Shown piece by piece: positions 1 to 64,000 of a stretch of 64,000 nt of DNA. The stretch covers positions 94,710 to 158,709 of the IMG/VR virus record IMGVR_UViG_3300021399_000109. One strand, given 5' to 3'. Every line of letters starts with the position of its first letter. Position 1 is the stretch's first letter. A model generated the notes under the pieces. That model saw only the letters and a list, made by a program, of their open reading frames with translations, was not told where the DNA came from and did not search any database. The stretch is from a virus. Lineage: Duplodnaviria; Heunggongvirae; Uroviricota; Caudoviricetes. The position numbers were made by a program, and so were the translations under genes.

Positions 1-1
1 A

Positions 2-193
2 AGTGAATGTATCAAATTTTACAACTTAATTATTGAAGCTAACGGCAGACCTACAAGAAATGTTTTGAATAAAAATTTTCCTGTAGCTAAAGCCACAGAA
101 CTTTCCAGAGGTTTAAATATTGGAAAAATGGCAGTTGTAACAGATGAACAGCTTGTTTCCATGGCAAAAAAAACACTTGAAATTTTTGCCTAA
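2..193 (+). CDS. hypothetical protein, 3' end of a gene that starts upstream of the window
   Basis: Frame is open from the window edge to TAA at 191-193. A rho-independent terminator follows at 201-231. Confidence 0.4.
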   Translation, partial: SECIKFYNLIIEANGRPTRNVLNKNFPVAKATELSRGLNIGKMAVVTDEQLVSMAKKTLEIFA

Positions 194-200
194 TAAAAAA

Positions 201-231
201 AGAACAGAGATTTAATCTCTGTTCTTTTTTT
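201..231 (+). terminator. rho-independent terminator
   Basis: AGAACAGAGATTTAATCTCTGTTCT followed by T7. Confidence 0.7.
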
Positions 232-247
232 ATCTGATTTTTTTTTA

Positions 248-412
248 AGTTGTTAAAAACAATAAAAAATAACAGGGAAACAAAAAGTTTTTAACAACTT
301 AAATTTCAAAAACTGAAACGGATATTTTTAATAAAAAAATCAGTTGTTAAAAACTTTTATTTATTATTTTAGTTGTTAAAAACAAATAAAAAACATAAAG
401 TTTTTAACAACT
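248..412. repeat. intergenic cluster of the 13-nt motif AGTTGTTAAAAAC and its complement GTTTTTAACAACT (5 copies, alternating orientation)
   Basis: Copies at 248, 287(rc), 342, 371 and 400(rc). Confidence 0.85.
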
Positions 413-463
413 AAAATATTATAAGTGCCACAAAAAAAAGTTAAAAAAAATAAAAAAAAGGCA

Positions 464-492
464 TTGACAATTAAATAAAAATAAGATACAAT
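464..492 (+). promoter_or_regulatory. sigma70-type promoter (TTGACA-17-TACAAT), first of a tandem pair
   Basis: TTGACA at 464-469, 17-bp spacer, TACAAT at 487-492. A-tract upstream. Confidence 0.6.
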
Positions 493-582
493 AAGGACAA
501 CAACAAAAGAGAGCCACTTATTAGGTATCTTGCTTAGGGTCTCTGCTCAGGTGAGGTGCTTAAAAAAAAGTAAAAAAAACTC

Positions 583-611
583 TTGACAACTGAATCATGG
601 TTTGATACAAT
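583..611 (+). promoter_or_regulatory. sigma70-type promoter
   Basis: TTGACA at 583-588, 17-bp spacer, TACAAT at 606-611. Drives the gene at 664. Confidence 0.6.
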
Positions 612-663
612 CAAATCATCAAAAGAAACAAAAAAACAGAAAAACAGAAAAGGAGAAAAAAAC

Positions 664-915
664 ATGAATAACACTTTTAATTTACAGCCCTGTGATTCTC
701 ACAAATCTTTTTACGGAAAAGCTGTAGTTATTACAGAAAACAACAGCAAGTTTTTAAGAAGCTATAACACAATCGTTTGTCACATTGACGAGAACAACAA
801 TTTTATTAAGGATTGGTACGGCTATAGCGCAACCACTATGAGACATATTAACAGCTTTAGGGAATATTACGGATTCCCGAAAATGAGCAAAAAGGAATGG
901 GAAAATATGGAATAA
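664..915 (+). CDS. hypothetical early protein (83 aa)
   Basis: ATG preceded by AAAGGAGAAAAAAACATG. The ORF-track start at 583 lies inside the promoter, so the internal ATG is chosen. Confidence 0.55.
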   Translation: MNNTFNLQPCDSHKSFYGKAVVITENNSKFLRSYNTIVCHIDENNNFIKDWYGYSATTMRHINSFREYYGFPKMSKKEWENME

Positions 916-920
916 AAAAA

Positions 921-954
921 AAGAGGGGAACGAAAGTTTCCCCCCTTTTTTTTA
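921..954 (+). terminator. rho-independent terminator
   Basis: GGGGAACGAAAGTTTCCCC followed by T9. Confidence 0.7.
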
Positions 955-970
955 TTTTTTTATATTTTTC

Positions 971-1115
971 AGTTGTTAAAAACTAAAAAATATTTTTTCA
1001 ATTGTTGAAAACAATAAAACAACTATAAACAATAAAAGTTTTTAACAACTAATTTTTTAAATAAAAATTGTTTTTAACAACTTAAAAACAAAATCAAAAT
1101 CAAGTTGTTAAAAAC
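971..1115. repeat. same motif family, 5 copies
   Basis: Copies at 971, 1000 (variant AATTGTTGAAAAC), 1038(rc), 1070(rc) and 1103. Confidence 0.85.
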
Positions 1116-1229
1116 AATCCCTAATAAAATATTTAAAAAATAAAAAAAATATATATTGACAGTTAAAATAAAATATGATACCATACAATTACAAAATCAA
1201 TAAAACAAATAAAAACAAAGGAGAATACA

Positions 1230-1445
1230 ATGTTACAACTAAAAAGGTATATGAGAGAATATGCAACTGATATTTTAAAAGAAAAAAGAGAAAAAGCGGA
1301 AAAATGGGAAGACTGCCAATTTAATGAAGAAAAAGTATTATCTGAAATTTATCGTTGCTTTTCTTTATATGAATTAGGTTTAATCAGAAATATTGATGTA
1401 ATGAACAAATTAACAGAATTGGCAGAAGAAGACCAAATAAAATAA
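1230..1445 (+). CDS. hypothetical early protein (71 aa)
   Basis: RBS AAAGGAGAATACAATG. Promoter at 1156-1184 upstream. Confidence 0.5.
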   Translation: MLQLKRYMREYATDILKEKREKAEKWEDCQFNEEKVLSEIYRCFSLYELGLIRNIDVMNKLTELAEEDQIK

Positions 1446-1470
1446 TTTAAAAAAAATAAAAAAAAAGGTA

Positions 1471-1499
1471 TTGACAAATAAAAATAAATAATGTAACAT
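1471..1499 (+). promoter_or_regulatory. sigma70-type promoter
   Basis: TTGACA, 17-bp spacer, TAACAT. Confidence 0.55.
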
Positions 1500-1552
1500 A
1501 AAAGCATAGAAAACAACAACACAACAACAAACAACACAAAAGGAGAAAAAAC

Positions 1553-1726
1553 ATGAGAAATCATAAAACTGTAACTGCTATTGATTACACTGTAACCATT
1601 GAAGAGTATGACGCTATGAAAAATAATGTAGCTAACATGGTAAGAAAAGCTATTCAGAGAAAGGACGAAAAAATGTTCTTTAATTCCAGTAAGGAATACT
1701 ATAGAAGATATAAAAAAGAAGCCTAA
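1553..1726 (+). CDS. hypothetical small protein (57 aa)
   Basis: RBS AAAGGAGAAAAAACATG, identical to other early genes. Promoter at 1471-1499. Below the ORF-track length cutoff. Confidence 0.45.
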   Translation: MRNHKTVTAIDYTVTIEEYDAMKNNVANMVRKAIQRKDEKMFFNSSKEYYRRYKKEA

Positions 1727-1761
1727 AATCAAAATCTAAAACATAAAAAAGGGGATAAACC

Positions 1762-1926
1762 ATGAAAGAAACAAAAGAGCTGAAAGAATACAGAAGAAAC
1801 GCAAAAACTGTAGCTAAAGACTTTGGCTATGACGAAATTATGCCAGATGTAATTAAAAGAATTAATCAGGCAAAAACAGAATCAGAAATTAGCAGAATTT
1901 TAGCCACTTGTAGAAAAAAGTGGTAA
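1762..1926 (+). CDS. hypothetical small protein (54 aa)
   Basis: RBS AAAAGGGGATAAACCATG. Followed by terminator at 1934-1968. Confidence 0.4.
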   Translation: MKETKELKEYRRNAKTVAKDFGYDEIMPDVIKRINQAKTESEISRILATCRKKW

Positions 1927-1933
1927 GGGCTAC

Positions 1934-1968
1934 GAAAACAGGAAAGATAAATCTTTCCTGTTTTTTTT
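1934..1968 (+). terminator. rho-independent terminator
   Basis: ACAGGAAAGATAAATCTTTCCTGT followed by T8. Confidence 0.7.
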
Positions 1969-1988
1969 ATTTATCTTGCGCATTTTAA

Positions 1989-2160
1989 GTTTTTAACAAC
2001 TGAAAAAATAATAATAAAAAAAATTCAGTTGTTAAAAACAATAAATAATCTAAAATTGTTTTTGACAACTAAAAAAAAATATTTCAGTTGTCAAAAACAA
2101 AAAAATATATATAGTTTTCAACAACTGAAAAAATATAGAAAAATATCAGTTGTTAAAAAC
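1989..2160. repeat. same motif family, 6 copies including G/C variants
   Basis: Copies at 1989(rc), 2027, 2057(rc variant), 2084 (variant), 2114(rc variant) and 2148. Confidence 0.85.
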
Positions 2161-2259
2161 AATTAACATAAAATAAATAAAAAAAAATAGTTGACGAATT
2201 GAATAAAGTATGATATTATTTAATTACAGTAAATAATGCAATTCAAAAGGAGATTAACC

Positions 2260-2550
2260 ATGATTTTTTATGAAGGAATAGACCGTCAGATTTATACAGA
2301 TAAAGAATGTACAAAAGAAATTACAAAAGGTTTTAAAGATAATGACGTTTTAATGCTTAGATATATGCCTTTTGCCGTATATGATGAATTTATTGGATTT
2401 TGTTATCCTATTTTAAAATCCTTATTTATGAATTGTAAGTGGTGGAACGTTTATATTAATGATAACAAAGATTTAGTATTGTACAATGAAGATATGGGAG
2501 AAGAAAATTTTTATTTTTTAAAAGATTTAAAAATAACGCTTGACAATTAA
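2260..2550 (+). CDS. hypothetical early protein
   Basis: RBS CAAAAGGAGATTAACCATG. Internal ATG of the ORF-track frame is chosen. Confidence 0.5.
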   Translation: MIFYEGIDRQIYTDKECTKEITKGFKDNDVLMLRYMPFAVYDEFIGFCYPILKSLFMNCKWWNVYINDNKDLVLYNEDMGEENFYFLKDLKITLDN

Positions 2551-2568
2551 ATAAAATTATTATATTAT
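2540..2568 (+). promoter_or_regulatory. sigma70-type promoter
   Basis: TTGACA, 17-bp spacer, TATTAT. Confidence 0.55.
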
Positions 2569-2617
2569 TAAGATACAAACAACAAATAAATTCTTTCAAA
2601 AAAAAGGAGATAAAAAA

Positions 2618-2893
2618 ATGACAGGATTTACTTTTAGATTAGGAAGAAAAGATGTTTTTGTAGAAACTACAGCAAAAAACAAAACAAAAAAATTAGCAGA
2701 AAAAATTCTCTATAAATTAGAGTTGCCAGTAAATCCTGATACAATTAGCGAGGTGCTTTACTGGTTAATGAAAGCTAATTGTGAGATTAAAACGCTCAAT
2801 AATGGCAGACAGTATTATGATATTTATGGAAACAATTTTGGAGGATACGGCAGTTTTCTTGATGACGGTATGACCATTTTAATAAAAGTATAA
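2618..2893 (+). CDS. hypothetical early protein
   Basis: RBS AAAAAGGAGATAAAAAAATG. Terminator follows at 2898-2927. Confidence 0.5.
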   Translation: MTGFTFRLGRKDVFVETTAKNKTKKLAEKILYKLELPVNPDTISEVLYWLMKANCEIKTLNNGRQYYDIYGNNFGGYGSFLDDGMTILIKV

Positions 2894-2940
2894 ATAAAAA
2901 AGGGGAAACCCTTTTTTATTTTTTTATATTTTATTATTTC

Positions 2941-3017
2941 AATTGTTAAAAACAATAATTAATCAATAATAGTTTTTAACAATTAAAAAAAATAAATAAA
3001 AAACAAGTTGTTAAAAA
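2941..3017. repeat. same motif family, 3 copies
   Basis: Copies at 2941, 2972(rc) and 3005. Confidence 0.8.
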
Positions 3018-3137
3018 CAATATTTTAAAACAAAAAATTTTTTAAAAAAAATAAAAAAAGTATTGACAATTAAATAAAACTGTTATATCATTAAAATACA
3101 AAAAAAACAACAAACAATAAACAAAAGGAGAAAAAAC

Positions 3138-3647
3138 ATGGTAAAACTTACAGTTAATGAAATGATTCTGAAAACCATTAGCACAAAACTTAATAAAGAG
3201 CCTAAATATAAAGAGATTCTTGAGACTATGGGATATACAATTTATGATTCAACATGGAGTGGCTATAATAATTGGACTGTTAGGAATGAAAAAACTAATA
3301 GGGAAATTGTTTTTAGCAGAGGATATGACGGTAGAAAACGTTTATATGATGGTTCTCGTAATATTAAAACTTATGATTTTAAAAAAGTAGATTATGCAGG
3401 ATATTTAAATTGTAAAAGAAAACCTTATAATCCATATTCTTCCACAAAAGAAAATAAATATTCAAAACTTAGATATGGTCTTAAACATACAAAAGAAATG
3501 ATTCAAATGGATAATAGATGTATTGAAAGTATTCAAAGTAAAATTGATAAATTATCTGACCGTTTAAATCATGAAATAGAGTGCAGAAATGAACGATTTA
3601 AACATTTAGAGAAAATTAGAAAAGAAATTAAGGAATTAAAAAAATAA
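3138..3647 (+). CDS. hypothetical early protein (169 aa, basic)
   Basis: RBS AAAAGGAGAAAAAACATG. Promoter at 3063-3091. Terminator at 3655-3686. Confidence 0.55.
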   Translation: MVKLTVNEMILKTISTKLNKEPKYKEILETMGYTIYDSTWSGYNNWTVRNEKTNREIVFSRGYDGRKRLYDGSRNIKTYDFKKVDYAGYLNCKRKPYNPYSSTKENKYSKLRYGLKHTKEMIQMDNRCIESIQSKIDKLSDRLNHEIECRNERFKHLEKIRKEIKELKK

Positions 3648-3654
3648 ACGATAA

Positions 3655-3686
3655 AAAAACAGGAAATATTTTCCTGTTTTTTTTAT
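3655..3686 (+). terminator. rho-independent terminator
   Basis: ACAGGAAATATTTTCCTGT followed by T8. Confidence 0.7.
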
Positions 3687-3702
3687 AAATGGAATTAATT
3701 AT

Positions 3703-3831
3703 TTTTAACAACTAAAAAAATAATTTTAGTTGTTAAAAATAATTCTTTAACTAATTGTTTTTAACAATTAAAATTATTAAAAAACATTGTTTTTGACAAC
3801 TTAAAAAAATAATATTTTAATTGTTAAAAAC
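3703..3831. repeat. same motif family, 5 copies
   Basis: Copies at 3703(rc), 3728, 3757(rc), 3790(rc variant) and 3819. Confidence 0.8.
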
Positions 3832-3956
3832 TTAAAAATTATTAACTAATTTAATATAAAATAAATTAAAAAAATACTTGACAGAAAAATATATATATGA
3901 TATATTTAATACAGATAAAACAAAAACACAAACAAACAACGAAGGGAGAAAAACAT

Positions 3957-4514
3957 ATGTCAAGATTAGAAAACGTTATCAATCAGGTTAAGGATTTTCG
4001 TAATGATTCAACCGCATGGATTTTTGATAATAACGGTAATATTTCTGAGGATGTAATTTGTGGAGATATTCTGCCTGTTTTGGAAGAATTAAAAGATTAT
4101 GAAATCAATGTATCCGATGAATGGATTAATGATTTTAGAATAAAAGCTTATAAAAAAGGAAAGGGATATAATACTTATAACAATAATGCCAATATTTCTA
4201 ATGATATTAATATTGATTATCTTTACACGAAAAATAATGAATGTATCCTTCTTATTATGATACATTTAGTAGGCGATATTAGAGCAGGATATTCTGATTA
4301 TTTTGCCGTAAAATTTGAATGTATTGAAGAATTTTTTAGTCTGGAATGTTTTTATCAGTACATTGATATTAATGATAAATACTGTGCTGATATTAATTTA
4401 TTAAGTGAAATGTATACAGTTTATGACATTGTTAATGGAATAGAAATTGGTGAATTTTACGAAATAGAAAAAACTGATTTATTAGAATCAATTAAAGAGA
4501 GAATCGCATCATAA
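3957..4514 (+). CDS. hypothetical early protein
   Basis: RBS GAAGGGAGAAAAACATATG. Internal start chosen because the ORF-track start sits in the promoter. Confidence 0.55.
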   Translation: MSRLENVINQVKDFRNDSTAWIFDNNGNISEDVICGDILPVLEELKDYEINVSDEWINDFRIKAYKKGKGYNTYNNNANISNDINIDYLYTKNNECILLIMIHLVGDIRAGYSDYFAVKFECIEEFFSLECFYQYIDINDKYCADINLLSEMYTVYDIVNGIEIGEFYEIEKTDLLESIKERIAS

Positions 4515-4521
4515 TATTGAT

Positions 4522-4556
4522 AAAAAAGGAACAGATTAAAATCTGTTCCTTTTTTT
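4522..4556 (+). terminator. rho-independent terminator
   Basis: GGAACAGATTAAAATCTGTTCC followed by T7. Confidence 0.7.
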
Positions 4557-4571
4557 ATTAATATTTTTTTC

Positions 4572-4686
4572 AGTTGTTAAAAACAATAAATATATATAAA
4601 GTTTTTAACAATTAAAAAAATATAAAAAACAAAAATAAGTTGTTAAAAACAATTTAATAGTAGATAGAATTTCAATTGTTAAAAAC
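4572..4686. repeat. same motif family, 4 copies
   Basis: Copies at 4572, 4601(rc), 4637 and 4674. Confidence 0.8.
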
Positions 4687-4724
4687 AATAAAAAAAAATA
4701 TAAAAAAAAATTTTTTATATTTAC

Positions 4725-4753
4725 TTGACAAATAAAAATTGATAAGATATAAT
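4725..4753 (+). promoter_or_regulatory. sigma70-type promoter (perfect consensus)
   Basis: TTGACA, 17-bp spacer, TATAAT. Confidence 0.65.
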
Positions 4754-4810
4754 AAAGTCAACAACAAAAAACAACAATAAATCAACTAAATTAAAAAAAG
4801 GAGAAAAAAC

Positions 4811-5413
4811 ATGAGAACAATTACAGAAACAATTACAACTGTAGTTTATAATTTTAATGAGTTGTCAGACAATGCAAAAGAAAAAGTTAGAGAACAGTAT
4901 TTAAACGGACAAGATGCTGAATTTTTTTATGAGGATTCTATGGCTTATATTAATGAATTATTCCCGAATAGTAAATTAGATATTCAGTTTTCTTTAGGAT
5001 ATTGTCAGGGAGATGGATTTAATATTTATGGAGAAATTTCTTTTTTTGATTTAATGAAAAATTTAAAAGACAAATTTACAGAAAAAGAAAAAAGATTCCT
5101 TGAATGGGCTTTTAATGAATCAGGGATTAATTCTTATACAATGCAAATGAATAACCATTATTGCTATTGTAACGCATTTTTGCACGAGTTTACAGAAGAT
5201 GTTTTTTATGAATTAGATTATTATAGAATGAAAAACATCAAAAAAGATATATTAGATAAATTTAATACAGAAGCCAGATATTATATTGGACATATCTGTA
5301 AAGAATTTGAAAATGATGGTTATGATTATTTTTATGAAATATCCAATGAGGAATTAGAAGATTGGGCTGATGCCAATGAATATGAATTTACAGAAGATGG
5401 TAACATTTATTAA
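4811..5413 (+). CDS. hypothetical early protein, paralog of 6908-7513
   Basis: Same length and shared blocks (TVYNxxELS, LxxQFSxxY, NIYG, C-terminal YEFxExGxIY) with the 201-aa ORF at 6908. Confidence 0.6.
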   Translation: MRTITETITTVVYNFNELSDNAKEKVREQYLNGQDAEFFYEDSMAYINELFPNSKLDIQFSLGYCQGDGFNIYGEISFFDLMKNLKDKFTEKEKRFLEWAFNESGINSYTMQMNNHYCYCNAFLHEFTEDVFYELDYYRMKNIKKDILDKFNTEARYYIGHICKEFENDGYDYFYEISNEELEDWADANEYEFTEDGNIY

Positions 5414-5466
5414 TAAAAAACGGGTAGATTTTATCTACCCGTTTATTTTTATATATTGAAATTATT

Positions 5467-5546
5467 GTTTTTGACAACTAATATTTTTGTGGTTTTAATT
5501 GAATTGTTTTTAACAACTAAAAAAAATATATTGAGTTGTTAAAAAC
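5467..5546. repeat. same motif family, 3 copies
   Basis: Copies at 5467(rc variant), 5506(rc) and 5534. Confidence 0.8.
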
Positions 5547-5674
5547 AATTTATTTATAAAGAAAAATAAATTTAAAAATAATTTAAATTATAGTTGACAA
5601 ATAGTTTTTTATATGATATGATTACTACAGTTCAAAAAGAACAGCAACAAACAATTGCAAAAGGAGGAAAAAAT

Positions 5675-5935
5675 ATGAGAATCACAACAGAAATTAATAG
5701 TATTGCAAATTTTGAAGCATGGAGCGGTGGAGCAGATACTTTAAACAAAATAATTGATTTAGGGTATGAATACATAGATATGCTTGATGAATTAGCAGAG
5801 ATAACGTTTGAAGGTGAATGTACAGATACAGAATTAAATGATTGGCTTTGGTTTGATAGTGATTCTATTTATGAATATCTCGGACTTGATGAAGACGGAA
5901 ATATTCCAGATGAGGAAGAAGATGAGGAATGGTAA
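5675..5935 (+). CDS. small highly acidic protein
   Basis: RBS AAAAGGAGGAAAAAATATG. Asp/Glu-rich C-terminus (DEDGNIPDEEEDEEW). Confidence 0.45.
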   Translation: MRITTEINSIANFEAWSGGADTLNKIIDLGYEYIDMLDELAEITFEGECTDTELNDWLWFDSDSIYEYLGLDEDGNIPDEEEDEEW

Positions 5936-6330
5936 TGAGAAACAATATAAAAAAACCGTTTAAAAGAAATTTAAAAATGTATAGAAATTATGTTTGCCCT
6001 TTTTGTTTTAATCAGATAAATAAATGTACCTGTGAAATCTATCCGCCATATACATTAATTTTAATAGATGAAAACATGCAGGAAGTTATTAAAAAATTAA
6101 ATGAAAAGGGATATAAAACAAGATATTCTTGTGAAAGTCATTATGAATATACTTATAATATTTATATTAAATTTTGGAGAAGATATATCTTTAAAAACTT
6201 ACCAGAAGGCTTTATTTATAAAGATAATACAATCGAACATATAATAAAAAATTTTAAGAATGAAAAAGATTTTAATCAGGAAAAAGAAAAATATTTAGAT
6301 ATTTTAAAAGAATGGGTCAACACATTATAA
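5929..6330 (+). CDS. hypothetical Cys-cluster protein
   Basis: Overlaps the upstream stop. N-terminal CPFC...CTC cluster. Confidence 0.45.
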   Translation: MVMRNNIKKPFKRNLKMYRNYVCPFCFNQINKCTCEIYPPYTLILIDENMQEVIKKLNEKGYKTRYSCESHYEYTYNIYIKFWRRYIFKNLPEGFIYKDNTIEHIIKNFKNEKDFNQEKEKYLDILKEWVNTL

Positions 6331-6403
6331 TACCACAATATAAAAAATAAAACAGAAATATTTTTAATGTTTCTGTTTTATTTTTTTATTATGCAAAAAA
6401 TTA

Positions 6404-6447
6404 AGTTGTTAAAAACAATTTTTTTATTATTAATTGTTTTTAACAAC
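6404..6447. repeat. same motif family, 2 copies forming an inverted pair
   Basis: Copies at 6404 and 6435(rc). Confidence 0.8.
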
Positions 6448-6486
6448 TAATAATTTTAAAAAAAATAAAAAATATTTAAAATCCTA

Positions 6487-6515
6487 TTGACATAATAATA
6501 AATATCTGATATAAT
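6487..6515 (+). promoter_or_regulatory. sigma70-type promoter (perfect consensus)
   Basis: TTGACA, 17-bp spacer, TATAAT. Confidence 0.65.
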
Positions 6516-6561
6516 ACAATCAAATAAAAAAATATTAATTACAAATTACAAAGGAGAAAAA

Positions 6562-6816
6562 ATGCAGAAAAAAGAATATTGTTATAAAATTATTACAAAA
6601 ACAGAAAAAATTTTTTATATTGGTTGTCCTTTTGGCTTATACCATGTTTTTGTAACTAATAAAAATCATACGGAGAATTATAGTCTTTATGGTGGTTATA
6701 AAAATTTAGGAACGGCATCAAATAAAATGTTAAACACTATTGACAAAAATGATATTATTAGTTATTATTATGCTACTAAAGAATTAATTCTTAAAAACGG
6801 TGCATTTGGAATGTAA
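6562..6816 (+). CDS. hypothetical protein
   Basis: RBS CAAAGGAGAAAAAATG. Promoter at 6487-6515. Confidence 0.4.
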   Translation: MQKKEYCYKIITKTEKIFYIGCPFGLYHVFVTNKNHTENYSLYGGYKNLGTASNKMLNTIDKNDIISYYYATKELILKNGAFGM

Positions 6817-6907
6817 AAAAAATTATAAAAAAGTATTGACATTTTATAAAAAGAATAGTATAATAACATTAAAGTTAAATAAAACAAAAAACAGGAAGGG
6901 ATAATAA

Positions 6908-7513
6908 ATGAAAACAATCACAAAAATCATTAAAATCACAGTTTACAATTACGATGAATTATCAACAGAAGCTAAAAAAAACGTAGAAACACTTTATCTT
7001 AATAGTTTAAATCCAATTGGTTTTAAGGGAATATGGGAAGGAGGATTAGAAGCCTGTTTTCCTCATAGCGATTTAAATCTCCAGTTTTCTTTTAATTATG
7101 ATAAAGAAGATGGGGCTAATATTTATGGAAGAATTTCTTATAAAGATTTAATTGCCTTTTTTAGAGATTCTTTTACAGAAAAAGAAATGTCAATAATAGA
7201 GCGAACTATTCAAAAATCTAATATAAATTCTTGCATAATGGAAGAAAATATTTATGGAAATTATTGCGTCATGCACTGGAATAATTTTATTTGTGATATT
7301 GTAGATGAATTATATCCAGAAGATAATGCTCCAGAAGATGTATTAAACATATTATTTAAATTTAACAATAAAATTAAAAATTACTTTTATACACTTTGTG
7401 ATAATATTAAAACAGCAGGATATAAATATTTTTACGAAGTCAATGAAGAAAAGATAAAAAATTGGATTGATACTAATAAATATGAATTTTTAGAAAATGG
7501 AGATATTTATTAA
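6908..7513 (+). CDS. hypothetical early protein, paralog of 4811-5413
   Basis: Paralogy to 4811-5413. RBS CAGGAAGGGATAATAAATG. Promoter at 6836-6864. Confidence 0.6.
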   Translation: MKTITKIIKITVYNYDELSTEAKKNVETLYLNSLNPIGFKGIWEGGLEACFPHSDLNLQFSFNYDKEDGANIYGRISYKDLIAFFRDSFTEKEMSIIERTIQKSNINSCIMEENIYGNYCVMHWNNFICDIVDELYPEDNAPEDVLNILFKFNNKIKNYFYTLCDNIKTAGYKYFYEVNEEKIKNWIDTNKYEFLENGDIY

Positions 7514-7570
7514 TTCAATCAATAAAAGGCAAATGAAAATTTGCCTTTTATTTTATTTATTTTTTAATTA

Positions 7571-7642
7571 TTTTTAACAACTTAAAAAATAAATAAAATC
7601 AGTTGTTAAAAACAATTATTTTTTAAATAGTTTTTAACAACT
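7571..7642. repeat. same motif family, 3 copies
   Basis: Copies at 7571(rc), 7601 and 7630(rc). Confidence 0.8.
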
Positions 7643-7667
7643 TAAAAAAAAATAAATAAAAAAACAC

Positions 7668-7696
7668 TTGACAAAATAAAAAAAATAATATATAAT
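7668..7696 (+). promoter_or_regulatory. sigma70-type promoter (perfect consensus)
   Basis: TTGACA, 17-bp spacer, TATAAT. Confidence 0.65.
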
Positions 7697-7752
7697 GCAA
7701 TTGTTCTGAAAACAAATAACTTAAAACATAAAAAAGGAAGAAGGTGATAATA

Positions 7753-8211
7753 ATGTTGTATGTAGCATATGGAAGTAACACAAACTTAGAACAGATGGAA
7801 TTTAGATGTCCAAATTCTACATTAATTGGAAATGGAAAAATTAAAGGATGGAAACTGGTTTTTAATATTCATGCTGACATAGTAAAAGGTAAAAAGACAG
7901 ATGAAGTTCCAGTTGTTATATGGGATATTCATTATAAAGATTGGAAAAATTTAGATACATATGAAGGGTATCCAAAATACTATATCAGAAAGAAAATTAA
8001 AGTCCAGAAAGATTCGGGTAAAGAAATTTTTGCTATAGTCTATGTTATGACAAAAGATAGAAAAGGATTTTCTCCTCCGATGGAAAGATATTTTAATGTA
8101 TGCGAAGCAGGTTATATAGAAAATGGTCTTGATACAAAATATCTTTATGACGCTTTAAGAGATTCTTGGGAAAATGAAACCTTTTATAATCAATATAATC
8201 CTAAATCTTAA
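7753..8211 (+). CDS. gamma-glutamyl cyclotransferase-like (AIG2/GGCT fold) protein
   Basis: N-terminal VAYGSNTNLEQMEFRCP resembles the YGSN motif of GGCT/AIG2-like proteins. Confidence 0.45.
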   Translation: MLYVAYGSNTNLEQMEFRCPNSTLIGNGKIKGWKLVFNIHADIVKGKKTDEVPVVIWDIHYKDWKNLDTYEGYPKYYIRKKIKVQKDSGKEIFAIVYVMTKDRKGFSPPMERYFNVCEAGYIENGLDTKYLYDALRDSWENETFYNQYNPKS

Positions 8212-8217
8212 TAATAA

Positions 8218-8255
8218 GAGGAAAAGCGGTATTACCGCTTTTCTTTTTTTTATTG
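8218..8255 (+). terminator. rho-independent terminator
   Basis: GAAAAGCGGTATTACCGCTTTTC followed by T8. Confidence 0.7.
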
Positions 8256-8267
8256 TTAATTATTAAA

Positions 8268-8377
8268 GTTTTTAACAACTAAAAAATATTAAAAAATTAG
8301 TTGTTAAAAACAATTTAATTAAAAAATAGTTTTTAACAACTAAAAAAATAAAAATAAAAAAATCAGTTGTTAAAAAC
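8268..8377. repeat. same motif family, 4 copies
   Basis: Copies at 8268(rc), 8300, 8329(rc) and 8365. Confidence 0.8.
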
Positions 8378-8509
8378 AATAAAATATAAAATAAAAAAAT
8401 AAATTAAAAAAAATACTTGACGGAATAAATAAAATGTGATACTATAAGACCATAGAAACAAACAGAAAAAAAACAAATTAATTATTAATTAAAGAAAAAA
8501 AGAAACACT

Positions 8510-8683
8510 ATGAACACATTTGAAATTTATTTTAATGATTTATCTGAAACTTGTCAGCAGGATTTACTGGAAAAATATGGAATTAAAAGCCCTAAAGAAA
8601 TGAATTGGGATATTTTTCCTGTAACAGTTATTGAAATTTATGGAGATGTATATGAAGATATATATAGTACATGTAATCTTTAA
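8510..8683 (+). CDS. hypothetical small protein (57 aa)
   Basis: Intact ORF between promoters 8417-8445 and 8709-8737. RBS is weak. Confidence 0.35.
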   Translation: MNTFEIYFNDLSETCQQDLLEKYGIKSPKEMNWDIFPVTVIEIYGDVYEDIYSTCNL

Positions 8684-8785
8684 ATAAAAAAATAAATTAA
8701 AAAAATAGTTGACAAAATAAATAAAATATGATAATATAAAAGCATAGAAAACAAAAACAAATTAATTAAAGAAAAGGAGAATATT

Positions 8786-9904
8786 ATGACAAACACAATG
8801 ACAAACGCAAACGCAATTGTAACTGTAGGTAATTCTGTACAGATTGGTACGGATAGCAAAGGTAAACAGACAGTAATACCTGTTATCACTTCTATGGAAC
8901 AGTATTCAAGTCTCTTTCCTACACAGAGTTGGAGTGCATGGGATGATAGGTCTCTTCTCTGGAGTGGTGTGGGTAAAGATATGAGCCATGATATGGATAC
9001 TGATACAGTTTTTAAACTGGCAGGTCTTAATTATGGAGTTGCTAAAGTTCCTACCTATATCAATAGGTACGACTTCACTGGAAAAGCCCTGACAGGCTTT
9101 GACCTTGTGGCAAATGGGAATGATTTTATCCAGATTCCTATGTATGCCATTGTTCGGGATGATAATGTAACATTTCTCGGTTCAGGGACAGAAGGATTGA
9201 ATCCTCTTGCCAATGAAAAAACAAGAGAGCTTTGTAATCTTCTTTTCAAGTTAGGTTTTCGTTACGAGAACGCAGGAGTATTTGATGGTGGCAAGGTTAC
9301 GTATGTTTCCATGAAATGGAAAGGTGCGGTTCTTTCGGGAGAAAAGTTTGATTATTATGTAGTAATTATCAACTCTTTTGACCAGACTAAACCCTTTGGT
9401 ATTTATATCACTCCTGTTAGAGTATCTTGTAAAAACACACTTAATCTTGCTATCAAAAAAGCTGTAAGATTTTGGAAAATTAAGCATACCAAAACAGCAG
9501 AGATTAAGTTACAGGAAGTACAGGAAAGTCTGATGGCATTTGAGCATTATATCCATGGTCTTGATACAGAAATTGACCGTATGAAAATGCTTACAATGAA
9601 TGATGATAAAGTTATGAAATTTTTCGAAACGTTATTCCCTATTGAGAATGGAATGACGCAGAGATTGATTGATAATGCTATGCGTCAGAGAAAAGAGTTG
9701 GCATATCGCTATTTGAATGCCCCTGACCTTGATGGAATGGAAAAGAGTGCTTTTAGGCTGATGTGTGCGGTAACAGACTATGCTGACCATACTCTTCCTC
9801 AAAAGAACACTAAAAATTGGAAAGCAAATCGTTTCCTTAAAAATATGTCTGGAACTAATAATATTATTGTGGAAACACAGAGATATATTGATTCCATGTT
9901 CTAA
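8786..9904 (+). CDS. hypothetical protein (372 aa)
   Basis: Long ORF. RBS AAAGGAGAATATTATG. Terminator at 9922-9958. Confidence 0.6.
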   Translation: MTNTMTNANAIVTVGNSVQIGTDSKGKQTVIPVITSMEQYSSLFPTQSWSAWDDRSLLWSGVGKDMSHDMDTDTVFKLAGLNYGVAKVPTYINRYDFTGKALTGFDLVANGNDFIQIPMYAIVRDDNVTFLGSGTEGLNPLANEKTRELCNLLFKLGFRYENAGVFDGGKVTYVSMKWKGAVLSGEKFDYYVVIINSFDQTKPFGIYITPVRVSCKNTLNLAIKKAVRFWKIKHTKTAEIKLQEVQESLMAFEHYIHGLDTEIDRMKMLTMNDDKVMKFFETLFPIENGMTQRLIDNAMRQRKELAYRYLNAPDLDGMEKSAFRLMCAVTDYADHTLPQKNTKNWKANRFLKNMSGTNNIIVETQRYIDSMF

Positions 9905-9973
9905 CATATTCTAATTAAAATAGTAAAAGGATACCTGTATAGGTATCCTTTTACTTATTATTAATATATTTTA

Positions 9974-10146
9974 AATTGTTAAAAACAATATAATAATATT
10001 AAAAATATATTTTTTAAGTTGTTAAAAACTATTAGTTTTATTGTTTTAGTTTTTAACAACTATTTTTTAAGTTGTTAAAAACTTTTATTAATTAATCATT
10101 GTTTTTAACAACTAAAAAAATTAAAAAAAATTAAGTTGTTAAAAAC
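9974..10146. repeat. same motif family, 6 copies; last cluster before the family stops
   Basis: Copies at 9974, 10017, 10049(rc), 10067, 10099(rc) and 10134. Confidence 0.8.
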
Positions 10147-10256
10147 AATATAAATAATTTAAAAAAATATTTTTAATTTTATTATTGACAATAAAGATAA
10201 AATATGATATTGTAATTACAGAAACAAAAACAAATAAATAAACAAAGGAGAAAAAT

Positions 10257-10400
10257 ATGATTGAATTATTTAAAGCTTTTATTATTTTTGAAAAAAGAAG
10301 AATGGAAGAGTGCGAAATTGGTTTGAAAGATTTTATTTTATTTTTTTCTGTAATTATAATGTTTTGTATTATTTGTCGTTTTATTGGAGTTGAACAATAA
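10257..10400 (+). CDS. hypothetical small hydrophobic protein (47 aa)
   Basis: RBS AAAGGAGAAAAATATG. Promoter at 10185-10213. Hydrophobic C-terminal half. Confidence 0.3.
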   Translation: MIELFKAFIIFEKRRMEECEIGLKDFILFFSVIIMFCIICRFIGVEQ

Positions 10401-10722
10401 TAAGATAATAAGTAATAACAAATAAAATGATAAATAAGTATTGACAAAAAGAAAAAAATATGTTATAGTAATTAAGAAATATGATATAATGGAGGGTGGA
10501 CGTGGGAGGGTAATATTATTATATTAATATATTTATTATATTAATATATAAAATATATAATAAATTAACAATTTTTGTTGGTTGTTTAAAAAAATAAGTA
10601 AGAGAAGAATTTGATTTAGAATTTTAAAATTAAAATACTTGACAGACTAAATAAAGGATGATAATATAACCATAGAAACAAAAACGTAAATAAAATAAGA
10701 AAGGAATTAAGGAGAATAAAAA

Positions 10723-11031
10723 ATGGTCTTATGGTTCGAAAATTATGATGGATATGTTGAAATTAATAACTATGACAATTTAGGAGATATTGTCTTATTT
10801 GTTGAAAATTTTCTTAACAATCGTCTTAAAGAAATTAAAAATAAAAACAATAATTTTAATTTTATTCACAATTATAATAATACATTTTTTACTAAAATCA
10901 ATTTAGATTATGATTATAGTAAAAGAATATTCATGGCAGAAGGAGATGTCCGCATAGAAGGAGAAATTTGGAGAAAAGATACGGTAGATGAACTTAGAGA
11001 AACATATTGTTTTATTGTAGAAAGGTATTAA
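10723..11031 (+). CDS. hypothetical protein
   Basis: RBS AAGGAGAATAAAAAATG. Promoter at 10639-10667. Confidence 0.5.
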   Translation: MVLWFENYDGYVEINNYDNLGDIVLFVENFLNNRLKEIKNKNNNFNFIHNYNNTFFTKINLDYDYSKRIFMAEGDVRIEGEIWRKDTVDELRETYCFIVERY

Positions 11032-11049
11032 AATAAATTAAAAAAACAC

Positions 11050-11078
11050 TTGACAAATAAGAAATAATTAATTATAAT
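11050..11078 (+). promoter_or_regulatory. sigma70-type promoter (perfect consensus)
   Basis: TTGACA, 17-bp spacer, TATAAT. Confidence 0.65.
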
Positions 11079-11119
11079 AGAATCATAAAAAACAAATTAA
11101 AATAAGAAAGGGAAAAAAT

Positions 11120-11440
11120 ATGGAAAAATATATTGTTACTATTAAAAATTCTGATTGTTTTATTTCAGATGATGAAAATTATGTTTTTGATACTAAAGAA
11201 GAAGCGGAAAGTTTCATTAAAAGACTTTATGTATTTAATTATTTAGACGATGAACCTTATATTAATAAGGATGAAGAAGAAACTTATTTTAATAAAAAAT
11301 ATCATGAAGGAAGAATCACTTATATTAGCGGTGAATGGGCAGATTATTCTATTAACAAAGCTGATGACCCTACTTTTATATTTAATGCTTTAAATTATGA
11401 TTATGTATTAGACGTATTAAACACTATTCCAGAAGGATAA
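11120..11440 (+). CDS. hypothetical protein
   Basis: RBS AAAGGGAAAAAATATG. Promoter at 11050-11078. Confidence 0.5.
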   Translation: MEKYIVTIKNSDCFISDDENYVFDTKEEAESFIKRLYVFNYLDDEPYINKDEEETYFNKKYHEGRITYISGEWADYSINKADDPTFIFNALNYDYVLDVLNTIPEG

Positions 11441-11543
11441 ATAGATAAATAAAATAAAAAAAAACACTTGACAGTTAAATACAAAAATATTATAATAATA
11501 ATATAAATAAAAAAAAACAAACTAAAAAGGAGTAAAAGAAAAT

Positions 11544-12044
11544 ATGAAAACAAAAACAGGCTATAAACTCTTTAGACAGGATAAAAAAGGAAATCTTCAT
11601 CCTTTATACGTCTTTCGTAAAGATACTATTCCTGTAGGGGAATGGGTACTTGCAAAAGATAATCCCCCTATGACTGATAATGGCAAGGTTAAGGGTAAAA
11701 TGGAGTTACATTATAGAGCAGGTTTTCATGTTGCAGGACTTAGACCCTATGCTCCTCAGATTACTAATACAAATGGATGTGTATGGTGTAAAGTAGAATA
11801 TTGTGTTGACATTGATTACAATGAAGAAGCACAAAAAAACGGAACAAATAAAGATGGAAAAATTATTCCTATTAAATCCGAACTTGACAGATTACCTTAC
11901 ATGGGTTATTATTATTTTAAAACTTCTTGGAAACAGGAAGAGCCTTGGATTATATGTGACAGAATTAAAGTTACAGAAATTCTTAGTTGGGAAGAAGTAG
12001 ATAAATTAAATAAAGAATTTCTTGAAAAAACACTTGACAATTAA
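11544..12044 (+). CDS. hypothetical protein
   Basis: RBS AAAAGGAGTAAAAGAAAATATG. Promoter at 11467-11495. Confidence 0.5.
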   Translation: MKTKTGYKLFRQDKKGNLHPLYVFRKDTIPVGEWVLAKDNPPMTDNGKVKGKMELHYRAGFHVAGLRPYAPQITNTNGCVWCKVEYCVDIDYNEEAQKNGTNKDGKIIPIKSELDRLPYMGYYYFKTSWKQEEPWIICDRIKVTEILSWEEVDKLNKEFLEKTLDN

Positions 12045-12062
12045 ATATAATATTGTTATAAT
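12034..12062 (+). promoter_or_regulatory. sigma70-type promoter (perfect consensus)
   Basis: TTGACA, 17-bp spacer, TATAAT. Upstream of the DUF262 gene. Confidence 0.65.
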
Positions 12063-12110
12063 AACAACATAAACAAAAACAAATTTAAACAAAGAAAGGA
12101 ATTAAAAACA

Positions 12111-13394
12111 ATGGAAAACATCATGAACACAAATGAAGCAACCGTAAACACAGTAATTGAAAACACAGAAGTAAACACAACAAATACAGAAAAGGAGATT
12201 AATACTATGACAGAAACAACTATGAACACAGAAATGAATACAGAAACTAATGCAACTGAAATGACTGATGAACAGGTACTGGACATTATTAAGGAAGAAA
12301 GGAATTTTGATTTTGATAATCTTGAGCGTTACAGTAAACATTCTGTACCGTGGTCTGTAAAACAGATGGTAGCTTCTATGAATAAAGGAACAGCAAAATT
12401 TGATAATACTGTTCAGAGAAGTCTTGTTTGGACGAAAGAAAAGAAATCCAGACTTATTCACACTGTAATTCTTAATCTTCCTTGCCCTCCACTGTATGCA
12501 AATGTATATAAAGATAAGGAAACAGGAAAAAAAATTTATGATTTCCTTGATGGTAAGCAGAGAAGTCATGCCTTTAAAGAATTTCTTGAAGATGGTTTTG
12601 AATTAACAGATGTGCCTGTTCTTACTTTCTCTGATGGAAAAGAATTTGATTTAAATGGGTATAAATTTTCTGAACTTCCTGAAGAACTTAAAGATATGAT
12701 TAGAGATTATAGTTTGAGCATCTTTGTACTGGAAGACCTCAACGAAGACGAAGTTGCCGATTTGTTCTATATTCTGAACAATGGTGTGAGTCTTACTAAA
12801 ATTGAAATTAGTAGGGTTAAGGCGAATAGCCTTGATTCCATTCATAAGGTTTCTAACCATCCTTTGTTCGATATTTGTCTGACAGAAAAGGCAAAAGCGA
12901 AATACTATAATGAAGATATTGTAGTAAAGGCATTTGCACTTCTGTTTAATGCAACTGATTCTCTTGAAAATAAGGATATTCGTCCTTATATGGAGACAAT
13001 GGAACTGACAGAAGAAGATATTAATGGAATGAATAATCTTCTGGATATTATGTATGATATTTATAATACGGAAATTGCTAAAGGCACTCCCGAAGCAAAG
13101 AAAGTAGCTAAAAAAATTACCACCAGAACACATTTCATTGCACTGATTCCTTTTATTTACAGAGGATATAAGGAAGATAGAACACTTGACCAGATGACAG
13201 AATGGATTGAAACATTCTTCAATACTGGTACAAGAGCAACAACTGTATCTGAATATTATAATGATGCTTGCCGTTCTAATGCGAATAGTTCTATGAACGT
13301 TCATGTAAGGAATAGAGAAATTGAGATTTCTTATGAGGGATTTTTCCTTGGAAAGCCCGAAGAAGAGTATCTGGAAGAGCATCATTACAACTAA
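12111..13394 (+). CDS. DUF262 (ParB/sulfiredoxin-like nuclease) domain protein with an Asn/Thr-rich repetitive N-terminus
   Basis: FLDGKQRSHAF resembles the DGQQR motif of DUF262/GmrSD N-terminal domains. QRSLVW is also present. The first 50 aa are an NT/TE low-complexity repeat. Confidence 0.55.
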   Translation: MENIMNTNEATVNTVIENTEVNTTNTEKEINTMTETTMNTEMNTETNATEMTDEQVLDIIKEERNFDFDNLERYSKHSVPWSVKQMVASMNKGTAKFDNTVQRSLVWTKEKKSRLIHTVILNLPCPPLYANVYKDKETGKKIYDFLDGKQRSHAFKEFLEDGFELTDVPVLTFSDGKEFDLNGYKFSELPEELKDMIRDYSLSIFVLEDLNEDEVADLFYILNNGVSLTKIEISRVKANSLDSIHKVSNHPLFDICLTEKAKAKYYNEDIVVKAFALLFNATDSLENKDIRPYMETMELTEEDINGMNNLLDIMYDIYNTEIAKGTPEAKKVAKKITTRTHFIALIPFIYRGYKEDRTLDQMTEWIETFFNTGTRATTVSEYYNDACRSNANSSMNVHVRNREIEISYEGFFLGKPEEEYLEEHHYN

Positions 13395-13408
13395 TGACAA
13401 TTAAATTA

Positions 13409-13441
13409 ATAGGGACTATAAATTAGTCCCTATTATTTTTT
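13409..13441 (+). terminator. rho-independent terminator after the DUF262 gene
   Basis: ATAGGGACTATAAATTAGTCCCTAT followed by a T-run. Confidence 0.65.
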
Positions 13442-13534
13442 AAAAAAAATAGTTGACAAATAACAAAAAATTTGATATTATTATATTAGAAAACAAATCA
13501 CTGTTTATTAACATTTATAAGAAAGGGAAAAAAT

Positions 13535-14059
13535 ATGAAAAACTTAACAAAACTGTTTAACGAGTGCATTGCGGATTGTGATTCTTTAGGTATTAAGTAT
13601 GGACGTATTACTAATGTATCTGTTAACACAAGAGCAAAGAGAAGATGGGGGCAGACAAAAACACATAGACCCTATAAATATAGTACATGCCATAAAGATT
13701 ATACTTTTGATATTAGCATCTCCAATCGTCTGTTAGAAGATGATGTTGAAGACATGATGGCGAAGAATACTATAATGCACGAGATTCTTCATACTGTTGA
13801 AGATTGTCAGAATCATGGTGATAAATGGAAAGCTATGGCAGATAAAGTGAATCGGGCATATGGGTATAATGTCAAAAGATGTACATCTTCTGAAGAAAAG
13901 GGAATTGAGCCTGTAAAAATTACTCACAATAAAAACTATGTTATTACATGCCAGAAATGCGGTGCAACAGTAATTAGACATCGAATGTCTGATTTTGTTA
14001 AGTATCCCTATTGCTATTCTCATAAAGATTGTGGTGGATACTTTATGAGAGTTCGATAA
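13535..14059 (+). CDS. SprT-like zinc metalloprotease domain protein
   Basis: HEILH (HExxH) motif plus C-terminal CQKCG...CYSHKDCGG zinc ribbon. Confidence 0.5.
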   Translation: MKNLTKLFNECIADCDSLGIKYGRITNVSVNTRAKRRWGQTKTHRPYKYSTCHKDYTFDISISNRLLEDDVEDMMAKNTIMHEILHTVEDCQNHGDKWKAMADKVNRAYGYNVKRCTSSEEKGIEPVKITHNKNYVITCQKCGATVIRHRMSDFVKYPYCYSHKDCGGYFMRVR

Positions 14060-14077
14060 AAAAGGAGGTAAATATAA

Positions 14078-14572
14078 ATGTTTACATTCTTTTTTCTAAT
14101 TTTTGTTTTTATCTGTTATAGTTATAAAGAGATTAAAGATACTTATTCGGAAGAAAAAAATTATTATTATAATAAAGATAAAGATTGTTATTATATTGAT
14201 AATAATGGAAAATATAGAGATAGCACTAATAGAGAATTATTAGTTTTTAAAATAATTAATGGAAAAAGATGCTTGACAAAAACAAATGGAGATATTAAAA
14301 TTATACTTAATGATAGTGATTTAATAAGAAAACAGCTAAATCAAAAAAATAAAGAAAAAAATCCAGATTATTATTTGTATTTTCCTAAAGCTAAATCTAT
14401 AGAAGACATAAATGATGGGAAACCTTATTATATCACTAAAGATGGAATAAAATATATATGTCATTTCATTAAAGGGAGTTATGGAGTGGTTTCTATTTAT
14501 AATGACGAAGACCATAAATGGAATTACAAAACGATAACAATTGCAGAATATAAAAAAATGAAAGAGGTGTAA
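14078..14572 (+). CDS. hypothetical protein with N-terminal TM or signal segment
   Basis: RBS AAAAGGAGGTAAATATAAATG. Hydrophobic N-terminus. Its stop abuts the recombinase start. Confidence 0.45.
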   Translation: MFTFFFLIFVFICYSYKEIKDTYSEEKNYYYNKDKDCYYIDNNGKYRDSTNRELLVFKIINGKRCLTKTNGDIKIILNDSDLIRKQLNQKNKEKNPDYYLYFPKAKSIEDINDGKPYYITKDGIKYICHFIKGSYGVVSIYNDEDHKWNYKTITIAEYKKMKEV

Positions 14573-14574
14573 TT

Positions 14575-15528
14575 ATGACAGGGAAAGAAGAAAAGGATTT
14601 AAAAGTATATAATGAAATTATGGGTATTATAGAAAAAAATAAAGAAAAAGATTATCTTTTAAATTTCTTTTATTTTCTTTCTGCAATGGCTATGCGTTCC
14701 GCAAAAGCATACCTACTGTATGTGATTAATTTTATTAATTATACTAATAAAACTCCAGAAAATTTAACTTTAAATGACTATACAGCTTATATGTTTTCTA
14801 TTAATGATAAAACATCAGCTTATAAAATAGCTGTATATTCTGCATTAAAAAAATTCTCTATTTTTTTAAAAATCAATGGAATTAATGATGCAAATCCAAT
14901 GGAATATGTTCATCGTCCTAAAGCTATTGAATCTCAAGCTACAAAACAAAAAAGAGAAATTGGTTATTTAAATAAAAAAGAAATTCAAATTTATTTAAAT
15001 AATGTAAATAATAAAAATAAAACTGTATGGGGTTGTAGGGATGCTTTAATTGTTTATCTGTTCTTAAATACAGGAATGCGTTGTTCAGCTTTGGAGCAAA
15101 TTAATGTTGAAGATATTGATTTTGAAAAAAAAGAATTAACAGTATATGAAAAAGAAGATAAAGTTATCACATATACTTTAAGTGATTCTTTAATAGAAAA
15201 AATTATTACTTGGCTCAATTATAGAAATAATATGAATTTAAAAACAAATGCTGTATTTGTGTCTAATCAATTAAATCGTATGTCTAATGTAAGTATTTAT
15301 AGAGTTATTAAAAAGTATGGTTTTAATATTGAAGGCAAAAAACTTTCCCCTCATAAGCTTAGAGCAACTTATGGTACTCAGCTTTATGACGCAACAAAAG
15401 ATATTGTTTTTGTTCAGAAAGCTATGAATCATAATAATTCTCATACCACTGAATTATATATTCGTGGTAAAGAAGATGTTGCCAGAAAACAGGCTTCAGA
15501 TATTATGGCAAAATTGACTTTTAATTAA
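14575..15528 (+). CDS. tyrosine site-specific recombinase (XerC/D or phage-integrase family)
   Basis: C-terminal HKLRATYGT (HxxR) and HNNSHTTELYI (catalytic Tyr), with SAM-like N-terminal domain organisation. Confidence 0.7.
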   Translation: MTGKEEKDLKVYNEIMGIIEKNKEKDYLLNFFYFLSAMAMRSAKAYLLYVINFINYTNKTPENLTLNDYTAYMFSINDKTSAYKIAVYSALKKFSIFLKINGINDANPMEYVHRPKAIESQATKQKREIGYLNKKEIQIYLNNVNNKNKTVWGCRDALIVYLFLNTGMRCSALEQINVEDIDFEKKELTVYEKEDKVITYTLSDSLIEKIITWLNYRNNMNLKTNAVFVSNQLNRMSNVSIYRVIKKYGFNIEGKKLSPHKLRATYGTQLYDATKDIVFVQKAMNHNNSHTTELYIRGKEDVARKQASDIMAKLTFN

Positions 15529-15628
15529 AATAAATAAAAGAAGATAAAAATATGACGTATAATATGATTCTTTAGTATTTAATATTATCCTCATATATAC
15601 ATTATAAAAAGAAAGGAAGTAAAAAATA

Positions 15629-16165
15629 TTGAGTTTTGTATATAGATATATTGACCCTGTATCTGATAAAACTATTTATATAGGTAAAGTAAAAGGAGAA
15701 ATTACAACAGAAGAAAATCCTTTAATAAGAAGACATAATCAGCATAGAAGAGATAATTGGTATCATGATGAACTTATATTAGCATATATAGAATGTTCTA
15801 ATCATTGTGATGCAGATATTCTTGAAACATATTTTATTTCTAAATACAATACAGAATATTTAAGGAATGTTCAAAAAGCAGATTGGGGTATTTCAGAATT
15901 AAATATTTCAAATAAATTAAATTGGAAAATTTTAGATGATACAAATTATTTAGAAAATGAAATAAATTATAATATTCGAAATCTGGTAGCAGAAATATTA
16001 GATAATTTTTATTTATCAGATGATATGTCAGACTTTGATGAAGATAGTGAAATTATACGCAATAGAATTGATAATGTAATTAAAAATAATAGAAGTTATC
16101 TTAAAGAATTAGCATTAAGAAAAAAAGAAAATATACGGAAATATCGTAATATAATTAATAATTAA
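15629..16165 (+). CDS. GIY-YIG endonuclease domain protein
   Basis: N-terminal FVYRYID...KTIYIGK plus R...QH matches the GIY-YIG motif. Probable TTG start 8 nt after AGAAAGGAAG. Confidence 0.55.
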   Translation: MSFVYRYIDPVSDKTIYIGKVKGEITTEENPLIRRHNQHRRDNWYHDELILAYIECSNHCDADILETYFISKYNTEYLRNVQKADWGISELNISNKLNWKILDDTNYLENEINYNIRNLVAEILDNFYLSDDMSDFDEDSEIIRNRIDNVIKNNRSYLKELALRKKENIRKYRNIINN

Positions 16166-16187
16166 ACTTAAAGAAAGGAATAAAACT

Positions 16188-16466
16188 ATGAAAAAACTTT
16201 ACACAGAAACAGATTTAGATAATACAACTTGGGGATATTATGTAGATGTCGAAAGCATTGAAAAAGAAATTGACAATCTTAAAAATAATGGAATTAAAAT
16301 TATTACAATTCTTGCATATATTTATGATTTATATGAGGATTATTTAATTCCAGAATCTGTTGAATCTCATTTATATAAATATACTGACCCAGAAGATATT
16401 TATAGTGATATTCATGGTGAATGGATAAAAGTGGAAAGTGAAAATCCTTTGAAAAAATATTGTTAA
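16188..16466 (+). CDS. hypothetical protein
   Basis: RBS AAAGAAAGGAATAAAACTATG. Confidence 0.45.
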   Translation: MKKLYTETDLDNTTWGYYVDVESIEKEIDNLKNNGIKIITILAYIYDLYEDYLIPESVESHLYKYTDPEDIYSDIHGEWIKVESENPLKKYC

Positions 16467-16552
16467 AAAACGCTTGACAATTAAATAGAAAAGTATTATA
16501 ATAAACATACAAAATTAAAAAACATATTTTTAAGAAAGGACTAATTATAACT

Positions 16553-16759
16553 ATGTATAAAACCGTAGAAAAAGCTATTTATAGAATTGCAAATAAAGTA
16601 AAAAAAGAAACTGGTAGTGACATTACTGATTTTTTATTTGATGCCAGTGATAATTATGAATATGATGACGATGGAAGAAAGGCAACTTGTCAATGGATTA
16701 TTAACGGTCTTGAAAATGAAGCGGATAATTTTATTCTTATGAAGAAAGGAAATATTTAA
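16553..16759 (+). CDS. hypothetical protein
   Basis: Promoter at 16474-16502. RBS AAGAAAGGACTAATTATAACTATG. Confidence 0.45.
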   Translation: MYKTVEKAIYRIANKVKKETGSDITDFLFDASDNYEYDDDGRKATCQWIINGLENEADNFILMKKGNI

Positions 16760-16762
16760 ATA

Positions 16763-16990
16763 ATGGAAGGAAAATATCTTATGCCTGAAGAATATGACAT
16801 TTACCTTGAAGGACTTAGAAGGTCTGGAGTAACCAATATGTTTGGGGCATCTAAATATCTTGAATATGAATTTGGTCTTAATAAAAGAGATGCGAGGGAA
16901 ATTCTTGCATCATGGATGAAAAATTATGAACACATTGATTATTCTATGTGTACTGAAGACCAATTTGATTATGATTATTGGATTTTTTAA
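16763..16990 (+). CDS. hypothetical protein
   Basis: Follows the previous stop directly. RBS-like AAGAAAGGAAAT. Confidence 0.4.
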   Translation: MEGKYLMPEEYDIYLEGLRRSGVTNMFGASKYLEYEFGLNKRDAREILASWMKNYEHIDYSMCTEDQFDYDYWIF

Positions 16991-17014
16991 ATTTAAAAAA
17001 GGAGATAAAAATAG

Positions 17015-17323
17015 ATGGCAAAATTTAAATTCGAACTTCCTTTTGAACCATATGATAGAGTTTATTATGTAACAGAAGAAGGTATTTATTCATTACTTAT
17101 TACACAAATTCAAATAGTTAAATATGAAAAGAATGAAAAGACACACGTTTTTATATGTTTTCCTAATTTTCCTTTTGTTGCTCTTGAAGAATATGGAATT
17201 AATTTATTTACCGATTTTGAAGAAGCAGAGAAAAGATTAAAGCAAATTAGACGAGAAGAAAAGATAAAAAAATATCAAGAGATAGTGAAAAAGGCAATGG
17301 AAAAAAATGAAAAAAAGACTTGA
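17015..17323 (+). CDS. hypothetical protein
   Basis: RBS AAAAAGGAGATAAAAATAGATG. Confidence 0.45.
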   Translation: MAKFKFELPFEPYDRVYYVTEEGIYSLLITQIQIVKYEKNEKTHVFICFPNFPFVALEEYGINLFTDFEEAEKRLKQIRREEKIKKYQEIVKKAMEKNEKKT

Positions 17324-17391
17324 CAAAAGTAATAAAATGTGCTAACATAATAATAGACATTAAAACAAATATTGAAAGAAAGGTAAAACAA

Positions 17392-17652
17392 ATGAAAAGA
17401 ATAAACACCGCATCTGAAATTATGATAAATGATTTCAAAAGATTAAAAGAACAGGGAATCACAGAATTTTATTGTACAGTTTCTAATTCGGTCAATAATA
17501 AAATTTATAAACCAGCTATAAAACATACTGCACAAGGAGTTAGTGCCTATGTAAATAAAATGTTTGATAAGTATGGTGATATTATTCTTGTTTCAGTTGA
17601 CTACTTTGATAAAGAATATAATTTACATACTTATACTATTTACGGAGCATAA
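17392..17652 (+). CDS. hypothetical protein (86 aa)
   Basis: Internal ATG after GAAAGAAAGGTAAAACAAATG. The ORF-track start at 17320 coincides with the TTGACA of promoter 17320-17348. Confidence 0.45.
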   Translation: MKRINTASEIMINDFKRLKEQGITEFYCTVSNSVNNKIYKPAIKHTAQGVSAYVNKMFDKYGDIILVSVDYFDKEYNLHTYTIYGA

Positions 17653-17662
17653 AAAAAAGTGC

Positions 17663-17691
17663 TTGACAAAAAACAAAAAGTATGTTAATAT
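17663..17691 (+). promoter_or_regulatory. promoter copy 1 of a tandem duplicated pair upstream of the tRNA/ncRNA cluster
   Basis: AAAAAAGTGCTTGACAAAA...TATGTTAATATAAT. A near-identical copy sits 96 bp downstream. Confidence 0.55.
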
Positions 17692-17758
17692 AATAATAGT
17701 TACAAACGAAGCAAAAAAAACTTACATTATTATCTTAAAAAAATATTTAAAAAAGTGC

Positions 17759-17787
17759 TTGACAAAAGCAACAAAATATGTTAAGAT
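17759..17787 (+). promoter_or_regulatory. promoter copy 2 of the tandem pair; 20 bp upstream of tRNA-Gln
   Basis: AAAAAAGTGCTTGACAAAAGCAACAAAATATGTTAAGATAAT. Confidence 0.55.
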
Positions 17788-17806
17788 AATAATGTAAGAT
17801 AAATAA

Positions 17807-17878
17807 AGGGCTATAGCCAAGCGGTAAGGCACAGGACTTTGACTCCTGCATTCGTTGGTTCGAATCCAACTAGCCCTG
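17807..17878 (+). tRNA. tRNA-Gln (anticodon TTG)
   Basis: Cloverleaf: acceptor AGGGCTA/TAGCCCT, anticodon stem CAGGA/TCCTG with loop CTTTGAC, T-arm GTTGG-TTCGAAT-CCAAC. Confidence 0.8.
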
Positions 17879-18632
17879 TTTATAGGGTGGATTTCACATC
17901 CTTTAAGATAAACGTAGTAATACGGATAAAGCAATGACCATCCATACAGGTTGTTGCGACTTATAAAAAGAAATTTTTATGAGTTCACTGGAAAATCAAT
18001 ATGGCAGACATCCTATCTAAACCTGAGAGCCAATCGGTGTAAGGCATGGTAGGTTGGGAATCTTGAAATAGGTTCTAAATAATAATCGCAGAAATGCGTG
18101 GATTGCCAATTGCTTTTAGGTACAACTGTCGCAAACGGAAGTGCTTAACTGATTGTGATTTCATATCTTAAATCGAAAGATAGGTATTGTATTACAAATT
18201 ATACTCGCAAAGTGTAAAGGATTGCGGTGAGTGGGCTGTACTCAAAAGGTATAGATGCTCAAACGTATGCCCCGTAATTCATAAAGTGTGGAACTTCAAT
18301 GCTAATGGAGATAAGAAGATAGTGTGAGCAAAAGTGCATACGGCTTACAACTGAAAACTGACTTATTCATCTGAAATATGATGACATGTGGAACTCGCAA
18401 AGTGAAACATGAAGGAGTACAAGTAGATGCAACTCTAACAGCCTGCAAGCTGTGAATCTCGCAAGGAAGAATGTGTTGAACGGAAACTTATGAAGGTGTA
18501 AGCAGTAGTTCTGCCTGTGACCAAAGCAGGTGTCAGTTCATAGCTACAGATTAATCATCTGTGTGACTGGCTTGTTCCAACGCAAGTAAATGCTATGAAA
18601 ATAGGGTCAAAAGTCTCAGCCCTAAAATTTAA
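17879..18632 (+). ncRNA. large structured noncoding RNA candidate (GOLLD/ROOL-class ornate large RNA) between tRNA-Gln and tRNA-Glu
   Basis: About 750 nt with no plausible ORF. GC is visibly higher (about 40%) than the flanks (about 25%). Many local and long-range complementary segments. Repeated ACUCGCAAAGUG-like blocks at about 18203, 18392 and 18464. Flanked by tRNAs and downstream of tandem strong promoters, as reported for GOLLD and ROOL RNAs in phages. Confidence 0.5.
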
Positions 18633-18704
18633 GGTCGGTTAGTCAAGTGGTTAAGACACAAGGTTTTCATCCTTGGAACAGGAGTTCAATTCTCCTACCG
18701 ACTA
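18633..18704 (+). tRNA. tRNA-Glu (anticodon TTC)
   Basis: Acceptor GGTCGGT/ACCGACT, anticodon stem CAAGG/CCTTG with loop TTTTCAT, T-arm AGGAG-TTCAATT-CTCCT. Confidence 0.75.
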
Positions 18705-18757
18705 TTTTCATGTTTGGTTAAAATTAGTTTATTAATAGAGAAAGGGGAAAACAAAAC

Positions 18758-18940
18758 ATGAGTAAGAAAGAGAAAAAGCGAAAAATTAAACTTTATTTTA
18801 AAGACGGAAAAACTGATACTATTCCGCAAAAACTTTGGGATGATTATGAAGTAAATAATGACCTCTTTGTGGTTAAAAAGAATGGTGAGTGGATAGCTTT
18901 TTATAAAATGGAAACTATTGACTGCATGGTAGTCGGTTAA
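18758..18940 (+). CDS. hypothetical small protein
   Basis: RBS AGAAAGGGGAAAACAAAACATG. Lies between tRNA-Glu and the next ORF. Confidence 0.4.
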   Translation: MSKKEKKRKIKLYFKDGKTDTIPQKLWDDYEVNNDLFVVKKNGEWIAFYKMETIDCMVVG

Positions 18941-19004
18941 AATTTTAAAACAGTAAAAGTTAAATCAATTATTAATTAAATATTATCAAACAAAGGAGAA
19001 AAAA

Positions 19005-19646
19005 ATGAAAACAGAAACGATGACAGTACACGAAGCACTTTCAGAAATTAAGGTAGCAGGTAAAAGAATTACATCTACTCTTTTTGAGATGGATGTAGTA
19101 ACAGCTAATAGAAAGAATGCCACTAAAATTAACGGTATTGAACCAGAAAAGTTCAATGCACAAGCAAAGGCAGATTTTCAGTCTGTTACAGACCTTTGGG
19201 CAAGACTTACTGCCATGAAAGCGGCAATTGCTACTTACAATGCTAGTCAGAAAATTACCGTAGGTGATAAGGAATATACAATTGCAGAAGCAATTTATAT
19301 GAAAGAATATGGTATGCCCCTGAAGCAGACTTTTGTTAATACGCTGAATAAGCAGTATCAGAGTGCTGTAAATAAGGTAACAACGGAAAACTCAGACTCT
19401 AAGCTTGGTGCTACTGCTGAAAGACTTGCAACTGCAAGCTTTGGTTCTAAGGATAAGGCTGATGCTGTAGAAATGGAAAAGTTCATTACTACATATAAGG
19501 AAAATAATCAGTTTATTCTGATTGACCCTATTAATGTAAAGGCGATTATTACAGAACTTCAGTCTGAAATTGATACCTTTGAAGCTAAAGTTGATTCTGC
19601 AATTCAGATTGCAAATGCAACACATACAATTACCATTGAATATTAA
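19005..19646 (+). CDS. hypothetical protein (213 aa) inside the tRNA cluster
   Basis: RBS CAAAGGAGAAAAAAATG. Codon usage is more GC-rich than neighbouring genes. Confidence 0.55.
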   Translation: MKTETMTVHEALSEIKVAGKRITSTLFEMDVVTANRKNATKINGIEPEKFNAQAKADFQSVTDLWARLTAMKAAIATYNASQKITVGDKEYTIAEAIYMKEYGMPLKQTFVNTLNKQYQSAVNKVTTENSDSKLGATAERLATASFGSKDKADAVEMEKFITTYKENNQFILIDPINVKAIITELQSEIDTFEAKVDSAIQIANATHTITIEY

Positions 19647-20124
19647 TGGGTATTAAAATATAATAAAAAGGAAACTTTTAATATATATACCCATTAGTGA
19701 CGTAAGCCATAAATAAATGTCTCTTCTTTCTTTTTGAACGGATTAGAATGAAGTAAATAAGTTAAATAAATCCGTTAGCAAGTAAGCTTATATAGACTTA
19801 AAATCTATAAAAAGCAATGGACTTTTAATCCATTTTTACAAAAAAATTAGGGTTGTTTTGTGGTTCTTATCAAAGAAAACAGTTTAGTAATAGATTAGGA
19901 AGATAAGAATGCAAAACGTAAACTAGTTATTAATTACTTGTTATTGACTAATAATTATTGATTAAAGATTATTTATTATTTCTTTATTATTAATTATTGT
20001 CTATTTATTATGGGAACTATTTTTTTCCCATTTAATAATTATAGAATCTACGAAGAAGGTTCTGTGCTGTTAGACATTTTGTAAGCCTTGGCTTCGTCCC
20101 GTAGCAGTCACTAATGGGTATTGT

Positions 20125-20214
20125 GCTAAAGTGGCAGAGTGGTTAAATGCACCTGATTGCTAATCAGGCGGTCACAAATAATGTGGCTCATAGGTTCGAA
20201 TCCTATCTTTAGCG
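20125..20214 (+). tRNA. tRNA-Ser (anticodon GCT), class II with long variable arm
   Basis: Acceptor GCTAAAG/CTTTAGC, anticodon stem CCTGA/TCAGG with loop TTGCTAA, long variable arm, T-arm ATAGG-TTCGAAT-CCTAT. Confidence 0.8.
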
Positions 20215-20493
20215 TTACACATTTTATTTATTTAAAATGCTTATTCTACATAAAGAGTTTGTAGACGATGAATTTGGCATCGTAAAAATCTAGCACACTG
20301 TTACAGTAACAGGATAAACTAACTGAGTGGCTAGACACTTAAAACCAAACAATATAGAACAAAAATTGGAGAGGTTTTTATGAGCCTTTGTACCTGTACA
20401 AGACTTAATTTTTATCTTGAGATGAACTGAAAGCTATAGATGAAAGGGAATCAAAAATAGATTGCTTGGCATGTGCCGTTGAACATGCTAATT

Positions 20494-20567
20494 GGTCTGT
20501 TAGTTCAGTTGGTAGTAACACATGTCTGTTAAACATGGGGTCGTAGGTTCAAGTCCTACACAGACCG
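20494..20567 (+). tRNA. tRNA-Asn (anticodon GTT)
   Basis: Acceptor GGTCTGT/ACAGACC, anticodon stem CATGT/ACATG with loop CTGTTAA, T-loop TTCAAGT. Confidence 0.75.
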
Positions 20568-20726
20568 TTCCTGCTGACATTTTTAATATCTGTCAGTGTT
20601 TTGAATATTTTTGTTCATTTCCTTTCTTTGTAGGCTTGGGGAGAAGCCCCTGTAAGTAGTTGATAGTTAAACAATAACCTAAAGTAAATTAAAAAAGGCA
20701 AATATAAATAATAACAAATAATATAA

Positions 20727-20800
20727 TGGGCATTAGCACAACGGTATGAGTGCAGGTGGCTTATAACCATCCGATAAGAGTTCGACTCTCTTATGCCCGA
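20727..20800 (+). tRNA. tRNA-Ile (anticodon TAT; decodes AUA)
   Basis: Acceptor TGGGCAT/ATGCCCG, D-stem GCAC/GTGC, anticodon stem GGTGG/CCATC with loop CTTATAA (TAT at 20762-20764), T-arm AAGAG-TTCGACT-CTCTT. Confidence 0.65.
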
Positions 20801-20805
20801 TTTTA

Positions 20806-20891
20806 GCTTGTATGGCAGAGTTGGCTTAATGCACCAGTCTTGAAAACTGGCAATCCAATTGGATTCGTAGGTTCAAATCCTACTGCAAGCG
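20806..20891 (+). tRNA. tRNA-Ser (anticodon TGA), class II
   Basis: Near-paralog of the Ser(GCT) gene. Anticodon stem CCAGT/ACTGG with loop CTTGAAA, long variable arm, T-loop TTCAAAT. Confidence 0.8.
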
Positions 20892-20921
20892 TTAACTATT
20901 TTTATTTAAGAGGATGGGGAA

Positions 20922-21296
20922 ATGAAGATTAATTGGTTAAGTGAAACATTACTTACTTATGAAGAAGCAATGGAATTATTAGAGCATTCTCATAAGAAAC
21001 GCTTAGAAATGGAAGATAAAAATAAATGGGACGCATATGTAAATGATTTTACATTCTACACATTTCTTAATGATACTTATGGATATATGCTTGATGAGGT
21101 TAAAAAAGAAATTGATATTAATAAGAAAAGTTATTATCCGAAAGTAAAAGAATTATTAGATTGGGAAATATTTTTAAATAAAAGTGATAAATTAATGGAG
21201 GATATTTTAAGAGATAAACCAGAAGGAAAAGATAATATTTGGGAGATTGTAGAAGATTGGTGGAAAATGTTATTTAAATTATTATATGATTGTTAA
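20922..21296 (+). CDS. hypothetical protein (124 aa) flanked by tRNA 3' end repeats
   Basis: RBS AAGAGGATGGGGAAATG. Flanked by tRNA-Ser(TGA) 3' end and a 16-bp copy of that end. Confidence 0.5.
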   Translation: MKINWLSETLLTYEEAMELLEHSHKKRLEMEDKNKWDAYVNDFTFYTFLNDTYGYMLDEVKKEIDINKKSYYPKVKELLDWEIFLNKSDKLMEDILRDKPEGKDNIWEIVEDWWKMLFKLLYDC

Positions 21297-21351
21297 TTTA
21301 AATTATTAATTTATCTACATAGGTTCAAATCCTGTTATTTCTCATTAATTT

Positions 21352-21422
21352 AGGTTGGTAGTACAATGGTAGTACAACGGTCTCCAAAACCGAAAATAGG
21401 GGTTCGATTCCTCTCCTTCCTG
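21352..21422 (+). tRNA. tRNA-Trp-like (anticodon CCA) with imperfect acceptor stem (possible pseudo-tRNA)
   Basis: D-arm GTAC-AATGGTA-GTAC, anticodon stem ACGGT/ACCGA with loop CTCCAAA, T-arm AGGGG-TTCGATT-CCTCT. Acceptor AGGTTGG/CCTTCCT has two central U-U mismatches. Confidence 0.5.
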
Positions 21423-21585
21423 CGCCCCCAGTGATAGGAATGGGTAACTTACTCTATCCGTGTGATATTTGATTCTTTTAACTACGACAACGTAAGAATT
21501 TGGTTAATCTTTTTACTGTTTTCTACGTCAGATAAGTTCACCAAGAAAACAGTTTTTAATTTTATAAGGATAATGTTTTTTATCA

Positions 21586-21660
21586 CGGAATGTAGCAAAG
21601 TGGTTTTTCTGCACACGACTTTTAATCGTGTTTACGTGGGTTCGAATCCCACCATTCCGA
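21586..21660 (+). tRNA. tRNA-Lys (anticodon TTT)
   Basis: Acceptor CGGAATG/CATTCCG, anticodon stem CACGA/TCGTG with loop CTTTTAA, T-arm GTGGG-TTCGAAT-CCCAC. Confidence 0.8.
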
Positions 21661-21662
21661 TT

Positions 21663-21750
21663 AGCCTCATAGTATAATGGAAGACGTTTTAAGCATGTAG
21701 TACACCCTATGGTTTTTGGGAGGTGCAGGTTCGATTCCTGCTGAAGGCTG
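21663..21750 (+). pseudogene. tRNA-like element / degenerate class II tRNA (anticodon not assignable)
   Basis: Good T-arm GCAGG-TTCGATT-CCTGC and a partial acceptor (AGCCT...AGGCT). I could not fold a consistent D-arm or anticodon arm by eye. Confidence 0.3.
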
Positions 21751-21768
21751 TAAGAAAGGAATTAAAAA

Positions 21769-21975
21769 ATGAAAAAAGAAGATTTGGATAAACGTATTTA
21801 TGATGTAGAACCTAATGAGATTTGTACGATGACTTATCGTGAGTATATAGATTGGGGATATGCCGAATTAGGTTATTCAAAAAAAACGGTTGAACAAATG
21901 TTAGACTTAGATAAAATGTCGGAAGATATGTTAAATGATGTATTAGAAGAACTTGATTGGCTATTGAGCAAATAG
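21769..21975 (+). CDS. hypothetical small protein
   Basis: RBS AAGAAAGGAATTAAAAAATG. Confidence 0.4.
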   Translation: MKKEDLDKRIYDVEPNEICTMTYREYIDWGYAELGYSKKTVEQMLDLDKMSEDMLNDVLEELDWLLSK

Positions 21976-21988
21976 GTAAATATATAAA

Positions 21989-22333
21989 ATGTATTATAAA
22001 GATTTTCAAGAAAAAATAATTACAATAATAGATAATGATTATATATTAAATTATAATAATCATACTTTTGATAATAGTTTTATGGAAGTTAATTCTTATG
22101 AAATGTGGCAACATATGAATAAGGATAAACTAAAAATAATTGGAATTAGTTTTAATCCGCCTTATGGTCATTATAGTTATAAAGACGTAGCTTTTGTATT
22201 TAAAGATATAAACAATGAAATATTTTGGATACATCTTACAAGAATCAGTTGGGAACATTATGTTCTTAGTGCCTTTGGAAAAGAAGACGGAGATAAAATT
22301 ATTACTGAAATATATAATAAATATAAAGTATAA
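21989..22333 (+). CDS. hypothetical protein
   Basis: ORF follows closely after the previous gene. Confidence 0.4.
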   Translation: MYYKDFQEKIITIIDNDYILNYNNHTFDNSFMEVNSYEMWQHMNKDKLKIIGISFNPPYGHYSYKDVAFVFKDINNEIFWIHLTRISWEHYVLSAFGKEDGDKIITEIYNKYKV

Positions 22334-22355
22334 AATATAAAAGGAGATAAATGAT

Positions 22356-22583
22356 ATGGAATTTAAAAGAGACATGAGTAAAAACAAAAAGAAAGCACCG
22401 ACAGATTATAAAGTTAATGATAGAGTTTTGGTGTTAACTGGTGATAATAAAGATAAAGTTGGTGTAGTAAAAGGACATTATGATGCTAATCTTATCTTAG
22501 AATTTAAGGGGAACGATGAAATGCCGACTTATACAGATAAAGTTCATTATGCCGAAGTAATCAGATGGTTTGATTGGAGTTAA
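22356..22583 (+). CDS. hypothetical protein
   Basis: RBS AAAAGGAGATAAATGATATG. Confidence 0.45.
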   Translation: MEFKRDMSKNKKKAPTDYKVNDRVLVLTGDNKDKVGVVKGHYDANLILEFKGNDEMPTYTDKVHYAEVIRWFDWS

Positions 22584-22617
22584 GTGAAATAGATAAAAAA
22601 ATTTTTTAAAAAAAAGC

Positions 22618-22646
22618 TTGACAAATTGTTAATTATGTGTTAGTAT
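22618..22646 (+). promoter_or_regulatory. sigma70-type promoter upstream of tRNA(TAA) and the TnpB/Cas12f-like gene
   Basis: TTGACA, 17-bp spacer, TAGTAT. Followed by hairpin TGTCAGATGAAGCGAAACATCTGACA at 22654-22679. Confidence 0.55.
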
Positions 22647-22685
22647 TAATAGTGTCAGATGAAGCGAAACATCTGACAATTATAT

Positions 22686-22761
22686 GCTCCCGTAGCCCAA
22701 TTAGGCAGTAGGCACAGGACTTAAAATCCTTTCAGTATGGGTTCGAATCCCATCGGGAGTA
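22686..22761 (+). tRNA. tRNA with anticodon TAA (Leu, UUA codon) but short variable arm; discriminator A
   Basis: Acceptor GCTCCCG/CGGGAGT, anticodon stem CAGGA/TCCTT with loop CTTAAAA, T-arm ATGGG-TTCGAAT-CCCAT. Preceded by promoter 22618-22646 and a hairpin. Confidence 0.6.
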
Positions 22762-22828
22762 TTTAGCATTAAAAGAATGTATAAATTAAATGCTAATTGA
22801 ATTTATTTTTATCACACGATAAAAACAA

Positions 22829-22849
22829 GTTTGTACAATCTGTACAAAC
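22829..22849. promoter_or_regulatory. perfect 9-3-9 palindrome GTTTGTACA-ATC-TGTACAAAC (operator-like) 43 bp upstream of the nuclease gene
   Basis: The two arms are exact reverse complements. Occurs once in the window. Confidence 0.4.
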
Positions 22850-22891
22850 AAGTTTATAACAACAAAAACAAAAAGCAAAGAAAGGAGCAAT

Positions 22892-24247
22892 ATGTCAAAC
22901 ACACAAATTCTAACACGTAAATTTCAGATTTTTCCAGTAGGAGACAAAGAAGAGATTAATCGAGTTTATCAGTATATTAGAGATTGTCAGTATGTACAAA
23001 ACAAAGCTTATAATATTCTTATTAGTAATGTTTATTCTGCTATTATTTCTGGTAAATCAAAAGAAGAAATTAATCTGATTTATAAAAAAGGTGGAAGAAA
23101 ACCTAAAGAGAATAATCCAGATTATAGTCTTTATAATTATAATGATTTTAAAGTACCTGTAGGATTAACAATAATAGGGGCACTTCCTCAAACAGTAAAA
23201 AATGATTTAAAAACTGCTCAAAAGGCAGGATTATTTAAAGGTAACTCTGCTTTACCTAATAGAAGAAGAACGGCTAGTTTAAATATTCAACCTATATATG
23301 TTAGATTAAGAGATATTAATTTACGTAACCCTAAAATAACTTCTAAAACTGGTATTTATCATACCTATTCTTCTTATAATGATTTTTTAGATAATTTATA
23401 TTCTAAAAGAGAATTAGATATTTATCTTGCATTTGCGAATAATATTACTTTTAAATTTGTGTTAGGAAATCCTTATAAATCCTATCAAGATAGAAATATT
23501 TTACAGCATATTTTTGAAGAAGATTATTTAGTTAAGGGAAGTTCAATCTCTTTTGATAAGACTAATAAAAAAATTATGTTAAATCTGAGTATGGAAATAC
23601 CTAAAAAAGAGATTGAATTAAAAGAGGATGTCGTAGTAGGAGTTGATGTAGGATTAGCCATTCCTGCTGTTTGTGGATTAAATATAAATTCATATGCGAG
23701 AGAATACATTGGTTCTAAGGATGATTTTTTACGAGTTAGAACACAGATTTCTAATGAATGTAAAAGAGTTCAGAAGAATTTAAAAATGATTAAAGGTGGT
23801 CATGGACGTAAGAAAAAAATGAAACCTTTAGATAGATTCAGATTAAAAGAAAAAAATTTTGTTCAGACCTACAATCATATGGTCAGTAAACGTGTTGTTG
23901 ACTTTGCCGTAAAAAATCATGCAAAATATATTAATCTAGAAAATCTTAAAGGATATGATGCCAATATATTTATTTTAAGAAATTGGTCATATCATCAGCT
24001 TCAGCGGTATATTAAATACAAAGCTGAAAAATACGGAATAGAAACAAGAATGATTGACCCTTATCATACATCTCAGATTTGTTCTTGCTGTGGTCATTGG
24101 GAAGAAGGTCAAAGAATTAACCAATCAACTTTTATTTGTAAAAATCCTGAATGTAAAAATTTTGGAATAAAAATAAACGCTGATTTTAATGCTTCAAGGA
24201 ATATAGCATTATCTACAAATTTTATATCTGCCGATTCTGCCGAATAA
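22892..24247 (+). CDS. compact RNA-guided-nuclease-like protein (TnpB/Cas12f-like, 451 aa) with split RuvC and zinc finger
   Basis: RuvC-I VVVGVDVGLAIP. RuvC-II YINLENL. Zinc finger CSCCGHWEEGQRINQSTFICKNPEC. RuvC-III INADFNASRNIA. RBS AAAGAAAGGAGCAATATG. A CRISPR-like array lies 185 bp downstream. Confidence 0.8.
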   Translation: MSNTQILTRKFQIFPVGDKEEINRVYQYIRDCQYVQNKAYNILISNVYSAIISGKSKEEINLIYKKGGRKPKENNPDYSLYNYNDFKVPVGLTIIGALPQTVKNDLKTAQKAGLFKGNSALPNRRRTASLNIQPIYVRLRDINLRNPKITSKTGIYHTYSSYNDFLDNLYSKRELDIYLAFANNITFKFVLGNPYKSYQDRNILQHIFEEDYLVKGSSISFDKTNKKIMLNLSMEIPKKEIELKEDVVVGVDVGLAIPAVCGLNINSYAREYIGSKDDFLRVRTQISNECKRVQKNLKMIKGGHGRKKKMKPLDRFRLKEKNFVQTYNHMVSKRVVDFAVKNHAKYINLENLKGYDANIFILRNWSYHQLQRYIKYKAEKYGIETRMIDPYHTSQICSCCGHWEEGQRINQSTFICKNPECKNFGIKINADFNASRNIALSTNFISADSAE

Positions 24248-24370
24248 AATCGGCAAATATAAATAAATTATATAGAAATATATACGGCTTGCTTTGAAGC
24301 CGAAAGGTGAGGTTATTTTTATAATATAAAATTTATATTAGATATTTTTAATACTTAATATAAATAAAAT

Positions 24371-24397
24371 GACACTCACTAAAAACCTTGTAAAAAT
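24371..24397. ncRNA. candidate anti-repeat (tracrRNA-like) segment between the nuclease gene and the array
   Basis: ACTAAAAACCTTGTAAAAATAA contains AACCTTGT, complementary to ACAAGGTT of the repeat. It lies in a 185-bp ORF-free spacer that also has hairpins at 24230-24254 and 24285-24302. Confidence 0.3.
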
Positions 24398-24431
24398 AAA
24401 ATTATAAAAAATATATAATAATTTATTAAGG

Positions 24432-24730
24432 CTTTATAGTCTATAAAAATAATAAGGTTACAAAGGGATGATGCCATCTTCATGGCTTCTGGACTGGTTT
24501 TATAACCTATAAAAATAACAAGGTTACAAAGGAAGTGAGTCTTATGAATCTCAGGGCATAATGTTTTGTAGCTTATAAAAATAACAAGGTTACGAAGTAC
24601 AAATGGCTTAATATCACCATTTGTGAACAGTTTTATAGCCTATAAGAATAACAAGGTTACGAAGGTTATCCAGAATATATCCTTTGTATGTCTTAGTTTT
24701 ATAACCTATAAAAATAATAAGGTTACGAAA
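24432..24730. CRISPR. CRISPR-like mini-array: 5 repeats of 34 nt (consensus TTTTATAACCTATAAAAATAACAAGGTTACGAAG) and 4 unique spacers of 32-33 nt
   Basis: Repeats at 24432-24465, 24498-24531, 24564-24597, 24631-24664 and 24697-24730, with 1-5 substitutions each. Spacers at 24466-24497, 24532-24563, 24598-24630 and 24665-24696 are unrelated to each other. The repeat has an internal hairpin TTTTATA/TATAAAA. The R1 end is the most degenerate. An A-rich leader-like tract lies at 24731-24790. Confidence 0.75.
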
Positions 24731-24811
24731 AATTAATAAAAAATAAATAAACAAAAATAAAAAACGAAATAAATAAACATTAATCATTACAGAAAGGAGG
24801 TCACTTATGAG

Positions 24812-24997
24812 GTGGAATGCAAATATTGTCATACAGTTTTTAATGAAACATCCTTAAATCCACAACCTAAAATATGGTGGGATGATAAAGGTACAGAAAG
24901 CGTCAAATTACTAAAGTGTCCTTTCTGTGATAAAATACAGGTAATAAAACGTGAACCTGTAAAAAATGTGAATTATGATAATAGATATTATAAATAA
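24812..24997 (+). CDS. small zinc-ribbon protein (61 aa)
   Basis: CKYCH...CPFCD motifs. GTG start 11 nt after AAAGGAGG. Lies immediately downstream of the array. Confidence 0.4.
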   Translation: MECKYCHTVFNETSLNPQPKIWWDDKGTESVKLLKCPFCDKIQVIKREPVKNVNYDNRYYK

Positions 24998-25033
24998 AAT
25001 AGATATTATAAATAAAATAAAAAGGAGTTAAAA

Positions 25034-25717
25034 ATGACTACAGGAACAGCTTTAAATAATGTATTTACTACAACAAGTGATATATTTACTACAACTACAA
25101 TTAAGGATTATATAAATGATTGTATAATTAATACAACTACACCATTTAGTACGGAAGAATTTATATATGGATATAATCCAGATTTAAAACCTAGAATGTT
25201 TTATCAAGCTAAAAGAAAACAATATAAAGCAATTAGGTTTGGAAAGAATAAAGAAAATTCAATATACATTATGCCTGAATTTTCTGATGTTAAAATTATT
25301 AGAAATAAGGAAAATTCCCCTATTGGTGTAAAAATTAGTTTTACAGATGGTACTGAACAGAAAGCTATTTGTATGCCAGATGATACTTTTAGTTTAGAAC
25401 ATGGTATTACCATTTGTTTATTTAAAAAAATGCTTACTTGTGGTTGTTATATTGATGAACAGTATGTAACAGGTGTTTATAATAAACTTGTTAAACATGC
25501 TATTAAAGTTAGAGAAAACAGACTTAAAGCAGAAGAAGAAGCTAAGAAAGCTAAAGAAGAAGCCAAGCTTCAGGAACAGCGTTTCCAAGAAAAAAGACGT
25601 AAAACCAAAGCTAAACGTGCAAAACGTGCATCTGAACGCAGAATTAATGAAATGGCTGAAGCTATTCGAAGAAGCGGTATTGTTCCAAACATTGATAAAA
25701 TTGATGATGGAAAGTAA
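25034..25717 (+). CDS. hypothetical protein with Lys/Glu/Arg-rich C-terminal helix
   Basis: RBS AAAAGGAGTTAAAAATG. C-terminal KAEEEAKKAKEEAKLQEQRFQEKRRKTKAKRAKRA. Confidence 0.5.
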   Translation: MTTGTALNNVFTTTSDIFTTTTIKDYINDCIINTTTPFSTEEFIYGYNPDLKPRMFYQAKRKQYKAIRFGKNKENSIYIMPEFSDVKIIRNKENSPIGVKISFTDGTEQKAICMPDDTFSLEHGITICLFKKMLTCGCYIDEQYVTGVYNKLVKHAIKVRENRLKAEEEAKKAKEEAKLQEQRFQEKRRKTKAKRAKRASERRINEMAEAIRRSGIVPNIDKIDDGK

Positions 25718-25726
25718 AAAAAATAC

Positions 25727-25755
25727 TTGACAAAAGAATATATATATGTTACTAT
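25727..25755 (+). promoter_or_regulatory. sigma70-type promoter
   Basis: TTGACA, 17-bp spacer, TACTAT. Confidence 0.55.
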
Positions 25756-25811
25756 ATATATAGTAAATAATAAATCATAGATAATTAATAAAACAAAGGA
25801 GAAACAAAATT

Positions 25812-26729
25812 ATGATTAGTGAAAAAACAAATTTAAGACAGGCTGATAGCAGAGTTACAGTTACAGGTTGGCTTGCTGAAAAGGATTTGAAAATTGAAAA
25901 GGACGAAAAGGGATTTGACAGAATTGTAGGGTATATTGTTATTAAAACTTCTGATAAAAATTCTGTTAGATTCGGTATTAGAGCATCTTCTAAGACAAAA
26001 GCAGGTGCAGATTCTAAGACATATCCCGGCATTAAGACGGTTATGGATGAATATAAAGCTATTGCCGATGTAGGTGTAGCTGATGCTGACTATATTACAA
26101 TTAATCGTGGAACACTGAACCTTTACAGAGGAGCTAATGGGAACGAAATTGTGGCTTTCCAGACTAATTTTATGAATCGAGAAAAGGATAAGGAAAAAGA
26201 CCCTGAAGCTACACTTAGTCTTGAACTTTGTATTTCAGGTTTTGCTCCTGAAATTAAAAGAGTAGATGAAGATACAGAGGAAACAGGCAGACTTATTGTT
26301 AAGGGTTGGCATCCTACCTTTAATGGAATTGAACCTGTTGAACTTATCGCTAATAAAGATATTGCAGATGCAATTGAAAGCACACTTGATGTTGGTCAGA
26401 CTGTAACTTTTTATGCGGATATTATTAATGAGCGTCATGAAGCAACTAAAACTATTCCTATGTTAATTGGTAAACCTAAGATTGAAAAGACAGTTACTTA
26501 TAAGAATGAACTTCTTATTACTGGTTGTTCCGATATTTATGAAGATAGAGAAGAGGGAGATGAAGGCGAATTTGGTACAAACGGTCTTCCTTGGGCTTAT
26601 GATACAAATACTATTAAGAAAGCTATACAGGAAAGAGAAAATCGAATTGAAGCTGAAAAGGCTAGTGGTGGTAATGTTAGAAATAACAGACCTTCTGGAG
26701 CAAGAAAGGGAAGAACACTTAATATTTGA
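25812..26729 (+). CDS. hypothetical protein (possible ssDNA-binding or recombination-associated)
   Basis: Promoter at 25727-25755. RBS AAAGGAGAAACAAAATTATG. Its position before a RecA-fold ATPase is the only functional hint. Confidence 0.3.
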   Translation: MISEKTNLRQADSRVTVTGWLAEKDLKIEKDEKGFDRIVGYIVIKTSDKNSVRFGIRASSKTKAGADSKTYPGIKTVMDEYKAIADVGVADADYITINRGTLNLYRGANGNEIVAFQTNFMNREKDKEKDPEATLSLELCISGFAPEIKRVDEDTEETGRLIVKGWHPTFNGIEPVELIANKDIADAIESTLDVGQTVTFYADIINERHEATKTIPMLIGKPKIEKTVTYKNELLITGCSDIYEDREEGDEGEFGTNGLPWAYDTNTIKKAIQERENRIEAEKASGGNVRNNRPSGARKGRTLNI

Positions 26730-26760
26730 TTCTTAATATTAGCTAATATAATACAAATAA

Positions 26761-26794
26761 GAATATGGGACATCAGAAGTGGTGTCCCATATTT
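26761..26794 (+). terminator. rho-independent terminator
   Basis: ATATGGGACATCAGAAGTGGTGTCCCATAT followed by TT. Confidence 0.55.
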
Positions 26795-26865
26795 AATCTA
26801 AAGAAACTGAAAAAAAAATAATATGAACAATAAAATAAATAAAAATAAAATAAGGAGATAAAATT

Positions 26866-27867
26866 ATGGCAGTAACAGTTGATATTTTTAATCCACAAGA
26901 AACAGTAGTAGCAAAAGGGTTAGAAGGTAAAAGTTTCTTAATATATGGGTCGAACTCAACAGGCAAAACAGCACAGTGCGTAAGAATGTCTAAACCTTTT
27001 GTAATCGCAACAGAGTCTGGTCTTAATGCTACAGTAGGTGTTAAATATATTCGTGTTCAGTCTTGGGCTGATTTTAAAAAGATTGTAAAACAGTTTACAA
27101 GTAAATCTACTGTTGAAAAAGCAAGACAGATGTATGATACAATTATTATTGATGAACTTTATGCTACAGCACTTCTTTGTCAAGATTATATCCAGACTGT
27201 AGTAGGTGGTGGTGCTTTAACTCTTGGTGATACAATTGATGGTGGTAAAGTAAACTTATATCAGGCATATGAGAAGGAATTTTTCAAGACTATTAACACA
27301 CTTCTTTCTTGTGATTATACAGTAGTATTTATTGGACATGAACAAGAAAAGGATGGAAAAGCAGTTCCTAAAGGAGATAAGCGTTCTGTTGACCCTGTAA
27401 GAGACTTTGTTGATTATGTTATTTATGTTAAATCTAATGGTGTTGATGAAGACGGTAAGGTAATTCCTTCTTCAGCTTATCTTGCAGAAACTGACGAATA
27501 TTTTGCACGTTCAAGATTTGATACAACTCCTACCTATCTTCCTGTATGGAGTGCTGAAGCCCTTGAAGAAGCAGTTAATATTGGTATTCAGGGTCTTGTG
27601 GATAAAACTGGTGTTGATGCTGTATCTTATGATGTTCAGAAAGAAATGAATACTACTGAAACTTATGATTTTGATACTGTAATGGACAATCTTATGGAAG
27701 TTGGTCAGAAATTTGCTGATGCTGATAAGATGGAAGAACTTACAGATATTGTTGAAGCTACACTTGGTGTGGGACGTAAGGTTTCTCAGTGTACAAAGAA
27801 GCAACTTGATGCTCTTGTAATTATTCTTGATGACCTTATTGATAAAGCTAAAGAATTAGGAATTTAA
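26866..27867 (+). CDS. RecA-fold ATPase (Sak4-like recombination ATPase candidate)
   Basis: Walker A GSNSTGKT and Walker B IIIDELY. Confidence 0.5.
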   Translation: MAVTVDIFNPQETVVAKGLEGKSFLIYGSNSTGKTAQCVRMSKPFVIATESGLNATVGVKYIRVQSWADFKKIVKQFTSKSTVEKARQMYDTIIIDELYATALLCQDYIQTVVGGGALTLGDTIDGGKVNLYQAYEKEFFKTINTLLSCDYTVVFIGHEQEKDGKAVPKGDKRSVDPVRDFVDYVIYVKSNGVDEDGKVIPSSAYLAETDEYFARSRFDTTPTYLPVWSAEALEEAVNIGIQGLVDKTGVDAVSYDVQKEMNTTETYDFDTVMDNLMEVGQKFADADKMEELTDIVEATLGVGRKVSQCTKKQLDALVIILDDLIDKAKELGI

Positions 27868-29067
27868 ATGTTAAGTTATATTGAACCAACAGATGACAAA
27901 GATTTAAATAAATTTAAATTATTTGAAAACCAATTAGTATCCGCAGGAGATTCACTCCTGCGGATACGTAAAAGGATTAGAATAATTAAAGATAATGATT
28001 CTAAAAGAAGAGGATACCTTTATCAATGTGAAAAATGTAATTATATAGGTATACGTAGAGAAGACCAATTAATAAAAGGAAATAATGGTTGTCCTGTATG
28101 TACTGGAAAAAAATGTAAATGGAATATTAATAGCGTAGCTGTAAAAAGACCAGATTTATTACCATTTTTTGTAAATATGGAAGACGCATATTTAAATACT
28201 ACAGGTAGTCATAATAAAGTTAATTTTTTATGTCCTAATTGTAAACAAAATGTTGGAGATAAAACTATTAAAAATGTAGTTAATTCTGGCATATCCTGTC
28301 CTTATTGTGGAGATGGAATCCCAATGGGGGAAAGAATATTTCAAACAGCTTGTGATTTAGCTAATATTAAATATGAACGGCAAAAAGAATTTCCATGGAG
28401 CGAAGGACATATATATGATTTTTATTTACCAGAACTAAATTATTTAGTAGAAATTAACGGACAGCAACATTATCCCATAGGGTCAAGTTTTGAAACTGTA
28501 AGTGGGCTGACTTATGAAGACCAACATAAAATTGATTTATTAAAAGAGAAATTAGCTTATAATAATGATATAAATGAAGTTATACAAATTTGTGCTTTCA
28601 ATTCTGATTTTAATAGTATACGCTGTGCTATTCAAGGTTGTATATATCTGGTTTTAAAAACCAATATATTTGACATAGATTGGCATAAATGTGAAGAAAT
28701 ATCTTCTCATTCAATGGTAAGAATTTGTGCAAATGAATGGAATAAAGGTTATGATGCTCCTTACATAGAAAGTAAATATCATTACAGTAGTTCTTCTATT
28801 AATAATTGGCTTACACAGGCTCAAAAAATTGGGTGGACTAAAGATTATAATAAAACTAATGCAGATTTAAGACGGGGCAAAAAAATTATTAATGTAAATG
28901 ATTTAAAATGTTATTGGTCTCCTGCTGATTTAGCTAAAAAAATAAATATTTCTTGGTCTAAAGCTTATAATTATGCTTCTAAACAGAAAGAAGGATACAT
29001 GTTTTTTGATTTATATTCTAATAATAATCATAATTTTTTTATGAAACATTTAACAGTAGATTCATAA
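27868..29067 (+). CDS. multi-zinc-ribbon protein with DUF559/Vsr-like PD-(D/E)xK endonuclease domain
   Basis: Four CxxC pairs in the N-terminal half. IYDFYLPELNYLVEINGQQHY fits the DUF559/Vsr-like endonuclease core. Confidence 0.5.
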   Translation: MLSYIEPTDDKDLNKFKLFENQLVSAGDSLLRIRKRIRIIKDNDSKRRGYLYQCEKCNYIGIRREDQLIKGNNGCPVCTGKKCKWNINSVAVKRPDLLPFFVNMEDAYLNTTGSHNKVNFLCPNCKQNVGDKTIKNVVNSGISCPYCGDGIPMGERIFQTACDLANIKYERQKEFPWSEGHIYDFYLPELNYLVEINGQQHYPIGSSFETVSGLTYEDQHKIDLLKEKLAYNNDINEVIQICAFNSDFNSIRCAIQGCIYLVLKTNIFDIDWHKCEEISSHSMVRICANEWNKGYDAPYIESKYHYSSSSINNWLTQAQKIGWTKDYNKTNADLRRGKKIINVNDLKCYWSPADLAKKINISWSKAYNYASKQKEGYMFFDLYSNNNHNFFMKHLTVDS

Positions 29068-29294
29068 AAAAAATAAATATATGAAAAATTATATAGAATC
29101 ACCGTTCTTTGATTTTAATTAAAGATATATGAAAATTGAAGAGATTATAAAAGATGAAGATATTATAGAAATAATATCGAATTCTAAACAGTATATAATA
29201 ATTGAATAAATTTAATAAGAAAATATGTAGAAGATTAATAGAAAAAATATTGTAAATTATTATCTTATTAAGGAAAAGAGGTTAAAATTAAAGT

Positions 29295-30062
29295 ATGATA
29301 TATATGGGAAGTAAAAATAGAATCTCAAAATATATTGCACCAATTATTCAATCTTATATTGATAAAAATCATATAATAAATTATCTTGAGCCTTTTGTTG
29401 GAGGCGGAAATATGATTGATAAAATTCATTGCGATAATAAATATGGTTCAGATATTGATAATATATTAATTGCTTTATTTAAACATTTACAAAATGGTGG
29501 AGAACTTATTCCAGAAGAAAAAATAACATTTGAATTATATAAAAAAGCTCGTGAAGATTATAAAAATAAAAATTATACTAATTTTACTGAATGGGAATTA
29601 GGTTGTATTGGTTGGCTATCTTCATGGGGAGGAAAGGGTTTTCAGGGAGGGTTTTCTCGTCCTAAAAATGGTAAATTTAGATATAAAGAAGGTTGCATAA
29701 ATATTTTAAAACAAATGCCTAATTTAATGGATGTCCATTTTTCTTGTTGTGATTATAAAGAATGGGATAAATTATTTAATGAAGGAAAATTAAATAATTA
29801 TATGATTTATTGTGATATTCCTTATGAAAATACGACTAAATATGGAAATAATATAAATTTTAATTATAATGAGTTTTGGGATATAATGCGAAAATGGTCT
29901 ACAAAAAATATAGTTTTAATTTCAGAATTTAATGCTCCAAATGATTTTGAATGTATATGGAGCAAAGAAATTATTAATCAAATTAATTTAAGTAATAAAG
30001 AAAATAGAAATTTAAAAAAAGTCAAAAATATAGAAAAATTATTTATATATAAAACATTATAA
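29295..30062 (+). CDS. dam: DNA N6-adenine methyltransferase (Dam family)
   Basis: Motif I LEPFVGGGNM and motif IV DIPY, in the usual order for Dam-like alpha-class methyltransferases. Confidence 0.8.
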   Translation: MIYMGSKNRISKYIAPIIQSYIDKNHIINYLEPFVGGGNMIDKIHCDNKYGSDIDNILIALFKHLQNGGELIPEEKITFELYKKAREDYKNKNYTNFTEWELGCIGWLSSWGGKGFQGGFSRPKNGKFRYKEGCINILKQMPNLMDVHFSCCDYKEWDKLFNEGKLNNYMIYCDIPYENTTKYGNNINFNYNEFWDIMRKWSTKNIVLISEFNAPNDFECIWSKEIINQINLSNKENRNLKKVKNIEKLFIYKTL

Positions 30063-30093
30063 GTATAAAATAAAATAAAAGGAGATATTTATT

Positions 30094-30330
30094 ATGGATA
30101 AAATTGATACAAATAGTGTTCATTCTCAGTGTGAATTAGTTATAGAACATCTTAAACAGTTTGGGCATCTTGGAATGATTGAAGCAAAAAAAAAGTATGA
30201 TATTCATAGACTAGCATCAATTATTTATTATATTAAAAAGAAAAACGGATTAAAAATTATAAATAAACCCATTCCTTGCGAGGATAAAATTGGCAAGAAA
30301 AAAAAATACAGCAGATTATTATCTTATTAA
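30094..30330 (+). CDS. hypothetical small protein
   Basis: RBS AAAAGGAGATATTTATTATG. Confidence 0.4.
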   Translation: MDKIDTNSVHSQCELVIEHLKQFGHLGMIEAKKKYDIHRLASIIYYIKKKNGLKIINKPIPCEDKIGKKKKYSRLLSY

Positions 30331-30385
30331 TGAATAAAAATGGAGATATAAATAATGAAAAATTATATGATAAGGAGATATAAAA

Positions 30386-30643
30386 ATGTATAGTACCTTT
30401 TTTGTTCCTATTGACCTTAAACCTTGTCCCTTTTGTGGAGAATCCCCTTATTCCAAAATATATATGGTTAATGGTTTTAATGATGTTCCTCAATTGCGGG
30501 CTAAAATAGCATGTGAAAAATGCCATATACAAAAATATAAAGATATGAATGTCGTTGTGGAAGAACCTACTTTTTTAAATGTAATAAATTTAATGTCAGA
30601 AGTAACTAAAGATTGGAACACAAGAGTCGAAGTTGAAAATTAA
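30386..30643 (+). CDS. small zinc-ribbon protein
   Basis: CPFCG...CEKCH. RBS AAGGAGATATAAAAATG. Confidence 0.4.
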   Translation: MYSTFFVPIDLKPCPFCGESPYSKIYMVNGFNDVPQLRAKIACEKCHIQKYKDMNVVVEEPTFLNVINLMSEVTKDWNTRVEVEN

Positions 30644-30662
30644 AATGGCTATAATAAATGCT

Positions 30663-30691
30663 TGACATAAATAAAAAATAATGTTATAATA
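30663..30691 (+). promoter_or_regulatory. sigma70-type promoter (perfect consensus) followed immediately by a terminator-like hairpin
   Basis: TTGACA, 17-bp spacer, TATAAT. Hairpin plus T-run at 30706-30750 lies before the next ORF at 30782. Confidence 0.55.
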
Positions 30692-30781
30692 AAGATAACT
30701 TCTGAGAGGAAGAAAGACAACAGAATACTGTTAATCTTTCTTCCTTTTTTAATCTAAGATTTAATAAAGAAAGGTGGTATT

Positions 30782-30982
30782 ATGATTACACAAGACTTTA
30801 AAGAAAAATCTACAATGCAAAAAGCAAAAGATTTATTTGAAATTAATCAACTTAATTATGTTATTATCTCTGATAATTTGATTAGTTATAATATCAGGGA
30901 AGGTACTGATAATTCTAAAGAAAAATGGTACGCAAATTTATTGTCTTTAATAAAGAAAGGTATTATTAATGACGAAAAATAA
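30782..30982 (+). CDS. hypothetical small protein
   Basis: RBS AGAAAGGTGGTATTATG. Preceded by a promoter and a terminator-like hairpin. Confidence 0.4.
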   Translation: MITQDFKEKSTMQKAKDLFEINQLNYVIISDNLISYNIREGTDNSKEKWYANLLSLIKKGIINDEK

Positions 30983-31721
30983 AAAGCTTTTAAAAAACAT
31001 AATTGTCTTATTAATATTTACAATTATTTTTACAACTCCAATTTCTGTATATGCAGATACAAAAAATAAAGATAAAAATAAAAATAAAAACAAATATGAA
31101 AAATATGAGAATGAAAAAAAATATCCTATTGATGACGAAAAATATAAAATTTGGCTTGCTGAAAATGAAGAAAAAATTAGATGCGAAGGAGAAGAAGATG
31201 GTCTTCCTGTTAATCTGAATTTTACACATGGAAAATATAATACAAAACCAAAAGCAGATGTAAAATCTAAAGGACAAAATTTAGACAGTCCAACAATTTA
31301 TTGTATTATTATTGATACTAGATATGGAAATATGTGTGTATTTGTTTATCAAGGTAGAAAAGGACATAGGAAATTGGTTAAGAAAGCCCCTTGTAGTTCA
31401 GCTAAAAATATAGCAGGAACAAAAATTTCCAGTACACCTAGCGGTAAGCACCGAATTAATTGGAAAACTCCTAGATTAGTTTACACTAATAAAGATGGAA
31501 GAAAATGGCAATATTGGTCATGTTCTATGACATGGCAGGGTTGGGGGATTCATTCATTAACTTATGCTTTAAAAGCTTCAAAATATGAGCGTAAATATCT
31601 TTGGGGTGGAAAATTAGGGGCGCATAATAGTCCTGCTTGTATTCGTACCGAAAACTGGTTAGCAGATTGGATTTATAATAATTGTGGTATTGGGACTACA
31701 ATTTATGTTATAAGTAGATAA
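30969..31721 (+). CDS. secreted L,D-transpeptidase-like (YkuD-fold) protein
   Basis: N-terminal signal/TM LLKNIIVLLIFTIIFTTPISVYA. GAHNSPACIRTEN resembles the H..S.GC[IV]R catalytic motif of YkuD domains. Confidence 0.4.
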   Translation: MTKNKKLLKNIIVLLIFTIIFTTPISVYADTKNKDKNKNKNKYEKYENEKKYPIDDEKYKIWLAENEEKIRCEGEEDGLPVNLNFTHGKYNTKPKADVKSKGQNLDSPTIYCIIIDTRYGNMCVFVYQGRKGHRKLVKKAPCSSAKNIAGTKISSTPSGKHRINWKTPRLVYTNKDGRKWQYWSCSMTWQGWGIHSLTYALKASKYERKYLWGGKLGAHNSPACIRTENWLADWIYNNCGIGTTIYVISR

Positions 31722-31737
31722 GGAGTAATCAATAATC

Positions 31738-32349
31738 ATGGCAAGAGGTAGACCTAAAAAATGTTGTGTATGTGGAAATCCGATAAAAGGTGAAGAGCCT
31801 GTTCCGTTTAAAAATAAATTTGTTCATTCAGCTTGTTTAAATATAGCTATAAAAGTATTAGCTGATGATAAACGTAAACAGTTAAAAGACAAAAATAAAG
31901 ATAAAGAACCTAAAAAAGAGTCAAAAAAAACTTCTAAAGCGGAACTCAAGGATGCCCTTTCTGAAGAAGAATATGCGGAAAAAAAGGCATATTATAATTA
32001 CATCAGGGAGTTAATGGGTATTCCTATAGGTGAAAAGTTAGATGCAAAAATATATGTTATTTCAAATAATTATTATGAAAAATATGGAATGACTTGGAAA
32101 GAAATGTATCAGACTTTAGTCTATTTAAATGAAATTTTAGAATTTGATTTTGATAAAGAAAAAGGAATAATAGGTTTAATACCTTATTATTATTCTTCAG
32201 CCAAAAGATTTTATCTTGAACTTGAAAAAATAAAAGATAAAAATAAAGATTTGGATATAACTGATACTTTCAAAGAAAAAATTATTTATATTAATCCACA
32301 ACAAAGAACGGTAAAACAATTAAGTATTGAAGATATAGGAGAAGAATAA
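31738..32349 (+). CDS. hypothetical protein with N-terminal zinc ribbon
   Basis: CCVCGNP...HSAC. Lys-rich linker. Confidence 0.45.
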   Translation: MARGRPKKCCVCGNPIKGEEPVPFKNKFVHSACLNIAIKVLADDKRKQLKDKNKDKEPKKESKKTSKAELKDALSEEEYAEKKAYYNYIRELMGIPIGEKLDAKIYVISNNYYEKYGMTWKEMYQTLVYLNEILEFDFDKEKGIIGLIPYYYSSAKRFYLELEKIKDKNKDLDITDTFKEKIIYINPQQRTVKQLSIEDIGEE

Positions 32350-32350
32350 A

Positions 32351-32818
32351 ATGGATTTGATTAATAGAAATAAAATTAATTTTCATGCTACTTGTGATAG
32401 TCTTAATACTCCAGAAGAAACAACAGCTTATGCTCTTGGTGTTTCAGATACATTAGATTATATTGACGAACTTCCGTCTGTTAATGAGAATTTTCTTTAC
32501 ATCCCTTATCCCATAGGAACATATGTAAAAATAAGGGATAAGACTTATCGTAGGGCAATTGTAGAAGCTTATGGACGGATTACAGGTTATCGTTATACAA
32601 CATTAACAAAACCAACTCCAACTGCACAGATTGAACTTTCTGGCTATGAAAACAGTAGTTTTTCTGGAGTAACGAAAATTTTTCATTCACTTTTTTTTCT
32701 TGATAATTTAGAAATTTATTCTTTAACAAAAGAAGAGTATAAAAAATATTGTACTTTATTAGTTGAAAAAATGCCGAAAAGTGAATGGACGGATGAAGAT
32801 GAATGCTTCTTAAATTGA
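32351..32818 (+). CDS. hypothetical protein
   Basis: ORF tightly packed after the previous gene. Confidence 0.45.
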   Translation: MDLINRNKINFHATCDSLNTPEETTAYALGVSDTLDYIDELPSVNENFLYIPYPIGTYVKIRDKTYRRAIVEAYGRITGYRYTTLTKPTPTAQIELSGYENSSFSGVTKIFHSLFFLDNLEIYSLTKEEYKKYCTLLVEKMPKSEWTDEDECFLN

Positions 32819-32834
32819 TTAAAGAGGTAAATAT

Positions 32835-34511
32835 ATGTATGAAAATTTATCAGATAAAAGAGCATATTCTAATACATTAGGCTGTCTAATGTTAGATACA
32901 ACATTAATAGATGATATAGACAGACCACTGGATAGAACAGACTTCAATACAGAAGCTTTTTATGAATTAATATATGTTGCGATTTATAATTTGTATATGA
33001 ATGGTTGTCAAACTATTGACGAATTTTCTATTGATTCTTATTTAAAAGATTATAAAAAGCAATATAATATTTTTCAAGAAAACAATGGATTGGAATATGT
33101 AAATAGTGCAAAGGCTATTGCTGATTTAGGTAACTATGATTATTATTATCATAGACTACGTAAATATTCTTTACTGCGCTATTATGAAAAAAATGGATTA
33201 AATACGAGCTTTATCTATGACCCAAGTATGGTTGATAAAGCTTTAGATGAAGAAAATATTAAATTTGATAATTATACTGAACAAGATATAGTTGATGAAA
33301 TTGAAAACAAATTAATCATTGATGCAAAAACAATGTATTGTACTAATACATTGACAGATAATATTCAAGCAGGTGATGGAATGGATGAATTAATTAACAG
33401 CTTATTACAAACTCCTGATTTTGGATATTCTTTTGCATCATTAGCATTAAATACAGTTAGTCGTGGGGCTAAAGCAGGACGTTTAATTTTGCGTTCTGCT
33501 TCAACTGGTGTAGGTAAAACAAGAAATTTTTTAATGGACGCTTTAAAATTTGCCTGTCCATATACATATGATTTGAAAAAAGGAGAATTTGTTTATACAG
33601 GTAATTCAGTTCCTACTCTATTTTTGGGGACAGAAGGTTCTTTACAAGAGTTTCAAACTATTTGTTTAGCTTGTGTATCTGGTGTCAATGAATCTCATAT
33701 TATTAAAGGCGAATATAAAAAAGGTGAATTGGAAAGAGTTAAACAAGCATCAAAATATATTCAAGAGTGTCCCTTATATCTTGTGTATTGTGACGATTAT
33801 AATATCACAGATATAGAAAATATTGCGAAGAAATATGTTTTGCAATATAAAATAGAAATTTTTATTTTTGATTATCTCCAAACAAGTTTAAGATTGATGA
33901 CAGAAATGCGGAACAAAACGGCAGTTAGAATGCAAGAGTATCAAATCCTAATTGTATTTGTAACAAGATTAAAAGCTTTAGCAGAAAGATTACAAATTTG
34001 TATTTTAACAGGTACTCAGCTTTCTAATGAAGCAAAAGAAGCAAGATATAAAGATTCTTCTGTAATTCAGGGGTCAAAAAGTATTCCTCAAAAATGTGAT
34101 GTCTGTTTGATTATTTCTGAACCAAATCGAGCAGAGCAAACCAAGCTTGAAACTTTAACAAGAAATATGGTAGGAATGCCTACTATTAATTTATTACAGT
34201 GGATATATAAATGCCGTAGAGGGGAATATACAAGAGTCGTTATAGCATCACATGTAGATTTAGGAACAATGAGAATTAAAGATTGTTTTGTTACTAATTT
34301 TGATTTGGATGAAGTTATTAATATGGATTTTACGGATATAAAAGCTGTGGATAAAATGATTAAGGAACATAGTATAGATGCTAAAGTTGTTGAAGCGCAA
34401 TTATCAGATAATCCAGAAGAGAATAATATTTCTTCTAATACTTCTAATGACATTGAAGAAGAAACACCTTTTATAGAAGACAAACCTAAAAAAGCAAAAT
34501 TCGATTGGTAA
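32835..34511 (+). CDS. dnaB: replicative DNA helicase (DnaB-like)
   Basis: Walker A RSASTGVGKT in a RecA-like C-terminal domain. Size and position are right for DnaB. RBS AAAGAGGTAAATATATG. Confidence 0.75.
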   Translation: MYENLSDKRAYSNTLGCLMLDTTLIDDIDRPLDRTDFNTEAFYELIYVAIYNLYMNGCQTIDEFSIDSYLKDYKKQYNIFQENNGLEYVNSAKAIADLGNYDYYYHRLRKYSLLRYYEKNGLNTSFIYDPSMVDKALDEENIKFDNYTEQDIVDEIENKLIIDAKTMYCTNTLTDNIQAGDGMDELINSLLQTPDFGYSFASLALNTVSRGAKAGRLILRSASTGVGKTRNFLMDALKFACPYTYDLKKGEFVYTGNSVPTLFLGTEGSLQEFQTICLACVSGVNESHIIKGEYKKGELERVKQASKYIQECPLYLVYCDDYNITDIENIAKKYVLQYKIEIFIFDYLQTSLRLMTEMRNKTAVRMQEYQILIVFVTRLKALAERLQICILTGTQLSNEAKEARYKDSSVIQGSKSIPQKCDVCLIISEPNRAEQTKLETLTRNMVGMPTINLLQWIYKCRRGEYTRVVIASHVDLGTMRIKDCFVTNFDLDEVINMDFTDIKAVDKMIKEHSIDAKVVEAQLSDNPEENNISSNTSNDIEEETPFIEDKPKKAKFDW

Positions 34512-34523
34512 AGGAGTGAAATT

Positions 34524-35678
34524 ATGTATTTAAATTATAAAGCAATAATAAACTCTCTTACTGAAGAAGATGTAATAAAAGTGTGTACAGCCCTTGGAAA
34601 TGGTGAATATACAAGGGGGAGTCATGATAGTTTATGCTTTAATACATGTTTGTGTCATGGTGGTGATTCACCTGATAAGTTAGTATATTATCCTCATGAT
34701 GCTGATGGAAATGGTACTGGTAGATTTAGATGCTATACTTGTGGAGATACTTATGGTATTATTGAGTTGATAATACGTGCGCATAGACAACAGGGTAAAA
34801 CATTAACTTGGTATAAGGCTTTATATTTTTTAGCTAAGACTACAAATAAACTTATTGAGTCTAATCCAGAGGATATAAAAACAAAAACAATTAATACAGA
34901 TTTATCTTGGATGAATCGAATTAAGAATTTAAAAAATAAAAGAGTCCATGCTGTTCCAAATTTAAAAACAGTGAATGAAAATAATCTTGAACTTTTTTGG
35001 TATGACCCTGACCCTTTGCAATCATGGCTAAATGAAGGTATCAGTAAAGAAGCCTTATCAAGATATGAAATTGGTTGGTATAGTTTAACAAATCAAATTA
35101 CTATTCCAGTAAGGGATAAAAATGAAAATTTAGTAGGAATTAGATGTAGAAATTTAAATCCAGAAGATGTAGCCGTAGCTAAATATGACAATATGTTTAT
35201 TAATGGACAAAAATTAAAATATTCAACTGGTTCGACTTTATATGGTATTTGGGTAACACAAGATAAAATAAAACAAAATAAAAAAGTAATGCTAGTTGAA
35301 GCTGAAAAATCTTGTTTACTTGCTTATACATATTTCAAAGATAATTCTTATGTTGTAGCTACATGTGGTTCAGCTATTACATTAACACAACAAAAAATAT
35401 TATTAAATGATTTAAAAGTTTCTAAAATCATATATGCTCCTGATAGGGACTATGAAGAAGCTGATTCTTATGAAGCTGAAATTTGGTTAAATAAACAAAT
35501 TAAAAAATTAGCACCATTTGTTCCATATTGTCAAGTATATTTAATCGCAGATAGTAAAAATAGATTAGGTTTTAAAGATAGTCCATTAGATTGTGGCAAA
35601 GATACATTTTTAGAATTGTATGAAGAAAAAATAGAAATAACAATGGATGATGTAAAGAGAATTAAAGGAGAAAAATAA
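34524..35678 (+). CDS. dnaG: DNA primase (DnaG-like, zinc-binding plus TOPRIM)
   Basis: Zinc-binding CHGGDSPDK...CYTCGD. TOPRIM-like LVEAEKS and APDRDYEE. Confidence 0.7.
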   Translation: MYLNYKAIINSLTEEDVIKVCTALGNGEYTRGSHDSLCFNTCLCHGGDSPDKLVYYPHDADGNGTGRFRCYTCGDTYGIIELIIRAHRQQGKTLTWYKALYFLAKTTNKLIESNPEDIKTKTINTDLSWMNRIKNLKNKRVHAVPNLKTVNENNLELFWYDPDPLQSWLNEGISKEALSRYEIGWYSLTNQITIPVRDKNENLVGIRCRNLNPEDVAVAKYDNMFINGQKLKYSTGSTLYGIWVTQDKIKQNKKVMLVEAEKSCLLAYTYFKDNSYVVATCGSAITLTQQKILLNDLKVSKIIYAPDRDYEEADSYEAEIWLNKQIKKLAPFVPYCQVYLIADSKNRLGFKDSPLDCGKDTFLELYEEKIEITMDDVKRIKGEK

Positions 35679-35818
35679 TGAATTATATATTTTTAAACAT
35701 ATTTTTTATTATTAGTGCTATAGTTTTAATTATTTGTGGTTATTGGTTTGGTTATTATCAGGGATTTTTAAAAGGATATGATAAAGGATATAATGATGCA
35801 AAAGCGCAAAAAAAATAA
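35678..35818 (+). CDS. small membrane protein (46 aa)
   Basis: Strong RBS AAAGGAGAAAAATAATG overlapping the primase stop. A single hydrophobic helix. Confidence 0.45.
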   Translation: MNYIFLNIFFIISAIVLIICGYWFGYYQGFLKGYDKGYNDAKAQKK

Positions 35819-35837
35819 ATAAGAAAGGATAATATAT

Positions 35838-36833
35838 ATGAATGAAGCAATTTTAAAACCATATATAAGGGCAGTAGACCCAAAAAAAGATAAAGACTTA
35901 CCAGTTTATTCTCACAGTGGAATTGAACAGTATTTGAATTGTCCTTATGCTTTTAATTTAAAATATAATGAGGATAAAAAGACGGATGATACAACATTAG
36001 CTTTAGAATTAGGGTCATTATTACATAAGATTTTAGAAATTAAAGGTCATTGGGTGCATTTAGGTATTGACATTGACTATGATATGTTGTATAATACAAT
36101 AGAAGTCGGTTATGAAGAGAAAGATGAAAAGACGCAAGAAAAATTAAGAGGTATCAAAGCTTTAAAACGTTCTTATTTTGATGATTGGTATGCAAGAGAT
36201 AATGCGTCAGGAATGACATATGAAGATAAAATAAAATTATTTAAAGCAACTGTTCTTAAAAATGAAATGGCAAACAGTAAATGGAAACCAGTTTATTTTG
36301 AATTACCATTTGAGTTTGTTTGGAATAACAGATGTATTATACACGGCTTTATAGACCGTGTTGATATAAAGGATGGTGAGTTTAGAGTTGTAGATTATAA
36401 AACAAGTAAAAAGGTTTTTGATGATGCAAAAGTTAAAACCAGTCAACAGTTTGGAATTTATGCTTGTGCTATTTTAAATATGTTTGGGAAACTGCCTATA
36501 GAATATGAATATGATTTTATTCTTTTAAATCAAACACAGCAAGCTATGTCAAAAGGTTGGGAAAAGCGTTTTATTAAGAAGATTGAGAAAGCTTTAGATA
36601 GCATTGATAAAAGTAATGCCACTAAAGTATTTAATCCTAAACCCTGTCCTTTATGTTATTGGTGTAATTATTGTACTACAAATCCCAATGCTAAAGAATA
36701 CAAAGATGAATGCGATTATTATAGTTTGTGGACACCGACAGAAAAAAAGTTTTCTGTGAATAAGGAATTTAATATTTTAGAATACAAAAAACAAAAAGAA
36801 GAACCTAAAGAAAAGCGTAAAATTATTTTTTAA
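35838..36833 (+). CDS. PD-(D/E)xK exonuclease with C-terminal Cys4 cluster (Cas4/RecB-like)
   Basis: IHGFIDRVDI...VVDYKTSKK nuclease core. C-terminal CPLCYWCNYC. Confidence 0.7.
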   Translation: MNEAILKPYIRAVDPKKDKDLPVYSHSGIEQYLNCPYAFNLKYNEDKKTDDTTLALELGSLLHKILEIKGHWVHLGIDIDYDMLYNTIEVGYEEKDEKTQEKLRGIKALKRSYFDDWYARDNASGMTYEDKIKLFKATVLKNEMANSKWKPVYFELPFEFVWNNRCIIHGFIDRVDIKDGEFRVVDYKTSKKVFDDAKVKTSQQFGIYACAILNMFGKLPIEYEYDFILLNQTQQAMSKGWEKRFIKKIEKALDSIDKSNATKVFNPKPCPLCYWCNYCTTNPNAKEYKDECDYYSLWTPTEKKFSVNKEFNILEYKKQKEEPKEKRKIIF

Positions 36834-36853
36834 TTTTAAAAAGGAGACCAAAT

Positions 36854-37282
36854 ATGGAAAAGACAAAAAAGTATGAATTAAAACCTATGAATTATTCAAT
36901 TAAAAGTACATGTGAAATTCTTGCGCATGATACATATTGTGGCTATGAATTTTGTATTATTAATCGTGGTACGCATCCTTGTGCATACATAAGGATTCCT
37001 AATGATAATAAGTTATATCATTTTTATAGTGATGTATTGGAAAATGTGATGCTTTGTCATGGTGGTATTACATGGGAATCAAATCATGTAAATGGTTTGC
37101 CTAAAGAAAACAAAAATAATAAAAAATGGTTAGGATGGGATTATGCTCATTGTTGTGATTATTTTCCTTATAATTTTATTCCCAATGATGATACCTGTAA
37201 AAAATGGACAACAGAAGAAATTTTTAAAGAAATGAAAGAAGTTATTGATAGATTAGAAAAATATAAAGCTGAATTAAATTAA
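36854..37282 (+). CDS. hypothetical protein
   Basis: RBS AAAAGGAGACCAAATATG. Confidence 0.45.
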   Translation: MEKTKKYELKPMNYSIKSTCEILAHDTYCGYEFCIINRGTHPCAYIRIPNDNKLYHFYSDVLENVMLCHGGITWESNHVNGLPKENKNNKKWLGWDYAHCCDYFPYNFIPNDDTCKKWTTEEIFKEMKEVIDRLEKYKAELN

Positions 37283-37298
37283 TTTATAAGGAGTTAAA

Positions 37299-37694
37299 AT
37301 GGGCAGAAAATATTTGGATGATATTGGGGAAGATTATTCATGGGTTTGGAAACCTGAAGGGTCTGAAAGGGATGAACTGTTTGAAAAAGAACGTGAAATC
37401 TATGGTTTTGATAGTCGTGAAACTTGGTCTTTAGATTATGTCTTTTATATGTGGTTATATGAAAGACTTAAAATGTATATAGAATACGCAGGAGAAATTG
37501 TAAATCTTAACTTTCATAAATTTATTTATAAAGAAAAAGAATATACACAACTTGAATTAATTAATATGATGATTGAAAGACTTGAATTTTATTTTGAAAA
37601 AGGAGATTCATTTGATTTATCTGAAGAGGAATATGAATTTATTAAAGAAATTGGTGAAATTTGGGCTTTAGTTCTTCCTGCGATGTGGTGGTGA
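37299..37694 (+). CDS. hypothetical protein
   Basis: RBS AAGGAGTTAAAATG. Confidence 0.45.
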   Translation: MGRKYLDDIGEDYSWVWKPEGSERDELFEKEREIYGFDSRETWSLDYVFYMWLYERLKMYIEYAGEIVNLNFHKFIYKEKEYTQLELINMMIERLEFYFEKGDSFDLSEEEYEFIKEIGEIWALVLPAMWW

Positions 37695-37697
37695 TTT

Positions 37698-40205
37698 ATG
37701 AGTTACATTGGGATACATAATCATACGGATATTGGTAGTAATCATGAGTTCCGTGATTCAATTAATAAAGTAAAAGATTTAATTGATTATGCACATTCGC
37801 TTGGACATAAGGGTATTTGCATAACTGACCATGAATCTTTATCTGCTCATTTTAAAGCTTTAGATTATTATGAATCTAAAATGGGCGAAGAAGATTGGAA
37901 AGATTTTAAAATTGGATTAGGAAATGAAATTTATTTATGTCCTGATTTTGTTACAGCAGAAAATATAGGGAATAATTTTTATCCCCACTTTATTTTAATT
38001 GCTCTTGATGCTTTTGGGCATAAAGGATTACGTGAATTAAGTACAAAAGCATGGACTGAAAATTGTTTTTATTCTAAATGGAATAGAGTTCCTACTTATT
38101 ATAATGATTTGGCTGAAATGTTAGATGTGTATAGAGGACATATTATTGGGTCAACAGCCTGTCTTGGGTCTAGCATTAATAGACAATTACTTCAATATAA
38201 AGAAAATCCTTCAGAAGATATAGTTGTGCGTATTCGTCAATGGTTAGCATTTATGGTTGATATTTTTGGAGAAGAAAATTTCTTTATTGAACTTCAGCCC
38301 AATCCTAGTGAAGAACAGGTTTTTTGTAATCAAAAATTACTTGAATTTGCACAGGAATATAATCTTCCTTATATTATTTCTACTGATGCACACTATCTTA
38401 AAAAAGAAGATAGAGCAATTCATAAGGCTTATATTACAGCAAACAAAGAAGATGACAGAGAAGTGGATTATTTTTATCAGACTACTTATGTAATGTCAGA
38501 AGAAGAAATTCATTCTTATATGGATGGGTATTTAGGCTATGATATTGTCCAAAAAGGTATTGATAATACAATGCTTATTTATGATAGACTTGAATATTAC
38601 TCCATGAAAAAGGATTTGGAAATTCCTTTTCTTCCGCTTGATAGAACTGAACCTGATAAAAAATTAATAGATAAATATAGTAAACATATTCCTTTATTAC
38701 GAGAATTTGCTGAATCTGAATACGAATCTGATAGACATATGATTCGTGAAATGCTCAAAGGTATTGAAAAAGATGAAGTATATCAAACAGAAAGAGGATA
38801 TAACGCTACCAATGAATGTTTATCTTATATAAAACAATCTTCTGAAAAAATGGGAGTTAGATGGTCAGCATATCTTGACCAAATGGCAGATTACGTTAAT
38901 ATTATTTGGGATTGCGGTAGTGTTGTAGCTGTAGGTCGTGGTTCTGTTATTGGTTTTTGTATTGCTAATCAAATGGGAATCACACAGATTAATCCTTTAA
39001 GAGAAAATACAGCTACATTTCCTTGGAGATTCTTAAATCCAGAACGGGCAAGTATACTTGATATTGATACAGATGTTAATCCTATTTTTAGAGATAAGAT
39101 TATAAATAGATTTAAAGAAATTTATGGTGCTGATAAAGTATCCAAAGTTCTTACTTATTCTACTGAAAAAAGTAGGAGTGCTATATTAACGGCAGGTCGT
39201 GGTATTGGACTTGATAATGATTTAACTTCTTATATTGCTTCTTTGGTAGTGTTTGATAGAGGTAATCCTCGTTCATTAAAAACAATGTACTATGGTGACG
39301 AAGATAACAAACCTGTTCAAGAGTTTGTCAATGAAATGAATGAGCATCCTGACCTTTGGGAAACTGCCCAAAAACTGGAAGGTCTTTGTTCAGGTATTGG
39401 TTCTCATGCAGGTGGGGTTATTATTTGTGATAAATCGTTAATTGATACTTGTGCGTTAATTCGAACTAAATCTGGGGATGTAATTACTCAATATGACCTC
39501 CATGAAGATGAAGCAATGAGTCTTATCAAGATTGACCTCTTAGCTACTAATGCAGTATCTAAGATTCAAGAGTGTCTGGAACTGTTATTAGATAAAAGTA
39601 AGATTGAATGGCAAGGTAGTCTTCGTGATACATATGAAAAATATATTGGTGTATATAATCTTGAAAGATATGCTGAAGATATGTGGAAATTGTTATGGGA
39701 ACATAAAGTTATTAGTGCTTTCCAAATGGAAAAAGAATCAGGAAAACAAGCATTAGCTTTAGTTAAACCACATTCTGTAGATGACTTAGCGACTATTAAT
39801 TCTGTTATACGACTTATGCCGCAGGAAAAAGGGGCTGAAACTCCATTAAGTAAATTTGCAAGATTCCATGAAGATATTACCGAATGGTATCAAGAAATGA
39901 CAGATTATGGATTAACAGAAGAGGAACAGAATATTCTTAAAAATATTATTGGTGTTTCGTATGGTATTTGCGAAGCACAAGAATATTTAGTTCTTTTAAC
40001 AACACATCCTGATATAGGTGGTTTTAGTTTATCTTGGGCAGACTCTTTACGTAAAGCTGTTGCAAAAAAGAATCCTAAAGCATTTGATGAATTAGAAAAA
40101 CAGTTTTTTGAAAATGCGGTTGAAAAAGGATTAAGTAAGAATTTAGTTAATTATGTTTGGAATGTATTAATTAAAACTCAGCGTGGGTACGGGTTAAATC
40201 TTTAA
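37698..40205 (+). CDS. dnaE: DNA polymerase III alpha-type (DnaE-like) polymerase, N-terminal portion (PHP, palm, fingers), interrupted
   Basis: PHP motifs GIHNHTDIGS...H. The ORF ends ...QRGYGLNL* inside the conserved GYxFNKSH region. The continuation is at 41326. Confidence 0.8.
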   Translation: MSYIGIHNHTDIGSNHEFRDSINKVKDLIDYAHSLGHKGICITDHESLSAHFKALDYYESKMGEEDWKDFKIGLGNEIYLCPDFVTAENIGNNFYPHFILIALDAFGHKGLRELSTKAWTENCFYSKWNRVPTYYNDLAEMLDVYRGHIIGSTACLGSSINRQLLQYKENPSEDIVVRIRQWLAFMVDIFGEENFFIELQPNPSEEQVFCNQKLLEFAQEYNLPYIISTDAHYLKKEDRAIHKAYITANKEDDREVDYFYQTTYVMSEEEIHSYMDGYLGYDIVQKGIDNTMLIYDRLEYYSMKKDLEIPFLPLDRTEPDKKLIDKYSKHIPLLREFAESEYESDRHMIREMLKGIEKDEVYQTERGYNATNECLSYIKQSSEKMGVRWSAYLDQMADYVNIIWDCGSVVAVGRGSVIGFCIANQMGITQINPLRENTATFPWRFLNPERASILDIDTDVNPIFRDKIINRFKEIYGADKVSKVLTYSTEKSRSAILTAGRGIGLDNDLTSYIASLVVFDRGNPRSLKTMYYGDEDNKPVQEFVNEMNEHPDLWETAQKLEGLCSGIGSHAGGVIICDKSLIDTCALIRTKSGDVITQYDLHEDEAMSLIKIDLLATNAVSKIQECLELLLDKSKIEWQGSLRDTYEKYIGVYNLERYAEDMWKLLWEHKVISAFQMEKESGKQALALVKPHSVDDLATINSVIRLMPQEKGAETPLSKFARFHEDITEWYQEMTDYGLTEEEQNILKNIIGVSYGICEAQEYLVLLTTHPDIGGFSLSWADSLRKAVAKKNPKAFDELEKQFFENAVEKGLSKNLVNYVWNVLIKTQRGYGLNL

Positions 40206-41343
40206 TTAGACCCTCTTATACAGTAATGTATATTAAAAAACTCTTTAAATTGCGGGAAACTCCTTAGAGCATTAGTAACCAAGTTTAATTAGTAATAATT
40301 AAATGGCAAATAGTAATGTATTTGGTAAGGTAACAGCACTAATGATTGGACAATCCGCATCAAAATCTCTCAAACAAATTGTATAGAAATGGAGGGAAAA
40401 TGGGATGTAAAAGATTAAGTGATGAAGACGAAAAAAAACTTGTGGACGAATATTTAAAAGGTGTTGCTGTTAAACAATTAATGATTAAATATGGTTTTGC
40501 AAGTAAAAAGTCTATAATAGATAAAGTAAAGAAGTATTATCCAAATTATAAAGAGATGTTAGAACAGGCTAAAGAAAATCGAAAAACATATTCATTAGAT
40601 TTATCAAAAATTGATAGTCCATTTAATGCGTATCTTATTGGATTATTATTAACAGATGGCTATATTATTGATAATAATAAATTTGGTTTGCAATTAACAG
40701 ATGAAGATTGTATTCGATTTATTTCTGAAGCAACTAATAATCCATATTATTCGTATAAAACAAAAGAATATAAAACAGAATATAGAATTGTATTTAGTGG
40801 CTCTCAATATATTGAGCAATTAAAAAGATATAATATTACTGCGAAAAAATCATATACTGTTAAAGGATTTGATTTTTATGAGGACGAAATTAAATATATC
40901 CCTTTTTTAATTCGTGGAATTATTGATGGGGACGGATGTATTCATAAAACTACTAAAGGAAGTGTAAGTTTTTATATTTGTTCAATGTCTTATGACTTTA
41001 TTTTATGGATACAAGAAATATTGGAAAAACGGTTTTTTATGGAAGATACTCATATAAAACAAAGTAATATAAATAATATTTGGATAGTTGAAACTTCTTT
41101 ACAAACTAATATTTTTAAATTAATGGCAATTGTTTATGACAGACCTTATGGTATGTCTCGTAAATATAATTGTTTGAGAGAGATGTTCAGAGACTATAAT
41201 AAGAGTAACCAACAAAATTTTATTTGGAATGATGTTGGTTAATGGTATAGTCCAGACCGCAACCTTAACAGGGCTTGGGAAACCAAGTGCGGTAAAGTAA
41301 TAAGTCCCATACACTTGCTTATTCAATGATTCTTTTGCAAGAA
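40203..41343 (+). mobile_element. 1.14-kb insertion carrying a LAGLIDADG homing-endonuclease gene (group I intron-like or free-standing HEG cassette) splitting dnaE; flanked by 9-bp direct repeat TTAAATCTT
   Basis: TTAAATCTT at 40194-40202 and 41344-41352. Removing the segment plus one repeat copy restores an in-frame ...RGYGLNLNYRWNPIYWQTANL... The flanks are GC-richer and structured (paired segments AATTGCGGG/CCGCAT and ACCGCA...TGCGGT, TAGTCC after the HEG). Confidence 0.6.
40400..41242 (+). CDS. LAGLIDADG homing endonuclease (two-motif type)
   Basis: Two LAGLIDADG motifs, AYLIGLLLTDGYI and FLIRGIIDGDGCI. RBS-like AATGGAGGGAAAATGGGATG. Confidence 0.75.
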   Translation: MGCKRLSDEDEKKLVDEYLKGVAVKQLMIKYGFASKKSIIDKVKKYYPNYKEMLEQAKENRKTYSLDLSKIDSPFNAYLIGLLLTDGYIIDNNKFGLQLTDEDCIRFISEATNNPYYSYKTKEYKTEYRIVFSGSQYIEQLKRYNITAKKSYTVKGFDFYEDEIKYIPFLIRGIIDGDGCIHKTTKGSVSFYICSMSYDFILWIQEILEKRFFMEDTHIKQSNINNIWIVETSLQTNIFKLMAIVYDRPYGMSRKYNCLREMFRDYNKSNQQNFIWNDVG

Positions 41344-42720
41344 TTAAATCTTAATTATAGATGGAATCCTATTTATTGGCAAACAGCTAATCTTATTGTA
41401 GATTCTGGTTCGTTGGACAATAATTCAAATGATGCTACAGATTATGGCAAGATAGGTATTGCGATTGCAAATATTAAAAAAGAAAATGTTAATATTGAAA
41501 TTCCATTAATTAATGAAGCAGGATTTGGTTTTGAACCCGATGAAAATAATAACAGAATTATTTTTGGCTTAAAAGCAATAAATGGAATCAACACTGAAAT
41601 TTCACAAGCAATTATTCAAAACCGTCCATATAGTTCCATGGAAGATTTTGCAAGTAAACTTTTAGATACTGGAATTATTAAAAATGCTCAAATGATTAAA
41701 CTAATTAAAGCAGGTTGTTTTACTGAACTTCATAGTCCTAATAAAGAGATTACAATGGAATGGTATTTAAGAAATTATAAATATAATCCACTTAAAAAAT
41801 TAACACTAAGTCAGTTACCTGCTTTAAGAGAGAAAAAACTTATTCCAGAAGCTTTTGACAAGTGTGTCAAGATATTAATTTTAAAAGATTACATCTTAGA
41901 CGATGAAGGATTTTATGCTAATTATATTGACCCTAATAAGAAACCTTTAAAACGTGGTTATCATGATAGATATTATATTTTAGATGATAATAGTCAACCT
42001 ATTTTTAAAGATTATTTTTCTGAGAATTGTATAGTTGGAGTACAAGGGGAATATTTTTTAGTTTCAGAAAAACAGATTGATAAAGAAGCCAAAGTATTTA
42101 TAGAACCTTTCAGAGAGTGGATGAATAGTGCTGATGCTATTAATAGATATAATTTAAGTTGTTTCTTAGATGTATGGGAACAATATGCAAGTGGAAATAA
42201 AGCACATTGGTCTATGGAGTCTTTGACTTATTATGACGAAGAACACGAATTAGAAAATGTAAACGAATCTTTATATGGAATAGTTAACTTCTTTGATTTA
42301 CCTGAAGAACCTGTAGCGTATGATTGGTATACAAGATGGATTAACGGTGAAAGAAAAGTATTTCCTAAATATAATATTAGTCGTATAGCAGGTACAGTGA
42401 TTAATGCAGATAATAATCATCATATGGTATCTTTATTAACTAAATATGGATTAGTTAATGTAAAAATGAATAAAGGACATTATGCCTTTTATAATAAACA
42501 GATTTCTCAAATTGATGAAGATAATAAAAATAAAAAACATAAAATAGAAGATAGTTGGCTTAAACGTGGTCAGATGATTATTGTTTCTGGCATTAGAATG
42601 GGGGATACTTTTTATCCCAGAATTTATAATGATACAATTTATAAACATACAGTTAGTTTAATTAAAGAAGTTAATAAAAATGGAACTTTATTATTACAAA
42701 ATGAAAGGACAAAAATATAA
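41326..42720 (+). CDS. dnaE: DnaE-like polymerase, C-terminal portion
   Basis: Begins MILLQELNLNYRWNPIYWQTANL, which overlaps the LNL at the end of the N-portion and matches the ...AYALxAYQTAYLK region of PolIII alpha. Confidence 0.7.
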   Translation: MILLQELNLNYRWNPIYWQTANLIVDSGSLDNNSNDATDYGKIGIAIANIKKENVNIEIPLINEAGFGFEPDENNNRIIFGLKAINGINTEISQAIIQNRPYSSMEDFASKLLDTGIIKNAQMIKLIKAGCFTELHSPNKEITMEWYLRNYKYNPLKKLTLSQLPALREKKLIPEAFDKCVKILILKDYILDDEGFYANYIDPNKKPLKRGYHDRYYILDDNSQPIFKDYFSENCIVGVQGEYFLVSEKQIDKEAKVFIEPFREWMNSADAINRYNLSCFLDVWEQYASGNKAHWSMESLTYYDEEHELENVNESLYGIVNFFDLPEEPVAYDWYTRWINGERKVFPKYNISRIAGTVINADNNHHMVSLLTKYGLVNVKMNKGHYAFYNKQISQIDEDNKNKKHKIEDSWLKRGQMIIVSGIRMGDTFYPRIYNDTIYKHTVSLIKEVNKNGTLLLQNERTKI

Positions 42721-44976
42721 ATGAATAATACAAATAATGAATCTATTAGTTGTATTGCTACAGTTGAAAGAATCAGGTATTATAAAGATAATTTTGGGAT
42801 TATTGTTTGTTCAGTTGATAGGATTGATTCAGGTGAATTAGACGAAGATATTCGGGAAGACGAAGTTATTTTTAAAGGCACTATGCCTACTCCTATTGTT
42901 GGTAATATGTATAATATTACTGCTGATTATATTGAAGACCCTAAGTGGGGGGGACAATATAATATTAAAGCTATGTTTACTGCGGTATCATTTGATACCG
43001 CAGATGGCAAAAAAAGATTTTTGTCAAGTATTTTTACAGAATATCAAATTGATGCCATGTATGAAGCTTTAGATGACCCATTTGATGCTCTTCAAAATGA
43101 AGACTATAATAAACTTGTACAAATTAAAGGATGTGGCTTAAAGACAGCTTCTACATGGGTAGAAAGATTTAAAGAAAATATTAATTTAGCAAAAATATTT
43201 CTTGAATTAAAAGATTATGATTTAACTAATGCTATGGTAGATAAATTGCTTGAAAAATATCATTCACCAGACCTTATTGTAGATAAAGTAAAGAACAATC
43301 CTTATGTTTTATGTACTGAAGTTAATGGAATTGGTTTTAAAAAAGCTGATGAAATTGCTTTAAAAGGTGGAATTGGACTTTATAGTACAGCAAGAATTGG
43401 TGCTTTTATTCAATATTATTTATCTAATTGCGGAGAAAATGGGCAATCATGGATTACTCCTGACCATTTATTAGGAGCGATTCTTGATACATTAGGAGAA
43501 GATGTTCCTGATAAAAATATATCAGAAACAATAAGCGAATTAATTGAAAATAATATATTGTGGCACAATGAAGATAAAAGTAAAATAGGATTACGTTATT
43601 ATTACGATTTAGCTACTAATATTGCTACAGAATTAATTCGGTTAAGAAATGCTAAATGTGATTTTTCTTATGATAATTGGGAAGAAGTAGTAAAACATAA
43701 TGAAAACGTACAAGGATGGGAATATACAGATGAACAGTTAAATGCCATTAAATCTGCTTTTAATAATAATGTTATTATTATCACTGGATATGGTGGAACT
43801 GGTAAAACACAAACAGTATCTGCAATTCTAAATATATTTAAAAATAATTCTCATGCTTTATGTGCTTTATCTGGAAAAGCTTCTTCTATCTTAGGTGAAT
43901 ATACAGGAGAAGAGGGTTCTACTATTCATAGATTATTGGGATTCGGGAATGATGGATTTATTTATGATTCTGAAAATCAACTTCCATATGATATTATTGT
44001 TGTAGATGAAATTTCTATGATTGGAGCAAGATTATTTTATTTTTTAATTCGAGCAATTAAATCTGGTGCAAAATTAATCATGTTAGGTGATGATGGACAG
44101 CTTGAGAGTATTGGCTGTGGTAATGTTGCTAATAATATGCTTAATTCTCCTGAGATTCATCATAATATTTTAACAAAAATACATAGACAGGCATCAAAAT
44201 CAGCTATTATTACTGAAAGTATTAAAGTCAGACAAGGAACTCAACTTATTAGTAAGGAATGGGCAGGAAAAGAAACAAGGGGTGAATTGCAGGATTTTGA
44301 TTTAATTTGTTATTCTGATGCCAATAATACTTATTATAAAGTTATAGAAGAATTTCAGAAACTTAGGACGAAAGATGATTTTGATATTATGGAAACACAA
44401 ATTATTGTTCCTGTTAAAAATAGAGGAATGGCTTGTACAAGTGAATTAAATAATATTTTACAAGAGTTATGTAATCCATCTGATGGAAGAAAAGTGCAAG
44501 TGACAGTACGCAGAAATGGACGTAATCAAATTATTCGTGAAGGCGATAAAGTAATTTGTAAAAAAAATAATTATAAAGTTGAACCAAATATTTTTAATGG
44601 AAACACTGGTATTTTAAAAGCAATTACATATAATGATTTTGATGACGAAGTATGGATTATTGATTTTAAAGGAATTGGTATTGTAGAATTACCTAAAAAG
44701 TATTGGGGAACAATAGAATTAAATTATTGTGGAACAGTACATTCAAATCAAGGTTCGCAGTATAATAATATTATTATTGGACTTGATTTTTCTTCCTATA
44801 GTTTATTGACCAGAGAACTTGTATATACAGCTATTACAAGAGCAAAGAAAAAATGTATTATGATTGCACAAAATTCTGCTCTTCGGTATGCTGTAGGTAA
44901 TAAAGCATTGTCACAAAAACAAACACATTTAGTTGAAGCTTTACATGATGTAGCGCACCCTAAACTTGTGTTCTAA
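42721..44976 (+). CDS. RecD-like / Dda-like SF1 DNA helicase
   Basis: Walker A ITGYGGTGKT. Walker B IIVVDEISMI. C-terminal GTVHSNQGSQY. Confidence 0.75.
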   Translation: MNNTNNESISCIATVERIRYYKDNFGIIVCSVDRIDSGELDEDIREDEVIFKGTMPTPIVGNMYNITADYIEDPKWGGQYNIKAMFTAVSFDTADGKKRFLSSIFTEYQIDAMYEALDDPFDALQNEDYNKLVQIKGCGLKTASTWVERFKENINLAKIFLELKDYDLTNAMVDKLLEKYHSPDLIVDKVKNNPYVLCTEVNGIGFKKADEIALKGGIGLYSTARIGAFIQYYLSNCGENGQSWITPDHLLGAILDTLGEDVPDKNISETISELIENNILWHNEDKSKIGLRYYYDLATNIATELIRLRNAKCDFSYDNWEEVVKHNENVQGWEYTDEQLNAIKSAFNNNVIIITGYGGTGKTQTVSAILNIFKNNSHALCALSGKASSILGEYTGEEGSTIHRLLGFGNDGFIYDSENQLPYDIIVVDEISMIGARLFYFLIRAIKSGAKLIMLGDDGQLESIGCGNVANNMLNSPEIHHNILTKIHRQASKSAIITESIKVRQGTQLISKEWAGKETRGELQDFDLICYSDANNTYYKVIEEFQKLRTKDDFDIMETQIIVPVKNRGMACTSELNNILQELCNPSDGRKVQVTVRRNGRNQIIREGDKVICKKNNYKVEPNIFNGNTGILKAITYNDFDDEVWIIDFKGIGIVELPKKYWGTIELNYCGTVHSNQGSQYNNIIIGLDFSSYSLLTRELVYTAITRAKKKCIMIAQNSALRYAVGNKALSQKQTHLVEALHDVAHPKLVF

Positions 44977-44982
44977 TTGTCA

Positions 44983-45053
44983 GTCAAGTCTGTATATTTA
45001 ACTAAAAATTTTAAATATACAGACTTGACAAATGACTCAAAATGTGGTAGTAT
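44983..45053 (+). promoter_or_regulatory. 18-bp perfect inverted repeat whose right arm contains the -35 of a TTGACA-17-TAGTAT promoter
   Basis: GTCAAGTCTGTATATTTA at 44983-45000 pairs with TAAATATACAGACTTGAC at 45013-45030. Promoter -35 at 45025-45030 and -10 at 45048-45053. Confidence 0.5.
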
Positions 45054-45095
45054 TAATATTATACACAACAATATATGGTAGTTAAAGGAGATAAT

Positions 45096-45701
45096 ATGAA
45101 AACGATATTTAATGCTTTTATTGATGATTGGACAAGGGTGAAGAATCATTGTCGTACTACTGATAATAAGGATTTTACAGAAAAAGAAGCCACAGATACT
45201 TTTAAAAAGAAACTTCTTATTTCTGAGCATAGTCCTATTAGACTTCTTGAATTTGATTGGTCTTGGAAAGGGATTCCTTATTGGGTAGCTACGCATTGGG
45301 TTAGACATAAATTTGAAAAATTCCAATCAACGCAAAGAACGGATAGAACAGGACATGATAGGTCGAAGAACCCACAAGATGAACCTGTTAATCTTGATGG
45401 GTATGCTAACATGCAAAATCTTATTGATGCTTGGAGAAAACGTCTTTGTTATTGTGCTAGTCCAGAGACAAGAGAATATGCAGAAGATTTCAAAATTAAA
45501 TTACATGAAACACATCCTGAAGAAGCTAACGTTTTAGTTCCTAATTGTATTTATAGATGTGGTTGTCCAGAATTTAAAACATGTGGTTATTTTGAAAATT
45601 TTTGGTGTGACTATTCAGTTTTTGAATTAACTGATATTCAAGCAAGGTATGATGCTTATAATCAAGATTTTTATTCTAAACATGAAACAACAGAATCTTA
45701 A
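45096..45701 (+). CDS. thyX: ThyX-like (flavin-dependent thymidylate synthase family) protein
   Basis: SEHSPIRLLEFDWSW...THWVRHKFEKFQSTQRT aligns by eye with the ThyX core [36 protein letters not shown] (RHR becomes RHK). Confidence 0.5.
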   Translation: MKTIFNAFIDDWTRVKNHCRTTDNKDFTEKEATDTFKKKLLISEHSPIRLLEFDWSWKGIPYWVATHWVRHKFEKFQSTQRTDRTGHDRSKNPQDEPVNLDGYANMQNLIDAWRKRLCYCASPETREYAEDFKIKLHETHPEEANVLVPNCIYRCGCPEFKTCGYFENFWCDYSVFELTDIQARYDAYNQDFYSKHETTES

Positions 45702-45821
45702 TATAAAAAAATAATGGACAATGGAAAAGATTTACTTTTAATAATTAGTATAGTAACTATATATCAAATTATACAAACTATACGAAATATTACAAGAACT
45801 TATATAATAAAGGAGAATTAA

Positions 45822-46127
45822 ATGGATAATAAATTTATTATACCTTATTTTAGGGCTAAAGCTTTAAACAAAGATTACTATGTTGAAGGATTTTATATGG
45901 CTTATCCAGATACAACTTATTGTTTCATTGAAGACTATATTAGGTCTCCTGTAAAAATTATACATTGTATAGTTAATCATCGAATGACTGATTGGGGATT
46001 GCCTAATGAATCAAGAATTATTGAAATAGATATTGATACATTAGAACAAATAGGTTATTTTGATTCTCAAAGAAAAGTATATAAAGATGAACCTTGGATA
46101 GAATTAATTAGTACAAAGGAGAGTTAA
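45822..46127 (+). CDS. hypothetical protein
   Basis: RBS AAAGGAGAATTAAATG. Confidence 0.45.
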   Translation: MDNKFIIPYFRAKALNKDYYVEGFYMAYPDTTYCFIEDYIRSPVKIIHCIVNHRMTDWGLPNESRIIEIDIDTLEQIGYFDSQRKVYKDEPWIELISTKES

Positions 46128-46128
46128 A

Positions 46129-46356
46129 ATGAGTTATAATGGAATATATTGTTGCACAAAAGATAAAAATAATTGTCCTAAAAAGGATACTTGTTATAGA
46201 TACAATAATCCTGATAATAATCCTTGTGCGACTTTATATAAAGTAGCTTGTACAGAAGAAAATGGTCGTTTATTGTATAAAGAATTTTTATGTGCAAAAA
46301 ACGATATTAAAAGTGAAGAAGAAAGTGAGGTGAATAAGGTATCAAATGAAGGTTGA
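46129..46356 (+). CDS. hypothetical Cys-rich small protein
   Basis: Eight Cys in 75 aa. Confidence 0.4.
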   Translation: MSYNGIYCCTKDKNNCPKKDTCYRYNNPDNNPCATLYKVACTEENGRLLYKEFLCAKNDIKSEEESEVNKVSNEG

Positions 46357-46696
46357 TTATTCAAAAAGACCCATAAATTTAGATATGAAAATGGTCAAAA
46401 AAGGCACTGACGAGTATGATTACTACCAATCTAACTATGAAGATGTTAGATTACCTGATGCAATTTATCTTGGTGAATGTGAAACAGAATCTGAAGCATG
46501 GGATTTATTAAAAAAATATTTAGAAGATAATGGGAAAAGGTGTCCTTACTATTATCGTTGTAATTATTATGGCAATTTAATTGAAATTGATTATGGCAGT
46601 TGGACATATTTTGCTTATATATATGATTTACCAGAAGATAAAAAAGAATTAATTAAACTTAATAAAGAAATTTTTAGTTCATACATAGAGGAGTAA
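46346..46696 (+). CDS. hypothetical protein
   Basis: Overlapping start. ORF of uniform composition. Confidence 0.4.
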   Translation: MKVDYSKRPINLDMKMVKKGTDEYDYYQSNYEDVRLPDAIYLGECETESEAWDLLKKYLEDNGKRCPYYYRCNYYGNLIEIDYGSWTYFAYIYDLPEDKKELIKLNKEIFSSYIEE

Positions 46697-46699
46697 AAG

Positions 46700-47002
46700 A
46701 TGTTAGCATATAATTTAAATGATTTAAGTAATGTAAAACCTTTAGTTGATATTTGTGAAAAATATAAACCTTACTTTAATGTAGATATTATTCATGGACA
46801 TTATGTGGTTGATGGTTGTAGTTATTTGGGGATTTGTTCAATGTGTCCCAATATTGTTTCTATTGTGCCTGTTCTTCCAGAAATTATTGATGAAGGAACA
46901 AGAACTAAATATTTTCAATTTAATCAAGAAATAATGAAATTGGGTAGAGAAAGTCATGAATCTAATTGGGCGGAGAAAGTCATGAGTCTAAGGAGCGTCT
47001 AA
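46700..47002 (+). CDS. hypothetical protein
   Basis: RBS AGAGGAGTAAAAGATG. Confidence 0.4.
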   Translation: MLAYNLNDLSNVKPLVDICEKYKPYFNVDIIHGHYVVDGCSYLGICSMCPNIVSIVPVLPEIIDEGTRTKYFQFNQEIMKLGRESHESNWAEKVMSLRSV

Positions 47003-47017
47003 GGAGTAAGATAAGAT

Positions 47018-47605
47018 ATGTTATTAATTATTGGTGGAAAATCTGGTTCTGGAAAAGATAGTATTGTTAAAGAATTTGAGAAAAATGGTTGGAAAAAAAT
47101 TATTAAATACACTAATAGACCTAAAAGAGAGGGCGAAATTGATGGAGTAGATTATCATTTCGTATCCACTGAACTTATGGAAATAATACCTTTTATTTTT
47201 AAACAATCTTTTGTAGTAGCAAATGGTGATACATGGTATTATGGTTTTCCTATGGAACACATAATACTTCCCGATAATAAAAATGATAAATATATAACAA
47301 TTATGACTCCATTTGAATATAATAGTTTTCTTAATATGACAAAGGAGTTTAAAATAATAGGAAAAGATTTTATTTCCGTACAGATTGATATTCCAGATAA
47401 CATACGAAGAGAGCGTTTAATTAAGCGTGGAGATAATATAGAAGAAATTAATAGAAGAATTAAAGCAGATAACAAAGATTTTGAAGGATGGGAACTAAAA
47501 CATAGAAAAGAAAGTCAATTTCCTTTATTTTATATTCGTGATGGAATAGGAGATAGAACTCCTGAAGATATATATAATACAATTATTAAAATGATGGAAT
47601 CATAG
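47018..47605 (+). CDS. P-loop nucleotide (dNMP/guanylate-type) kinase
   Basis: N-terminal P-loop LLIIGGKSGSGKDS. About 195 aa. Sits in the nucleotide-metabolism module. Confidence 0.5.
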   Translation: MLLIIGGKSGSGKDSIVKEFEKNGWKKIIKYTNRPKREGEIDGVDYHFVSTELMEIIPFIFKQSFVVANGDTWYYGFPMEHIILPDNKNDKYITIMTPFEYNSFLNMTKEFKIIGKDFISVQIDIPDNIRRERLIKRGDNIEEINRRIKADNKDFEGWELKHRKESQFPLFYIRDGIGDRTPEDIYNTIIKMMES

Positions 47606-47618
47606 AAAGGAGTTACAT

Positions 47619-47834
47619 ATGGATGTAGTTTTATATTCAACAGATGGATGCCCTAAATGTAATGAAATAAAAAAGGGACTCGATAAAAAGAAAATTGATT
47701 ATATTCTTATTCATGGGGAAGAAGCTGAGAATGAAGTAATTAAAATGGGATATAATTCAATGCCTATTTTAAAAGTAGATGATAGAATTATGAAATATCC
47801 AGAAGCTTATAACTGGTTAAGAAAAGAGGTTTGA
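47619..47834 (+). CDS. nrdH: NrdH/glutaredoxin-like redoxin
   Basis: CPKC active site near the N-terminus of a 71-aa protein, immediately upstream of nrdD. Confidence 0.6.
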   Translation: MDVVLYSTDGCPKCNEIKKGLDKKKIDYILIHGEEAENEVIKMGYNSMPILKVDDRIMKYPEAYNWLRKEV

Positions 47835-47835
47835 T

Positions 47836-49695
47836 ATGGGATTAGAGCAATATAGAAAAAATATAGAATATATACAAAGATATAGAAAAGCTTCTAATGC
47901 GGCTACAGGTAGTAAGTTTGATGCCAATGCTAATGTAGAAAATAAAAATATTACTACCATGATGGGAGAATTACCCAAAGAAGATATAATTGGAACTAAT
48001 AGGCTTCTTATGTATGATAAAATAACTGAAATATTTGACAACTATCTTGCTCAAAACTATTTAGAACAACTTAATGAACATTTAATTTATAAACATGACG
48101 AAACAAGTTTATATCCTTATTGTGTAAGTATTACTATGTATCCTTTTATTTCTAAAGGAATGAAAGATATAGGTGGTATTTCAGAAGCACCTAAAAATTT
48201 ACAGTCTTTTTGCGGTTCTTTTATTAATTTAGTATTTGCTGTTGCCGCTCAATTTGCAGGAGCAGTTAGTACCCCAGAATTTTTAACATATATGGATTAT
48301 TTTATTCGTAGAGAATATGGGGACGAATATTATAAACATACCAAAAAGGTAGTAGATTTATCTAAAAGAGGACGAACATTAGATGATGTAATTACAGGCT
48401 ATTGGCAACAAATTATTTATTCTATTAATCAGCCTGCCGCCGCAAGAAATTATCAAAGCGTATTTTGGAATATTGCTTATTTTGATGAACCATATTTTAA
48501 TGGTATTTTTGAAGATTTTGTTTTCCCAGATGGTACTGCCCCTAAGTGGGAATCAGTTAATTGGTTACAGAAACGATTTATGATTTGGTTTAATCAAGAA
48601 AGACTTAGAACTATTTTAACTTATCCTGTTGAAACATTTAATTTATTAAATAATGAAGAGGATTTTGTAGATAAAGATAATGCTGATTTTGTTGCAGAAA
48701 TGTGGAGTAAAGGGCATTCATTCTTTATGTATAATAGTAATAGTGTAGATTCGTTGGCTTCATGTTGCAGACTTCGCAACGAATTACAGGACAATGCTTT
48801 TTCATATACGCTTGGAGCAGGTGGTGTTTCAACAGGTAGTAAAGGTGTTATTACACTTAATTTTAATCGTTTGATTCAAAATACCATTAAAGATAAAGAA
48901 CATATTGATTGGGATGCTTTAGATAAAGCAATTAGAGATGAAATTAAAACAATTCATAAATTCCTTATTGCTTATAATGAAATTGTTAAGGATAATCTTA
49001 AAGCAGGTATGTTACCTGTGTATGATGCAGGATATATTAATATGTCTAAACAATTTCTTACAATAGGTATTAATGGTTTAATTGAAGGAGCAGAATATTT
49101 AGGAATTGATATATCTACAAATGATAAATATTTTGATTTTTGTACAAAATGTTTAAAACCTATTTATGAAGAGAATAAAAAGGCTAAGACTAGAGACTTA
49201 ATGTTTAATACTGAATATGTTCCTGCTGAGAATCTCGGTGTTAAAAATGCTAAATGGGATAAAGAAGATGGCTATTTTTCTCCTAGAGATTGTTATAATT
49301 CATATTTTTATCGTCCAGAAGATGAAACTTGTTCTCCTGTTGATAAATTAATTTTACATGGTAAACAAACCACAAAATGGTTAGATGGTGGTTCAGCTTG
49401 CCATATTAATCTTCAAGAACATCTTTCTAAAGAACAATATAAAAAGTTAATGAAAATAGCAATTAAAACAGGCTGTTCTTATCTAACATTTAATATACCC
49501 AATACTATTTGCAACGATTGTGGAAATATTAGTAAACATCGGTTTGAAAAATGTCCTAAATGTGGTTCTGAAAATATTGATTATGCCACAAGAATAATTG
49601 GATATTTAAAAAGAGTTTCTAAATTTTCTGAACAAAGACAAAAAGAAGAAGCTAAGAGGGTTTATTGGGATGATACCAAAGTTAAAGTATGTTAA
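47836..49695 (+). CDS. nrdD: anaerobic ribonucleoside-triphosphate reductase (class III)
   Basis: C-terminal zinc ribbon CNDCG...CPKCGS followed by the glycyl-radical motif TRIIGYLKRV. Confidence 0.8.
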   Translation: MGLEQYRKNIEYIQRYRKASNAATGSKFDANANVENKNITTMMGELPKEDIIGTNRLLMYDKITEIFDNYLAQNYLEQLNEHLIYKHDETSLYPYCVSITMYPFISKGMKDIGGISEAPKNLQSFCGSFINLVFAVAAQFAGAVSTPEFLTYMDYFIRREYGDEYYKHTKKVVDLSKRGRTLDDVITGYWQQIIYSINQPAAARNYQSVFWNIAYFDEPYFNGIFEDFVFPDGTAPKWESVNWLQKRFMIWFNQERLRTILTYPVETFNLLNNEEDFVDKDNADFVAEMWSKGHSFFMYNSNSVDSLASCCRLRNELQDNAFSYTLGAGGVSTGSKGVITLNFNRLIQNTIKDKEHIDWDALDKAIRDEIKTIHKFLIAYNEIVKDNLKAGMLPVYDAGYINMSKQFLTIGINGLIEGAEYLGIDISTNDKYFDFCTKCLKPIYEENKKAKTRDLMFNTEYVPAENLGVKNAKWDKEDGYFSPRDCYNSYFYRPEDETCSPVDKLILHGKQTTKWLDGGSACHINLQEHLSKEQYKKLMKIAIKTGCSYLTFNIPNTICNDCGNISKHRFEKCPKCGSENIDYATRIIGYLKRVSKFSEQRQKEEAKRVYWDDTKVKVC

Positions 49696-50149
49696 TTATG
49701 GAATTGTACTCGAAGAAGTTCCAGATGAAATTAGTTTAGCAATTAATATTAGTGGATGCCCTTATAGGTGTGAAGGATGTCATTCAAAATATCTTTGGGA
49801 ATATACTGGTAATTATTTAGAAGAAGATTTAGATAAAATAATTGAACCTTATAAAGAATATATAACGTGTATTTGTCTTATGGGTGGAGACCAAAATATT
49901 TCTGAATTATATAAAATATGTGAATTAATTAAAAATGAATATAATTTAAAAATTTGTATTTATTCTGGACATAATACAAGAGCTATATTCACTAAATTTA
50001 TTGCTGATGAACTATTAGATTATTTAAAAATAGGTTCTTATATTCGTGAATTAGGTGGTTTAAATAATCCGGCTACAAATCAAAGAATGTATAAAATAGA
50101 GAATAGAACAATAAAAGATATTACAAAAAAATTTCAACATACTACTTGA
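49670..50149 (+). CDS. nrdG: anaerobic RNR activating protein (radical SAM)
   Basis: CPYRCEGCHS matches the CxxxCxxC radical-SAM cluster. Overlaps the nrdD end. Confidence 0.75.
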   Translation: MIPKLKYVNYGIVLEEVPDEISLAINISGCPYRCEGCHSKYLWEYTGNYLEEDLDKIIEPYKEYITCICLMGGDQNISELYKICELIKNEYNLKICIYSGHNTRAIFTKFIADELLDYLKIGSYIRELGGLNNPATNQRMYKIENRTIKDITKKFQHTT

Positions 50150-50174
50150 CAAAAGCATAATAATAAGCTATAAT
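50146..50174 (+). promoter_or_regulatory. sigma70-type promoter (perfect consensus) overlapping the nrdG 3' end, followed by a leader hairpin
   Basis: TTGACA, 17-bp spacer, TATAAT. Hairpin plus T-run at 50194-50228. Gene at 50250. Confidence 0.55.
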
Positions 50175-50249
50175 AAGAATATACCAAAGTTCGAAAGGCA
50201 GTATCTTGAACATGGTACTGCCTTTTATATTCACAAAAAAGGAGGAAAA

Positions 50250-50642
50250 ATGAAACCAATTAGCTACAATAGTCAATATAAGAATAAGTATTATGTTCCA
50301 AAAAAAGTTCGAGAAAATTTATATAGAAGAGGTTTTAGATACAGCTTCTTAGATGATGGATATGTGCTAAAATTTCCAATTGATACTTATAAAAATATTC
50401 CAACTTTATTCGCAAGAATTGTAATTAATGATTATACAAATGAAGTTAGAATTAATGTAGTTAATGGGTCTAACGAACCTTATCCTGCTTTTTATAAGTG
50501 TGAAAATAAAGGGTATATTAACTATTTAGATAGAGTTTGCACTACAATTAATAAGCGTATGAAACGCATGGGATTTAAAGTAAAACATAAAAAAGAAAAA
50601 GTAATTTTTGAATATGAAAACCCTAAACAGATTTTTAAATAA
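50250..50642 (+). CDS. hypothetical protein
   Basis: RBS AAAAAGGAGGAAAAATG after a leader hairpin. Confidence 0.45.
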   Translation: MKPISYNSQYKNKYYVPKKVRENLYRRGFRYSFLDDGYVLKFPIDTYKNIPTLFARIVINDYTNEVRINVVNGSNEPYPAFYKCENKGYINYLDRVCTTINKRMKRMGFKVKHKKEKVIFEYENPKQIFK

Positions 50643-50658
50643 TAGAAAAGGAGATTAA

Positions 50659-52020
50659 ATGTATAACGGTTATGTAACAACAATTAAAGAAATCCATAAA
50701 CACTCAAATGCTGACAGATTACAGTGTGTTACAGTATTTGGCAACAATGCTATTGTTGATATGTCATATAAAATGGGACAGAAAGTAGTTTTCTTTCCTG
50801 TTGATGGTCAGCTTAGTAAAGAGTTTGCTACTAAATGCAATCTAGTTAAAAAGTATGTTCCAGTTTCTGAACTTTCAGAAGAGGAAATCGGGAATAAACC
50901 TATTGTACAGAAAGATGGAATTGACGTTGTTAATGTAGGTGGATATATGGATGCTGAAAAGCGTAATATTACTGCATTAAAACTTCGTGGTGAAAAATCA
51001 GAGGGATTAATTCTTCCTATTGAAACTTTATCTGATTATACAGATATTAATAAATTAAAAGATGGGGATATTATTTCTACATTAAATGGACATGAAATTT
51101 GTAAAAAATATATTCCTATTAGAAAAAAGAGAGGTTCTCAGAATAATAATATTAAAGTCAATAAGAAAGAATTAAAAGAAGTTGTAGCCTATCCTTTTTT
51201 CTGTGAACATATTGACACACAGCAGTTAGCTTATAACCAGAACGCATTTAAAGAGGGGGATATTTGTTATATTACTTTGAAAATGCATGGAACAAGTCAG
51301 CGAACTGCAAATACTGTTCAGGTTACTACAATTAAGAGGAATCCTATTTTAAAGAAACTTTTCCATCTTAAAGATAAGGTAGTTAAAGAATATAAATATA
51401 TTTCTGGAACTAGAAGAACTACTTTAAGAGAATACGATGGTGGTTATTATGGTGATAATAAATTTAGACAGAAATATCATGATTTCCTTAAAGATAAACT
51501 TCCTAAAGGTGTAGAAATTTTTTATGAAGTTGTAGGTTATGCAAACGGTGAACAAACTATTATGGGCAAATGCTCTAATAAACTTATTAGAGATAAGAAA
51601 TTCCAGAAACAGTATGGAGAAGAAACAGTATTCTCTTATGGCTGTGGTGTAGGCGAAAATGATGCCTATGTTTATCGTATGACTATGACAAATGAGGATG
51701 GTTACGCTATTGAAATACCTTGGGAGCAGGTACAGATTGAAGTAGAAAAAATGGGTATGAAATGTGTTCCTACTTTTGAGAAATTTATTTTTACTACTTG
51801 GGAAGATTTGATGGAAAGAGTAGAAAAATATTATGATGGAGTTGACCCCATTGGTAAGACACATGTTCGTGAGGGTGTTGTCGTAAGAATTGATAATAGA
51901 CCTACTTTTACAGCATATAAACATAAGAACTTTAGTTTTAAATGCTTAGAGGGTATTATTAAGGATAATGCTGATGCCCCTGACATGGAAGAAGCGGAAG
52001 AAATTATTAATAATGAATAA
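50659..52020 (+). CDS. Rnl2-type RNA ligase with N-terminal tRNA-binding (Trbp111/EMAP-like OB) domain
   Basis: Nucleotidyltransferase motif I ITLKMHGTS (T4 Rnl2 has KIHGTN). Motif IV-like REGVVVR. Motif V-like YKHKNFSFK. N-terminal IKEIHKHSNADRLQCVTVFGN resembles tRNA-binding domains. Confidence 0.6.
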   Translation: MYNGYVTTIKEIHKHSNADRLQCVTVFGNNAIVDMSYKMGQKVVFFPVDGQLSKEFATKCNLVKKYVPVSELSEEEIGNKPIVQKDGIDVVNVGGYMDAEKRNITALKLRGEKSEGLILPIETLSDYTDINKLKDGDIISTLNGHEICKKYIPIRKKRGSQNNNIKVNKKELKEVVAYPFFCEHIDTQQLAYNQNAFKEGDICYITLKMHGTSQRTANTVQVTTIKRNPILKKLFHLKDKVVKEYKYISGTRRTTLREYDGGYYGDNKFRQKYHDFLKDKLPKGVEIFYEVVGYANGEQTIMGKCSNKLIRDKKFQKQYGEETVFSYGCGVGENDAYVYRMTMTNEDGYAIEIPWEQVQIEVEKMGMKCVPTFEKFIFTTWEDLMERVEKYYDGVDPIGKTHVREGVVVRIDNRPTFTAYKHKNFSFKCLEGIIKDNADAPDMEEAEEIINNE

Positions 52021-52040
52021 TTAAAAAAGGAGATTAAAAA

Positions 52041-52709
52041 ATGAATATGGCAGATGGATTCAATAATATGTTTAATGGTATGTTTGGTAAAATTCAGAGT
52101 GGTCAGTGTAGACTTGCTATGAATGGACGTATTGCAGTAAAGACTTCTACTGGTTATAAAACTTATGACCTTAAAAAGAATAGACTTACTAACTGTAATA
52201 ATTTTGTTTTTAATGGTATGGATGAATTTTTCTTTGTCATTCCTACTAATAAAGCCCAGAGGGGAGATATTATTCTTGTTCAGGGTCAGCCTAGATGCGT
52301 TGTTAAAGTAGAAGATAACCAGATTACTGTTGTTAATTACGAAAACAATACAGTAGAAACCGTTCTTCCTGAAAGACATGTATTTATGGGCAATACTTAT
52401 TTCTACGGTAAAATCGTATCTCTGTTTGGCGGTACGAATTTTAAAGGCAAGAATGGTATGAATAACATCATGAAATATATGATGCTTTCCGAAATGATGA
52501 AAGGTAATGGCGGTAATAATAACAACATGTTTGGTAACATGATGCCTTTTGTACTTATGAGTAATAATGGTATGGATATGTTTGCAGGTCTTTTTGATTT
52601 TGAAGATTCTGTTATTGATATGCCTTTCTCTTTGACGAAAGATAATGATACAGACGATACTGATGATTCTGATGATACAGATAATGATGTAGATGGAGAT
52701 GACAAGTAA
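52041..52709 (+). CDS. Met/Asn/Gly-rich protein with poly-acidic C-terminal tail
   Basis: Low-complexity GNGGNNNNMFGNMM and C-terminal DTDDTDDSDDTDNDVDGDDK. Confidence 0.45.
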   Translation: MNMADGFNNMFNGMFGKIQSGQCRLAMNGRIAVKTSTGYKTYDLKKNRLTNCNNFVFNGMDEFFFVIPTNKAQRGDIILVQGQPRCVVKVEDNQITVVNYENNTVETVLPERHVFMGNTYFYGKIVSLFGGTNFKGKNGMNNIMKYMMLSEMMKGNGGNNNNMFGNMMPFVLMSNNGMDMFAGLFDFEDSVIDMPFSLTKDNDTDDTDDSDDTDNDVDGDDK

Positions 52710-53596
52710 TGGGTAGCGGAAGTTATAGTAAAGACGATTTTATAAGTTATACTAGTGCGACAAAACGTGATGCAATTTTTGATAGTTTAGGAAGGATTAC
52801 CAATAGTTATTCTGAACAAGATGTTTTTAAACAGACTAATCTTTCTTCTACATTAAATCCTTATAATGTTATGCGTGAATGTTGTGACACGGAAGAGCAT
52901 CCTAACACAATTCCTGTAATTCTTGCTCTTGATGTTACTGGTTCTATGGGTTCTGCTTCTCTTGAAGTAGCTAAAAGTCTTAATGTGATTATGGAGAATT
53001 TATATAAGAATATTAAAGACATTGAATTTTGTATTATGGGGATTGGTGATATGGCTTATGACCGTTGCCCTGTTCAAATGTCTCAGTTTGAATCTGATAT
53101 TCGTATTGCAGAAAATGTAGATGCTATCTATCATGAACATGGTGGTGGGGGCAATTCCTATGAATCTTATTCTTTGGCATGGTATATGGGATTACATCAT
53201 ACTAGTCTTGATTGTTGGAAACGTAATAAAAAGGGTATTATTATTACATTAGGAGATGAGAATCTTAACCCTTATATTCCAGTAGTTGGTTATAAAACTA
53301 CGATTGAAAGATATATGGGAGATGATGTTCAAGGAACAATTGAAACCAAAGACCTTTATGAAGAAGCATCCAAAAAATTTGATATTTATCATATTCATGT
53401 AAATCATTCTCATAGTAGTAATATGAGAGAGAAAGACGCTGTTACTACTTTCGGTGATGTTATTGGGGCAGATAAGGTTAAAGTTGCTACATTAGAAACA
53501 TTACCTGATACTATTGTAGATATTATTGTAAATGCTAGTGATAATAATTATGTTGCACCTGAAAATAATTCTAGTGGGGGTATTGCTTGGGTATGA
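52709..53596 (+). CDS. von Willebrand factor A (vWA) domain protein
   Basis: MIDAS-like LDVTGSMGS. Confidence 0.55.
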   Translation: MGSGSYSKDDFISYTSATKRDAIFDSLGRITNSYSEQDVFKQTNLSSTLNPYNVMRECCDTEEHPNTIPVILALDVTGSMGSASLEVAKSLNVIMENLYKNIKDIEFCIMGIGDMAYDRCPVQMSQFESDIRIAENVDAIYHEHGGGGNSYESYSLAWYMGLHHTSLDCWKRNKKGIIITLGDENLNPYIPVVGYKTTIERYMGDDVQGTIETKDLYEEASKKFDIYHIHVNHSHSSNMREKDAVTTFGDVIGADKVKVATLETLPDTIVDIIVNASDNNYVAPENNSSGGIAWV

Positions 53597-54837
53597 CAAA
53601 AAATGTCAAAGTAATAATTGGTGCGAATTACGGTGACGAAGGAAAGGGATTGGGGACAGATTACTTCTGTTCCCTTAACCCTGAATCTACTATTGGTGTA
53701 TTGACTAATGGTAGCGCACAAAGAGGACATACTGTAGATACAAAAGATGGACATCATCATGTATTCCATCATTTTAGTTCAGGCACTTTCAATAATATCC
53801 CCACTTATATATCTAATTCTTTTTTAATTAATCCTATGGCTTTTGTTAAAGAATATAATGAATTAATGACTAAAGGTTTTCAGTCTAAATATTATATTCA
53901 TCCAGATTGTCGTGTTGTCACACCTTTTGATATGATGTGCAATCAAGTTGACATGAAGAAAGAAGAATCTCATAATTCTTGTGGCATGGGAGTATGGCGA
54001 ACTATTAACAGATATAGAAAAGATAAAGAAATAAATCTTAGTATTCAAGAATGGTTTAATTTAATTTTAAATAATAAAGAACAAGCCTTTCAAGAATTAT
54101 ATAATATATTTTTATATTATTATGAAGATATAGATGGGTATTGTACTGATATTAATATTACTAATTTAATAGAACATTTTATACTTGATATTTGTTTTGT
54201 AGTAGATAATGCCATACTTGTTGTAAAAGATACTGAAATTTTAAATAATTTTGAAACAGTAGTTTTTGAAAATGGACAGGGATTAGCATTAAGTGATGAT
54301 TTTTGTTCAGAAGACGAGTTCGAAAAAAACTACTTGACTTCTACTATCACAGGTGCTATAATACCTTATGAAATCATTGAAAGAAATTTTAATAATGCTA
54401 ATGTTGAAATATGTTATGTAACTAGAACTTATTTAACTAGACATGGAGATGGATGGTTTATTGAACTTGATAAAAATAATCCGATTTTTTTATTCGATTA
54501 TACCAATATTTATAATCCATTTCAAGGAAGATTAAGATATAGCTATTTTACTCCTATATTAATTGCAGATATGTTAGATAGAATTACAGATGACTTTTTT
54601 AAAATTTTTACACATCAACTATTTACAATTGATAAAAATAATTATTTTTGTTCTATATTGGTTACACATTGGAATGAAAAACCAGAAATTCATGAGAAAT
54701 TAGCATTAGAAATTACACGATATATAAATTATTTAAAAGAATATAAATATAATGGGAATTTTTATATATCTGATTCTAAATACAGAGATTCTGTAAGAAT
54801 ATATAATAAAGAAGAATTAGAAAAGGAGAACAAATGA
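53587..54837 (+). CDS. adenylosuccinate synthetase (PurA) family homolog
   Basis: N-terminal GANYGDEGKG (PurA GDEGKGK P-loop). AQRGHTV and VFHHFSSGT match the PurA NAGHT...PSGI region. The rest is diverged. Confidence 0.65.
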   Translation: MGMTKNVKVIIGANYGDEGKGLGTDYFCSLNPESTIGVLTNGSAQRGHTVDTKDGHHHVFHHFSSGTFNNIPTYISNSFLINPMAFVKEYNELMTKGFQSKYYIHPDCRVVTPFDMMCNQVDMKKEESHNSCGMGVWRTINRYRKDKEINLSIQEWFNLILNNKEQAFQELYNIFLYYYEDIDGYCTDINITNLIEHFILDICFVVDNAILVVKDTEILNNFETVVFENGQGLALSDDFCSEDEFEKNYLTSTITGAIIPYEIIERNFNNANVEICYVTRTYLTRHGDGWFIELDKNNPIFLFDYTNIYNPFQGRLRYSYFTPILIADMLDRITDDFFKIFTHQLFTIDKNNYFCSILVTHWNEKPEIHEKLALEITRYINYLKEYKYNGNFYISDSKYRDSVRIYNKEELEKENK

Positions 54838-55103
54838 AAAAGAAAGAAACGATTTATGTAATTCCTGCACATATCCTTGAAAAATATGCAAAAGCATATT
54901 ACTTGGTAGAAGCTATGAATGAGGATGGGATTTTTGATAATCTGGGGGATAGTTTTATTATTGATTATATTGATAATAATTTCCCTGATAAAGATTACAA
55001 TGACCTTGATGACGTAGTAAAACATGAAGATATGCTTTACTGGAAATCTATCAATGCTAAAGATTGTTATGAAAGAGAAGATAAAAAGAAAGGGAGTAAA
55101 TAA
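54834..55103 (+). CDS. hypothetical acidic protein
   Basis: Overlapping start. RBS GGAGAACAAATG. Confidence 0.4.
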   Translation: MKKKETIYVIPAHILEKYAKAYYLVEAMNEDGIFDNLGDSFIIDYIDNNFPDKDYNDLDDVVKHEDMLYWKSINAKDCYEREDKKKGSK

Positions 55104-55104
55104 T

Positions 55105-55527
55105 ATGATTAAAATGAATATTTCACTTGATAAAGGGGCTTTTCTTCCAGAAAGAAAGCATCCTACAGATGCAGGTTATGATTTAAAAACACCTTTTGAT
55201 TTTTCTATTGCTATGAATAGTAGAATGTTTATTAACACAGGAGTTCATGTAGAACTTCCTCCTAATACGGTAGGTATGATTAAATCTCGTTCAGGGCTTA
55301 ATAAAAATTCTGGTATCCAATGCGAGGGAGTAATTGATGAGAATTATAGAGGAGCAATTGGGATTGTCCTTTATAATCATTCTAATGAACCTGTTGTATT
55401 TAAGAAAGGTGATAGAATTGGTCAGCTTGTGATTCTTCCTTGTATTTATACTGAACTAACAGTTGTCGATGAATTAACGGATACTGATAGAGGTGAAGGC
55501 GGTTTTGGTAGTACGGGAGTAAGTTGA
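55105..55527 (+). CDS. dut: dUTPase (trimeric dUTPase/dCTP-deaminase fold)
   Basis: KHPTDAGYDL and SRSGL motifs. RBS AAGGGAGTAAATAATATG. Internal start chosen over the ORF-track 55024. Confidence 0.7.
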   Translation: MIKMNISLDKGAFLPERKHPTDAGYDLKTPFDFSIAMNSRMFINTGVHVELPPNTVGMIKSRSGLNKNSGIQCEGVIDENYRGAIGIVLYNHSNEPVVFKKGDRIGQLVILPCIYTELTVVDELTDTDRGEGGFGSTGVS

Positions 55528-55733
55528 AGGGGGCTAAAATGCATTTTTTCTTAAACAATATATTTATACCAACTTTTATATTTATAGCCTATATATTTGG
55601 CGTAGTTGCTTCTACAATGCTTATACTTTATTGCATAGGTCTCATTCTAGACGCAAAATATTCATTAGAAACACAATTTAGATGTCATAAAAAAGAAGTA
55701 GAAAGGAGAAAGAAACGAAATGATTGTACTTGA
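55524..55733 (+). CDS. small membrane protein
   Basis: One hydrophobic helix. Overlaps the dut stop. Confidence 0.4.
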   Translation: MKGAKMHFFLNNIFIPTFIFIAYIFGVVASTMLILYCIGLILDAKYSLETQFRCHKKEVERRKKRNDCT

Positions 55734-55896
55734 AGTTAAAAATTTAATTGCTATTGTTGTTGCTATTTTTGTACTTTTTAGTGGTGTATTACTTTTTACT
55801 CCATTTGCTAAAGTATTTGAGAATCTTACTAAAAAGCATTTTATTGTAGGTTGGTTTCTTCTTATGATTTCTTTGATTGCAAATATTCTTTCTTAG
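55720..55896 (+). CDS. small membrane protein (58 aa)
   Basis: RBS AAAGGAGAAAGAAACGAAATG. Two hydrophobic segments. Confidence 0.35.
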   Translation: MIVLEVKNLIAIVVAIFVLFSGVLLFTPFAKVFENLTKKHFIVGWFLLMISLIANILS

Positions 55897-55922
55897 AATA
55901 TTAAATAAAGGAGTAAAATAAT

Positions 55923-56147
55923 ATGGGAAGATTACCAGAAAGATTAGTACCTATATATGATATTATAGGACATTATCATATGACAACTTGCCCAGATTTA
56001 CGAATAGGACAGTTATTTTCTAATTTTGAAGTATGGTTAGAAAAAGAAGTTGGAACAGATATTTATTATTTGGAAGACTATAGATTTTTAGAATATTTAG
56101 AAAAATATTTAGATTCAATTACTTATATTAAAAAAAATAAGGATTAA
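55923..56147 (+). CDS. hypothetical protein
   Basis: RBS AAAGGAGTAAAATAATATG. Confidence 0.4.
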   Translation: MGRLPERLVPIYDIIGHYHMTTCPDLRIGQLFSNFEVWLEKEVGTDIYYLEDYRFLEYLEKYLDSITYIKKNKD

Positions 56148-56162
56148 AAAGGAGATTAATAA

Positions 56163-57086
56163 ATGATTGGTTTAATTATTTTAGGAATTGTTATTATTGG
56201 TGGAGCATTAATATTTATGGGTCTGTCAGAAAATGTTAATTTATTTGGGGTCATTGGAGTTATTGTTGGTCTTATTACTCTTATATTAGGATTCTCAATC
56301 AGTTTTGTCCCTACAGGGTATATTGGTATTAGAACTGCATATGGACAAATTGCAGGAAATCCTGTTTCGTCTGGTCTTCATTTTCATGTACCGTTCGTAG
56401 AAGATATTCATAATATGAACTGTAAACAGCAAGAAATTGTTTTTGGTGAAGGACAGATTTGGTCTGAAACTTCTGAACGTACCGAAGTATATGCTGAAAA
56501 TATTGCAATTGATTATCAGATTAACTCTGAATATGGCGCATGGATTTGGTCGAATGTTGAGGAATGGGACACTAATCTTGTTAAAAGGACTTCTGTTGAA
56601 TCTGGACTTAAAGCGGCTTTCAAACAGTATAATGACGCTGATGTAACAGATAGAAGTAAAATTGAAAAAACGGCTAAAGAATGTATTCAGGAATCTTTAG
56701 ACATAAAATATAATAATCGAGTTGTTACTGTTATTAGCGTAACAATTAGCAATATTAACTTCTCTGATGCTTATAATGATGCTATTGAAAAAAAGGCACA
56801 GGCTAAACTTTCTGCTGAAGCACAGGCTTATGAGAATCAGAAAGCTGTTGACCAAGCAAAGGCAGAAGCTGAAAAACGAAAAATTGAAGCTGAAGGTAAG
56901 GCTGAAGCTAAGATTATTGAAGCTGAAGCTGAAGCTGAAGCTAATAAAAAGATTGCCAATTCTATTACAGAAAAAACTCTACAAAGAGAATGGATTAAAA
57001 AGTGGGATGGTAAGACACCTGTAGTAGTAAGTTCTGACGGTAATATTATGTATGGCATTGAAACTACTGAAAATAAAGAAGAATAA
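56163..57086 (+). CDS. SPFH/band-7 (stomatin/prohibitin/HflK-like) membrane protein
   Basis: N-terminal TM. YIGIRTAYGQI...GLHFHVPFVEDI matches the SPFH core. C-terminal AEAEAEA coiled coil. Confidence 0.7.
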   Translation: MIGLIILGIVIIGGALIFMGLSENVNLFGVIGVIVGLITLILGFSISFVPTGYIGIRTAYGQIAGNPVSSGLHFHVPFVEDIHNMNCKQQEIVFGEGQIWSETSERTEVYAENIAIDYQINSEYGAWIWSNVEEWDTNLVKRTSVESGLKAAFKQYNDADVTDRSKIEKTAKECIQESLDIKYNNRVVTVISVTISNINFSDAYNDAIEKKAQAKLSAEAQAYENQKAVDQAKAEAEKRKIEAEGKAEAKIIEAEAEAEANKKIANSITEKTLQREWIKKWDGKTPVVVSSDGNIMYGIETTENKEE

Positions 57087-57130
57087 TTTTAATTAAAATA
57101 TATTTTACTAAAATATAATTTAGTAAAAAA

Positions 57131-57176
57131 CAAAAAAGGGGGATACCAACCTACACGGCTAGTACCCCCCTAATTT
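57131..57176. terminator. bidirectional terminator at the convergence point of the + strand and - strand gene blocks
   Basis: AAAAAAGGGGGATACC...GGTACCCCCCTAATTTT, with A-run upstream and T-run downstream. Confidence 0.6.
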
Positions 57177-57679
57177 TATTTCTGATTCTGATTTAATTGG
57201 TCTTGTAACCCCATTTCACTTAAATCAGCAAAATCAGCATTATGAATATGGTCAGAATATCTGCGTCTAATTTCTTTAATTGACGCTTCAATTACACCAT
57301 TTTTCCTATTATATTTTTTAATATACTCTTCGTATTCATCACATTCCATTATCATAAAATCAAAAGCTTCTTTCGTATAATGTTTCCCACCCATACCGTC
57401 TTCAACAAACTGCAATATTCTTGCTCTTTTTCTTTTTATTGAACTATCTCGGCTTTCTTCTACGTGTTCTGTTAATTTAGCATCTAAACTATCAACTTTT
57501 TTTATGATATGTGAGTTTAATCTATCTCCTATCCAACCCAAGAGGAAATCCCAAGGATTTATTTTGATAGGAGCTATTTGAATTATTGTCATTAAAACGA
57601 GAATTAACGCTACTATAAAACCTGTTGCTCCTGTCATTTCTGATATATTTATCATTTCAAATAAGTCCTGTAAAGACAT
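57176..57679 (-). CDS. single-TM membrane protein downstream of endolysin (holin or lysis-regulator candidate)
   Basis: TM segment ATGFIVALILVLMTIIQIAP. The start abuts the endolysin stop on the minus strand. Confidence 0.4.
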   Translation of the reverse strand: MSLQDLFEMINISEMTGATGFIVALILVLMTIIQIAPIKINPWDFLLGWIGDRLNSHIIKKVDSLDAKLTEHVEESRDSSIKRKRARILQFVEDGMGGKHYTKEAFDFMIMECDEYEEYIKKYNRKNGVIEASIKEIRRRYSDHIHNADFADLSEMGLQDQLNQNQK

Positions 57680-57697
57680 AGTAAGTTTCTTTACCCT

Positions 57698-59347
57698 TTA
57701 TCCTTTCTTAATATAATTTGAACTTACAAATCCAAATTTATTAGAACACTCAATGTAATACCAAGTTGTCCCATTATCATCTAAGATAGCATCACAGACA
57801 TTTACTTTAGAACCATTGGTTAAAGGACTAAAAGATACTTTATCATTTTCAGTTCCTGCCCATTCTCTAACATTTAAAGAAGACGCTGTAACTGTTCCAA
57901 CAAATTTTGTCGTTTTATTAGGAGAAAAAGTACCAGATACTGTAAATATAGTGGCAGATTTTCCTTTTAAAGAATCAATGTTATTAGTATCATTAGAAAC
58001 TGTAACAGTAGTACCTATGACACTGCTCCAATCAGGTCTTCCATATCCTGCAATTCTACTATAGCTGAGACTATAAGATTTCTTGGCAACACAACCACCA
58101 TTTGCAACTACTCCTGAAGCACTAGAAGTATTACCTTCTATAGTATAAACTTTAGAAGAATCTACTTTATAAACTATACCAGTATGACAGATACCATTAT
58201 TATTCTTAAAGAAAATTTGGTCTCCTGCTTTGGGATTTTTTGTAAACCATCTACCTTTTTTCTTATAATAATTGGCTGAATAAACTGTATAGTCATCAAA
58301 ATTTCCGCAAAGAACTTTCTTAGCTTCTACAGTTCCTTTACCAAATGCTTTACAAGTTTCTAAAATAACCCAATCTACGAAAGCATCGCACCATGCCGCA
58401 GGAAAGTCCATATTACTAGGTTGAATCTTGTGCATTTCATAACCATATTTAGTATAATTATTATAACCTGCATTTCCAGTTTTACTATATAAATTGAAAT
58501 TAGATTTCTTTTCAAGATACCCAACTTCATTACTGGCAATTTCAATCATTTTATTAATACAATCAGCTTCAGTAATCATAACTTTTTCTTCCTTTTTTTC
58601 ATCTTTTATTTCATTAGTTTCAGTATTCTTAGAATCTTTTATTTCTTCTTTTTTATTCTCTTCTTCTACTTTTGAATTAGATTTTGTTTTAATTTCAGAA
58701 TAACAATAACTGGCATCAACACCACTTTTAGAAAAACTCATAGGATATTTACTCGTATATTGCCACATATCTACTTTACCCTTATAAGTACATTTAGAGG
58801 AATATTGAGCAACCCATCTATAAGTTCCTTCTAATAAATCATCGTCATTTAAACAATCATAAAACCAAGAAGTAGAAGCATAAACTCCATAATTATATCC
58901 TGCGTCTTTTAAATGTTGATTAATTATATTAATAAACTTAGTTCTATTTGCTTTTGAAAGTTTATCTGCTCTACCATTTTTGTTTGCAGTATCTACAATT
59001 TCAGAATCTTGACAAACAGGAATAGAAGGATTGATGTCATTATCTTTTAAAGCTTGCACTAACCACTCACCTTCTTCGTGTGCTTCATTTTCCGAAATTG
59101 ATGTGGGGAAATAATAAACACTATAAGGCAGACCTCTTTTCTTAATTTCTGCTAAATATTCTTTAAATTTAAAATCATAGCGAATTTTCCCATAATATTT
59201 AGGATTTGATTTTAATGAACCTCTTAATCCAATTCTAAGAATAATGCCACTACATTTACTGTCATTATACATTTTTTTAAGATTATCCCAATCAGAACTT
59301 TTAATTGTATTATGTTCTGAAAAATCAAAAACTATTTTATTAGCCAT
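57698..59347 (-). CDS. endolysin: GH25 muramidase plus CHAP peptidase plus SH3b cell-wall-binding domain
   Basis: N-terminal FDFSEHN...GIILRIG (GH25). Central WCDAFV...CHTGIV (CHAP Cys/His). C-terminal LNVREWAG...GTTWYYIECS...GFVSSNYI (SH3b-like). Confidence 0.8.
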   Translation of the reverse strand: MANKIVFDFSEHNTIKSSDWDNLKKMYNDSKCSGIILRIGLRGSLKSNPKYYGKIRYDFKFKEYLAEIKKRGLPYSVYYFPTSISENEAHEEGEWLVQALKDNDINPSIPVCQDSEIVDTANKNGRADKLSKANRTKFINIINQHLKDAGYNYGVYASTSWFYDCLNDDDLLEGTYRWVAQYSSKCTYKGKVDMWQYTSKYPMSFSKSGVDASYCYSEIKTKSNSKVEEENKKEEIKDSKNTETNEIKDEKKEEKVMITEADCINKMIEIASNEVGYLEKKSNFNLYSKTGNAGYNNYTKYGYEMHKIQPSNMDFPAAWCDAFVDWVILETCKAFGKGTVEAKKVLCGNFDDYTVYSANYYKKKGRWFTKNPKAGDQIFFKNNNGICHTGIVYKVDSSKVYTIEGNTSSASGVVANGGCVAKKSYSLSYSRIAGYGRPDWSSVIGTTVTVSNDTNNIDSLKGKSATIFTVSGTFSPNKTTKFVGTVTASSLNVREWAGTENDKVSFSPLTNGSKVNVCDAILDDNGTTWYYIECSNKFGFVSSNYIKKG

Positions 59348-60516
59348 TATTTCTTGTACCTTTCATTAATAATGCTCTGTACTTCTGTATAATACCCTTT
59401 AAGATTTTCTTTACGAGTATCTCCATTTCCTGCAAGACCACGGATTGTATAATCAGCCATTGCATTTAACATTTTATTTCTGTCATTAATAAATTCGCCA
59501 ACTATTTTTTGAACATCCGTATATCTTGTTCCAAGAGCATTTTTTCTATAATCACCATTGTTCCATTTTTTAAGCATAACTTCTACTGCTAATTCAGTAT
59601 CAGTTCTTTGCCAATTTTTATAATCATCTAAAGAATAAGTTTTGCTACCATTTTTCTTACTTTTGATAATTACTTCTTTATCAGTAAATATCATATCTAA
59701 ATCACCATGAGCATAATTATTCCAAATATCTATTCCCTTTTTAGTTAATTTAGGAATAGTCCATGAAGTAAATCCTTTATCTTTTCCAATAGCACCTTTT
59801 ACTTCCCCGTAATTATACCAAGCGGCTTTAGGATTTAATTTATTAAAAGCTTCTGTATCTACATAATTTCCATGATGCGGTATTTGGGCAATAATAACTT
59901 GAGGTAATAATTTCCTAATTTCAGAATGCGTTAAATGATTATCACCTGCTGTAAAATATCCAAAATCAAATAAAAATACAGGAGAACTATTGTTAATGTA
60001 ACTACCTGCTGTATTATCATCATTAGGACTTCCATAACTTGATTTTTGCCATAATACTTTACAATGAATATCACCTAATCTAATATGTGTACCTGTCTTT
60101 AACATACCTACTGGTATATTATTTTTTTTACATAAATCATATAAACCTTTTCCACATTTATTGTACATATTGCATAATTGTGTATACCAAGGTTTAGATT
60201 TATACTTATCAGACATATAAACTTTTAAATATTCATAATCTACACACCAAACTTTATCTATTTTAATATCAGGGTCATAAATCCCATCAATGATTCCGTT
60301 TACATGGTCTGTGTGTGCATGTGTACCTACTGCCCATATTCTTTTAAAATTTTGTTTCTTTATCCATTCACGCAATTTGGCAGATGCAGGTCTTTGACCT
60401 GCATCTAATATCAATGCGTTACCGTGTTCATCATAGAAAACTGCATAATCACCACTTTTTGTGCCTTTATTTGTTGGAATATCCATTCCTATAATATGTA
60501 ATCTTACAGTTCCCAT
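59347..60516 (-). CDS. metallo-beta-lactamase-fold protein with two C-terminal Cpl-7 (CW_7) cell-wall-binding repeats
   Basis: HAHTDHVNG (HxHxDH). C-terminal ELAVEVMLKKWNNGDYRKNALG..YTDVQKIV and LAGNGDTRKENLKGYYTEVQSII resemble Cpl-7 repeats. Confidence 0.55.
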   Translation of the reverse strand: MGTVRLHIIGMDIPTNKGTKSGDYAVFYDEHGNALILDAGQRPASAKLREWIKKQNFKRIWAVGTHAHTDHVNGIIDGIYDPDIKIDKVWCVDYEYLKVYMSDKYKSKPWYTQLCNMYNKCGKGLYDLCKKNNIPVGMLKTGTHIRLGDIHCKVLWQKSSYGSPNDDNTAGSYINNSSPVFLFDFGYFTAGDNHLTHSEIRKLLPQVIIAQIPHHGNYVDTEAFNKLNPKAAWYNYGEVKGAIGKDKGFTSWTIPKLTKKGIDIWNNYAHGDLDMIFTDKEVIIKSKKNGSKTYSLDDYKNWQRTDTELAVEVMLKKWNNGDYRKNALGTRYTDVQKIVGEFINDRNKMLNAMADYTIRGLAGNGDTRKENLKGYYTEVQSIINERYKK

Positions 60517-60646
60517 AATTTAACTCCTTTTTATACTATTATATATTATTATTTATAAACTTCAAAAATTCAATGATAACTATAATTAATATTATTATTT
60601 CTTAGCGTTATGTTGTCTCTTCTGTGTTATCTCTCTCCTACAAACA

Positions 60647-61939
60647 TTATGGCATATATCGTCTAATTGCCTGCATAATGTTAGGAGCAAAATACTCCTC
60701 ATAGAACCATCCTGGAGGATGTAACTGTACATTGTCACTGGTTGCTTGACCATCCATCATCTTCGTGCAAGCCCCCAATTCGTGAACATTGTCAACAACA
60801 GGTACACTCCACTTCTCACATACCGCTTTGATACTAGATATAAAAAGGTCTGCCGTTTGTTTATTCCATGAGTTAACCCAATGCGTTGTTGCGAAGATTG
60901 TTTTTTTTCTAGTCCAGTGGGTATTGATATACCTTAGACATTCTTCTATACCACCTGTCCATGTTGATGTATCGAATGTTTCCCAATCATTAGATAATGT
61001 CAAACTGTAGTTCGCATCATTAAAACCACCAGAAAGGATTATCATATCAGCATCTGGGTGTTCTGTGTATGCCGTTTCGATTTGTGTTAATATTCTTTTC
61101 GGTGTATCCGTTGTCTGTTCTTTAAAGTATGCACCCCCAACAGCGTAACTGATAAAAACTGCATTTGGTTCTAACATATTTAAATAATAAGCAAAGCCTT
61201 TTCCCCCAGAACCAACTCCATAAGCAATTGAATCTCCAAACACAAGGATTTTTTTACCTTTAAGACGATTTTCTATCCATCCACCATTTAAAACTTTATT
61301 TATTACTCCTACACTGTCTTTATAACCTGCAAGTAAATAATCAATATCAATATAAGGTCTACCACCATATGGAACATACCCATATTCACTATGCAAATCA
61401 CCGTATTCGGTATAATCCCATACCATGATGTTCTCAAGATGTGTGCGGTCATATATTGATGTTGAAAACAGGCAGGTTGTGGCATCGGCAGGAACAGTAA
61501 TTGTCCTGACATTCGGTGATGCCCATATGGTTGTTGTTGATAGGAAATTTCCTGACGAATCATAAAAGTGCCAATTACCAGAAACAGGGCTATAAGAACC
61601 ATAATTGTCTTTGCCATGCTGATAGGCACTAAAAATATGCTCCGCTACAACAGGAAATGTTATATTAGTCCATCCTGTCGGGTGTGCGCCATTATAACTT
61701 CCATCTGCTCTTTTTTCTGTTTCACTTAAATCAATACATGTATTTGGGTCACAAACATTAGCATCTTGTAAAATAAAACTAAAAAATGTTGTATCAGCAG
61801 GAGTAATATTTACAGATTTCCCATTTAAAGGAGCATATAATTTTGTGTTATTTATTGAAGCAATTTCAACCCCATTTAAAAGATTAGGCACTATTTCTAC
61901 TACATTAAGTTCTGAACCATTATTATATAATTTATCCAT
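60647..61939 (-). CDS. SGNH/GDSL hydrolase domain protein (tail-associated esterase candidate)
   Basis: KILVFGDSIAYGVG (GDS block) in the C-terminal half. N-terminal beta-rich region. Confidence 0.55.
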   Translation of the reverse strand: MDKLYNNGSELNVVEIVPNLLNGVEIASINNTKLYAPLNGKSVNITPADTTFFSFILQDANVCDPNTCIDLSETEKRADGSYNGAHPTGWTNITFPVVAEHIFSAYQHGKDNYGSYSPVSGNWHFYDSSGNFLSTTTIWASPNVRTITVPADATTCLFSTSIYDRTHLENIMVWDYTEYGDLHSEYGYVPYGGRPYIDIDYLLAGYKDSVGVINKVLNGGWIENRLKGKKILVFGDSIAYGVGSGGKGFAYYLNMLEPNAVFISYAVGGAYFKEQTTDTPKRILTQIETAYTEHPDADMIILSGGFNDANYSLTLSNDWETFDTSTWTGGIEECLRYINTHWTRKKTIFATTHWVNSWNKQTADLFISSIKAVCEKWSVPVVDNVHELGACTKMMDGQATSDNVQLHPPGWFYEEYFAPNIMQAIRRYMP

Positions 61940-61942
61940 ATC

Positions 61943-63148
61943 TTATTCTCCTGTATATCCATAATGGAATGTTGCATTAGATAATCCAAATGGATTATTT
62001 GCATTAATAGTATCAGTTTCTTGCCAAGGAACATAAACATCAACATGATTTCGTATTGACATAGCATTAGTTGGAATTGTAGTAGGAATACTATTAAAAT
62101 AGATTTCAGCACAATTAGGAGCATATATTGAGACATTTCCTACACTAGTTACTAAAGAACCAAAAATAAGTTTTGTACTGGCAATATTAGTTAAGGCATT
62201 AGATTCTATTCCACCTTTAAGATTAGTAAAATCTTGTGTAATTAAAGAGGTACAACCCTTGAACATCCCAGATGTGCTATAGAAAGGAACATCTGAAATA
62301 AAATCTTCTAAATTTGTATATCCATTAAAGATGTTATGCCACCATTGTAATGAGAAATCTATATTATGTGCTTCAGTAATTTCATCTTTATACTGATACC
62401 AAGGATACCAAGTTGCATCATTTATTCCTAATCTGTGATTTTCATATCCTTCTTTAGCTTTTAAAGTTAATAACCCATTATTATCTATAGTATATTCACC
62501 TATTACAGTATCTCCTGCTGAGTTAGTGATATTCCCTGAATATTTATAAGTAGGTTCTGTATCTTCCGTAGCACTTGCCGTAATAACAATATTTCCAGTA
62601 ACAGCGGATATAGTAATTGTTCCATTATTGTAAACAGTAGAAGTAATATCTGTTCCGCCCATCGTTACTATGACACTATCAAGTGTGTAACCACTATTTG
62701 TTGTAATAGTTGCTGTATAAGAACTATTTTCTTGAATAGTTGAAGCATTATTAGAATTAGAACAATTAGTTAAAGTATTTGTAATAGTATAATTTATTAC
62801 TGTAGGTGTATCACTACCACCAGAATTTAATTCTGTTTCTAATGCGGCAATATTACTTGCTTGGTCAGAATTGGTAACAGTTGCTTTAAGAATTGTTAAA
62901 AGTAAATTCTTTGCAGTATTAGATAAACCAGAGTTATCTCCACTTGATTGACCGCCACCATCTATATTACTGATTAAATTATCAACTTCAGATTTAGTAT
63001 AATAATTTGACATATCTGATGTATCAGCTTTAGTATCTAAAACTGTATTAATTGTTTGTATATTACTTCTTGCAGAAGCATCTTCTATTTCAAACGTTTT
63101 ACCGCCAATGGTAAACGTACTCATAGTATTATTTTCTATATCTGGCAT
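61943..63148 (-). CDS. tail fiber / receptor-binding-like protein with BspA-type LRR-like C-terminus
   Basis: Ser/Thr/Asn-rich beta repeats. C-terminal MFKGCTSLITQDFTNL resembles BspA-like LRR units. Confidence 0.4.
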   Translation of the reverse strand: MPDIENNTMSTFTIGGKTFEIEDASARSNIQTINTVLDTKADTSDMSNYYTKSEVDNLISNIDGGGQSSGDNSGLSNTAKNLLLTILKATVTNSDQASNIAALETELNSGGSDTPTVINYTITNTLTNCSNSNNASTIQENSSYTATITTNSGYTLDSVIVTMGGTDITSTVYNNGTITISAVTGNIVITASATEDTEPTYKYSGNITNSAGDTVIGEYTIDNNGLLTLKAKEGYENHRLGINDATWYPWYQYKDEITEAHNIDFSLQWWHNIFNGYTNLEDFISDVPFYSTSGMFKGCTSLITQDFTNLKGGIESNALTNIASTKLIFGSLVTSVGNVSIYAPNCAEIYFNSIPTTIPTNAMSIRNHVDVYVPWQETDTINANNPFGLSNATFHYGYTGE

Positions 63149-63175
63149 TTAAGACACTCCTTTCTTTATAATCTA

Positions 63176-63406
63176 TTATTCTTCCTGCGCCCTCATGTCA
63201 TCAAGGTCACGCTCCTCGCTCTTGAGGATGTTGCCTGTCGCATCCATCAGCTTGATAGTATAAAATGTTCTACTTGTGTCTGCTGTAATTTCTGCCTGTT
63301 TTCTGTCGTAGTTGACAAGAGCAGTCGCAAAACTACGAAAATCATAGGTATAATAAGAATAGGTATTGTCTGTATTAGTTACGATTAAAACAATAAGATA
63401 TAACAT
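63176..63406 (-). CDS. hypothetical small protein
   Basis: GC-richer ORF between structural genes. Confidence 0.35.
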   Translation of the reverse strand: MLYLIVLIVTNTDNTYSYYTYDFRSFATALVNYDRKQAEITADTSRTFYTIKLMDATGNILKSEERDLDDMRAQEE

Positions 63407-63421
63407 AATTTTTTACCCCCT

Positions 63422-64000
63422 TTATGTTGATGTACTTGTAAGAATTGTATCTCCTGCTTGATAATTGACATCATTATAAGTTGTGATTTCAGCCGCCTTA
63501 TAAACAAAAGTGATATTTGCTCCTGCGCCATCCTGTACTGCGCTTCTCAATGTATCAAGGACATCGCCTTTGGTATAGATTGTTACAGTTCCGCTTGCCT
63601 TGGAAGTCGAGCCGAATGGCTGTGCTCTTGAACCTGTAACTGCATGGCCGATACTGCCTATCGTTACATCAAGACCAGCCGTCGAATATTTATACCATGC
63701 GTATTGTGGAACAATGACGCACACTGGCAGATTGAATACCTTTGGTGCGTATGCGCTACTAGAACCGAACAAACTCGTGGCATTATCTGTTATCGTATAT
63801 CCAACAAATTTAGGGAGGCTGACGACATCGGCACTACAGTTATTGTAGAAGCCATAAAACAGCAATAAAGAACACTTTCCATTAACGGTTTCCAATTCTG
63901 AAAGACCTGACCAGTCCATCTTTGCATGCGCTTGGTAAAAAGCGAAATTGCCGATATGTTTTGGTTTCACAGCAAATTTAACATTCGGTACACCGTCATC
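63422..64000 (-). CDS. structural (tail/fiber-like) protein, partial; the N-terminus lies beyond the window
   Basis: Gly/Thr/Ser-rich ORF open to the window edge on the minus strand. Confidence 0.4.
   Translation of the reverse strand, partial: DDGVPNVKFAVKPKHIGNFAFYQAHAKMDWSGLSELETVNGKCSLLLFYGFYNNCSADVVSLPKFVGYTITDNATSLFGSSSAYAPKVFNLPVCVIVPQYAWYKYSTAGLDVTIGSIGHAVTGSRAQPFGSTSKASGTVTIYTKGDVLDTLRSAVQDGAGANITFVYKAAEITTYNDVNYQAGDTILTSTST

Follow-up and report, generated by a model that had tools for sequence, protein, structure and literature searches.

The window analysed here, a stretch of 64,000 nucleotides, belongs to a 158.9-kb contig of a large, uncultivated phage related to Bacillus phage SPbeta. 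The window encodes a DNA polymerase III alpha of the SPbeta type, and relatives sharing the array layout carry YonO-, YonN-, YonG- and YonJ-like genes. The window opens on a block of early genes, and a 13-mer, AGTTGTTAAAAAC, recurs between them from position 248 to 10146. At up to one mismatch 45 copies were counted, 30 of them exact, where dinucleotide shuffles predict no exact copy by chance; a further copy with two mismatches lies at 1000-1012. The 45 copies form exactly 11 clusters, all intergenic, in agreement with the preliminary description. The features are listed below (> or +, plus-strand copy; < or -, minus-strand copy).

1..193, plus strand: 3' part of the early gene p68 (68 aa), which starts 13 nt before the window
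248..412: array 1, 5 copies (248+, 287-, 342+, 371+, 400-); terminator 193-233, promoter 464-492
971..1115: array 2, 4 copies plus the 2-mismatch copy (971+, 1000+ (2-mismatch), 1038-, 1070-, 1103+); terminator 925-943, promoter 1156-1184
1989..2160: array 3, 6 copies, strictly alternating <><><>; terminator 1934-1965, promoter 2191-2219
2941..3018: array 4, 3 copies ><>; terminator 2892-2921, promoter 3063-3091
3701..3831: array 5, 5 copies <><<>; terminator 3653-3683, promoter 3878-3906
4572..4686: array 6, 4 copies ><>>; terminator 4522-4555, promoter 4725-4753
5467..5546: array 7, 3 copies <<>; terminator 5418-5444, promoter 5594-5622
6404..6448: array 8, 2 copies ><; hairpin and T-run upstream at ~6349-6385 (identified by eye but not by the terminator scan), promoter 6487-6515
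7570..7642: array 9, 3 copies <><; terminator 7521-7552, promoter 7668-7696
8268..8377: array 10, 4 copies <><>; terminator 8216-8248, TTGACG promoter at ~8417
9974..10146: array 11, the last of the family, 6 copies >><><>; terminator 9922-9955, promoter 10185-10213

The order of terminator, motif copies and consensus promoter, proposed in the preliminary description, was found in all 11 clusters. Every cluster begins 17-29 bp past an intrinsic terminator and ends 26-52 bp ahead of the -35 element of a TTGACA-N17-TATAAT-type promoter, and no site overlaps a -35 or -10 element. Terminator-like sites numbered 24 against 2.4 expected, and a consensus promoter is present in each gap. Four promoter gaps without a terminator (1445-1553, 2550-2618, 6816-6908 and 8683-8786) carry no copies. 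The copies had been described as alternating in orientation, which is mostly true but not strict, as in ><>><, <<> and >><><>; runs of one orientation, such as >>>> and <<<<<<, occur in relatives.

The abrupt stop of the family after 10146 was borne out: in the window from 10147 to 64000 no match is better than two mismatches, and the downstream end holds within the 81.7 kb that were read of the 158.9-kb genome. Its reported confinement to the first 10 kb, in contrast, was an artefact of the window edge, because the window cuts the family, which extends for a further 6.8 kb ahead of window position 1. All told, about 134 copies were counted in the 81.7 kb read, not spread evenly but gathered in 20 clusters over 16.9 kb; every copy is intergenic, and each cluster has a terminator before it and a near-consensus sigma-A promoter after it. 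A gap holds 2-39 copies, with centres at least ~27 bp and mostly 29-30 or 36-37 bp apart; 80 copies are in plus and 54 in minus orientation, in a block transcribed wholly on the plus strand. The confinement, like the absence of a repressor gene described below, is provisional since both cover 81.7 of 158.9 kb. The 16.9-kb block begins where the two transcription directions of the genome diverge, a point which in SPbeta corresponds to the pac site, where packaging starts and the packaged genome opens. The gene order agrees with that of SPbeta, and arrays stand ahead of every terminator-flanked early promoter. The first cluster of the family is a gene-free array of 39 copies in 1.4 kb, mostly direct repeats, which includes an AT-rich palindromic stretch as well as a 29/30-bp tandem run; DnaA boxes are clustered ~1.3 kb away, and the adjoining gene is amidoligase-like (a homologue carries PF12224).

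Outside these phages the paired motif pattern is essentially absent. It occurred once in the representative genomes of 185,579 species and was absent from IMG/VR, and a host genomic repeat of the REP/BIME type or a MITE was rejected on the single genomic occurrence. The one match among the species genomes is in an Anaerocolumna MAG and consists of a lone palindromic pair. CRISPR arrays have direct repeats, 23-47 bp long and all in the same orientation, with unique spacers of similar length between them; the repeat here is 12-13 bp long and occurs in both orientations in 20 separate clusters between genes, and a CRISPR array was likewise rejected.

The core of the site is a 12-bp two-fold pseudo-palindrome, GTTG-TTAA-AAAC, with the half-site GTTG and weaker flanks (TTTnA before, WAT after). 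Motif positions 3-6 and 9-12 do not vary in any of 129 copies, and over 14 bp the sequence AGTT[G]TTAA[A]AACT is palindromic but for one fixed asymmetric pair. The 13-mer is thus best interpreted as the core of a putative pseudo-symmetric protein recognition site of 12 bp.

Comparison with a variant phage (L016-L019, 80-92% identical) indicates that the 12-mer is under purifying selection. Substitutions were found at 3.1% of motif positions, against 10.2% of other intergenic DNA (p = 3e-16) and 8.6% of coding DNA, so that the motif changes three times more slowly than the surrounding spacers. Conservation extends through the clade: three more distant loci of 18-21 kb (L026, L027 and L028; early region ~10 kb of each) have 36-48 exact copies per locus of the identical 12-mer, although the shared early proteins are just 53-85% identical and the spacers cannot be aligned. 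Further relatives keep the layout but carry other sequences in it. L038, of higher G+C, has 26 perfect palindromes GTTG-N4-CAAC, where 0.8 would be expected, most often spaced 28 or 36 bp apart. In L032 and L033 the place between terminator and promoter is taken by a bipartite unit, ACCAAAAAA and ATTTTTAAAAAT separated by 5-7 nt, and in L039 by AT-only repeats. The motif has evidently been replaced lineage by lineage within a constant layout.

Among the readings offered in the preliminary description, arrays of binding sites for a regulator are best supported, by the pseudo-symmetric 12-mer, the purifying selection, the conservation in diverged relatives and the use of the same layout with other motifs. 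On these grounds we give about even chances that the arrays are putative sites for a dimeric, lineage-specific regulator controlling the early genes together. We infer that the site is read by a DNA-binding protein, most likely phage-encoded, which would bind the arrays cooperatively, with the 39-site gene-free array as a sink or a centre of nucleation. Once bound, the arrays would switch about 30 monocistronic early genes, of the host-takeover or anti-defence type, together. The switch would most likely be to the off state, since promoters that match the consensus, as these do, require no activator; it could serve the early-to-middle transition or silencing in an immune or carrier state. Because a last site this far upstream of the -35 element is not classical operator geometry, repression is a direction that we infer; activation or insulation may be the role of the arrays instead.

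A search with Pfam among the 60 window proteins and the upstream early proteins gave no helix-turn-helix or repressor families. Two individual candidates were not supported. The tyrosine-recombinase-like protein at window 14575-15528 was considered as a counterpart of MrpR (YopR), the SPbeta repressor; it has no BLASTP similarity to YopR (E = 8.6), is weakly like YopP (24%, 2e-6) and retains the catalytic residues R...HxxR...H...Y. The small p68 protein is found together with the arrays, but its conserved core does not vary between lineages whose motifs differ.

The arrays also affect how the early region evolves. In L034 (81-96% nucleotide identity) one cassette replacement, one deletion of two cassettes and one insertion all break at array edges, and in L017, a contig of the variant phage, the p112 cassette has given way to a duplicate of the p96a cassette, again between arrays. 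All cassette insertions, deletions and replacements that separate these two closest relatives from the source phage break inside arrays. The comparison shows the arrays to be joints for the gain, loss and replacement of gene cassettes as a secondary effect, and the recombination hotspots suggested in the preliminary description are upheld as an evolutionary consequence. That this is their main function, with the arrays providing portable homology for a single-strand-annealing system and concerted evolution keeping the 12-mer identical, we consider rather unlikely, even if several further observations agree with it. Gene order differs among all relatives, the paralogues at 4811 and 6908 are 40% identical, and the window encodes a PD-(D/E)XK nuclease and an AAA_24 protein, of the family of Sak4-type annealing recombinases. 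The PeSLs of T4-type phages, cassettes of a promoter and a terminator, are a documented precedent (PMC2839356). However, concerted evolution alone would allow the motif to drift between lineages, and the exact 12-mer is kept in the three diverged ones. The two-fold symmetry and the perfect palindrome of L038 are features of protein operators and needless for exchange driven by homology. In addition, a 200-aa gene moved between the source phage and the array-less phage L012, and its breakpoints coincide exactly with the limits of the reading frame rather than with arrays. Recombination by itself does not explain the invariant 12-mer, but part of the sequence identity among copies could come from concerted evolution of recombining repeats.

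The regulator could also be supplied by the host, the arrays acting as a sponge for a global regulator or nucleoid protein, or recruiting it to the entering DNA. The lack of a phage-encoded reader in the Pfam search and the p68 check is in line with this, as are the differing G+C contents of lineages with different motifs (20%, 27% and 37%), which may mean different hosts. The core TTGTTAA equals a half-site of the clostridial Rex box, TTGTTAAnnnnTTAACAA, but the half-sites here abut (GTTGTT|AAAAAC) rather than standing 4 nt apart, and the site is therefore not a Rex operator. Since the paired pattern is all but missing from the species genomes searched, and phages of 26-33% G+C carry the identical motif, a host reader appears improbable.

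Still less probable is a role in replication, partition or packaging (iterons, a centromere-like element or terminase sites) centred on the 39-copy array, to which the dispersed clusters would be auxiliary by handcuffing or titration. The composition of that array, the DnaA boxes nearby and the pac site of SPbeta at the same position speak for such a role, and the iteron-like element of the preliminary description fits this array alone. The 19 other clusters, spread over 15 kb, are each placed exactly between terminator and promoter, with none elsewhere, so that the family goes with transcription units; the neighbourhood yielded no gene for an initiator (Rep), ParB/ParR or TubR. Iterons, centromeres and pac sites are, to our knowledge, restricted to one or two loci in the systems described. 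Replication iterons proper, which are direct repeats limited to origin or incompatibility loci beside an initiator gene, were rejected, given 20 clusters over 16.9 kb, an amidoligase-like adjacent gene and no initiator family.

Finally, the proposal that inverted neighbours fold as RNA or DNA hairpins with 13-bp stems, processed by RNase III or blocking read-through, is hardly tenable: such neighbours can pair on paper and two pairs were flagged as terminator-like (2056-2100 and 10048-10083), but the arrays sit past efficient-looking terminators and ahead of promoters, the big array is mostly direct repeats, and Rfam gave no match. RNA hairpins are made unlikely in particular because inverted neighbours show no covariation (of 32 variant-containing pairs, 4 are concordant and 28 discordant; permutation p = 0.15) and orientation is free in relatives, with long runs in one direction.

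If the arrays are regulator sites, a more far-reaching possibility, which we regard as quite doubtful, is that in this clade of ~110-160-kb SPbeta-like metagenomic phages a lineage-specific dimeric protein polymerises over more than 100 operators and covers all non-transcribed DNA of the early block with a continuous nucleoprotein coat. It would then be a previously undescribed global switch, nucleated at a gene-free array of ~40 sites, and a one-step shut-off or immunity device beside the packaging site. Such a coat could also be a physical barrier, protecting the DNA or pacing its entry like the first-step transfer of T5, and the possession by each lineage of its own motif would mean private control and private recombination compatibility.

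Several known systems resemble the arrays in part. In SPbeta, 10 early promoters carry a repeated element, SPBRE, to which the repressor MrpR binds (PMC10516654). The two phages belong to related lineages and the placement is the same, at the promoters of the plus-strand early cluster beside the divergence or pac point, with one short motif repeated at many early promoters and a genome-wide control role that is here proposed. SPBRE, however, is a single ~24-bp copy per promoter (CAAATACAAAwAATATGTATATAA) that overlaps the -10 element or RBS at ~10 loci, whereas the arrays hold an unrelated 12-mer in many copies per gap, upstream of the -35 element. The SPBRE copies recovered from SPbeta do not resemble GTTGTTAAAAAC, SPbeta 45-90 kb shows no enrichment of the 12-mer, and no homologue of MrpR, a catalytically dead protein of recombinase fold, was found in the 81.7 kb read.

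The stoperators of cluster A mycobacteriophages (L5, Bxb1) are 13-bp asymmetric sites at more than 20 intergenic places per genome that silence genome-wide; they are single, monomer-bound and in one orientation relative to transcription, within short intergenic spaces that are transcribed (PMC9283540). The arrays share the 13-bp length, an asymmetry and more than 20 intergenic places, with silencing here proposed, but their sites are nearly palindromic, occur in both orientations and are arrayed past terminators. Stoperator motif variants differ between lineages.

The PeSLs of T4-type phages, mobile regulatory cassettes, are described as composites of a strong sigma-70-type promoter with a stem-loop terminator that flank early ORFans; where close relatives differ by an insertion, deletion or replacement, the break falls in these modules (PMC2839356, PMC4122927). 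A promoter/terminator composite flanking early ORFans and exchange breakpoints are, on that description, common to both, and the conserved 12-mer array between terminator and promoter is additional to the promoter and stem-loop described for PeSLs. The phage groups and hosts also differ, T4-type myoviruses as against an SPbeta-like phage.

Short protein-binding repeats in both orientations, as a dense array and dispersed, are known from plasmids and plasmid-prophages, in the RepA iterons and incA of P1, the C1 operators of P1 and the KorB OB sites of RK2. A dense array by an AT-rich, DnaA-box region and dispersed intergenic sites are shared with these; unlike them, the copy number here is 5- to 10-fold higher and sites occur at every terminator-promoter gap of one block. 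No KorB-, Rep- or ParB-type gene was found by Pfam among the window proteins and the upstream early proteins. The arrays resemble known kinds, namely the SPBRE/MrpR operators, the stoperators and the PeSL cassettes, but form a new variant.

The 13-nt motif AGTTGTTAAAAAC occurs in the window as 30 exact copies, or 45 when up to one mismatch is allowed, all of which fall at positions 248-10146, and dinucleotide-preserving shuffles gave no exact match. A 46th copy with two mismatches was found at 1000-1012, and the remainder (10147-64000) holds two 2-mismatch matches and nothing better, which is the level expected by chance. The copies are grouped into exactly 11 clusters, each starting 17-29 bp 3' of an intrinsic terminator and ending 26-52 bp 5' of a promoter of the TTGACA-N17-TATAAT type. 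The preliminary description was thus right about some 45 copies in 11 early gaps, and the order of terminator, copies and promoter that it had proposed holds for every cluster. All genes in the array stretch lie on the plus strand, and terminator-like sites are ten-fold enriched (24 observed, 2.4 expected). Four gaps having a promoter and no terminator (1445-1553, 2550-2618, 6816-6908 and 8683-8786) carry no copies, so the arrays track the terminator-plus-promoter junction and not promoters as such. Tandem near-consensus promoters were also seen at 464-492 and 583-611; the roughly 90 nt of higher G+C between them may be a small RNA, for which Rfam gave no match.

The family had been taken to be confined to the first 10 kb, which proved to be an effect of the window edge cutting it, as copies continue 6.8 kb upstream of position 1. 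The source contig is metagenomic (ENA ERZ28612961 scaffold_83; 158,921 bp) and sequence identical to it is also present in other samples; a full-length genome of about 159 kb is suggested by other assemblies, of 157.8-158.8 kb, that have a close homologue of the polymerase gene. In the 81.7 kb of the genome that were read, the family is confined to one block of 16.9 kb (window -6786 to 10146) with about 134 copies in 20 clusters. Its first member is a 1.4-kb array without genes, which has 39 copies and includes a 29/30-bp tandem run, and directly upstream of it lies a 298-aa amidoligase-like gene, one homologue of which has PF12224. The N-terminus of the amidoligase-like protein carries a CxxC...CxxC zinc-ribbon-like segment, and the leader of its gene (window about -7950 to -7750; 1380-1590 of L007, the stretch reaching upstream) is an unusually G+C-rich sequence of about 200 nt without a match in Rfam. 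5' of this gene come a divergent control region, in which DnaA boxes are clustered, and then an operon of small, densely packed minus-strand genes, where a single 1-mismatch copy in the leader was the only occurrence of the motif.

A profile of 129 copies reads TTTnAGTTGTTAAAAACWAT, in which motif positions 3-6 and 9-12 are invariant, the only variants being G2>A, T7>C, A8>G and C13>T. The 14 bp AGTT[G]TTAA[A]AACT are palindromic save for one fixed asymmetric pair, and therefore the site can be written GTTG-TTAA-AAAC, with one perfect and one degenerate half-site. Centre-to-centre spacing is rarely below 27 bp, with modes at 29-30 and 36-37 bp, and convergent pairs are tightly spaced (28 of 34 at 27-31 bp). 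The alternation of orientation first described is frequent but not strict, there being 80 plus and 54 minus copies. The conserved spacer of convergent pairs, AATnnnnAATCCnAAATT, was considered as a second site of the whole clade and rejected; it is common only to the closest relative, L034, and reflects a recent duplication.

Selection on the sites was judged against a variant phage from another metagenome (contigs L016-L019), which is 80-92% identical and has kept the arrays.

Substitution in the comparison with the variant phage
Motif positions: 3.1% substituted
Other intergenic DNA: 10.2% substituted, plus many indels
Coding DNA: 8.6% substituted

By the Fisher test, motif positions differ from other intergenic DNA with p = 3e-16 and from coding DNA with p = 8e-12. 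Three further relatives (L026, L027 and L028) were found through their amidoligase-like protein, 57-59% identical to the copy of this phage; the early proteins in common are 53-85% identical, except DUF8033 (29-58%). They are laid out as here, with the amidoligase-like gene, a non-coding array of 1-1.7 kb and then small plus-strand genes separated by gaps of 300-500 bp. Each of these loci of 18-21 kb, about 10 kb of which is early region, has 36-48 exact copies of the identical 12-mer GTTGTTAAAAAC, never inside called genes; the base preceding it is variable, and runs of copies in the same orientation occur. As to the earlier concern that the motif might lack conservation in related phages, it is identical in L034 and in all three of these.

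Other lineages carry other repeats in the same position.

Versions of the repeat
This phage, L034, L026, L027, L028: GTTGTTAAAAAC arrays
L038 (37.5% G+C): perfect palindrome GTTG-N4-CAAC with variable centre
L032, L033: bipartite unit of about 26 bp, accAAAAAa, 5-7 nt, ATtTTtAAAAAT, orientation mostly single
L039 (20% G+C): AT-only units of the TATATTATAT type

All four versions share the terminator-array-promoter layout, so the layout is clade-wide and the motif lineage-specific. The palindrome of L038 occurs at 26 sites in 2.6 kb (0.8 expected), none of them in genes, with spacing modes of 28 and 36 bp. The bipartite lineage, labelled ACCAAAAAA/ATTTTTAAAAAT and set beside the GTTGTTAAAAAC, GTTG-N4-CAAC and AT-only lineages, has an amidoligase-like protein 39-43% identical, and L033 also carries YonG, YonJ and terminase. 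Two-fold symmetry, as a site for a dimeric protein should show, is present in the GTTG-type versions. Contigs L012 and L013 have several early genes in common with this phage (77-96% protein identity), packed in operons that lack arrays altogether. Just past the last array (window 10481-10560) there is a conserved non-coding element, ggagggtggacgtgggagggt followed by TATTATATTAATATAT-type repeats, which recurs in L012 (9336-9440). Similar AT-only repeats form the arrays between terminator and promoter in L039, and the element may be a mosaic boundary marker or a second repeat code.

The DNA polymerase III alpha encoded in the window is 38% identical to SPbeta YorL, and a DnaB-type helicase, RecD2, NrdD, a TnpB-like protein and nine tRNAs are encoded as well. 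In SPbeta order, relatives with this array layout carry YonO-like RNA polymerase, YonN-like HU, YonG, YonJ and terminase on the minus-strand side of the divergence point. It is at this point in SPbeta, between yonR and yonP, that packaging begins and the packaged genome is opened; the array block therefore abuts a genome end, at least in the first headful. A megablast of window 1-12000 against public phage records returned no close relatives, and no arrays of the motif occurred in IMG/VR; four matches there to a looser pair pattern were single hairpins in unrelated contigs.

Other features of the window
664-15528: early-block genes (also L029 1-9368 and L026 20555-20882), resembling anti-defence or plasmid "leading-region" sets: DUF8033, DUF932, GGACT, GmrSD_N-like, SprT-like, Lar_restr_allev, HicA, nucleoside deoxyribosyltransferase-like, and ArdC-like in L026
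17807-22762: nine tRNA genes (Gln, Glu, Ser x2, Asn, Ile-TAT, Trp, Lys, Leu) in apparently gene-free gaps
22892-24247: TnpB-like ORF (Cas12f1-like TNB domain, IS200/IS605-type accessory gene), with 560 bp free of genes after it
37698-40205: first part of polymerase III alpha, 835 aa
40346-41242: one ORF between the two parts
41326-42720: second part of polymerase III alpha, 464 aa

In relatives the polymerase is a single 1306-aa protein, and the split is probably due to an intron or homing-endonuclease insertion. The scan of window proteins gave a LAGLIDADG_3 Pfam match and names no protein; the match probably belongs to the intervening ORF.

Invariant (pseudo)symmetric 12-mers, a minimum spacing, selection that spares the spacers, identity across lineages and replacement of the motif are all features of operators. 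A conserved dimeric protein would read the 12-mers, and the minimum spacing of about 27 bp is consistent with a footprint. The sites fill all of the non-transcribed DNA 5' of about 20 near-consensus promoters, and some 40 of them, at the head of the block, would act as a sink, an arrangement pointing to coordinated early-gene control. Since these promoters need no activator, repression is the likelier direction. By analogy with MrpR and its SPBRE operators in SPbeta (PMC10516654) and with the stoperators, the silencing sites of cluster A mycobacteriophages (PMC9283540), it could operate when early gives way to middle expression, or could silence the genes in a carrier or immune state. The original suggestion of sites for a regulator has gained from the symmetry, selection and conservation of the site, and we infer that a protein reads it, that this protein comes from the phage and which way it regulates; for arrays that are dimeric-protein operators jointly controlling the early genes, we put the chances at about even.

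Attempts to find the reader protein covered the early proteins and 60 further window proteins, among which Pfam and PHROGs gave no DNA-binding family; PDB sequence searches with p68, p135 and p96b gave no matches. The 68-aa early protein p68, whose gene starts 13 nt before the window, was found in all five phages with the GTTGTTAAAAAC-type motif. Its AlphaFold model (2-sequence alignment) was weak, with a best pLDDT of 77.8 and 42-52 for the other four. The conserved core of p68 (GRP, ExSRxLxxG) is invariant in the other-motif phages L038 and L039, and one homologue adjoins an array-free gap (L036), so p68 is not the specificity determinant. An MrpR-type reader was also rejected, as the 317-aa tyrosine-recombinase-like protein (window 14575-15528) is not an MrpR/YopR homologue; its catalytic residues are predicted to be intact, its similarity to YopP is weak and homologues occur in array-less relatives too. 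The YonO RNA polymerase uses a single late promoter in SPbeta and is therefore not a candidate. A YonN-type HU-like protein is known from the relatives L026, L027 and L033. TF1 of SPO1 is a precedent for an HU-like protein reading sites, and by this analogy the YonN-type protein would be a candidate reader if this phage encodes one.

The leading alternative, that the arrays serve primarily as recombination joints, is unlikely, although cassettes do turn over beside them. L034 is collinear with this phage at 81-96% nucleotide identity; two L034 genes replace the p112 cassette, the p90 and p78 cassettes are absent from L034 and one additional DUF8033 cassette is present there, with every breakpoint at array edges. 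The variant contig L017 has a duplicated p96a cassette in place of p112, again between arrays, and the paralogues at window 4811 and 6908 are 40% identical. Regulatory modules are likewise coupled with cassette turnover in the PeSLs (promoter/stem-loop cassettes) of T4-type phages (PMC2839356), for which mini-circles are reported. Against this, the 200-aa gene at window 4811-5413 has a counterpart of 95% nucleotide identity in the array-less L012, and the homology (window 4788-5416; L012 14025-14654) runs precisely from the RBS to the stop codon. This indicates recent exchange of a reading-frame-sized module between different regulatory contexts, and with breakpoints at the ends of the reading frame, cassette exchange does not depend on arrays.

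Less probable still is a sponge for, or recruitment of, a host factor. A role in replication, partition or packaging is even more doubtful. The DnaA boxes (L007 about 1130-1400, window about -8200 to -7940) comprise two perfect TGTGGATAA and three with one mismatch, several other short direct repeats lying beside them. This divergent stretch separates the minus-strand operon from the amidoligase-like gene; it is the positional equivalent of the SPbeta pac/opening site and so may be an origin or packaging region. RNA or DNA hairpins, including the RNase III-type ones initially proposed, are scarcely credible, because 28 of the 32 adjacent inverted pairs with a variant are discordant and only 4 concordant (permutation p = 0.15), the arrays lie 3' of terminators, and the 39-copy array and several arrays in relatives are mostly direct repeats.

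Known repeats gave no match. A host repeat was dismissed, as the paired pattern occurs once in the representative genomes of 185,579 species; Rfam had no match for the arrays, a literature search for the motif returned unrelated papers only, and CRISPR and integron attC were dismissed on geometry or distribution. TTGTTAA equals the clostridial Rex half-site, but the half-sites abut here, so the site is not a Rex operator.

Were the approximately 134 sites all read by a single protein, that protein would have master control of every early gene in an uncultivated group of large phages of low-G+C hosts, including genes of host-takeover and anti-defence type (DUF932, GGACT) and, just past the arrays, genes resembling GmrSD, SprT and, in a relative, ArdC. 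The order of terminator, motif array with a spacing of about 30 bp and consensus promoter is a rule that can be searched for, and it finds early-gene cassettes and their regulatory code directly in the sequence. The code is swapped among lineages, in the four versions seen, much like immunity specificities.

The SPBRE of SPbeta is an element of about 24 bp overlapping the -10/RBS region (PMC10516654). With one MrpR-bound copy per promoter and the sequence CAAATACAAAwAATATGTATATAA, it is unlike the arrays described here, which extend the SPbeta scheme to a much denser arrangement of different geometry. The density of about 134 sites, the strict terminator-array-promoter layout and the lineage-specific code appear to be undescribed. 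On the defining features tested, the arrays fit none of SPBRE, stoperators, PeSLs or iterons; they combine traits of SPBRE/stoperator operators, PeSL-type cassettes and iteron-like arrays, and like the PeSLs of T4-type phages they couple regulatory modules to the turnover of cassettes.

Follow-up and report, generated by a model that had tools for sequence, protein, structure and literature searches.

A probable GOLLD RNA gene of a divergent, compact lineage in the tRNA cluster of a sheep-rumen phage

Introduction

GOLLD RNAs are among the largest and most elaborate RNAs of bacteria and their phages. Stable expression, with levels that rise during lytic growth, is counted among the traits of the class. 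The ROOL RNAs (for "rumen-originating, ornate, large") were first found in the rumen.

The GOLLDs form cages that consist of RNA only. The canonical lake-type representative, env-38, is 833 nt long and forms a 14-mer cage (PDB 9MEE), and the residues that make up the ten bridges of this 14-mer were listed by Kretsch et al. 2025 (PMC12286853). The GOLLD of Streptococcus agalactiae is 700 nt long and lacks several 5' helices, and still forms a cage, which is a dodecamer (PDB 9L0R; PMC12990946). A third type carries a tRNA within its linker, as in the tRNA arrays of Mycolicibacterium, where tRNA-Phe is situated in J13/15 (PMC12990946). Published ideas on the cage have it enclosing tRNAs, ribosomes or other cargo (PMC12286853, PMC12990946).

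Here a segment of a 64,000-nt stretch of viral DNA (IMGVR_UViG_3300021399_000109:94710-158709, called the window below) is compared with these systems. Its positions 17879-18632 on the plus strand are, with a probability of about 90%, a GOLLD RNA gene that sits among the clustered tRNA genes of a large sheep-rumen phage of low GC content.

Locus and base composition

Both flanking tRNA genes were found by ARAGORN and by Rfam on the plus strand. The segment is exactly the spacer between them, as given in the preliminary description, since the first tRNA ends at 17878 and the second starts at 18633.

17807-17878, plus strand: tRNA-Gln(UUG), by ARAGORN and at 69.9 bits in Rfam; CCA is not encoded
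17879-18632, plus strand: whole predicted GOLLD RNA, 754 nt, from the Rfam match and the structure tests on the clade
18633-18704, plus strand: tRNA-Glu(UUC), by ARAGORN and at 65.4 bits in Rfam

There is thus one tRNA on each side, as had been described, and the spacers are only 0-11 nt. Nine tRNAs lie at 17807-22762, and the phage genes around the locus encode a DnaE-type polymerase, DnaB, NrdD, an RNA ligase and an endolysin. Such a combination of tRNA cluster and phage genes is a typical GOLLD setting.

The GC content of 17879-18632 is 38.5% (35% in the 5' part and 42% in the 3' part) and that of the whole window 28.3%; only nine of 1265 sliding 754-nt windows have a GC content this high. 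The enrichment reported earlier is therefore real, and the figures given for it (40% against 25%) were slightly too strong. The plus strand folds with -201.6 kcal/mol and is clearly more stable than shuffled sequence (z = -3.3), which is not the case for the minus strand (-161.5 kcal/mol, z = -1.6). The preliminary observation is confirmed in each of its parts.

The motif CTCGCAARG occurs at 18204, 18394 and 18458, which are three of its four matches in 64 kb, where 0.1 would be expected. At least two of these three blocks (CUCGCAAAGUG) supply conserved CGCAA loops to hairpins of the 3' domain of GOLLD. The repeated blocks had been placed at about 18203, 18392 and 18464; they exist, the last of them a few bases away from the position first given. 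The CGCAA at 18396-18400 is part of one repeated CUCGCAAAGUG block.

Match to the GOLLD covariance model

When the E-value thresholds were relaxed, the Rfam model of GOLLD (RF02032) matched 18219-18622 on the plus strand over its entire length (model positions 1-416 of 416) with 102.7 bits and E = 1.3e-27. The curated gathering threshold of this family is 150 bits, a cut-off that reflects curation and not a biological feature. Because the score lies below it, a default Rfam scan, run at gathering thresholds, reports only tRNAs and no GOLLD at this locus. Thirteen ordinary GOLLDs from IMG/VR score 310-340 bits, so that the window copy reaches about one third of the usual value; its relatives score 97-107 bits.

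The Rfam alignment brings the hallmark strings UCAAAAG, AGCAAAAGU, CGCAA and GUCUCAGCC into register. Of the 92 base pairs of RF02032, 85 map onto the window sequence and 80 of these are canonical. Over the whole RNA 139 of 146 modelled pairs are canonical, and 24 of the canonical pairs are G-U, which identifies the plus strand as the one carrying the RNA. The conserved signatures (18243-18247, 18327-18335, 18396-18400, 18460-18464 and 18613-18621) are all present in the window and are kept across the clade. The RNA is assigned to GOLLD since the defining structural and contextual features tested are found in it, the bit-score cut-off being the only one missed.

The giant structured RNA proposed earlier was left between GOLLD and ROOL. 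The GOLLD half of this proposal stands, and the ROOL half does not: no match to ROOL, OLE, raiA, introns or rRNA was found in 17700-18800 at E <= 10, and other Rfam families gave, up to E = 10, only short matches far under their gathering scores. The RNA resembles ROOL in being large, phage-associated and situated beside tRNAs in a rumen habitat, and ROOL also forms a cage, as predicted below for this RNA, but the two are unrelated in sequence and fold. The idea that the segment is some other large RNA (ROOL, OLE, raiA, a group I or group II intron, or an rRNA fragment) could draw on this habitat, where ROOL was discovered, just as the idea that it encodes small proteins could draw on the ORFs of 41-55 aa that gene callers place here in some assemblies. 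Nothing beyond GOLLD and tRNA matched meaningfully, however, and the longest ORFs within 17879-18632 are 48 aa (minus strand) and 46 aa (plus strand), consistent with the earlier statement that none exceeds 60 aa. The ORF check showed no sign of protein coding in the segment, where substitutions follow base-pairing and not codons. Both ideas were ruled out by the Rfam search at E <= 10 and the ORF scan, and the probability left to them is negligible. The search with the GOLLD, ROOL, raiA and OLE models that had been suggested as a check thus gave a full-length match to GOLLD and none to the others.

Relatives and lineages

About 20 relatives, belonging to three lineages, were obtained from rumen metagenomes, IMG/VR and one Kineothrix metagenome-assembled genome (MAG). 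A degenerate pattern of the GOLLD core gave 88 viral loci, a stricter clade-specific pattern 19 metagenome loci, a search with the neighbouring protein two sibling phage contigs, and a clade-invariant 19-mer one MAG contig (L117). The retrieved loci were sorted into groups by blastn. A scan of genome contigs with a pattern of the 3' core found nothing; in a second scan of genome contigs L116 was a chance match and L117 the one true relative.

Group A consists of the window copy, L093, L090, L101, L104, L109 and L094, which are 83-99% identical. Its members have a tRNA on both sides and none in the linker. Group B comprises 12 distinct sequences, including L095, L037 and L099, and is about 70% identical in the 3' half. 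These RNAs have their own promoter, TTGAAA-17-TATAAT, about 25 nt upstream, and their own terminator, AGUCUCUUCGGAGACUUUUUU, directly after GUCUCAGCUCU. Their linker holds a tRNA, which is tRNA-Leu(GAG) in L037 and L095 and tRNA-Ile(GAU) in L099; the copy of L095 lies at 1043-1863. Promoter, terminator and linker tRNA together show that the RNA is a complete unit in itself, one that moves about between tRNA clusters. The group B tRNA occupies the same place as in the previously described GOLLDs with a linker tRNA, between the CAAAA hairpin and AGCAAAAGU, whereas the window copy and the rest of group A have tRNAs on both sides instead. The third lineage is represented by L117, found on a contig of the Kineothrix sp. 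MAG, with a GOLLD model score of 97.3 bits and an RNA that lies about 250 nt from the upstream tRNA.

L089 (IMGVR_UViG_3300031867_000085) is the closest sibling phage, with 95% identity between its neighbouring protein and that of the window. It retains tRNA-Gln, the first two hairpins and tRNA-Glu, and has lost everything from the third hairpin through the end of the RNA in a clean deletion of about 690 nt. From this deletion it follows that the phage can, in some settings at least, do without the RNA, which is thus accessory.

The window phage has been assembled repeatedly, its neighbouring protein being present on at least 24 contigs. All six of the contigs examined, one of them 158.9 kb long, carry the RNA with 96.7-100% identity. 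One source of these contigs, SRR873610, is a sheep-rumen metagenome (Shi et al. 2014), and paired metatranscriptomes exist from the same study (SRR873450-457, SRR873459-465 and SRR1206249). A 158-kb contig, ERZ28612961 scaffold_83, has a GOLLD region identical to that of the window. The hosts are probably Clostridia such as Kineothrix.

A blastn search of the region against 50,697 phage records returned the flanking tRNAs only. Megablast with 20 kb of the phage gave no match, pointing to the lack of a close sequenced relative; the phage polymerase shares 38% identity with its counterparts in SPbeta and Geobacillus GR1. The signature strings of the clade were not found as such in the searched part of the published GOLLD alignment, which is gapped. 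No description of a divergent, compact GOLLD lineage of rumen phages was found in the literature searched.

The 3' domain

The 3' 404 nt share homology with the 3' domain of GOLLD, which is conserved universally, and their fold is maintained by compensatory substitutions. The fold was tested by projecting the Rfam consensus structure, which is independent of the sequences used here, onto a MAFFT alignment of 19 sequences (A2). The pairing positions are filled by complementary bases in 83.5% of the cells, compared with 35-43% in slid controls, and 33 pairs have changed on both sides, compared with 2-11 in these controls. None of 500 shuffles reached the observed values. The elements of the domain are as follows.

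18219-18280, plus strand: first 3'-domain element, a 9-bp outer stem with an inner hairpin and the loop CAAAA at 18243-18247 (L14-type, A-rich), from the Rfam alignment
18281-18326, plus strand: variable linker, short and without a tRNA; the sister lineage has a tRNA inserted here
18327-18335, plus strand: conserved junction AGCAAAAGU (J13/15 core), invariant in 19 of 19 sequences and present in the Rfam consensus
18343-18503, plus strand: 3'-domain core, closed by the long-range helix 18343-18352 / 18494-18503
18367-18384, 18385-18411 (CGCAA), 18439-18452 (CUGCAA) and 18455-18472 (CGCAA), plus strand: hairpins in the core
18513-18621, plus strand: 3' end of the domain, with helices 97-100% paired and 3-5 covarying pairs in each
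18513-18531, plus strand: hairpin
18539-18544 / 18592-18597, plus strand: stem enclosing the hairpins 18545-18563 (loop UAAUC) and 18570-18587 (loop UUCCAACG)
18605-18621, plus strand: terminal element with GUCUCAGCC; GUCUCAGC agrees with the Rfam consensus

Pairing reaches at least 97% in nine of the 13 helices and is complete in seven of these nine. The outer helix of the first element is 100% paired and has four covarying pairs, and its (U/C)CAAAAG loop is kept in all 18 relatives that cover the site. The extra hairpin near the 3' end is backed by RNAalifold.

Two of the Rfam helices are poorly paired in the MAFFT alignment (40% and 43%). The weakness of the long-range helix is an artefact, because MAFFT misaligns its strands; direct duplex prediction shows the helix to covary in four lineages, as GCUUACA/UGUAAGC in the window, CUUAUAGA/UCUAUGAG in L109, ACUCUAUG/CAUAGAGU in group B and CAGGG/CCCUG in L117. 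For the hairpin at 18455-18472, RNAalifold prefers a covarying 3-bp stem with a CGCAA loop.

The 5' domain

The 5' 340 nt represent the canonical GOLLD 5' domain in compact form, and are collinear both with env-38 and with the consensus of the lake-type GOLLDs. The domain is made up of these elements.

17879-18218, plus strand: 5' domain, about 340 nt; 13 helices and 61 pairs by RNAalifold on A2
17885-17901, plus strand: first hairpin, GGGUG / CAUCC with loop GAUUU; three pairs covary between groups A and B
17908-17931, plus strand: second hairpin, with the signature AUAAA-CGUA-GUAA-UACG-GAUAAAG and a GNRA tetraloop
17931-17985, plus strand: third and fourth hairpins, GCAAUGA/UUGUUGC and GACUU/GAGUU, with a 12-bp AU extension on the latter
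18009-18056, plus strand: three-helix arm with GAGAGCCAAUCGGUGUAAGG, homologous to the canonical GAGGGCAACGCUGUAGGG by comparison with the lake-type consensus
18087-18098, plus strand: hairpin CGCA-GAAA-UGCG, with a conserved GAAA loop; three of four pairs covary
18112-18213, plus strand: 3' arm of the 5' domain, from RNAalifold and covariation
18118-18146 and 18163-18187, plus strand: hairpins in this arm, the first with a CGCAA loop, the second the clade-invariant AUCUUAAAUCGAAAGAUAGGU hairpin
18203-18214, plus strand: first CUCGCAAAGUG block, in the same arm

The 61 pairs are formed in 98.5% of the cells and 27 of them have changed on both sides, compared with 1-4 in slid controls. These counts were made on the very alignment from which the structure was derived, and much of the covariation in it goes back to one deep divergence, which separates group A from group B (7 and 11 sequences). 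Among strains that share 96.7-99.5% identity with the window, none of the substitutions at paired sites disrupts pairing, and in five pairs (in 18009-18011/18054-18056 and 18022-18024/18042-18044) both partners have changed in a compensatory manner. This compensation within strains, together with the homology to the canonical 5' domain, removes most of the worry about deriving and counting the fold on one alignment. Purifying selection thus acts on the structure, even among near-identical strains. The comparative alignment suggested in the preliminary description has accordingly revealed a conserved, covarying structure in related phages; a model match was found as well, and a sign of protein coding was not.

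The second hairpin links the clade to other GOLLDs. The arrangement AUAAA-hairpin(GNRA)-GGAUAAAG (AUAAA-CUAC/CCAC-GAAA-GUAG/GUGG-GAUAAAG) occurs in 64 of 78 GOLLD loci of IMG/VR, 467-516 nt upstream of the core. Within the clade its stem covaries (CG to UA, GC to AU) while the loop stays GNRA (GUAA, GCAA, GUGA or GCGA). The third hairpin shows multiple compensatory changes, and the sequence GCGACUU...GAGUU around the fourth hairpin is shared with env-38. The pairing of 18209-18213 is ambiguous, as these bases can form either a long-range helix with 18112-18116 or a local hairpin at 18201-18215.

The loop GAUUU of the first hairpin may pair with AAAUC at 17993-17997. For loop and partner, group A has GAUUU/AAAUC and group B has GGUUU/AAACC, consistently in 18 of 18 sequences. 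As the switch between the groups amounts to one evolutionary event, this pseudoknot is regarded as a candidate only. A pseudoknot of the canonical type, between the first hairpin loop and GAGUUCAC, was also considered and rejected, because it competes with the hairpin stem and is lost in group B.

Comparison with solved GOLLDs

The window RNA has the two-domain layout and the full set of 3'-domain helices found in lake-type GOLLDs such as env-38. The CAAAA loop, the AGCAAAAGU junction, the CGCAA-type loops and the terminal GUCUCAGCC are common to both, as is the succession of AUAAA-hairpin(GNRA)-GGAUAAAG and GCGRYUU-hairpin-GAGYU in the 5' domain. The phage setting beside tRNAs is also that of the lake type. 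However, the window RNA is shorter (754 nt, compared with about 830 nt) and scores about 100 bits where the lake type scores 310-340. Its 5' domain measures about 340 nt instead of about 400-420 nt, a difference of about 60-90 nt or roughly one arm. Furthermore, the hairpin 18545-18563 has the loop UUAAUC and not UCAAAAG, the linker is short, and the loop of the first hairpin appears to pair with another downstream segment.

The RNA from S. agalactiae is likewise compact, has a similar size and comes from a Firmicutes context. Unlike that RNA, which is without P21b, the window RNA keeps both hairpins of that region, 18439-18452 and 18455-18472.

It could be asked whether the locus is a decaying remnant of a GOLLD, or mere spacer of a tRNA operon, that no longer functions. 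The sub-threshold Rfam score, the shortened 5' domain, the lack of an own promoter and terminator in the window lineage and the loss of nearly all of the RNA from the closest sibling phage, L089, would fit such decay. Yet the window copy has canonical bases in 139 of the 146 modelled pairs, every paired-site substitution among near-identical strains keeps the pairing, and loops and junctions are invariant between lineages that are only about 70% identical. Identical or near-identical RNAs are also present on several independently assembled contigs (six of the six examined). Decay is, on this evidence, very unlikely, and a GOLLD maintained by selection is the preferred interpretation.

Promoters and processing

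Three near-identical copies of a sigma-70-type promoter sequence, TTGACA-17-TAAnAT with an extended -10 TG (CTTGACAAA...TGTTAAnATAAT), are situated upstream of the RNA.

17319-17351 (core 17320-17348), plus strand: promoter-like site, copy 1, preceding an upstream small ORF
17662-17694 (core 17663-17691), plus strand: promoter-like site, copy 2, CTTGACAAA...TGTTAATATAAT, that is, TTGACA-17-TAATAT with an extended -10 TG
17758-17790 (core 17759-17787), plus strand: promoter-like site, copy 3, stopping 17 nt short of tRNA-Gln

The pattern CTTGACAAA-N-TGNTAANATAAT has three full matches in the whole 64-kb window, with 0 expected by chance. The tandem strong promoters described earlier are thus present in three consensus copies, the sole full matches in the window. 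Copy 3 is presumed to be the start of the tRNA-Gln / GOLLD / tRNA-Glu transcript. No terminator-like site was found from this copy to 19425, and neither a promoter nor a terminator was found between the flanking tRNAs in group A. From the latter observation, the GOLLD RNA of this group would be made within a tRNA-Gln / GOLLD / tRNA-Glu precursor.

In the proposed scheme, the tandem promoters at 17662 and 17758 would drive synthesis of this joint precursor. An RNase Z-type cut after tRNA-Gln would then generate the 5' end of the GOLLD and an RNase P cut before tRNA-Glu its 3' end, so that an RNA of about 754 nt would be freed by the same enzymes that trim both tRNAs.

An arrangement of this kind also brings to mind a role in cis, in which the structure is a spacer that sets the processing or the relative yield of tRNA-Gln and tRNA-Glu and is not a free cage RNA. 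The tRNAs adjoin the RNA with spacers of 0-11 nt and have their promoters in common with it, and in the sister lineage the linker itself houses a tRNA. However, the group B RNA has a promoter and a terminator of its own, in L117 some 250 nt separate the RNA from the upstream tRNA, and L089 keeps both tRNAs without the RNA. In addition, the conserved loops match what are inferred to be the inter-subunit contacts of the solved cages, as described in the next section. A role confined to the flanking tRNAs is consequently highly improbable, and the RNA is treated below as a free GOLLD.

Cage contacts and assembly

The inter-subunit contact loops of the solved cages appear to be mostly present in the window RNA. 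The correspondence of residues was inferred by way of the Rfam consensus, with an imperfect env-38 sequence that comprises 816 of the 833 nt and departs in places from the Stockholm row; the assignments of bridges that follow are to be read in this light.

Bridge B1 of env-38 is made by the loop adenines A34 and A35 (PMC12286853), the final adenines in the GNRA loop that caps the second hairpin. The putative equivalent in the window is a GUAA loop, and this loop is GNRA throughout the clade. B6 involves the adenines A447 and A448 of a CAAAA loop (PMC12286853), which would correspond to the CAAAA at 18243-18247. In B7, the two loop bases UC of env-38 pair with the GA of a junction (PMC12286853); in the window and in the consensus the presumed counterpart is a pairing of GC with GC, between CGCAA at 18396-18400 and the AGCAAAAGU junction, the GC of which is at 18328-18329. 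In B8 and B9, two further loops engage in symmetric G-C kisses (PMC12286853), and the loops probably equivalent to them, CUGCAA at 18443-18448 and CGCAA at 18460-18464, both contain GC. The B10 loop is UUAAUC in the window and UCAAAAG in lake-type GOLLDs, in which its adenines make the contact. Because of this replacement the B10 contact may be different.

The window RNA would be predicted to self-assemble, as the solved GOLLDs do, and to form a closed cage that consists of RNA alone and has about 10-14 subunits. The subunits would be joined by the second hairpin with its GNRA loop, by the CAAAA loop, by the pairing of CGCAA with AGCAAAAGU, and by the GC loops of the next two hairpins. A particular oligomeric state should not be assumed, since the 5' domain lacks about one arm.

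The most likely role of the RNA would be an accessory one in lytic growth that is linked to tRNA or translation. A more specific proposal can be formulated, which as a whole is unlikely. It describes a reduced GOLLD, in which the shorter 5' cap and the altered contact loop would result in a different number of subunits. Release by RNase P and RNase Z would couple assembly to tRNA maturation, and the cage might hold or shield the phage tRNAs, or act as a decoy for host nucleases that target tRNA, in a phage that encodes an RNA ligase.

Significance

The RNA belongs to a known class; it is no new kind of molecule and reveals no function. What it adds is a divergent GOLLD lineage with three sub-lineages, which comes from metagenomes of the sheep rumen and related ones and escapes default Rfam annotation. 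If the GOLLD model were retrained with this lineage, detection would be widened. The compact 5' domain is useful for asking how differences in secondary structure set the stoichiometry of the cage.

The main value of the locus lies in this lineage and in its natural variants, namely a GOLLD bracketed by tRNAs (the window), a GOLLD with a tRNA in the linker (group B) and a clean deletion of the GOLLD (L089). Copies with and without their own promoter and terminator offer a further natural contrast. If the coupling of the cage to tRNAs is true, it would be directly testable with the three variants.

tRNA-Gln versions and the tRNA/GOLLD junction

The tRNA-Gln(UUG) located 5' of the GOLLD RNA occurs in two unrelated versions, one at positions 17807-17878 of the window and the other in two relatives with tRNA-bracketed GOLLD copies, L093 (662-734) and L090 (4635-4707), and in the closest sibling phage, L089 (187-259), from which the RNA is deleted. 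The tRNA of the window and that of another relative, L101, have a canonical T-loop, whereas those of L093, L090, L104 and L089 have an odd T-arm (GGAGCGUAACC). Despite the differing tRNA-Gln versions, the GOLLD RNA of L093 is 99.4% identical to that of the window. The tRNA/GOLLD junction is therefore the exact site of a recombination breakpoint.

The GOLLD copy of L104 (1772-2513) is 89% identical to that of the window as far as about position 613 of the RNA. Beyond this position its 3' end has a very different sequence in which the same helices are retained, for example ACUUCU/GGAAGU in place of ACAGAU/AUCUGU. Either this copy is a recombinant GOLLD, or its assembly is chimeric.

Other tRNAs and tmRNAs

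Directly 3' of the window tRNA-Lys (21586-21660) there is a tRNA-like match at 21664-21749 (+), scoring 28.7 bits against a gathering score of 29, for which ARAGORN made no call. In L094, a relative of the window phage, a tRNA at 1793-1865 (-) has the anticodon CUA; ARAGORN labeled it "Pyl", and it may be an amber suppressor. In some GOLLD copies of the sister lineage, group B, the linker tRNA either has no ARAGORN call or has an 8-base anticodon loop with the anticodon "tgag" (L100 110-939 and L105 4886-4959). The embedded tRNA may be degenerating in part of this lineage. Among the typical IMG/VR lake-type loci, 7 of 13 (L002, L003, L008, L010, L022, L024 and L033) have a phage-encoded tmRNA (75-115 bits) about 0.1-2 kb from the GOLLD RNA.

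Host and other genes of the phage

The sole host hint comes from a GOLLD RNA of the third lineage in this clade, at about 1499-2262 (-) of the 42.6 kb contig CAZFLR010000019.1 (L117), which was binned with a Lachnospiraceae MAG (Kineothrix sp.), such binning being unreliable for phage contigs.

Genes of the window phage
14575-15528 (+), tyrosine integrase (Pfam Phage_integrase, 2.3e-30)
22892-24247 (+), TnpB-like ORF, 451 aa (Cas12f1-like TNB domain, Pfam 1.1e-18; PHROG "transposase" match)
37698-40205 and 41326-42720 (+), DnaE-type DNA polymerase, split in two ORFs
50659-52020 (+), RNA ligase (Pfam PF09414, phrog_968)

The integrase gene suggests a temperate lifestyle for this phage, whose genome is roughly 158 kb long. 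The 451-aa ORF, TnpB-like as judged by its Pfam and PHROG matches, lies directly 3' of tRNA-Leu (22685-22762), where the tRNA cluster ends. The two polymerase ORFs are separated by a LAGLIDADG homing-endonuclease ORF (40346-41242), and no intron was found with Rfam at this split gene (37698-42720). This one phage carries an RNA ligase gene, nine tRNAs and a GOLLD RNA, an association that may be relevant to tRNA repair.

Follow-up and report, generated by a model that had tools for sequence, protein, structure and literature searches.

The segment between a conserved 213-aa gene and tRNA-Ser(GCU) in the phage DNA that we analysed (a stretch of 64,000 nucleotides, here called the window) is very probably a gene for a structured RNA of ~435 nt, which spans 19687-20121 on the + strand and belongs to a family that contains the Rfam motif RAGATH-27. 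Our best overall explanation, which we hold at a probability of about 0.6, is a phage structured RNA that displays mimics of anticodon loops. The inverted repeat that bounds the segment is the closing helix (P1) of this RNA, and its core is split into a 5′ and a 3′ half by a fast-evolving insert, in which one or two hairpins that copy anticodon loops precede a short-repeat tract. An earlier note on this DNA, written from the sequence alone, had listed parts of a structured RNA among several readings of the segment; this one is now strongly supported, with P1 closing a conserved and covarying RNA of ~435 nt.

For over 10 years it has been asked what large structured RNAs in phage tRNA islands, such as GOLLD and ROOL, are for. 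Three things are new here: an Rfam motif of 86 nt is extended to a full RNA of ~300-450 nt with a doubly pseudoknotted core, this RNA is linked to one conserved phage gene, and its insert is found to copy anticodon loops repeatedly or to carry whole tRNAs or tRNA mimics. These findings point to a concrete, tRNA-centred hypothesis and, given that the family reaches tractable phages (BF23 and other T5-like phages, 949 and Deep Blue), the hypothesis is directly testable.

The locus and its parts

The earlier note was right that the segment is free of ORFs, as a scan of both strands found none of 30 aa or more overlapping 19647-20156. The element sits within a tRNA island (nine tRNA genes at 17807-22762), directly downstream of the 213-aa gene (19005..19646, + strand), and tRNA-Ser(GCU) (20124..20215, + strand, start 20124/20125) begins 2 nt after P1. 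The phage also encodes an Rnl2-family RNA ligase, which is circumstantial. A TnpB gene is located ~2.8 kb downstream of the element. Neither ARAGORN nor the Rfam tRNA model detects a tRNA within 19647-20123, where anticodon-arm-like hairpins occur with no cloverleaf around them; the statement that the segment holds no other tRNA arms is thereby borne out. Folding of the segment is unusually stable (z = −6.15).

The segment had been described as bounded by both direct and inverted repeats. Both exist, but only the inverted repeat carries weight. Its arms, ATACCCATTAGTGAC at 19687-19701 and GTCACTAATGGGTAT at 20107-20121, are perfect complements at a distance of 405 nt, and this 15-mer repeat exceeds chance because it is expected 0.11 times at up to two mismatches and because it covaries in relatives. 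The 11-nt direct repeat TAATGGGTATT, by contrast, is no better than chance and has a third exact copy inside a coding ORF at 32012; its flanking copies lie at 20112-20122 and at 19644-19654, the latter overlapping the TAA stop of the ORF at 19005-19646 and starting 3 nt upstream of the position first given for it (19647).

All features of the RNA are on the + strand. The spacer from the stop codon to the RNA (19647..19686) includes most of the upstream TAATGGGTATT copy and a sigma-70-like match, TTGAAT-17-TATAAT. An anti-P1 hairpin, formed by the upstream repeat copy and P1, is picked by the single-sequence MFE fold but was dropped as a family feature: across relatives it shows no enrichment (the longest stem of the upstream spacer against P1 averages 6.2 versus 5.7 nt), and neither the repeat copy nor the possible alternative hairpin is conserved. 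The 5′ strand of P1 (19687..19701), which is the ‘inverted copy’ of the earlier note, is followed by GUAAGCCA (19702..19709), a clade variant of the GAAAACC motif that includes the 5′ strand of P2 (AAGCCA, 19704-19709). Two pseudoknot stems come next. S1 pairs CTTCTTT (19723-19729) with AATGAAG (19747-19753) and has a recurrent U-U mismatch; S2 pairs AACGGATT (19737-19744) with AATCCGTT (19769-19776), its 5′ strand being located in the S1 loop, and an A-rich strand (19754-19768) runs between the S2 strands.

The insert opens with hairpins H1 (TATAGA-CTTAAAA-TCTATA, 19791..19809; loop CUUAAAA) and H2 (AATGGA-CTTTTAA-TCCATT, 19816..19834; loop CUUUUAA), both found exactly where the earlier note had placed them. 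A variable, clade-specific region (19848..19924) is predicted by single-sequence folding only to form a long imperfect hairpin; it is poorly conserved, and part of it is missing in the L002 clade. The AT-rich tract of short repeats of the TTATTRAYTA type (19925..20011) is nearly invariant inside the clade, and the equivalent place in other clades holds a tract of 5-9 YNAAAG repeats. The window's tract contains a plausible promoter (a match to TTGACT-17-GATTAT), and its conservation could therefore partly act at the DNA level. Beyond a variable hairpin, GGGAA-(loop)-TTCCC (20012..20029), which is expanded by insertions in L001 and L019 and missing in the L002 clade, the 3′ domain (20048..20104) is closed by P5, in which CTACG (20048-20052) pairs with CGTAG (20100-20104). 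The 3′ strand of P2 (TGGCTT, 20089-20094) is inside the P5 domain, and the 3′ strand of P1 (20107..20121) overlaps the second TAATGGGTATT copy.

Relatives, architecture and covariation

Searching through the neighbouring protein was far richer than scanning viral and metagenome collections for exact DNA patterns, which returned only 2 and 7 loci, including a chance repeat (L026). With nhmmer, the whole element was found behind the 213-aa gene in all close relatives. Iterated profiles placed both the 5′ and the 3′ domain, in collinear order on the + strand, at 103 loci, which comprise 82 unique sequences of 270-460 nt. The 5′ domain begins 15-50 nt past the 213-aa gene in 109 of 144 loci, and this gene precedes the RNA in nearly every locus with a 5′ domain. 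At most loci the element is flanked by tRNA arrays. The earlier note had the segment ending exactly at the start of a tRNA; this is true in some clades (a tRNA lies within 5 nt of the end in 13 of the 82 unique elements) but not in others, and some members terminate at intrinsic terminators instead. The note had also suggested comparing related phages for presence or absence of the segment between the repeats. The sole variant of this kind is L007, seen in two samples or more, where an internal deletion has removed the entire 5′ region but left P1 in place. From sequence we infer the ends of the RNA, and even its expression: it is probably co-transcribed with the upstream gene, and in the window phage its 3′ end is probably made by an RNase P cut at the 5′ end of tRNA-Ser.

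Searches with the 213-aa protein gave homologues in over 456 viral contigs, in 31 genome contigs and in 688 records of cultured phages. The protein is acidic (pI 5.6) and is predicted to fold as a helical bundle (pLDDT 92.8), a fold shared with uncharacterised proteins of several phages and not a known RNA-binding fold. It gave no Pfam family above threshold and no PDB match by sequence or fold. The label ‘tail fiber’ (phrog_1491) is an automated annotation that we regard as unsupported.

A covariance model of the 3′ domain (R1), built from metagenome and MAG sequences only, matches the window once, at 20041-20108. It also matches cultured phages at the expected place: Lactococcus phage 949 (E = 1e-10), Bacillus phage Deep Blue (1e-8), Brevibacillus phage Jenst (2e-8) and the T5-like phages Th1, EPS7, polluks and BF23 (2e-6 to 6e-6). 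When the cultured-phage loci were parsed by hand, P1, S1, S2 and P5 were visible. The family spans rumen and gut phages, Clostridia prophages, the 949 group, Bastille-like Bacillus phages, Jenst and T5-like coliphages.

The architecture is supported by covariation throughout. In alignment A4, 89.9% of cells are paired, compared with 62.5% after shuffling and 37–44% with slid partners, and the covariation score of 0.769 (versus 0.228) was attained by none of 500 shuffles. P1, P5 and S1 were also scored on profile-derived alignment columns that are blind to structure, where the slid controls reached 31–52%. P1 forms 12-17 bp in nearly all unique elements and does so with dozens of differing sequences; 93–94.2% of its cells pair, the count of pair types is 4.7 per position, and both sides have changed in 14 of the 15 pairs. 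Its cells contain 110 G-U against 17 A-C combinations, an excess that assigns the RNA to the + strand. P2 is paired in 83.7% of cells, with a register shifted by 1 nt in the window clade, and its stems average 5.4 bp with their own partners versus 3.8 bp with swapped ones. S1 pairs in 78–85% of cells (slid, ~40%) and has 7 of 7 pairs changed on both sides. S2 stems measure 7.6 bp with own and 5.6 bp with swapped partners and show covarying pairs within the window clade, and P5 pairs in 100% of cells, three of its five pairs having changed on both sides. P2 crosses P5, and S1 and S2 form an H-type pseudoknot, so that the core is doubly pseudoknotted. Invariant nucleotides mark the helix junctions (GAAAAC after P1, AAAUC before P5 and GGCUG after P5), and conservation is strongest in the core and the repeat tract. 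Two candidate pairings were discarded: a helix P6 in the 3′ domain is only 48% paired on profile columns, and the RNAalifold pairs AAUCU/AGGUU and GCUGU/AUAGC, obtained from a narrow clade, are mis-paired, the wide alignment giving the P5 pairing CUACG/CGUAG.

The 5′ domain of the RNA is the 86-nt RAGATH-27 motif (RF03100), of which the window carries a divergent member. An Rfam search at the gathering threshold returned no RAGATH-27 hit in the window, and in an 800-nt search the model scored 27.7 bits at 19690-19777 (E = 0.17), below the gathering score of 76.1. Its membership therefore rests on transitive homology and shared architecture. The gathering score is passed by two relatives, L131 with 92.9 bits and L117 with 81.4 bits, and nine more score 42-63 bits, always at the P1 5′ strand, GAAAAC and the pseudoknot; the window, L131, L117 and others were recovered by the same iterated nhmmer profiles, and P1, P2, S1, S2 and P5 are common to all. 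On the cultured-phage loci the RAGATH-27 model gave 0 hits, and their link to the family came from our own model R1.

The motif and the window RNA share the 5′ strand of P1, the CGAAAAC strand, the S2 hairpin and an A-rich strand. The consensus CGAAAAC reads CGUAAGCC in the window, a clade variant, and CGAAAGCC in L006 and L001; the consensus hairpin corresponds to AACGGAUU/AAUCCGUU and the A-rich ‘GUAAA...AAAGAA’ strand to GUAAAUAAGUUAAAUAA. The Rfam model ends after ~86 nt with one hairpin, shows as unpaired what are the 5′ sides of P1 and P2, and has no S1, no variable insert, no repeat tract and no 3′ domain at all; for the 3′ domain Rfam has no counterpart. In the literature library that we searched, neither RAGATH-27 nor phage RNAs with anticodon mimics were the subject of a paper.

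Anticodon-loop hairpins in the variable insert

The earlier note had pointed to the resemblance between the two hairpin loops and anticodon loops of the phage's own tRNAs. The H1 loop CUUAAAA matches that of tRNA-Leu(UAA) and the H2 loop CUUUUAA that of tRNA-Lys(UUU), each at 7 of 7 positions, and both loops follow the pattern Y32 U33 NNN R37 A38. The note's reading of the hairpins as anticodon-stem-loop decoys is supported in part, through this resemblance, which holds up statistically and reappears throughout the family while the tRNA that is copied changes. Among distinct central hairpins, 19 of 175 match one of 98 real anticodon loops, compared with 120 of 9,710 in the background (odds ratio 9.7, p = 4e-12, although Fisher tests overstate independence because the sequences are phylogenetically related). 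At least one matching hairpin is present in 46 of 79 unique elements (58%); in control windows of matching size the figure is 5.5%, and after shuffling it is 4.7%. The mimicked loops are all A/U-rich (position 36 A or U, position 37 A), for which base composition is partly responsible.

The H2 loop is kept in L006, L019, L027 and L029-L031. H1 is replaced in relatives by AUUUGGA, CUCCAAA (the Trp loop), CUCCCGA or a loop of 8-9 nt, or is missing. Between the window and L006 there are no differences in the H2 loop and 93 elsewhere, and the distant L022 retains the H2 loop on a stem with a compensatory change (GTGGA/TCCAC). That exact loops persist despite covarying stems and diverging flanks indicates selection on the loop. 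In L001 the H2 loop has switched to CUUGAAA, the Ser-UGA loop; this element and its near-identical relative L029 differ at 2 of 7 loop positions and at 4 of 447 positions elsewhere (p = 0.003). The family copies at least 14 tRNA identities, with changes of identity between close relatives, and its T5-like members display a Lys-type loop. The two loops of the window are complementary (UUAAAA with UUUUAA), and we considered a kissing interaction between them; by inspection the pairing fails in relatives including L019, L029, L030 and L031, and it is therefore probably a coincidence.

We propose that the stable core would serve as a scaffold that presents mimics of the tRNA anticodon arm, their place being taken in certain relatives by complete tRNAs or a YrlA-like mimic. 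The mimics may engage some factor that reads anticodon loops, the likeliest being a host defence nuclease that targets tRNAs and would be distracted or inhibited by the RNA; a tRNA-modifying enzyme would be an alternative. We put forward such a decoy or tRNA-mimic mechanism tentatively, as a possibility that falls short of likely. More speculative again, and in our view doubtful, is its full form, a programmable display scaffold whose mimics decoy or inhibit host tRNA-cleaving immunity, with the displayed ‘anticodon’ switching in an arms race. Candidate targets might be PrrC/RloC-type nucleases, PARIS, Cas13 collateral cleavage or VapC-like toxins. If this were true, it would amount to an RNA-based anti-defence that complements phage tRNA arrays.

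The strongest competitor, unlikely on balance but to be taken seriously, keeps the same RNA family and demotes the hairpins to by-products. The insert would then be a landing hot spot for tRNA genes, like the linker of GOLLD, and the hairpins decaying or tolerated remnants, with function in the core and repeats, for example as a self-assembling scaffold like ROOL or GOLLD or as a sponge for a protein that binds short repeats. Whole tRNAs are indeed embedded at the same insert site in L115, L086 and L087, and in L117 the site is occupied by a tRNA module of permuted, YrlA-like form. An anticodon-like hairpin is missing from about 40% of the family, so such hairpins cannot be the family's core function, and L007 persists without the entire 5′ region. 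The peak of conservation in the core and repeat tract is in keeping with this explanation, as are GOLLD and ROOL, which share the tRNA-island setting, GOLLD linkers sometimes holding tRNAs (PMC12286853, PMC5737381). Remnants of tRNAs sit less well, however, with the hairpins themselves. The H1 and H2 stems are unlike the anticodon stems of the matching tRNAs, no remaining tRNA arms lie beside them, the loops are kept at 7 of 7 positions while stems covary and flanks diverge, and loops that switch land on other valid anticodon loops. We continue to favour a structured RNA that displays anticodon-loop mimics.

Other readings and known systems

The strict position of the element, 15-50 nt after the 213-aa gene, would also suit a cis-acting function, as a 3′ UTR that stabilises or regulates the mRNA of that gene or as a leader that would organise how the downstream tRNA array is processed or transcribed, with the AT-rich tract as a promoter. 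P1 stops 2 nt short of tRNA-Ser in the window clade, and the TTGACT-17-GATTAT match falls within the invariant tract. We consider this improbable: of the 82 elements no more than 13 border on a tRNA, several have their own terminator, and an architecture of 300-450 nt and two pseudoknots, maintained from phages of Enterobacteria to those of Clostridia, far exceeds the needs of a stabiliser. Transcripts started at the internal promoter would, moreover, miss the 5′ sides of P1, P2 and the pseudoknot, although these covary with the 3′ sides that they pair with.

The RAGATH motifs were first gathered in the vicinity of genes linked to self-cleaving ribozymes. This origin, the invariant junction nucleotides and the pseudoknotted fold raise the thought of a ribozyme, which might for instance free itself from the upstream mRNA by self-cleavage. 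The case is very improbable: no Rfam ribozyme family matched up to E = 10, no sign of cleavage was found, and the size and variable insert are unlike those of small self-cleaving ribozymes.

The suggestion of a MITE-like insertion (terminal inverted repeats with a target-site duplication), or of another DNA-level element such as a replication or packaging site, can be dismissed: the 15-bp inverted repeat, the 11-bp flanking direct repeat, the AT-rich and repetitive interior and the TnpB gene downstream fit such an element in this window, but the upstream repeat copy is missing in L006 (which reads TAATGAATATT there and has a P1 identical to that of the window), L001 and L002, all of which carry the element, the element occurs once per genome at the same syntenic site with no further copy of the 15-mer arm in the window, close relatives revealed no empty site, the arms covary as an RNA helix that tolerates G-U on the + strand only, and five separate helices covary. 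The likeness to MITEs is one of shortness, lack of coding capacity and repeats.

Several known RNAs were excluded by comparison with ARAGORN and Rfam, in which tmRNA, RNase P, group I introns, 6S and retron RNA all went unmatched. A retron ncRNA was also rejected on its surroundings, which are tRNAs downstream, a helical protein without a Pfam domain above threshold upstream, and no adjacent reverse transcriptase. AcrIIIA1, a protein-RNA anti-CRISPR (PMC11662646), was considered as a relative and is unrelated.

GOLLD and ROOL offer a parallel in setting. Both are large, structured and encoded by phages and prophages, typically in or beside tRNA islands, and GOLLD consists of a conserved part and a variable linker, with tRNAs in some linkers (PMC5737381, PMC12286853). 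Like GOLLD, the RNA described here is a phage-borne, tRNA-adjacent RNA with a conserved core around a variable insert that carries tRNA-like modules. It differs in its size, 270-460 nt compared with ~580 and ~800 nt for these two RNAs, and in being strictly tied to the 213-aa gene. Neither GOLLD (RF01998) nor ROOL (RF03087) matched 19500-20300 up to E = 10, the window at the gathering threshold, or any of 44 related loci.

A second parallel is with YrlA and the bacterial Y RNAs (RF02553), which are modular and bear a tRNA-like module on the stem formed by their 5′ and 3′ ends. The module of L117, with a permuted T arm, a closed acceptor stem and a D arm, gives a weak YrlA match (39 bits, E = 5e-5). 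The window is without such a module and has no YrlA hit, and no Rsr gene was seen here. Y RNAs, whose partner is Rsr (Ro), mimic the tRNA elbow and acceptor and not the anticodon loop.

For the anticodon loop itself, a precedent exists in the E. coli thrS operator, where a hairpin that copies an anticodon loop engages the protein that normally reads the tRNA. Phage tRNAs in turn are known to oppose tRNA-cleaving defences: T5 tRNA-Lys counters PARIS (PMC11464382), and T4 counters PrrC (PMC1484252). The phage tRNA islands in which the RNA described here is usually found are known to act against such defences, and T5-like family members carry a Lys-type loop. Whereas thrS, T5 and T4 use an mRNA operator or complete tRNAs, here a large, dedicated RNA carries the mimic, and, unlike in those systems, the identity of the tRNA that is copied varies.

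A conserved pseudoknotted RNA behind the 213-aa gene

The earlier note had described an ORF-free segment, bounded by direct and inverted repeats and holding two hairpins, between the ORF at 19005–19646 (a 213-aa gene) and tRNA-Ser(GCU), which starts at 20124. Scanning both strands of this interval recovered no ORF of at least 30 aa, and the hairpins TATAGA-CTTAAAA-TCTATA (H1, 19791–19809) and AATGGA-CTTTTAA-TCCATT (H2, 19816–19834) are exactly as it gave them. The inverted repeat, ATACCCATTAGTGAC at 19687–19701 and GTCACTAATGGGTAT at 20107–20121, is perfectly complementary over 15 bp with 405 nt between its arms; it exceeds chance (0.11 matches expected at up to two mismatches), and the direct repeat does not. 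Sequence reading and a repeat finder place the latter, TAATGGGTATT, at 19644–19654 and 20112–20122, a slight shift that makes its first copy overlap the TAA stop of the ORF; it is present, but the nearest relatives lack its upstream copy, and a third exact copy occurs at 32012, within a coding ORF. The interval folds far better than its shuffles (z = −6.15).

No close match to the element was found in cultured-phage DNA, and the upstream 213-aa protein served as the search handle for relatives. Homologues at 79–95% identity occur on rumen metagenome contigs, and nhmmer placed the whole element directly 3′ of the gene in every such close relative, the comparison that the earlier note had proposed. 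In an alignment of 12 copies, the 15-bp helix varies by compensatory substitutions (ATACCCATTAGTGAC/GTCACTAATGGGTAT, TGGCCCATTAATGAC/GTCATTAATGGGCTA, ATGCCCATTAATAAC/GTTATTAATGGGCAT). One related locus (L007:3297–3576, compared with L006:3643–4081) is a natural variant, present in two samples or more, in which an internal deletion of some 160 nt has removed the pseudoknot and the anticodon-like hairpin; a 10-bp closing helix and the 3′ half are kept. A protein-profile scan added homologues at 26–47% identity in 80 viral and 31 genome loci, mostly from 100–170-kb gut and rumen phages, plus Clostridia genomes, the gene usually lying within a tRNA array. Of 144 loci, 109 matched the iterated nhmmer profile of the 5′ domain and 103 matched those of the 5′ and 3′ domains together, on the + strand in all cases; the 5′ domain begins 15–50 nt past the gene, and the element is 270–460 nt long across the family.

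The closing helix, P1, comprises 12–17 bp in nearly every member, its 5′ strand abutting a GAAAAC-type motif and its 3′ strand starting two nucleotides past a conserved '...CNNNGG-CU'. Wide alignments show four further helices. P5 pairs AAAAUC-CNNNG with CNNNG-GCUG (window CTACG 20048–20052, CGTAG 20100–20104), and P2 pairs a GAAAACCAY strand with RUGGUU (AAGCCA 19704–19709, TGGCTT 20089–20094); because the RUGGUU strand sits in the P5 loop, P2 crosses P5. S1 (19723–19729/19747–19753) and S2 (19737–19744/19769–19776) form an H-type pseudoknot whose third strand, A-rich, lies between their 3′ strands.

On columns set by sequence-only profiles, 93% of P1 was canonical, with 4.7 pair types at each position (31–52% canonical in slid controls); P5 was 100% canonical and S1 85%, with one recurrent U-U. 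The own-partner stems of P2 and S2 were longer than swapped-partner stems. When 39 diverse composites of 5′ and 3′ parts were aligned structure-blind with MAFFT, 89.9% of cells were paired, against 62.5% in shuffles and 37–44% with slid partners (P1 94.2%, P2 83.7%, S1 77.7%, P5 100%); the covariation score was 0.769 against 0.228 and was reached in none of 500 shuffles. On the profile columns, P1 contains 110 G-U cells against 17 A-C cells; the strand is therefore fixed, which speaks for RNA and against DNA. The profile columns gave no support for P6, a further helix postulated in the 3′ domain, and an RNAalifold fold of the narrow clade mis-paired this region; both were discarded. The element is thus a conserved, pseudoknotted + strand RNA, as one of the earlier readings had it, closed by the inverted repeat, linked to one gene and sited in tRNA islands.

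Cultured phages and RNA ends

Homologues of the 213-aa protein are present in 688 GenBank phage records, including T5-like Salmonella and E. coli phages, Bacillus Bastille-like phages, phage G, the Lactococcus 949 group and Brevibacillus phage Jenst, and an unannotated gap of 440–620 nt follows the gene in all four cultured-phage records inspected. The RAGATH-27 model from Rfam and the nhmmer profiles gave no match in the cultured-phage loci examined. When the 3′ domain was modelled by covariance from metagenome and MAG sequences alone, the model matched at the expected position and strand in Lactococcus phage 949 (E = 1e-10), Bacillus phage Deep Blue (1e-8), Jenst (2e-8), phages Th1, polluks and EPS7 (2e-6), Salmonella phage 41 (3e-6) and BF23 (6e-6), these E-values being rough owing to shortened calibration. 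Manual parses agree with these matches: Th1 has P1 CTAGTAAATCGGTAGAC/GTTTATCGGTTTACTAG, S1 CCTCG/CGAGG, S2 CAGCGGT/ACCGCTG and P5 CCTAG/CTAGG, and P1, S2 and P5 of Salmonella phage 41 differ by compensatory changes. The Th1 stretch recurs at 90% identity or more in about 440 T5-like records, where it is almost never annotated.

That the segment ends at a tRNA, as first described, holds in the window and not family-wide: a tRNA lies within 5 nt of the element end in only 13 of 82 unique elements, and an intrinsic terminator closes it instead in phage 949, Deep Blue, Jenst and three related loci (L022, L023, L113), which argues for a discrete RNA. The adjoining tRNA-Ser probably supplies the 3′ end in the window clade, via RNase P. 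We infer that the RNA is co-transcribed with the upstream gene and that its 3′ end is formed by RNase P or a terminator.

The surrounding loci hold other features. The L022 gene–RNA pair is flanked by FtsH-, NAD-dependent DNA ligase-, DUF5722- and AIM24-like genes with tRNAs absent nearby, a context that is either non-island, possibly chromosomal, or a large phage. In Jenst (L147), two further RNAs occur at 2134–2211 and 2669–2943: a skipping-rope RNA (67.6 bits), which intervenes between the gene and the element, and a BsrG-like RNA (119 bits) immediately downstream; another skipping-rope RNA occupies a tRNA island at L050:4562–4641. RAGATH-36 RNAs (L097:799–928, 135.7 bits; L124:1428–1560, 84.6 bits) precede the gene by about 1–2 kb within its tRNA island, so several orphan RNA motifs cluster there. 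Related islands also gave group I intron matches (L103:994–1264, 102 bits; just under threshold, L037:4227–4436, 49.7 bits, and L055:3645–3852, 44.6 bits), a near-threshold HDV-like ribozyme match (L055:4529–4585, 41.4 versus 44 bits), a tRNA-like gene between the 213-aa gene and the element, its anticodon called as four nucleotides, gcga (L023:945–1027, Rfam tRNA 42.5 bits), and a CUA-anticodon tRNA called 'Pyl' by ARAGORN, possibly an amber suppressor (L027:1793–1865). A tRNA-Ile with the unusual UAU anticodon occurs at window 20727–20800 and in the L001, L002, L006 and L014 arrays. Within the window's island, about 130 nt past tRNA-Leu(UAA), lies a 451-aa TnpB-type ORF (22892–24247, +; Pfam Cas12f1-like TNB domain, 67.6 bits; PHROG 'transposase'). 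The DNA polymerase (37698–42720) is apparently split into ORFs 37698–40205 and 41326–42720 by a gap of about 1.1 kb that may be an intein, intron or inserted gene. A chance match to a 20-mer search pattern, unrelated to the element, fell in a region of tandem GGTAATC/TTATTAC repeats among repeated 'GGTGACCGAAAAAATCTGTGGGAAAACCAAAATA' units (L026:4500–5060).

Anticodon-loop copies in the variable insert

H1 and H2 lie in a variable insert directly 3′ of the pseudoknot. As had been noticed, their loops match the anticodon loops of the same phage's tRNA-Leu(UAA) and tRNA-Lys(UUU) at 7 of 7 positions each; the stems are unrelated. The loops vary among members of the window clade. The H2 loop CUUUUAA (Lys) is shared by seven sequences, with CUUGAAA, the tRNA-Ser(UGA) loop, in L001. 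The H1 loop varies: CUUAAAA in the window, AUUUGGA in L001, L019, L027 and L029, CUCCAAA (the loop of the phage's tRNA-Trp) in L014, L017, L020 and L021, CUCCCGA in L002, L005, L015 and L018, and 8–9 nt in L030 and L031; H1 is missing from L006. Distant relatives carry hairpins at the equivalent place with loops identical to real anticodon loops (Ser-UGA, Leu-UAA, Lys-UUU, Asn-GUU, Ile-GAU, Ile-UAU, Ser-GCU, Tyr-GUA, Met-CAU, Leu-CAA, Gln-UUG, Pro-UGG), and among T5-like phages Th1 has a Lys-UUU and EPS7 a Lys-CUU loop.

We compared distinct non-tRNA insert hairpins (stem of at least 5 bp, 7-nt loop) with 98 anticodon loops from 588 tRNAs of the same loci. Matches numbered 19 of 175, against 120 of 9710 in the background (odds ratio 9.7, p = 4e-12; as the sequences are related, the p-values given here overstate independence). 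Among loops in the Y-U-NNN-R-A frame, 19–21 of 23 were real anticodon loops (background, 59 of 333), and 46 of 79 unique elements (58%) had at least one such hairpin, a share that was 5.5% in control windows of matched size and 4.7% in shuffles. The insert is enriched for anticodon-loop copies; the mimicked loops are all A/U-rich, and about 40% of family members have no such hairpin.

The H2 stem covaries with its loop kept (AATGGA/TCCATT to GTGGA/TCCAC in L022), the window and L006 differ at no H2 loop position and at 93 elsewhere, and the near-identical L001 and L029 differ at 2 of 7 positions in the loop and at 4 of 447 outside it (p = 0.003); these patterns suggest that selection acts on the loop. 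Whole tRNAs are embedded in some inserts, about 126–145 nt from the GAAAAC motif (Leu-CAA in L115; Gly-GCC in L086 and L087). The bona fide RAGATH-27 element of L117 contains, at 3240–3400, a permuted module of T arm, closed acceptor-like hairpin and D arm; this module comes after a long hairpin whose loop is a Ser-UGA anticodon loop, and it matches YrlA weakly (39 bits).

The repeat tract is clade-dependent, of TTATTRAYTA type in the window clade (19925–20011) and, in most other clades including T5-like and Bacillus phages, 5–9 YNAAAG copies spaced about 8–14 nt apart (compared at L145:2340–2430, L146:2325–2410, L147:2360–2450 and L059:3700–3800). The repeats could be binding sites of some protein.

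Possible function and relation to known RNAs

The RNA would have a scaffold-plus-display organisation, and we give a probability of about 0.3 to the displayed anticodon arms engaging an enzyme that reads anticodon loops, most plausibly a host tRNA-cleaving defence, which would be titrated or inhibited by the RNA. This decoy hypothesis fits the switching of anticodon identities between relatives and the known roles of phage tRNA islands, where T5 tRNA-Lys counters PARIS (PMC11464382) and T4 counters PrrC (PMC1484252). The window encodes an Rnl2-family RNA ligase (50659–52020, +; PF09414, 34.2 bits; phrog_968) that may be relevant to tRNA repair, which is circumstantial support only; no polynucleotide kinase-phosphatase was recognised among 10 ORFs scanned at 45075–57086. 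The upstream protein, a confidently predicted helical bundle (pLDDT 92.8; pI 5.6), had no match in the PDB and shares its fold with uncharacterised phage proteins, and so offers no functional clue.

The main rival, which we also hold doubtful, takes the hairpins as leftovers of tRNA insertions, function residing in the core and repeat tract, for example as a ROOL/GOLLD-like assembly or protein sponge; the embedded tRNAs and the members without such hairpins stand beside the signs of selection on the loop. We consider a cis-regulatory element, a ribozyme and a DNA-level element less likely, the last facing the G-U bias of P1. The same bias, with a direct repeat no more frequent than chance and missing from the nearest relatives, leads us to reject a MITE.

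At threshold, Rfam matched only tRNAs in the window. Permissively, RAGATH-27 matched its 5′ part at 27.7 bits (gathering score 76.1). Since this model matches relatives at the same place, above threshold in L131 (Ruminococcus sp. AM36-2AA, 92.9 bits) and L117 (81.4 bits), with nine further relatives at 62.5, 59.3, 56.6, 51.1, 47.9, 47.1, 43.4, 42.7 bits and lower, the 5′ domain is identified as RAGATH-27, an 86-nt motif with no assigned function on which the literature searched held no text. The Rfam model annotates the S2 hairpin only, and in it P1 and P2 have unpaired 5′ strands; the 3′ domain had no Rfam match. The window RNA, divergent and unannotated, belongs to a large phage RNA family catalogued until now for its 5′ 86 nt alone; the full architecture and recurrent anticodon-loop mimicry appear undescribed in the sources searched. 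We regard this as a real finding, of more interest than a stray repeat.

The large RNAs already known from phage tRNA islands are ROOL and GOLLD (PMC5737381, PMC12286853). Their models had no match in the window or the relatives searched; by analogy, they are the closest functional counterparts of this RNA, and the tRNAs in its variable insert resemble those held in the variable linker of GOLLD.
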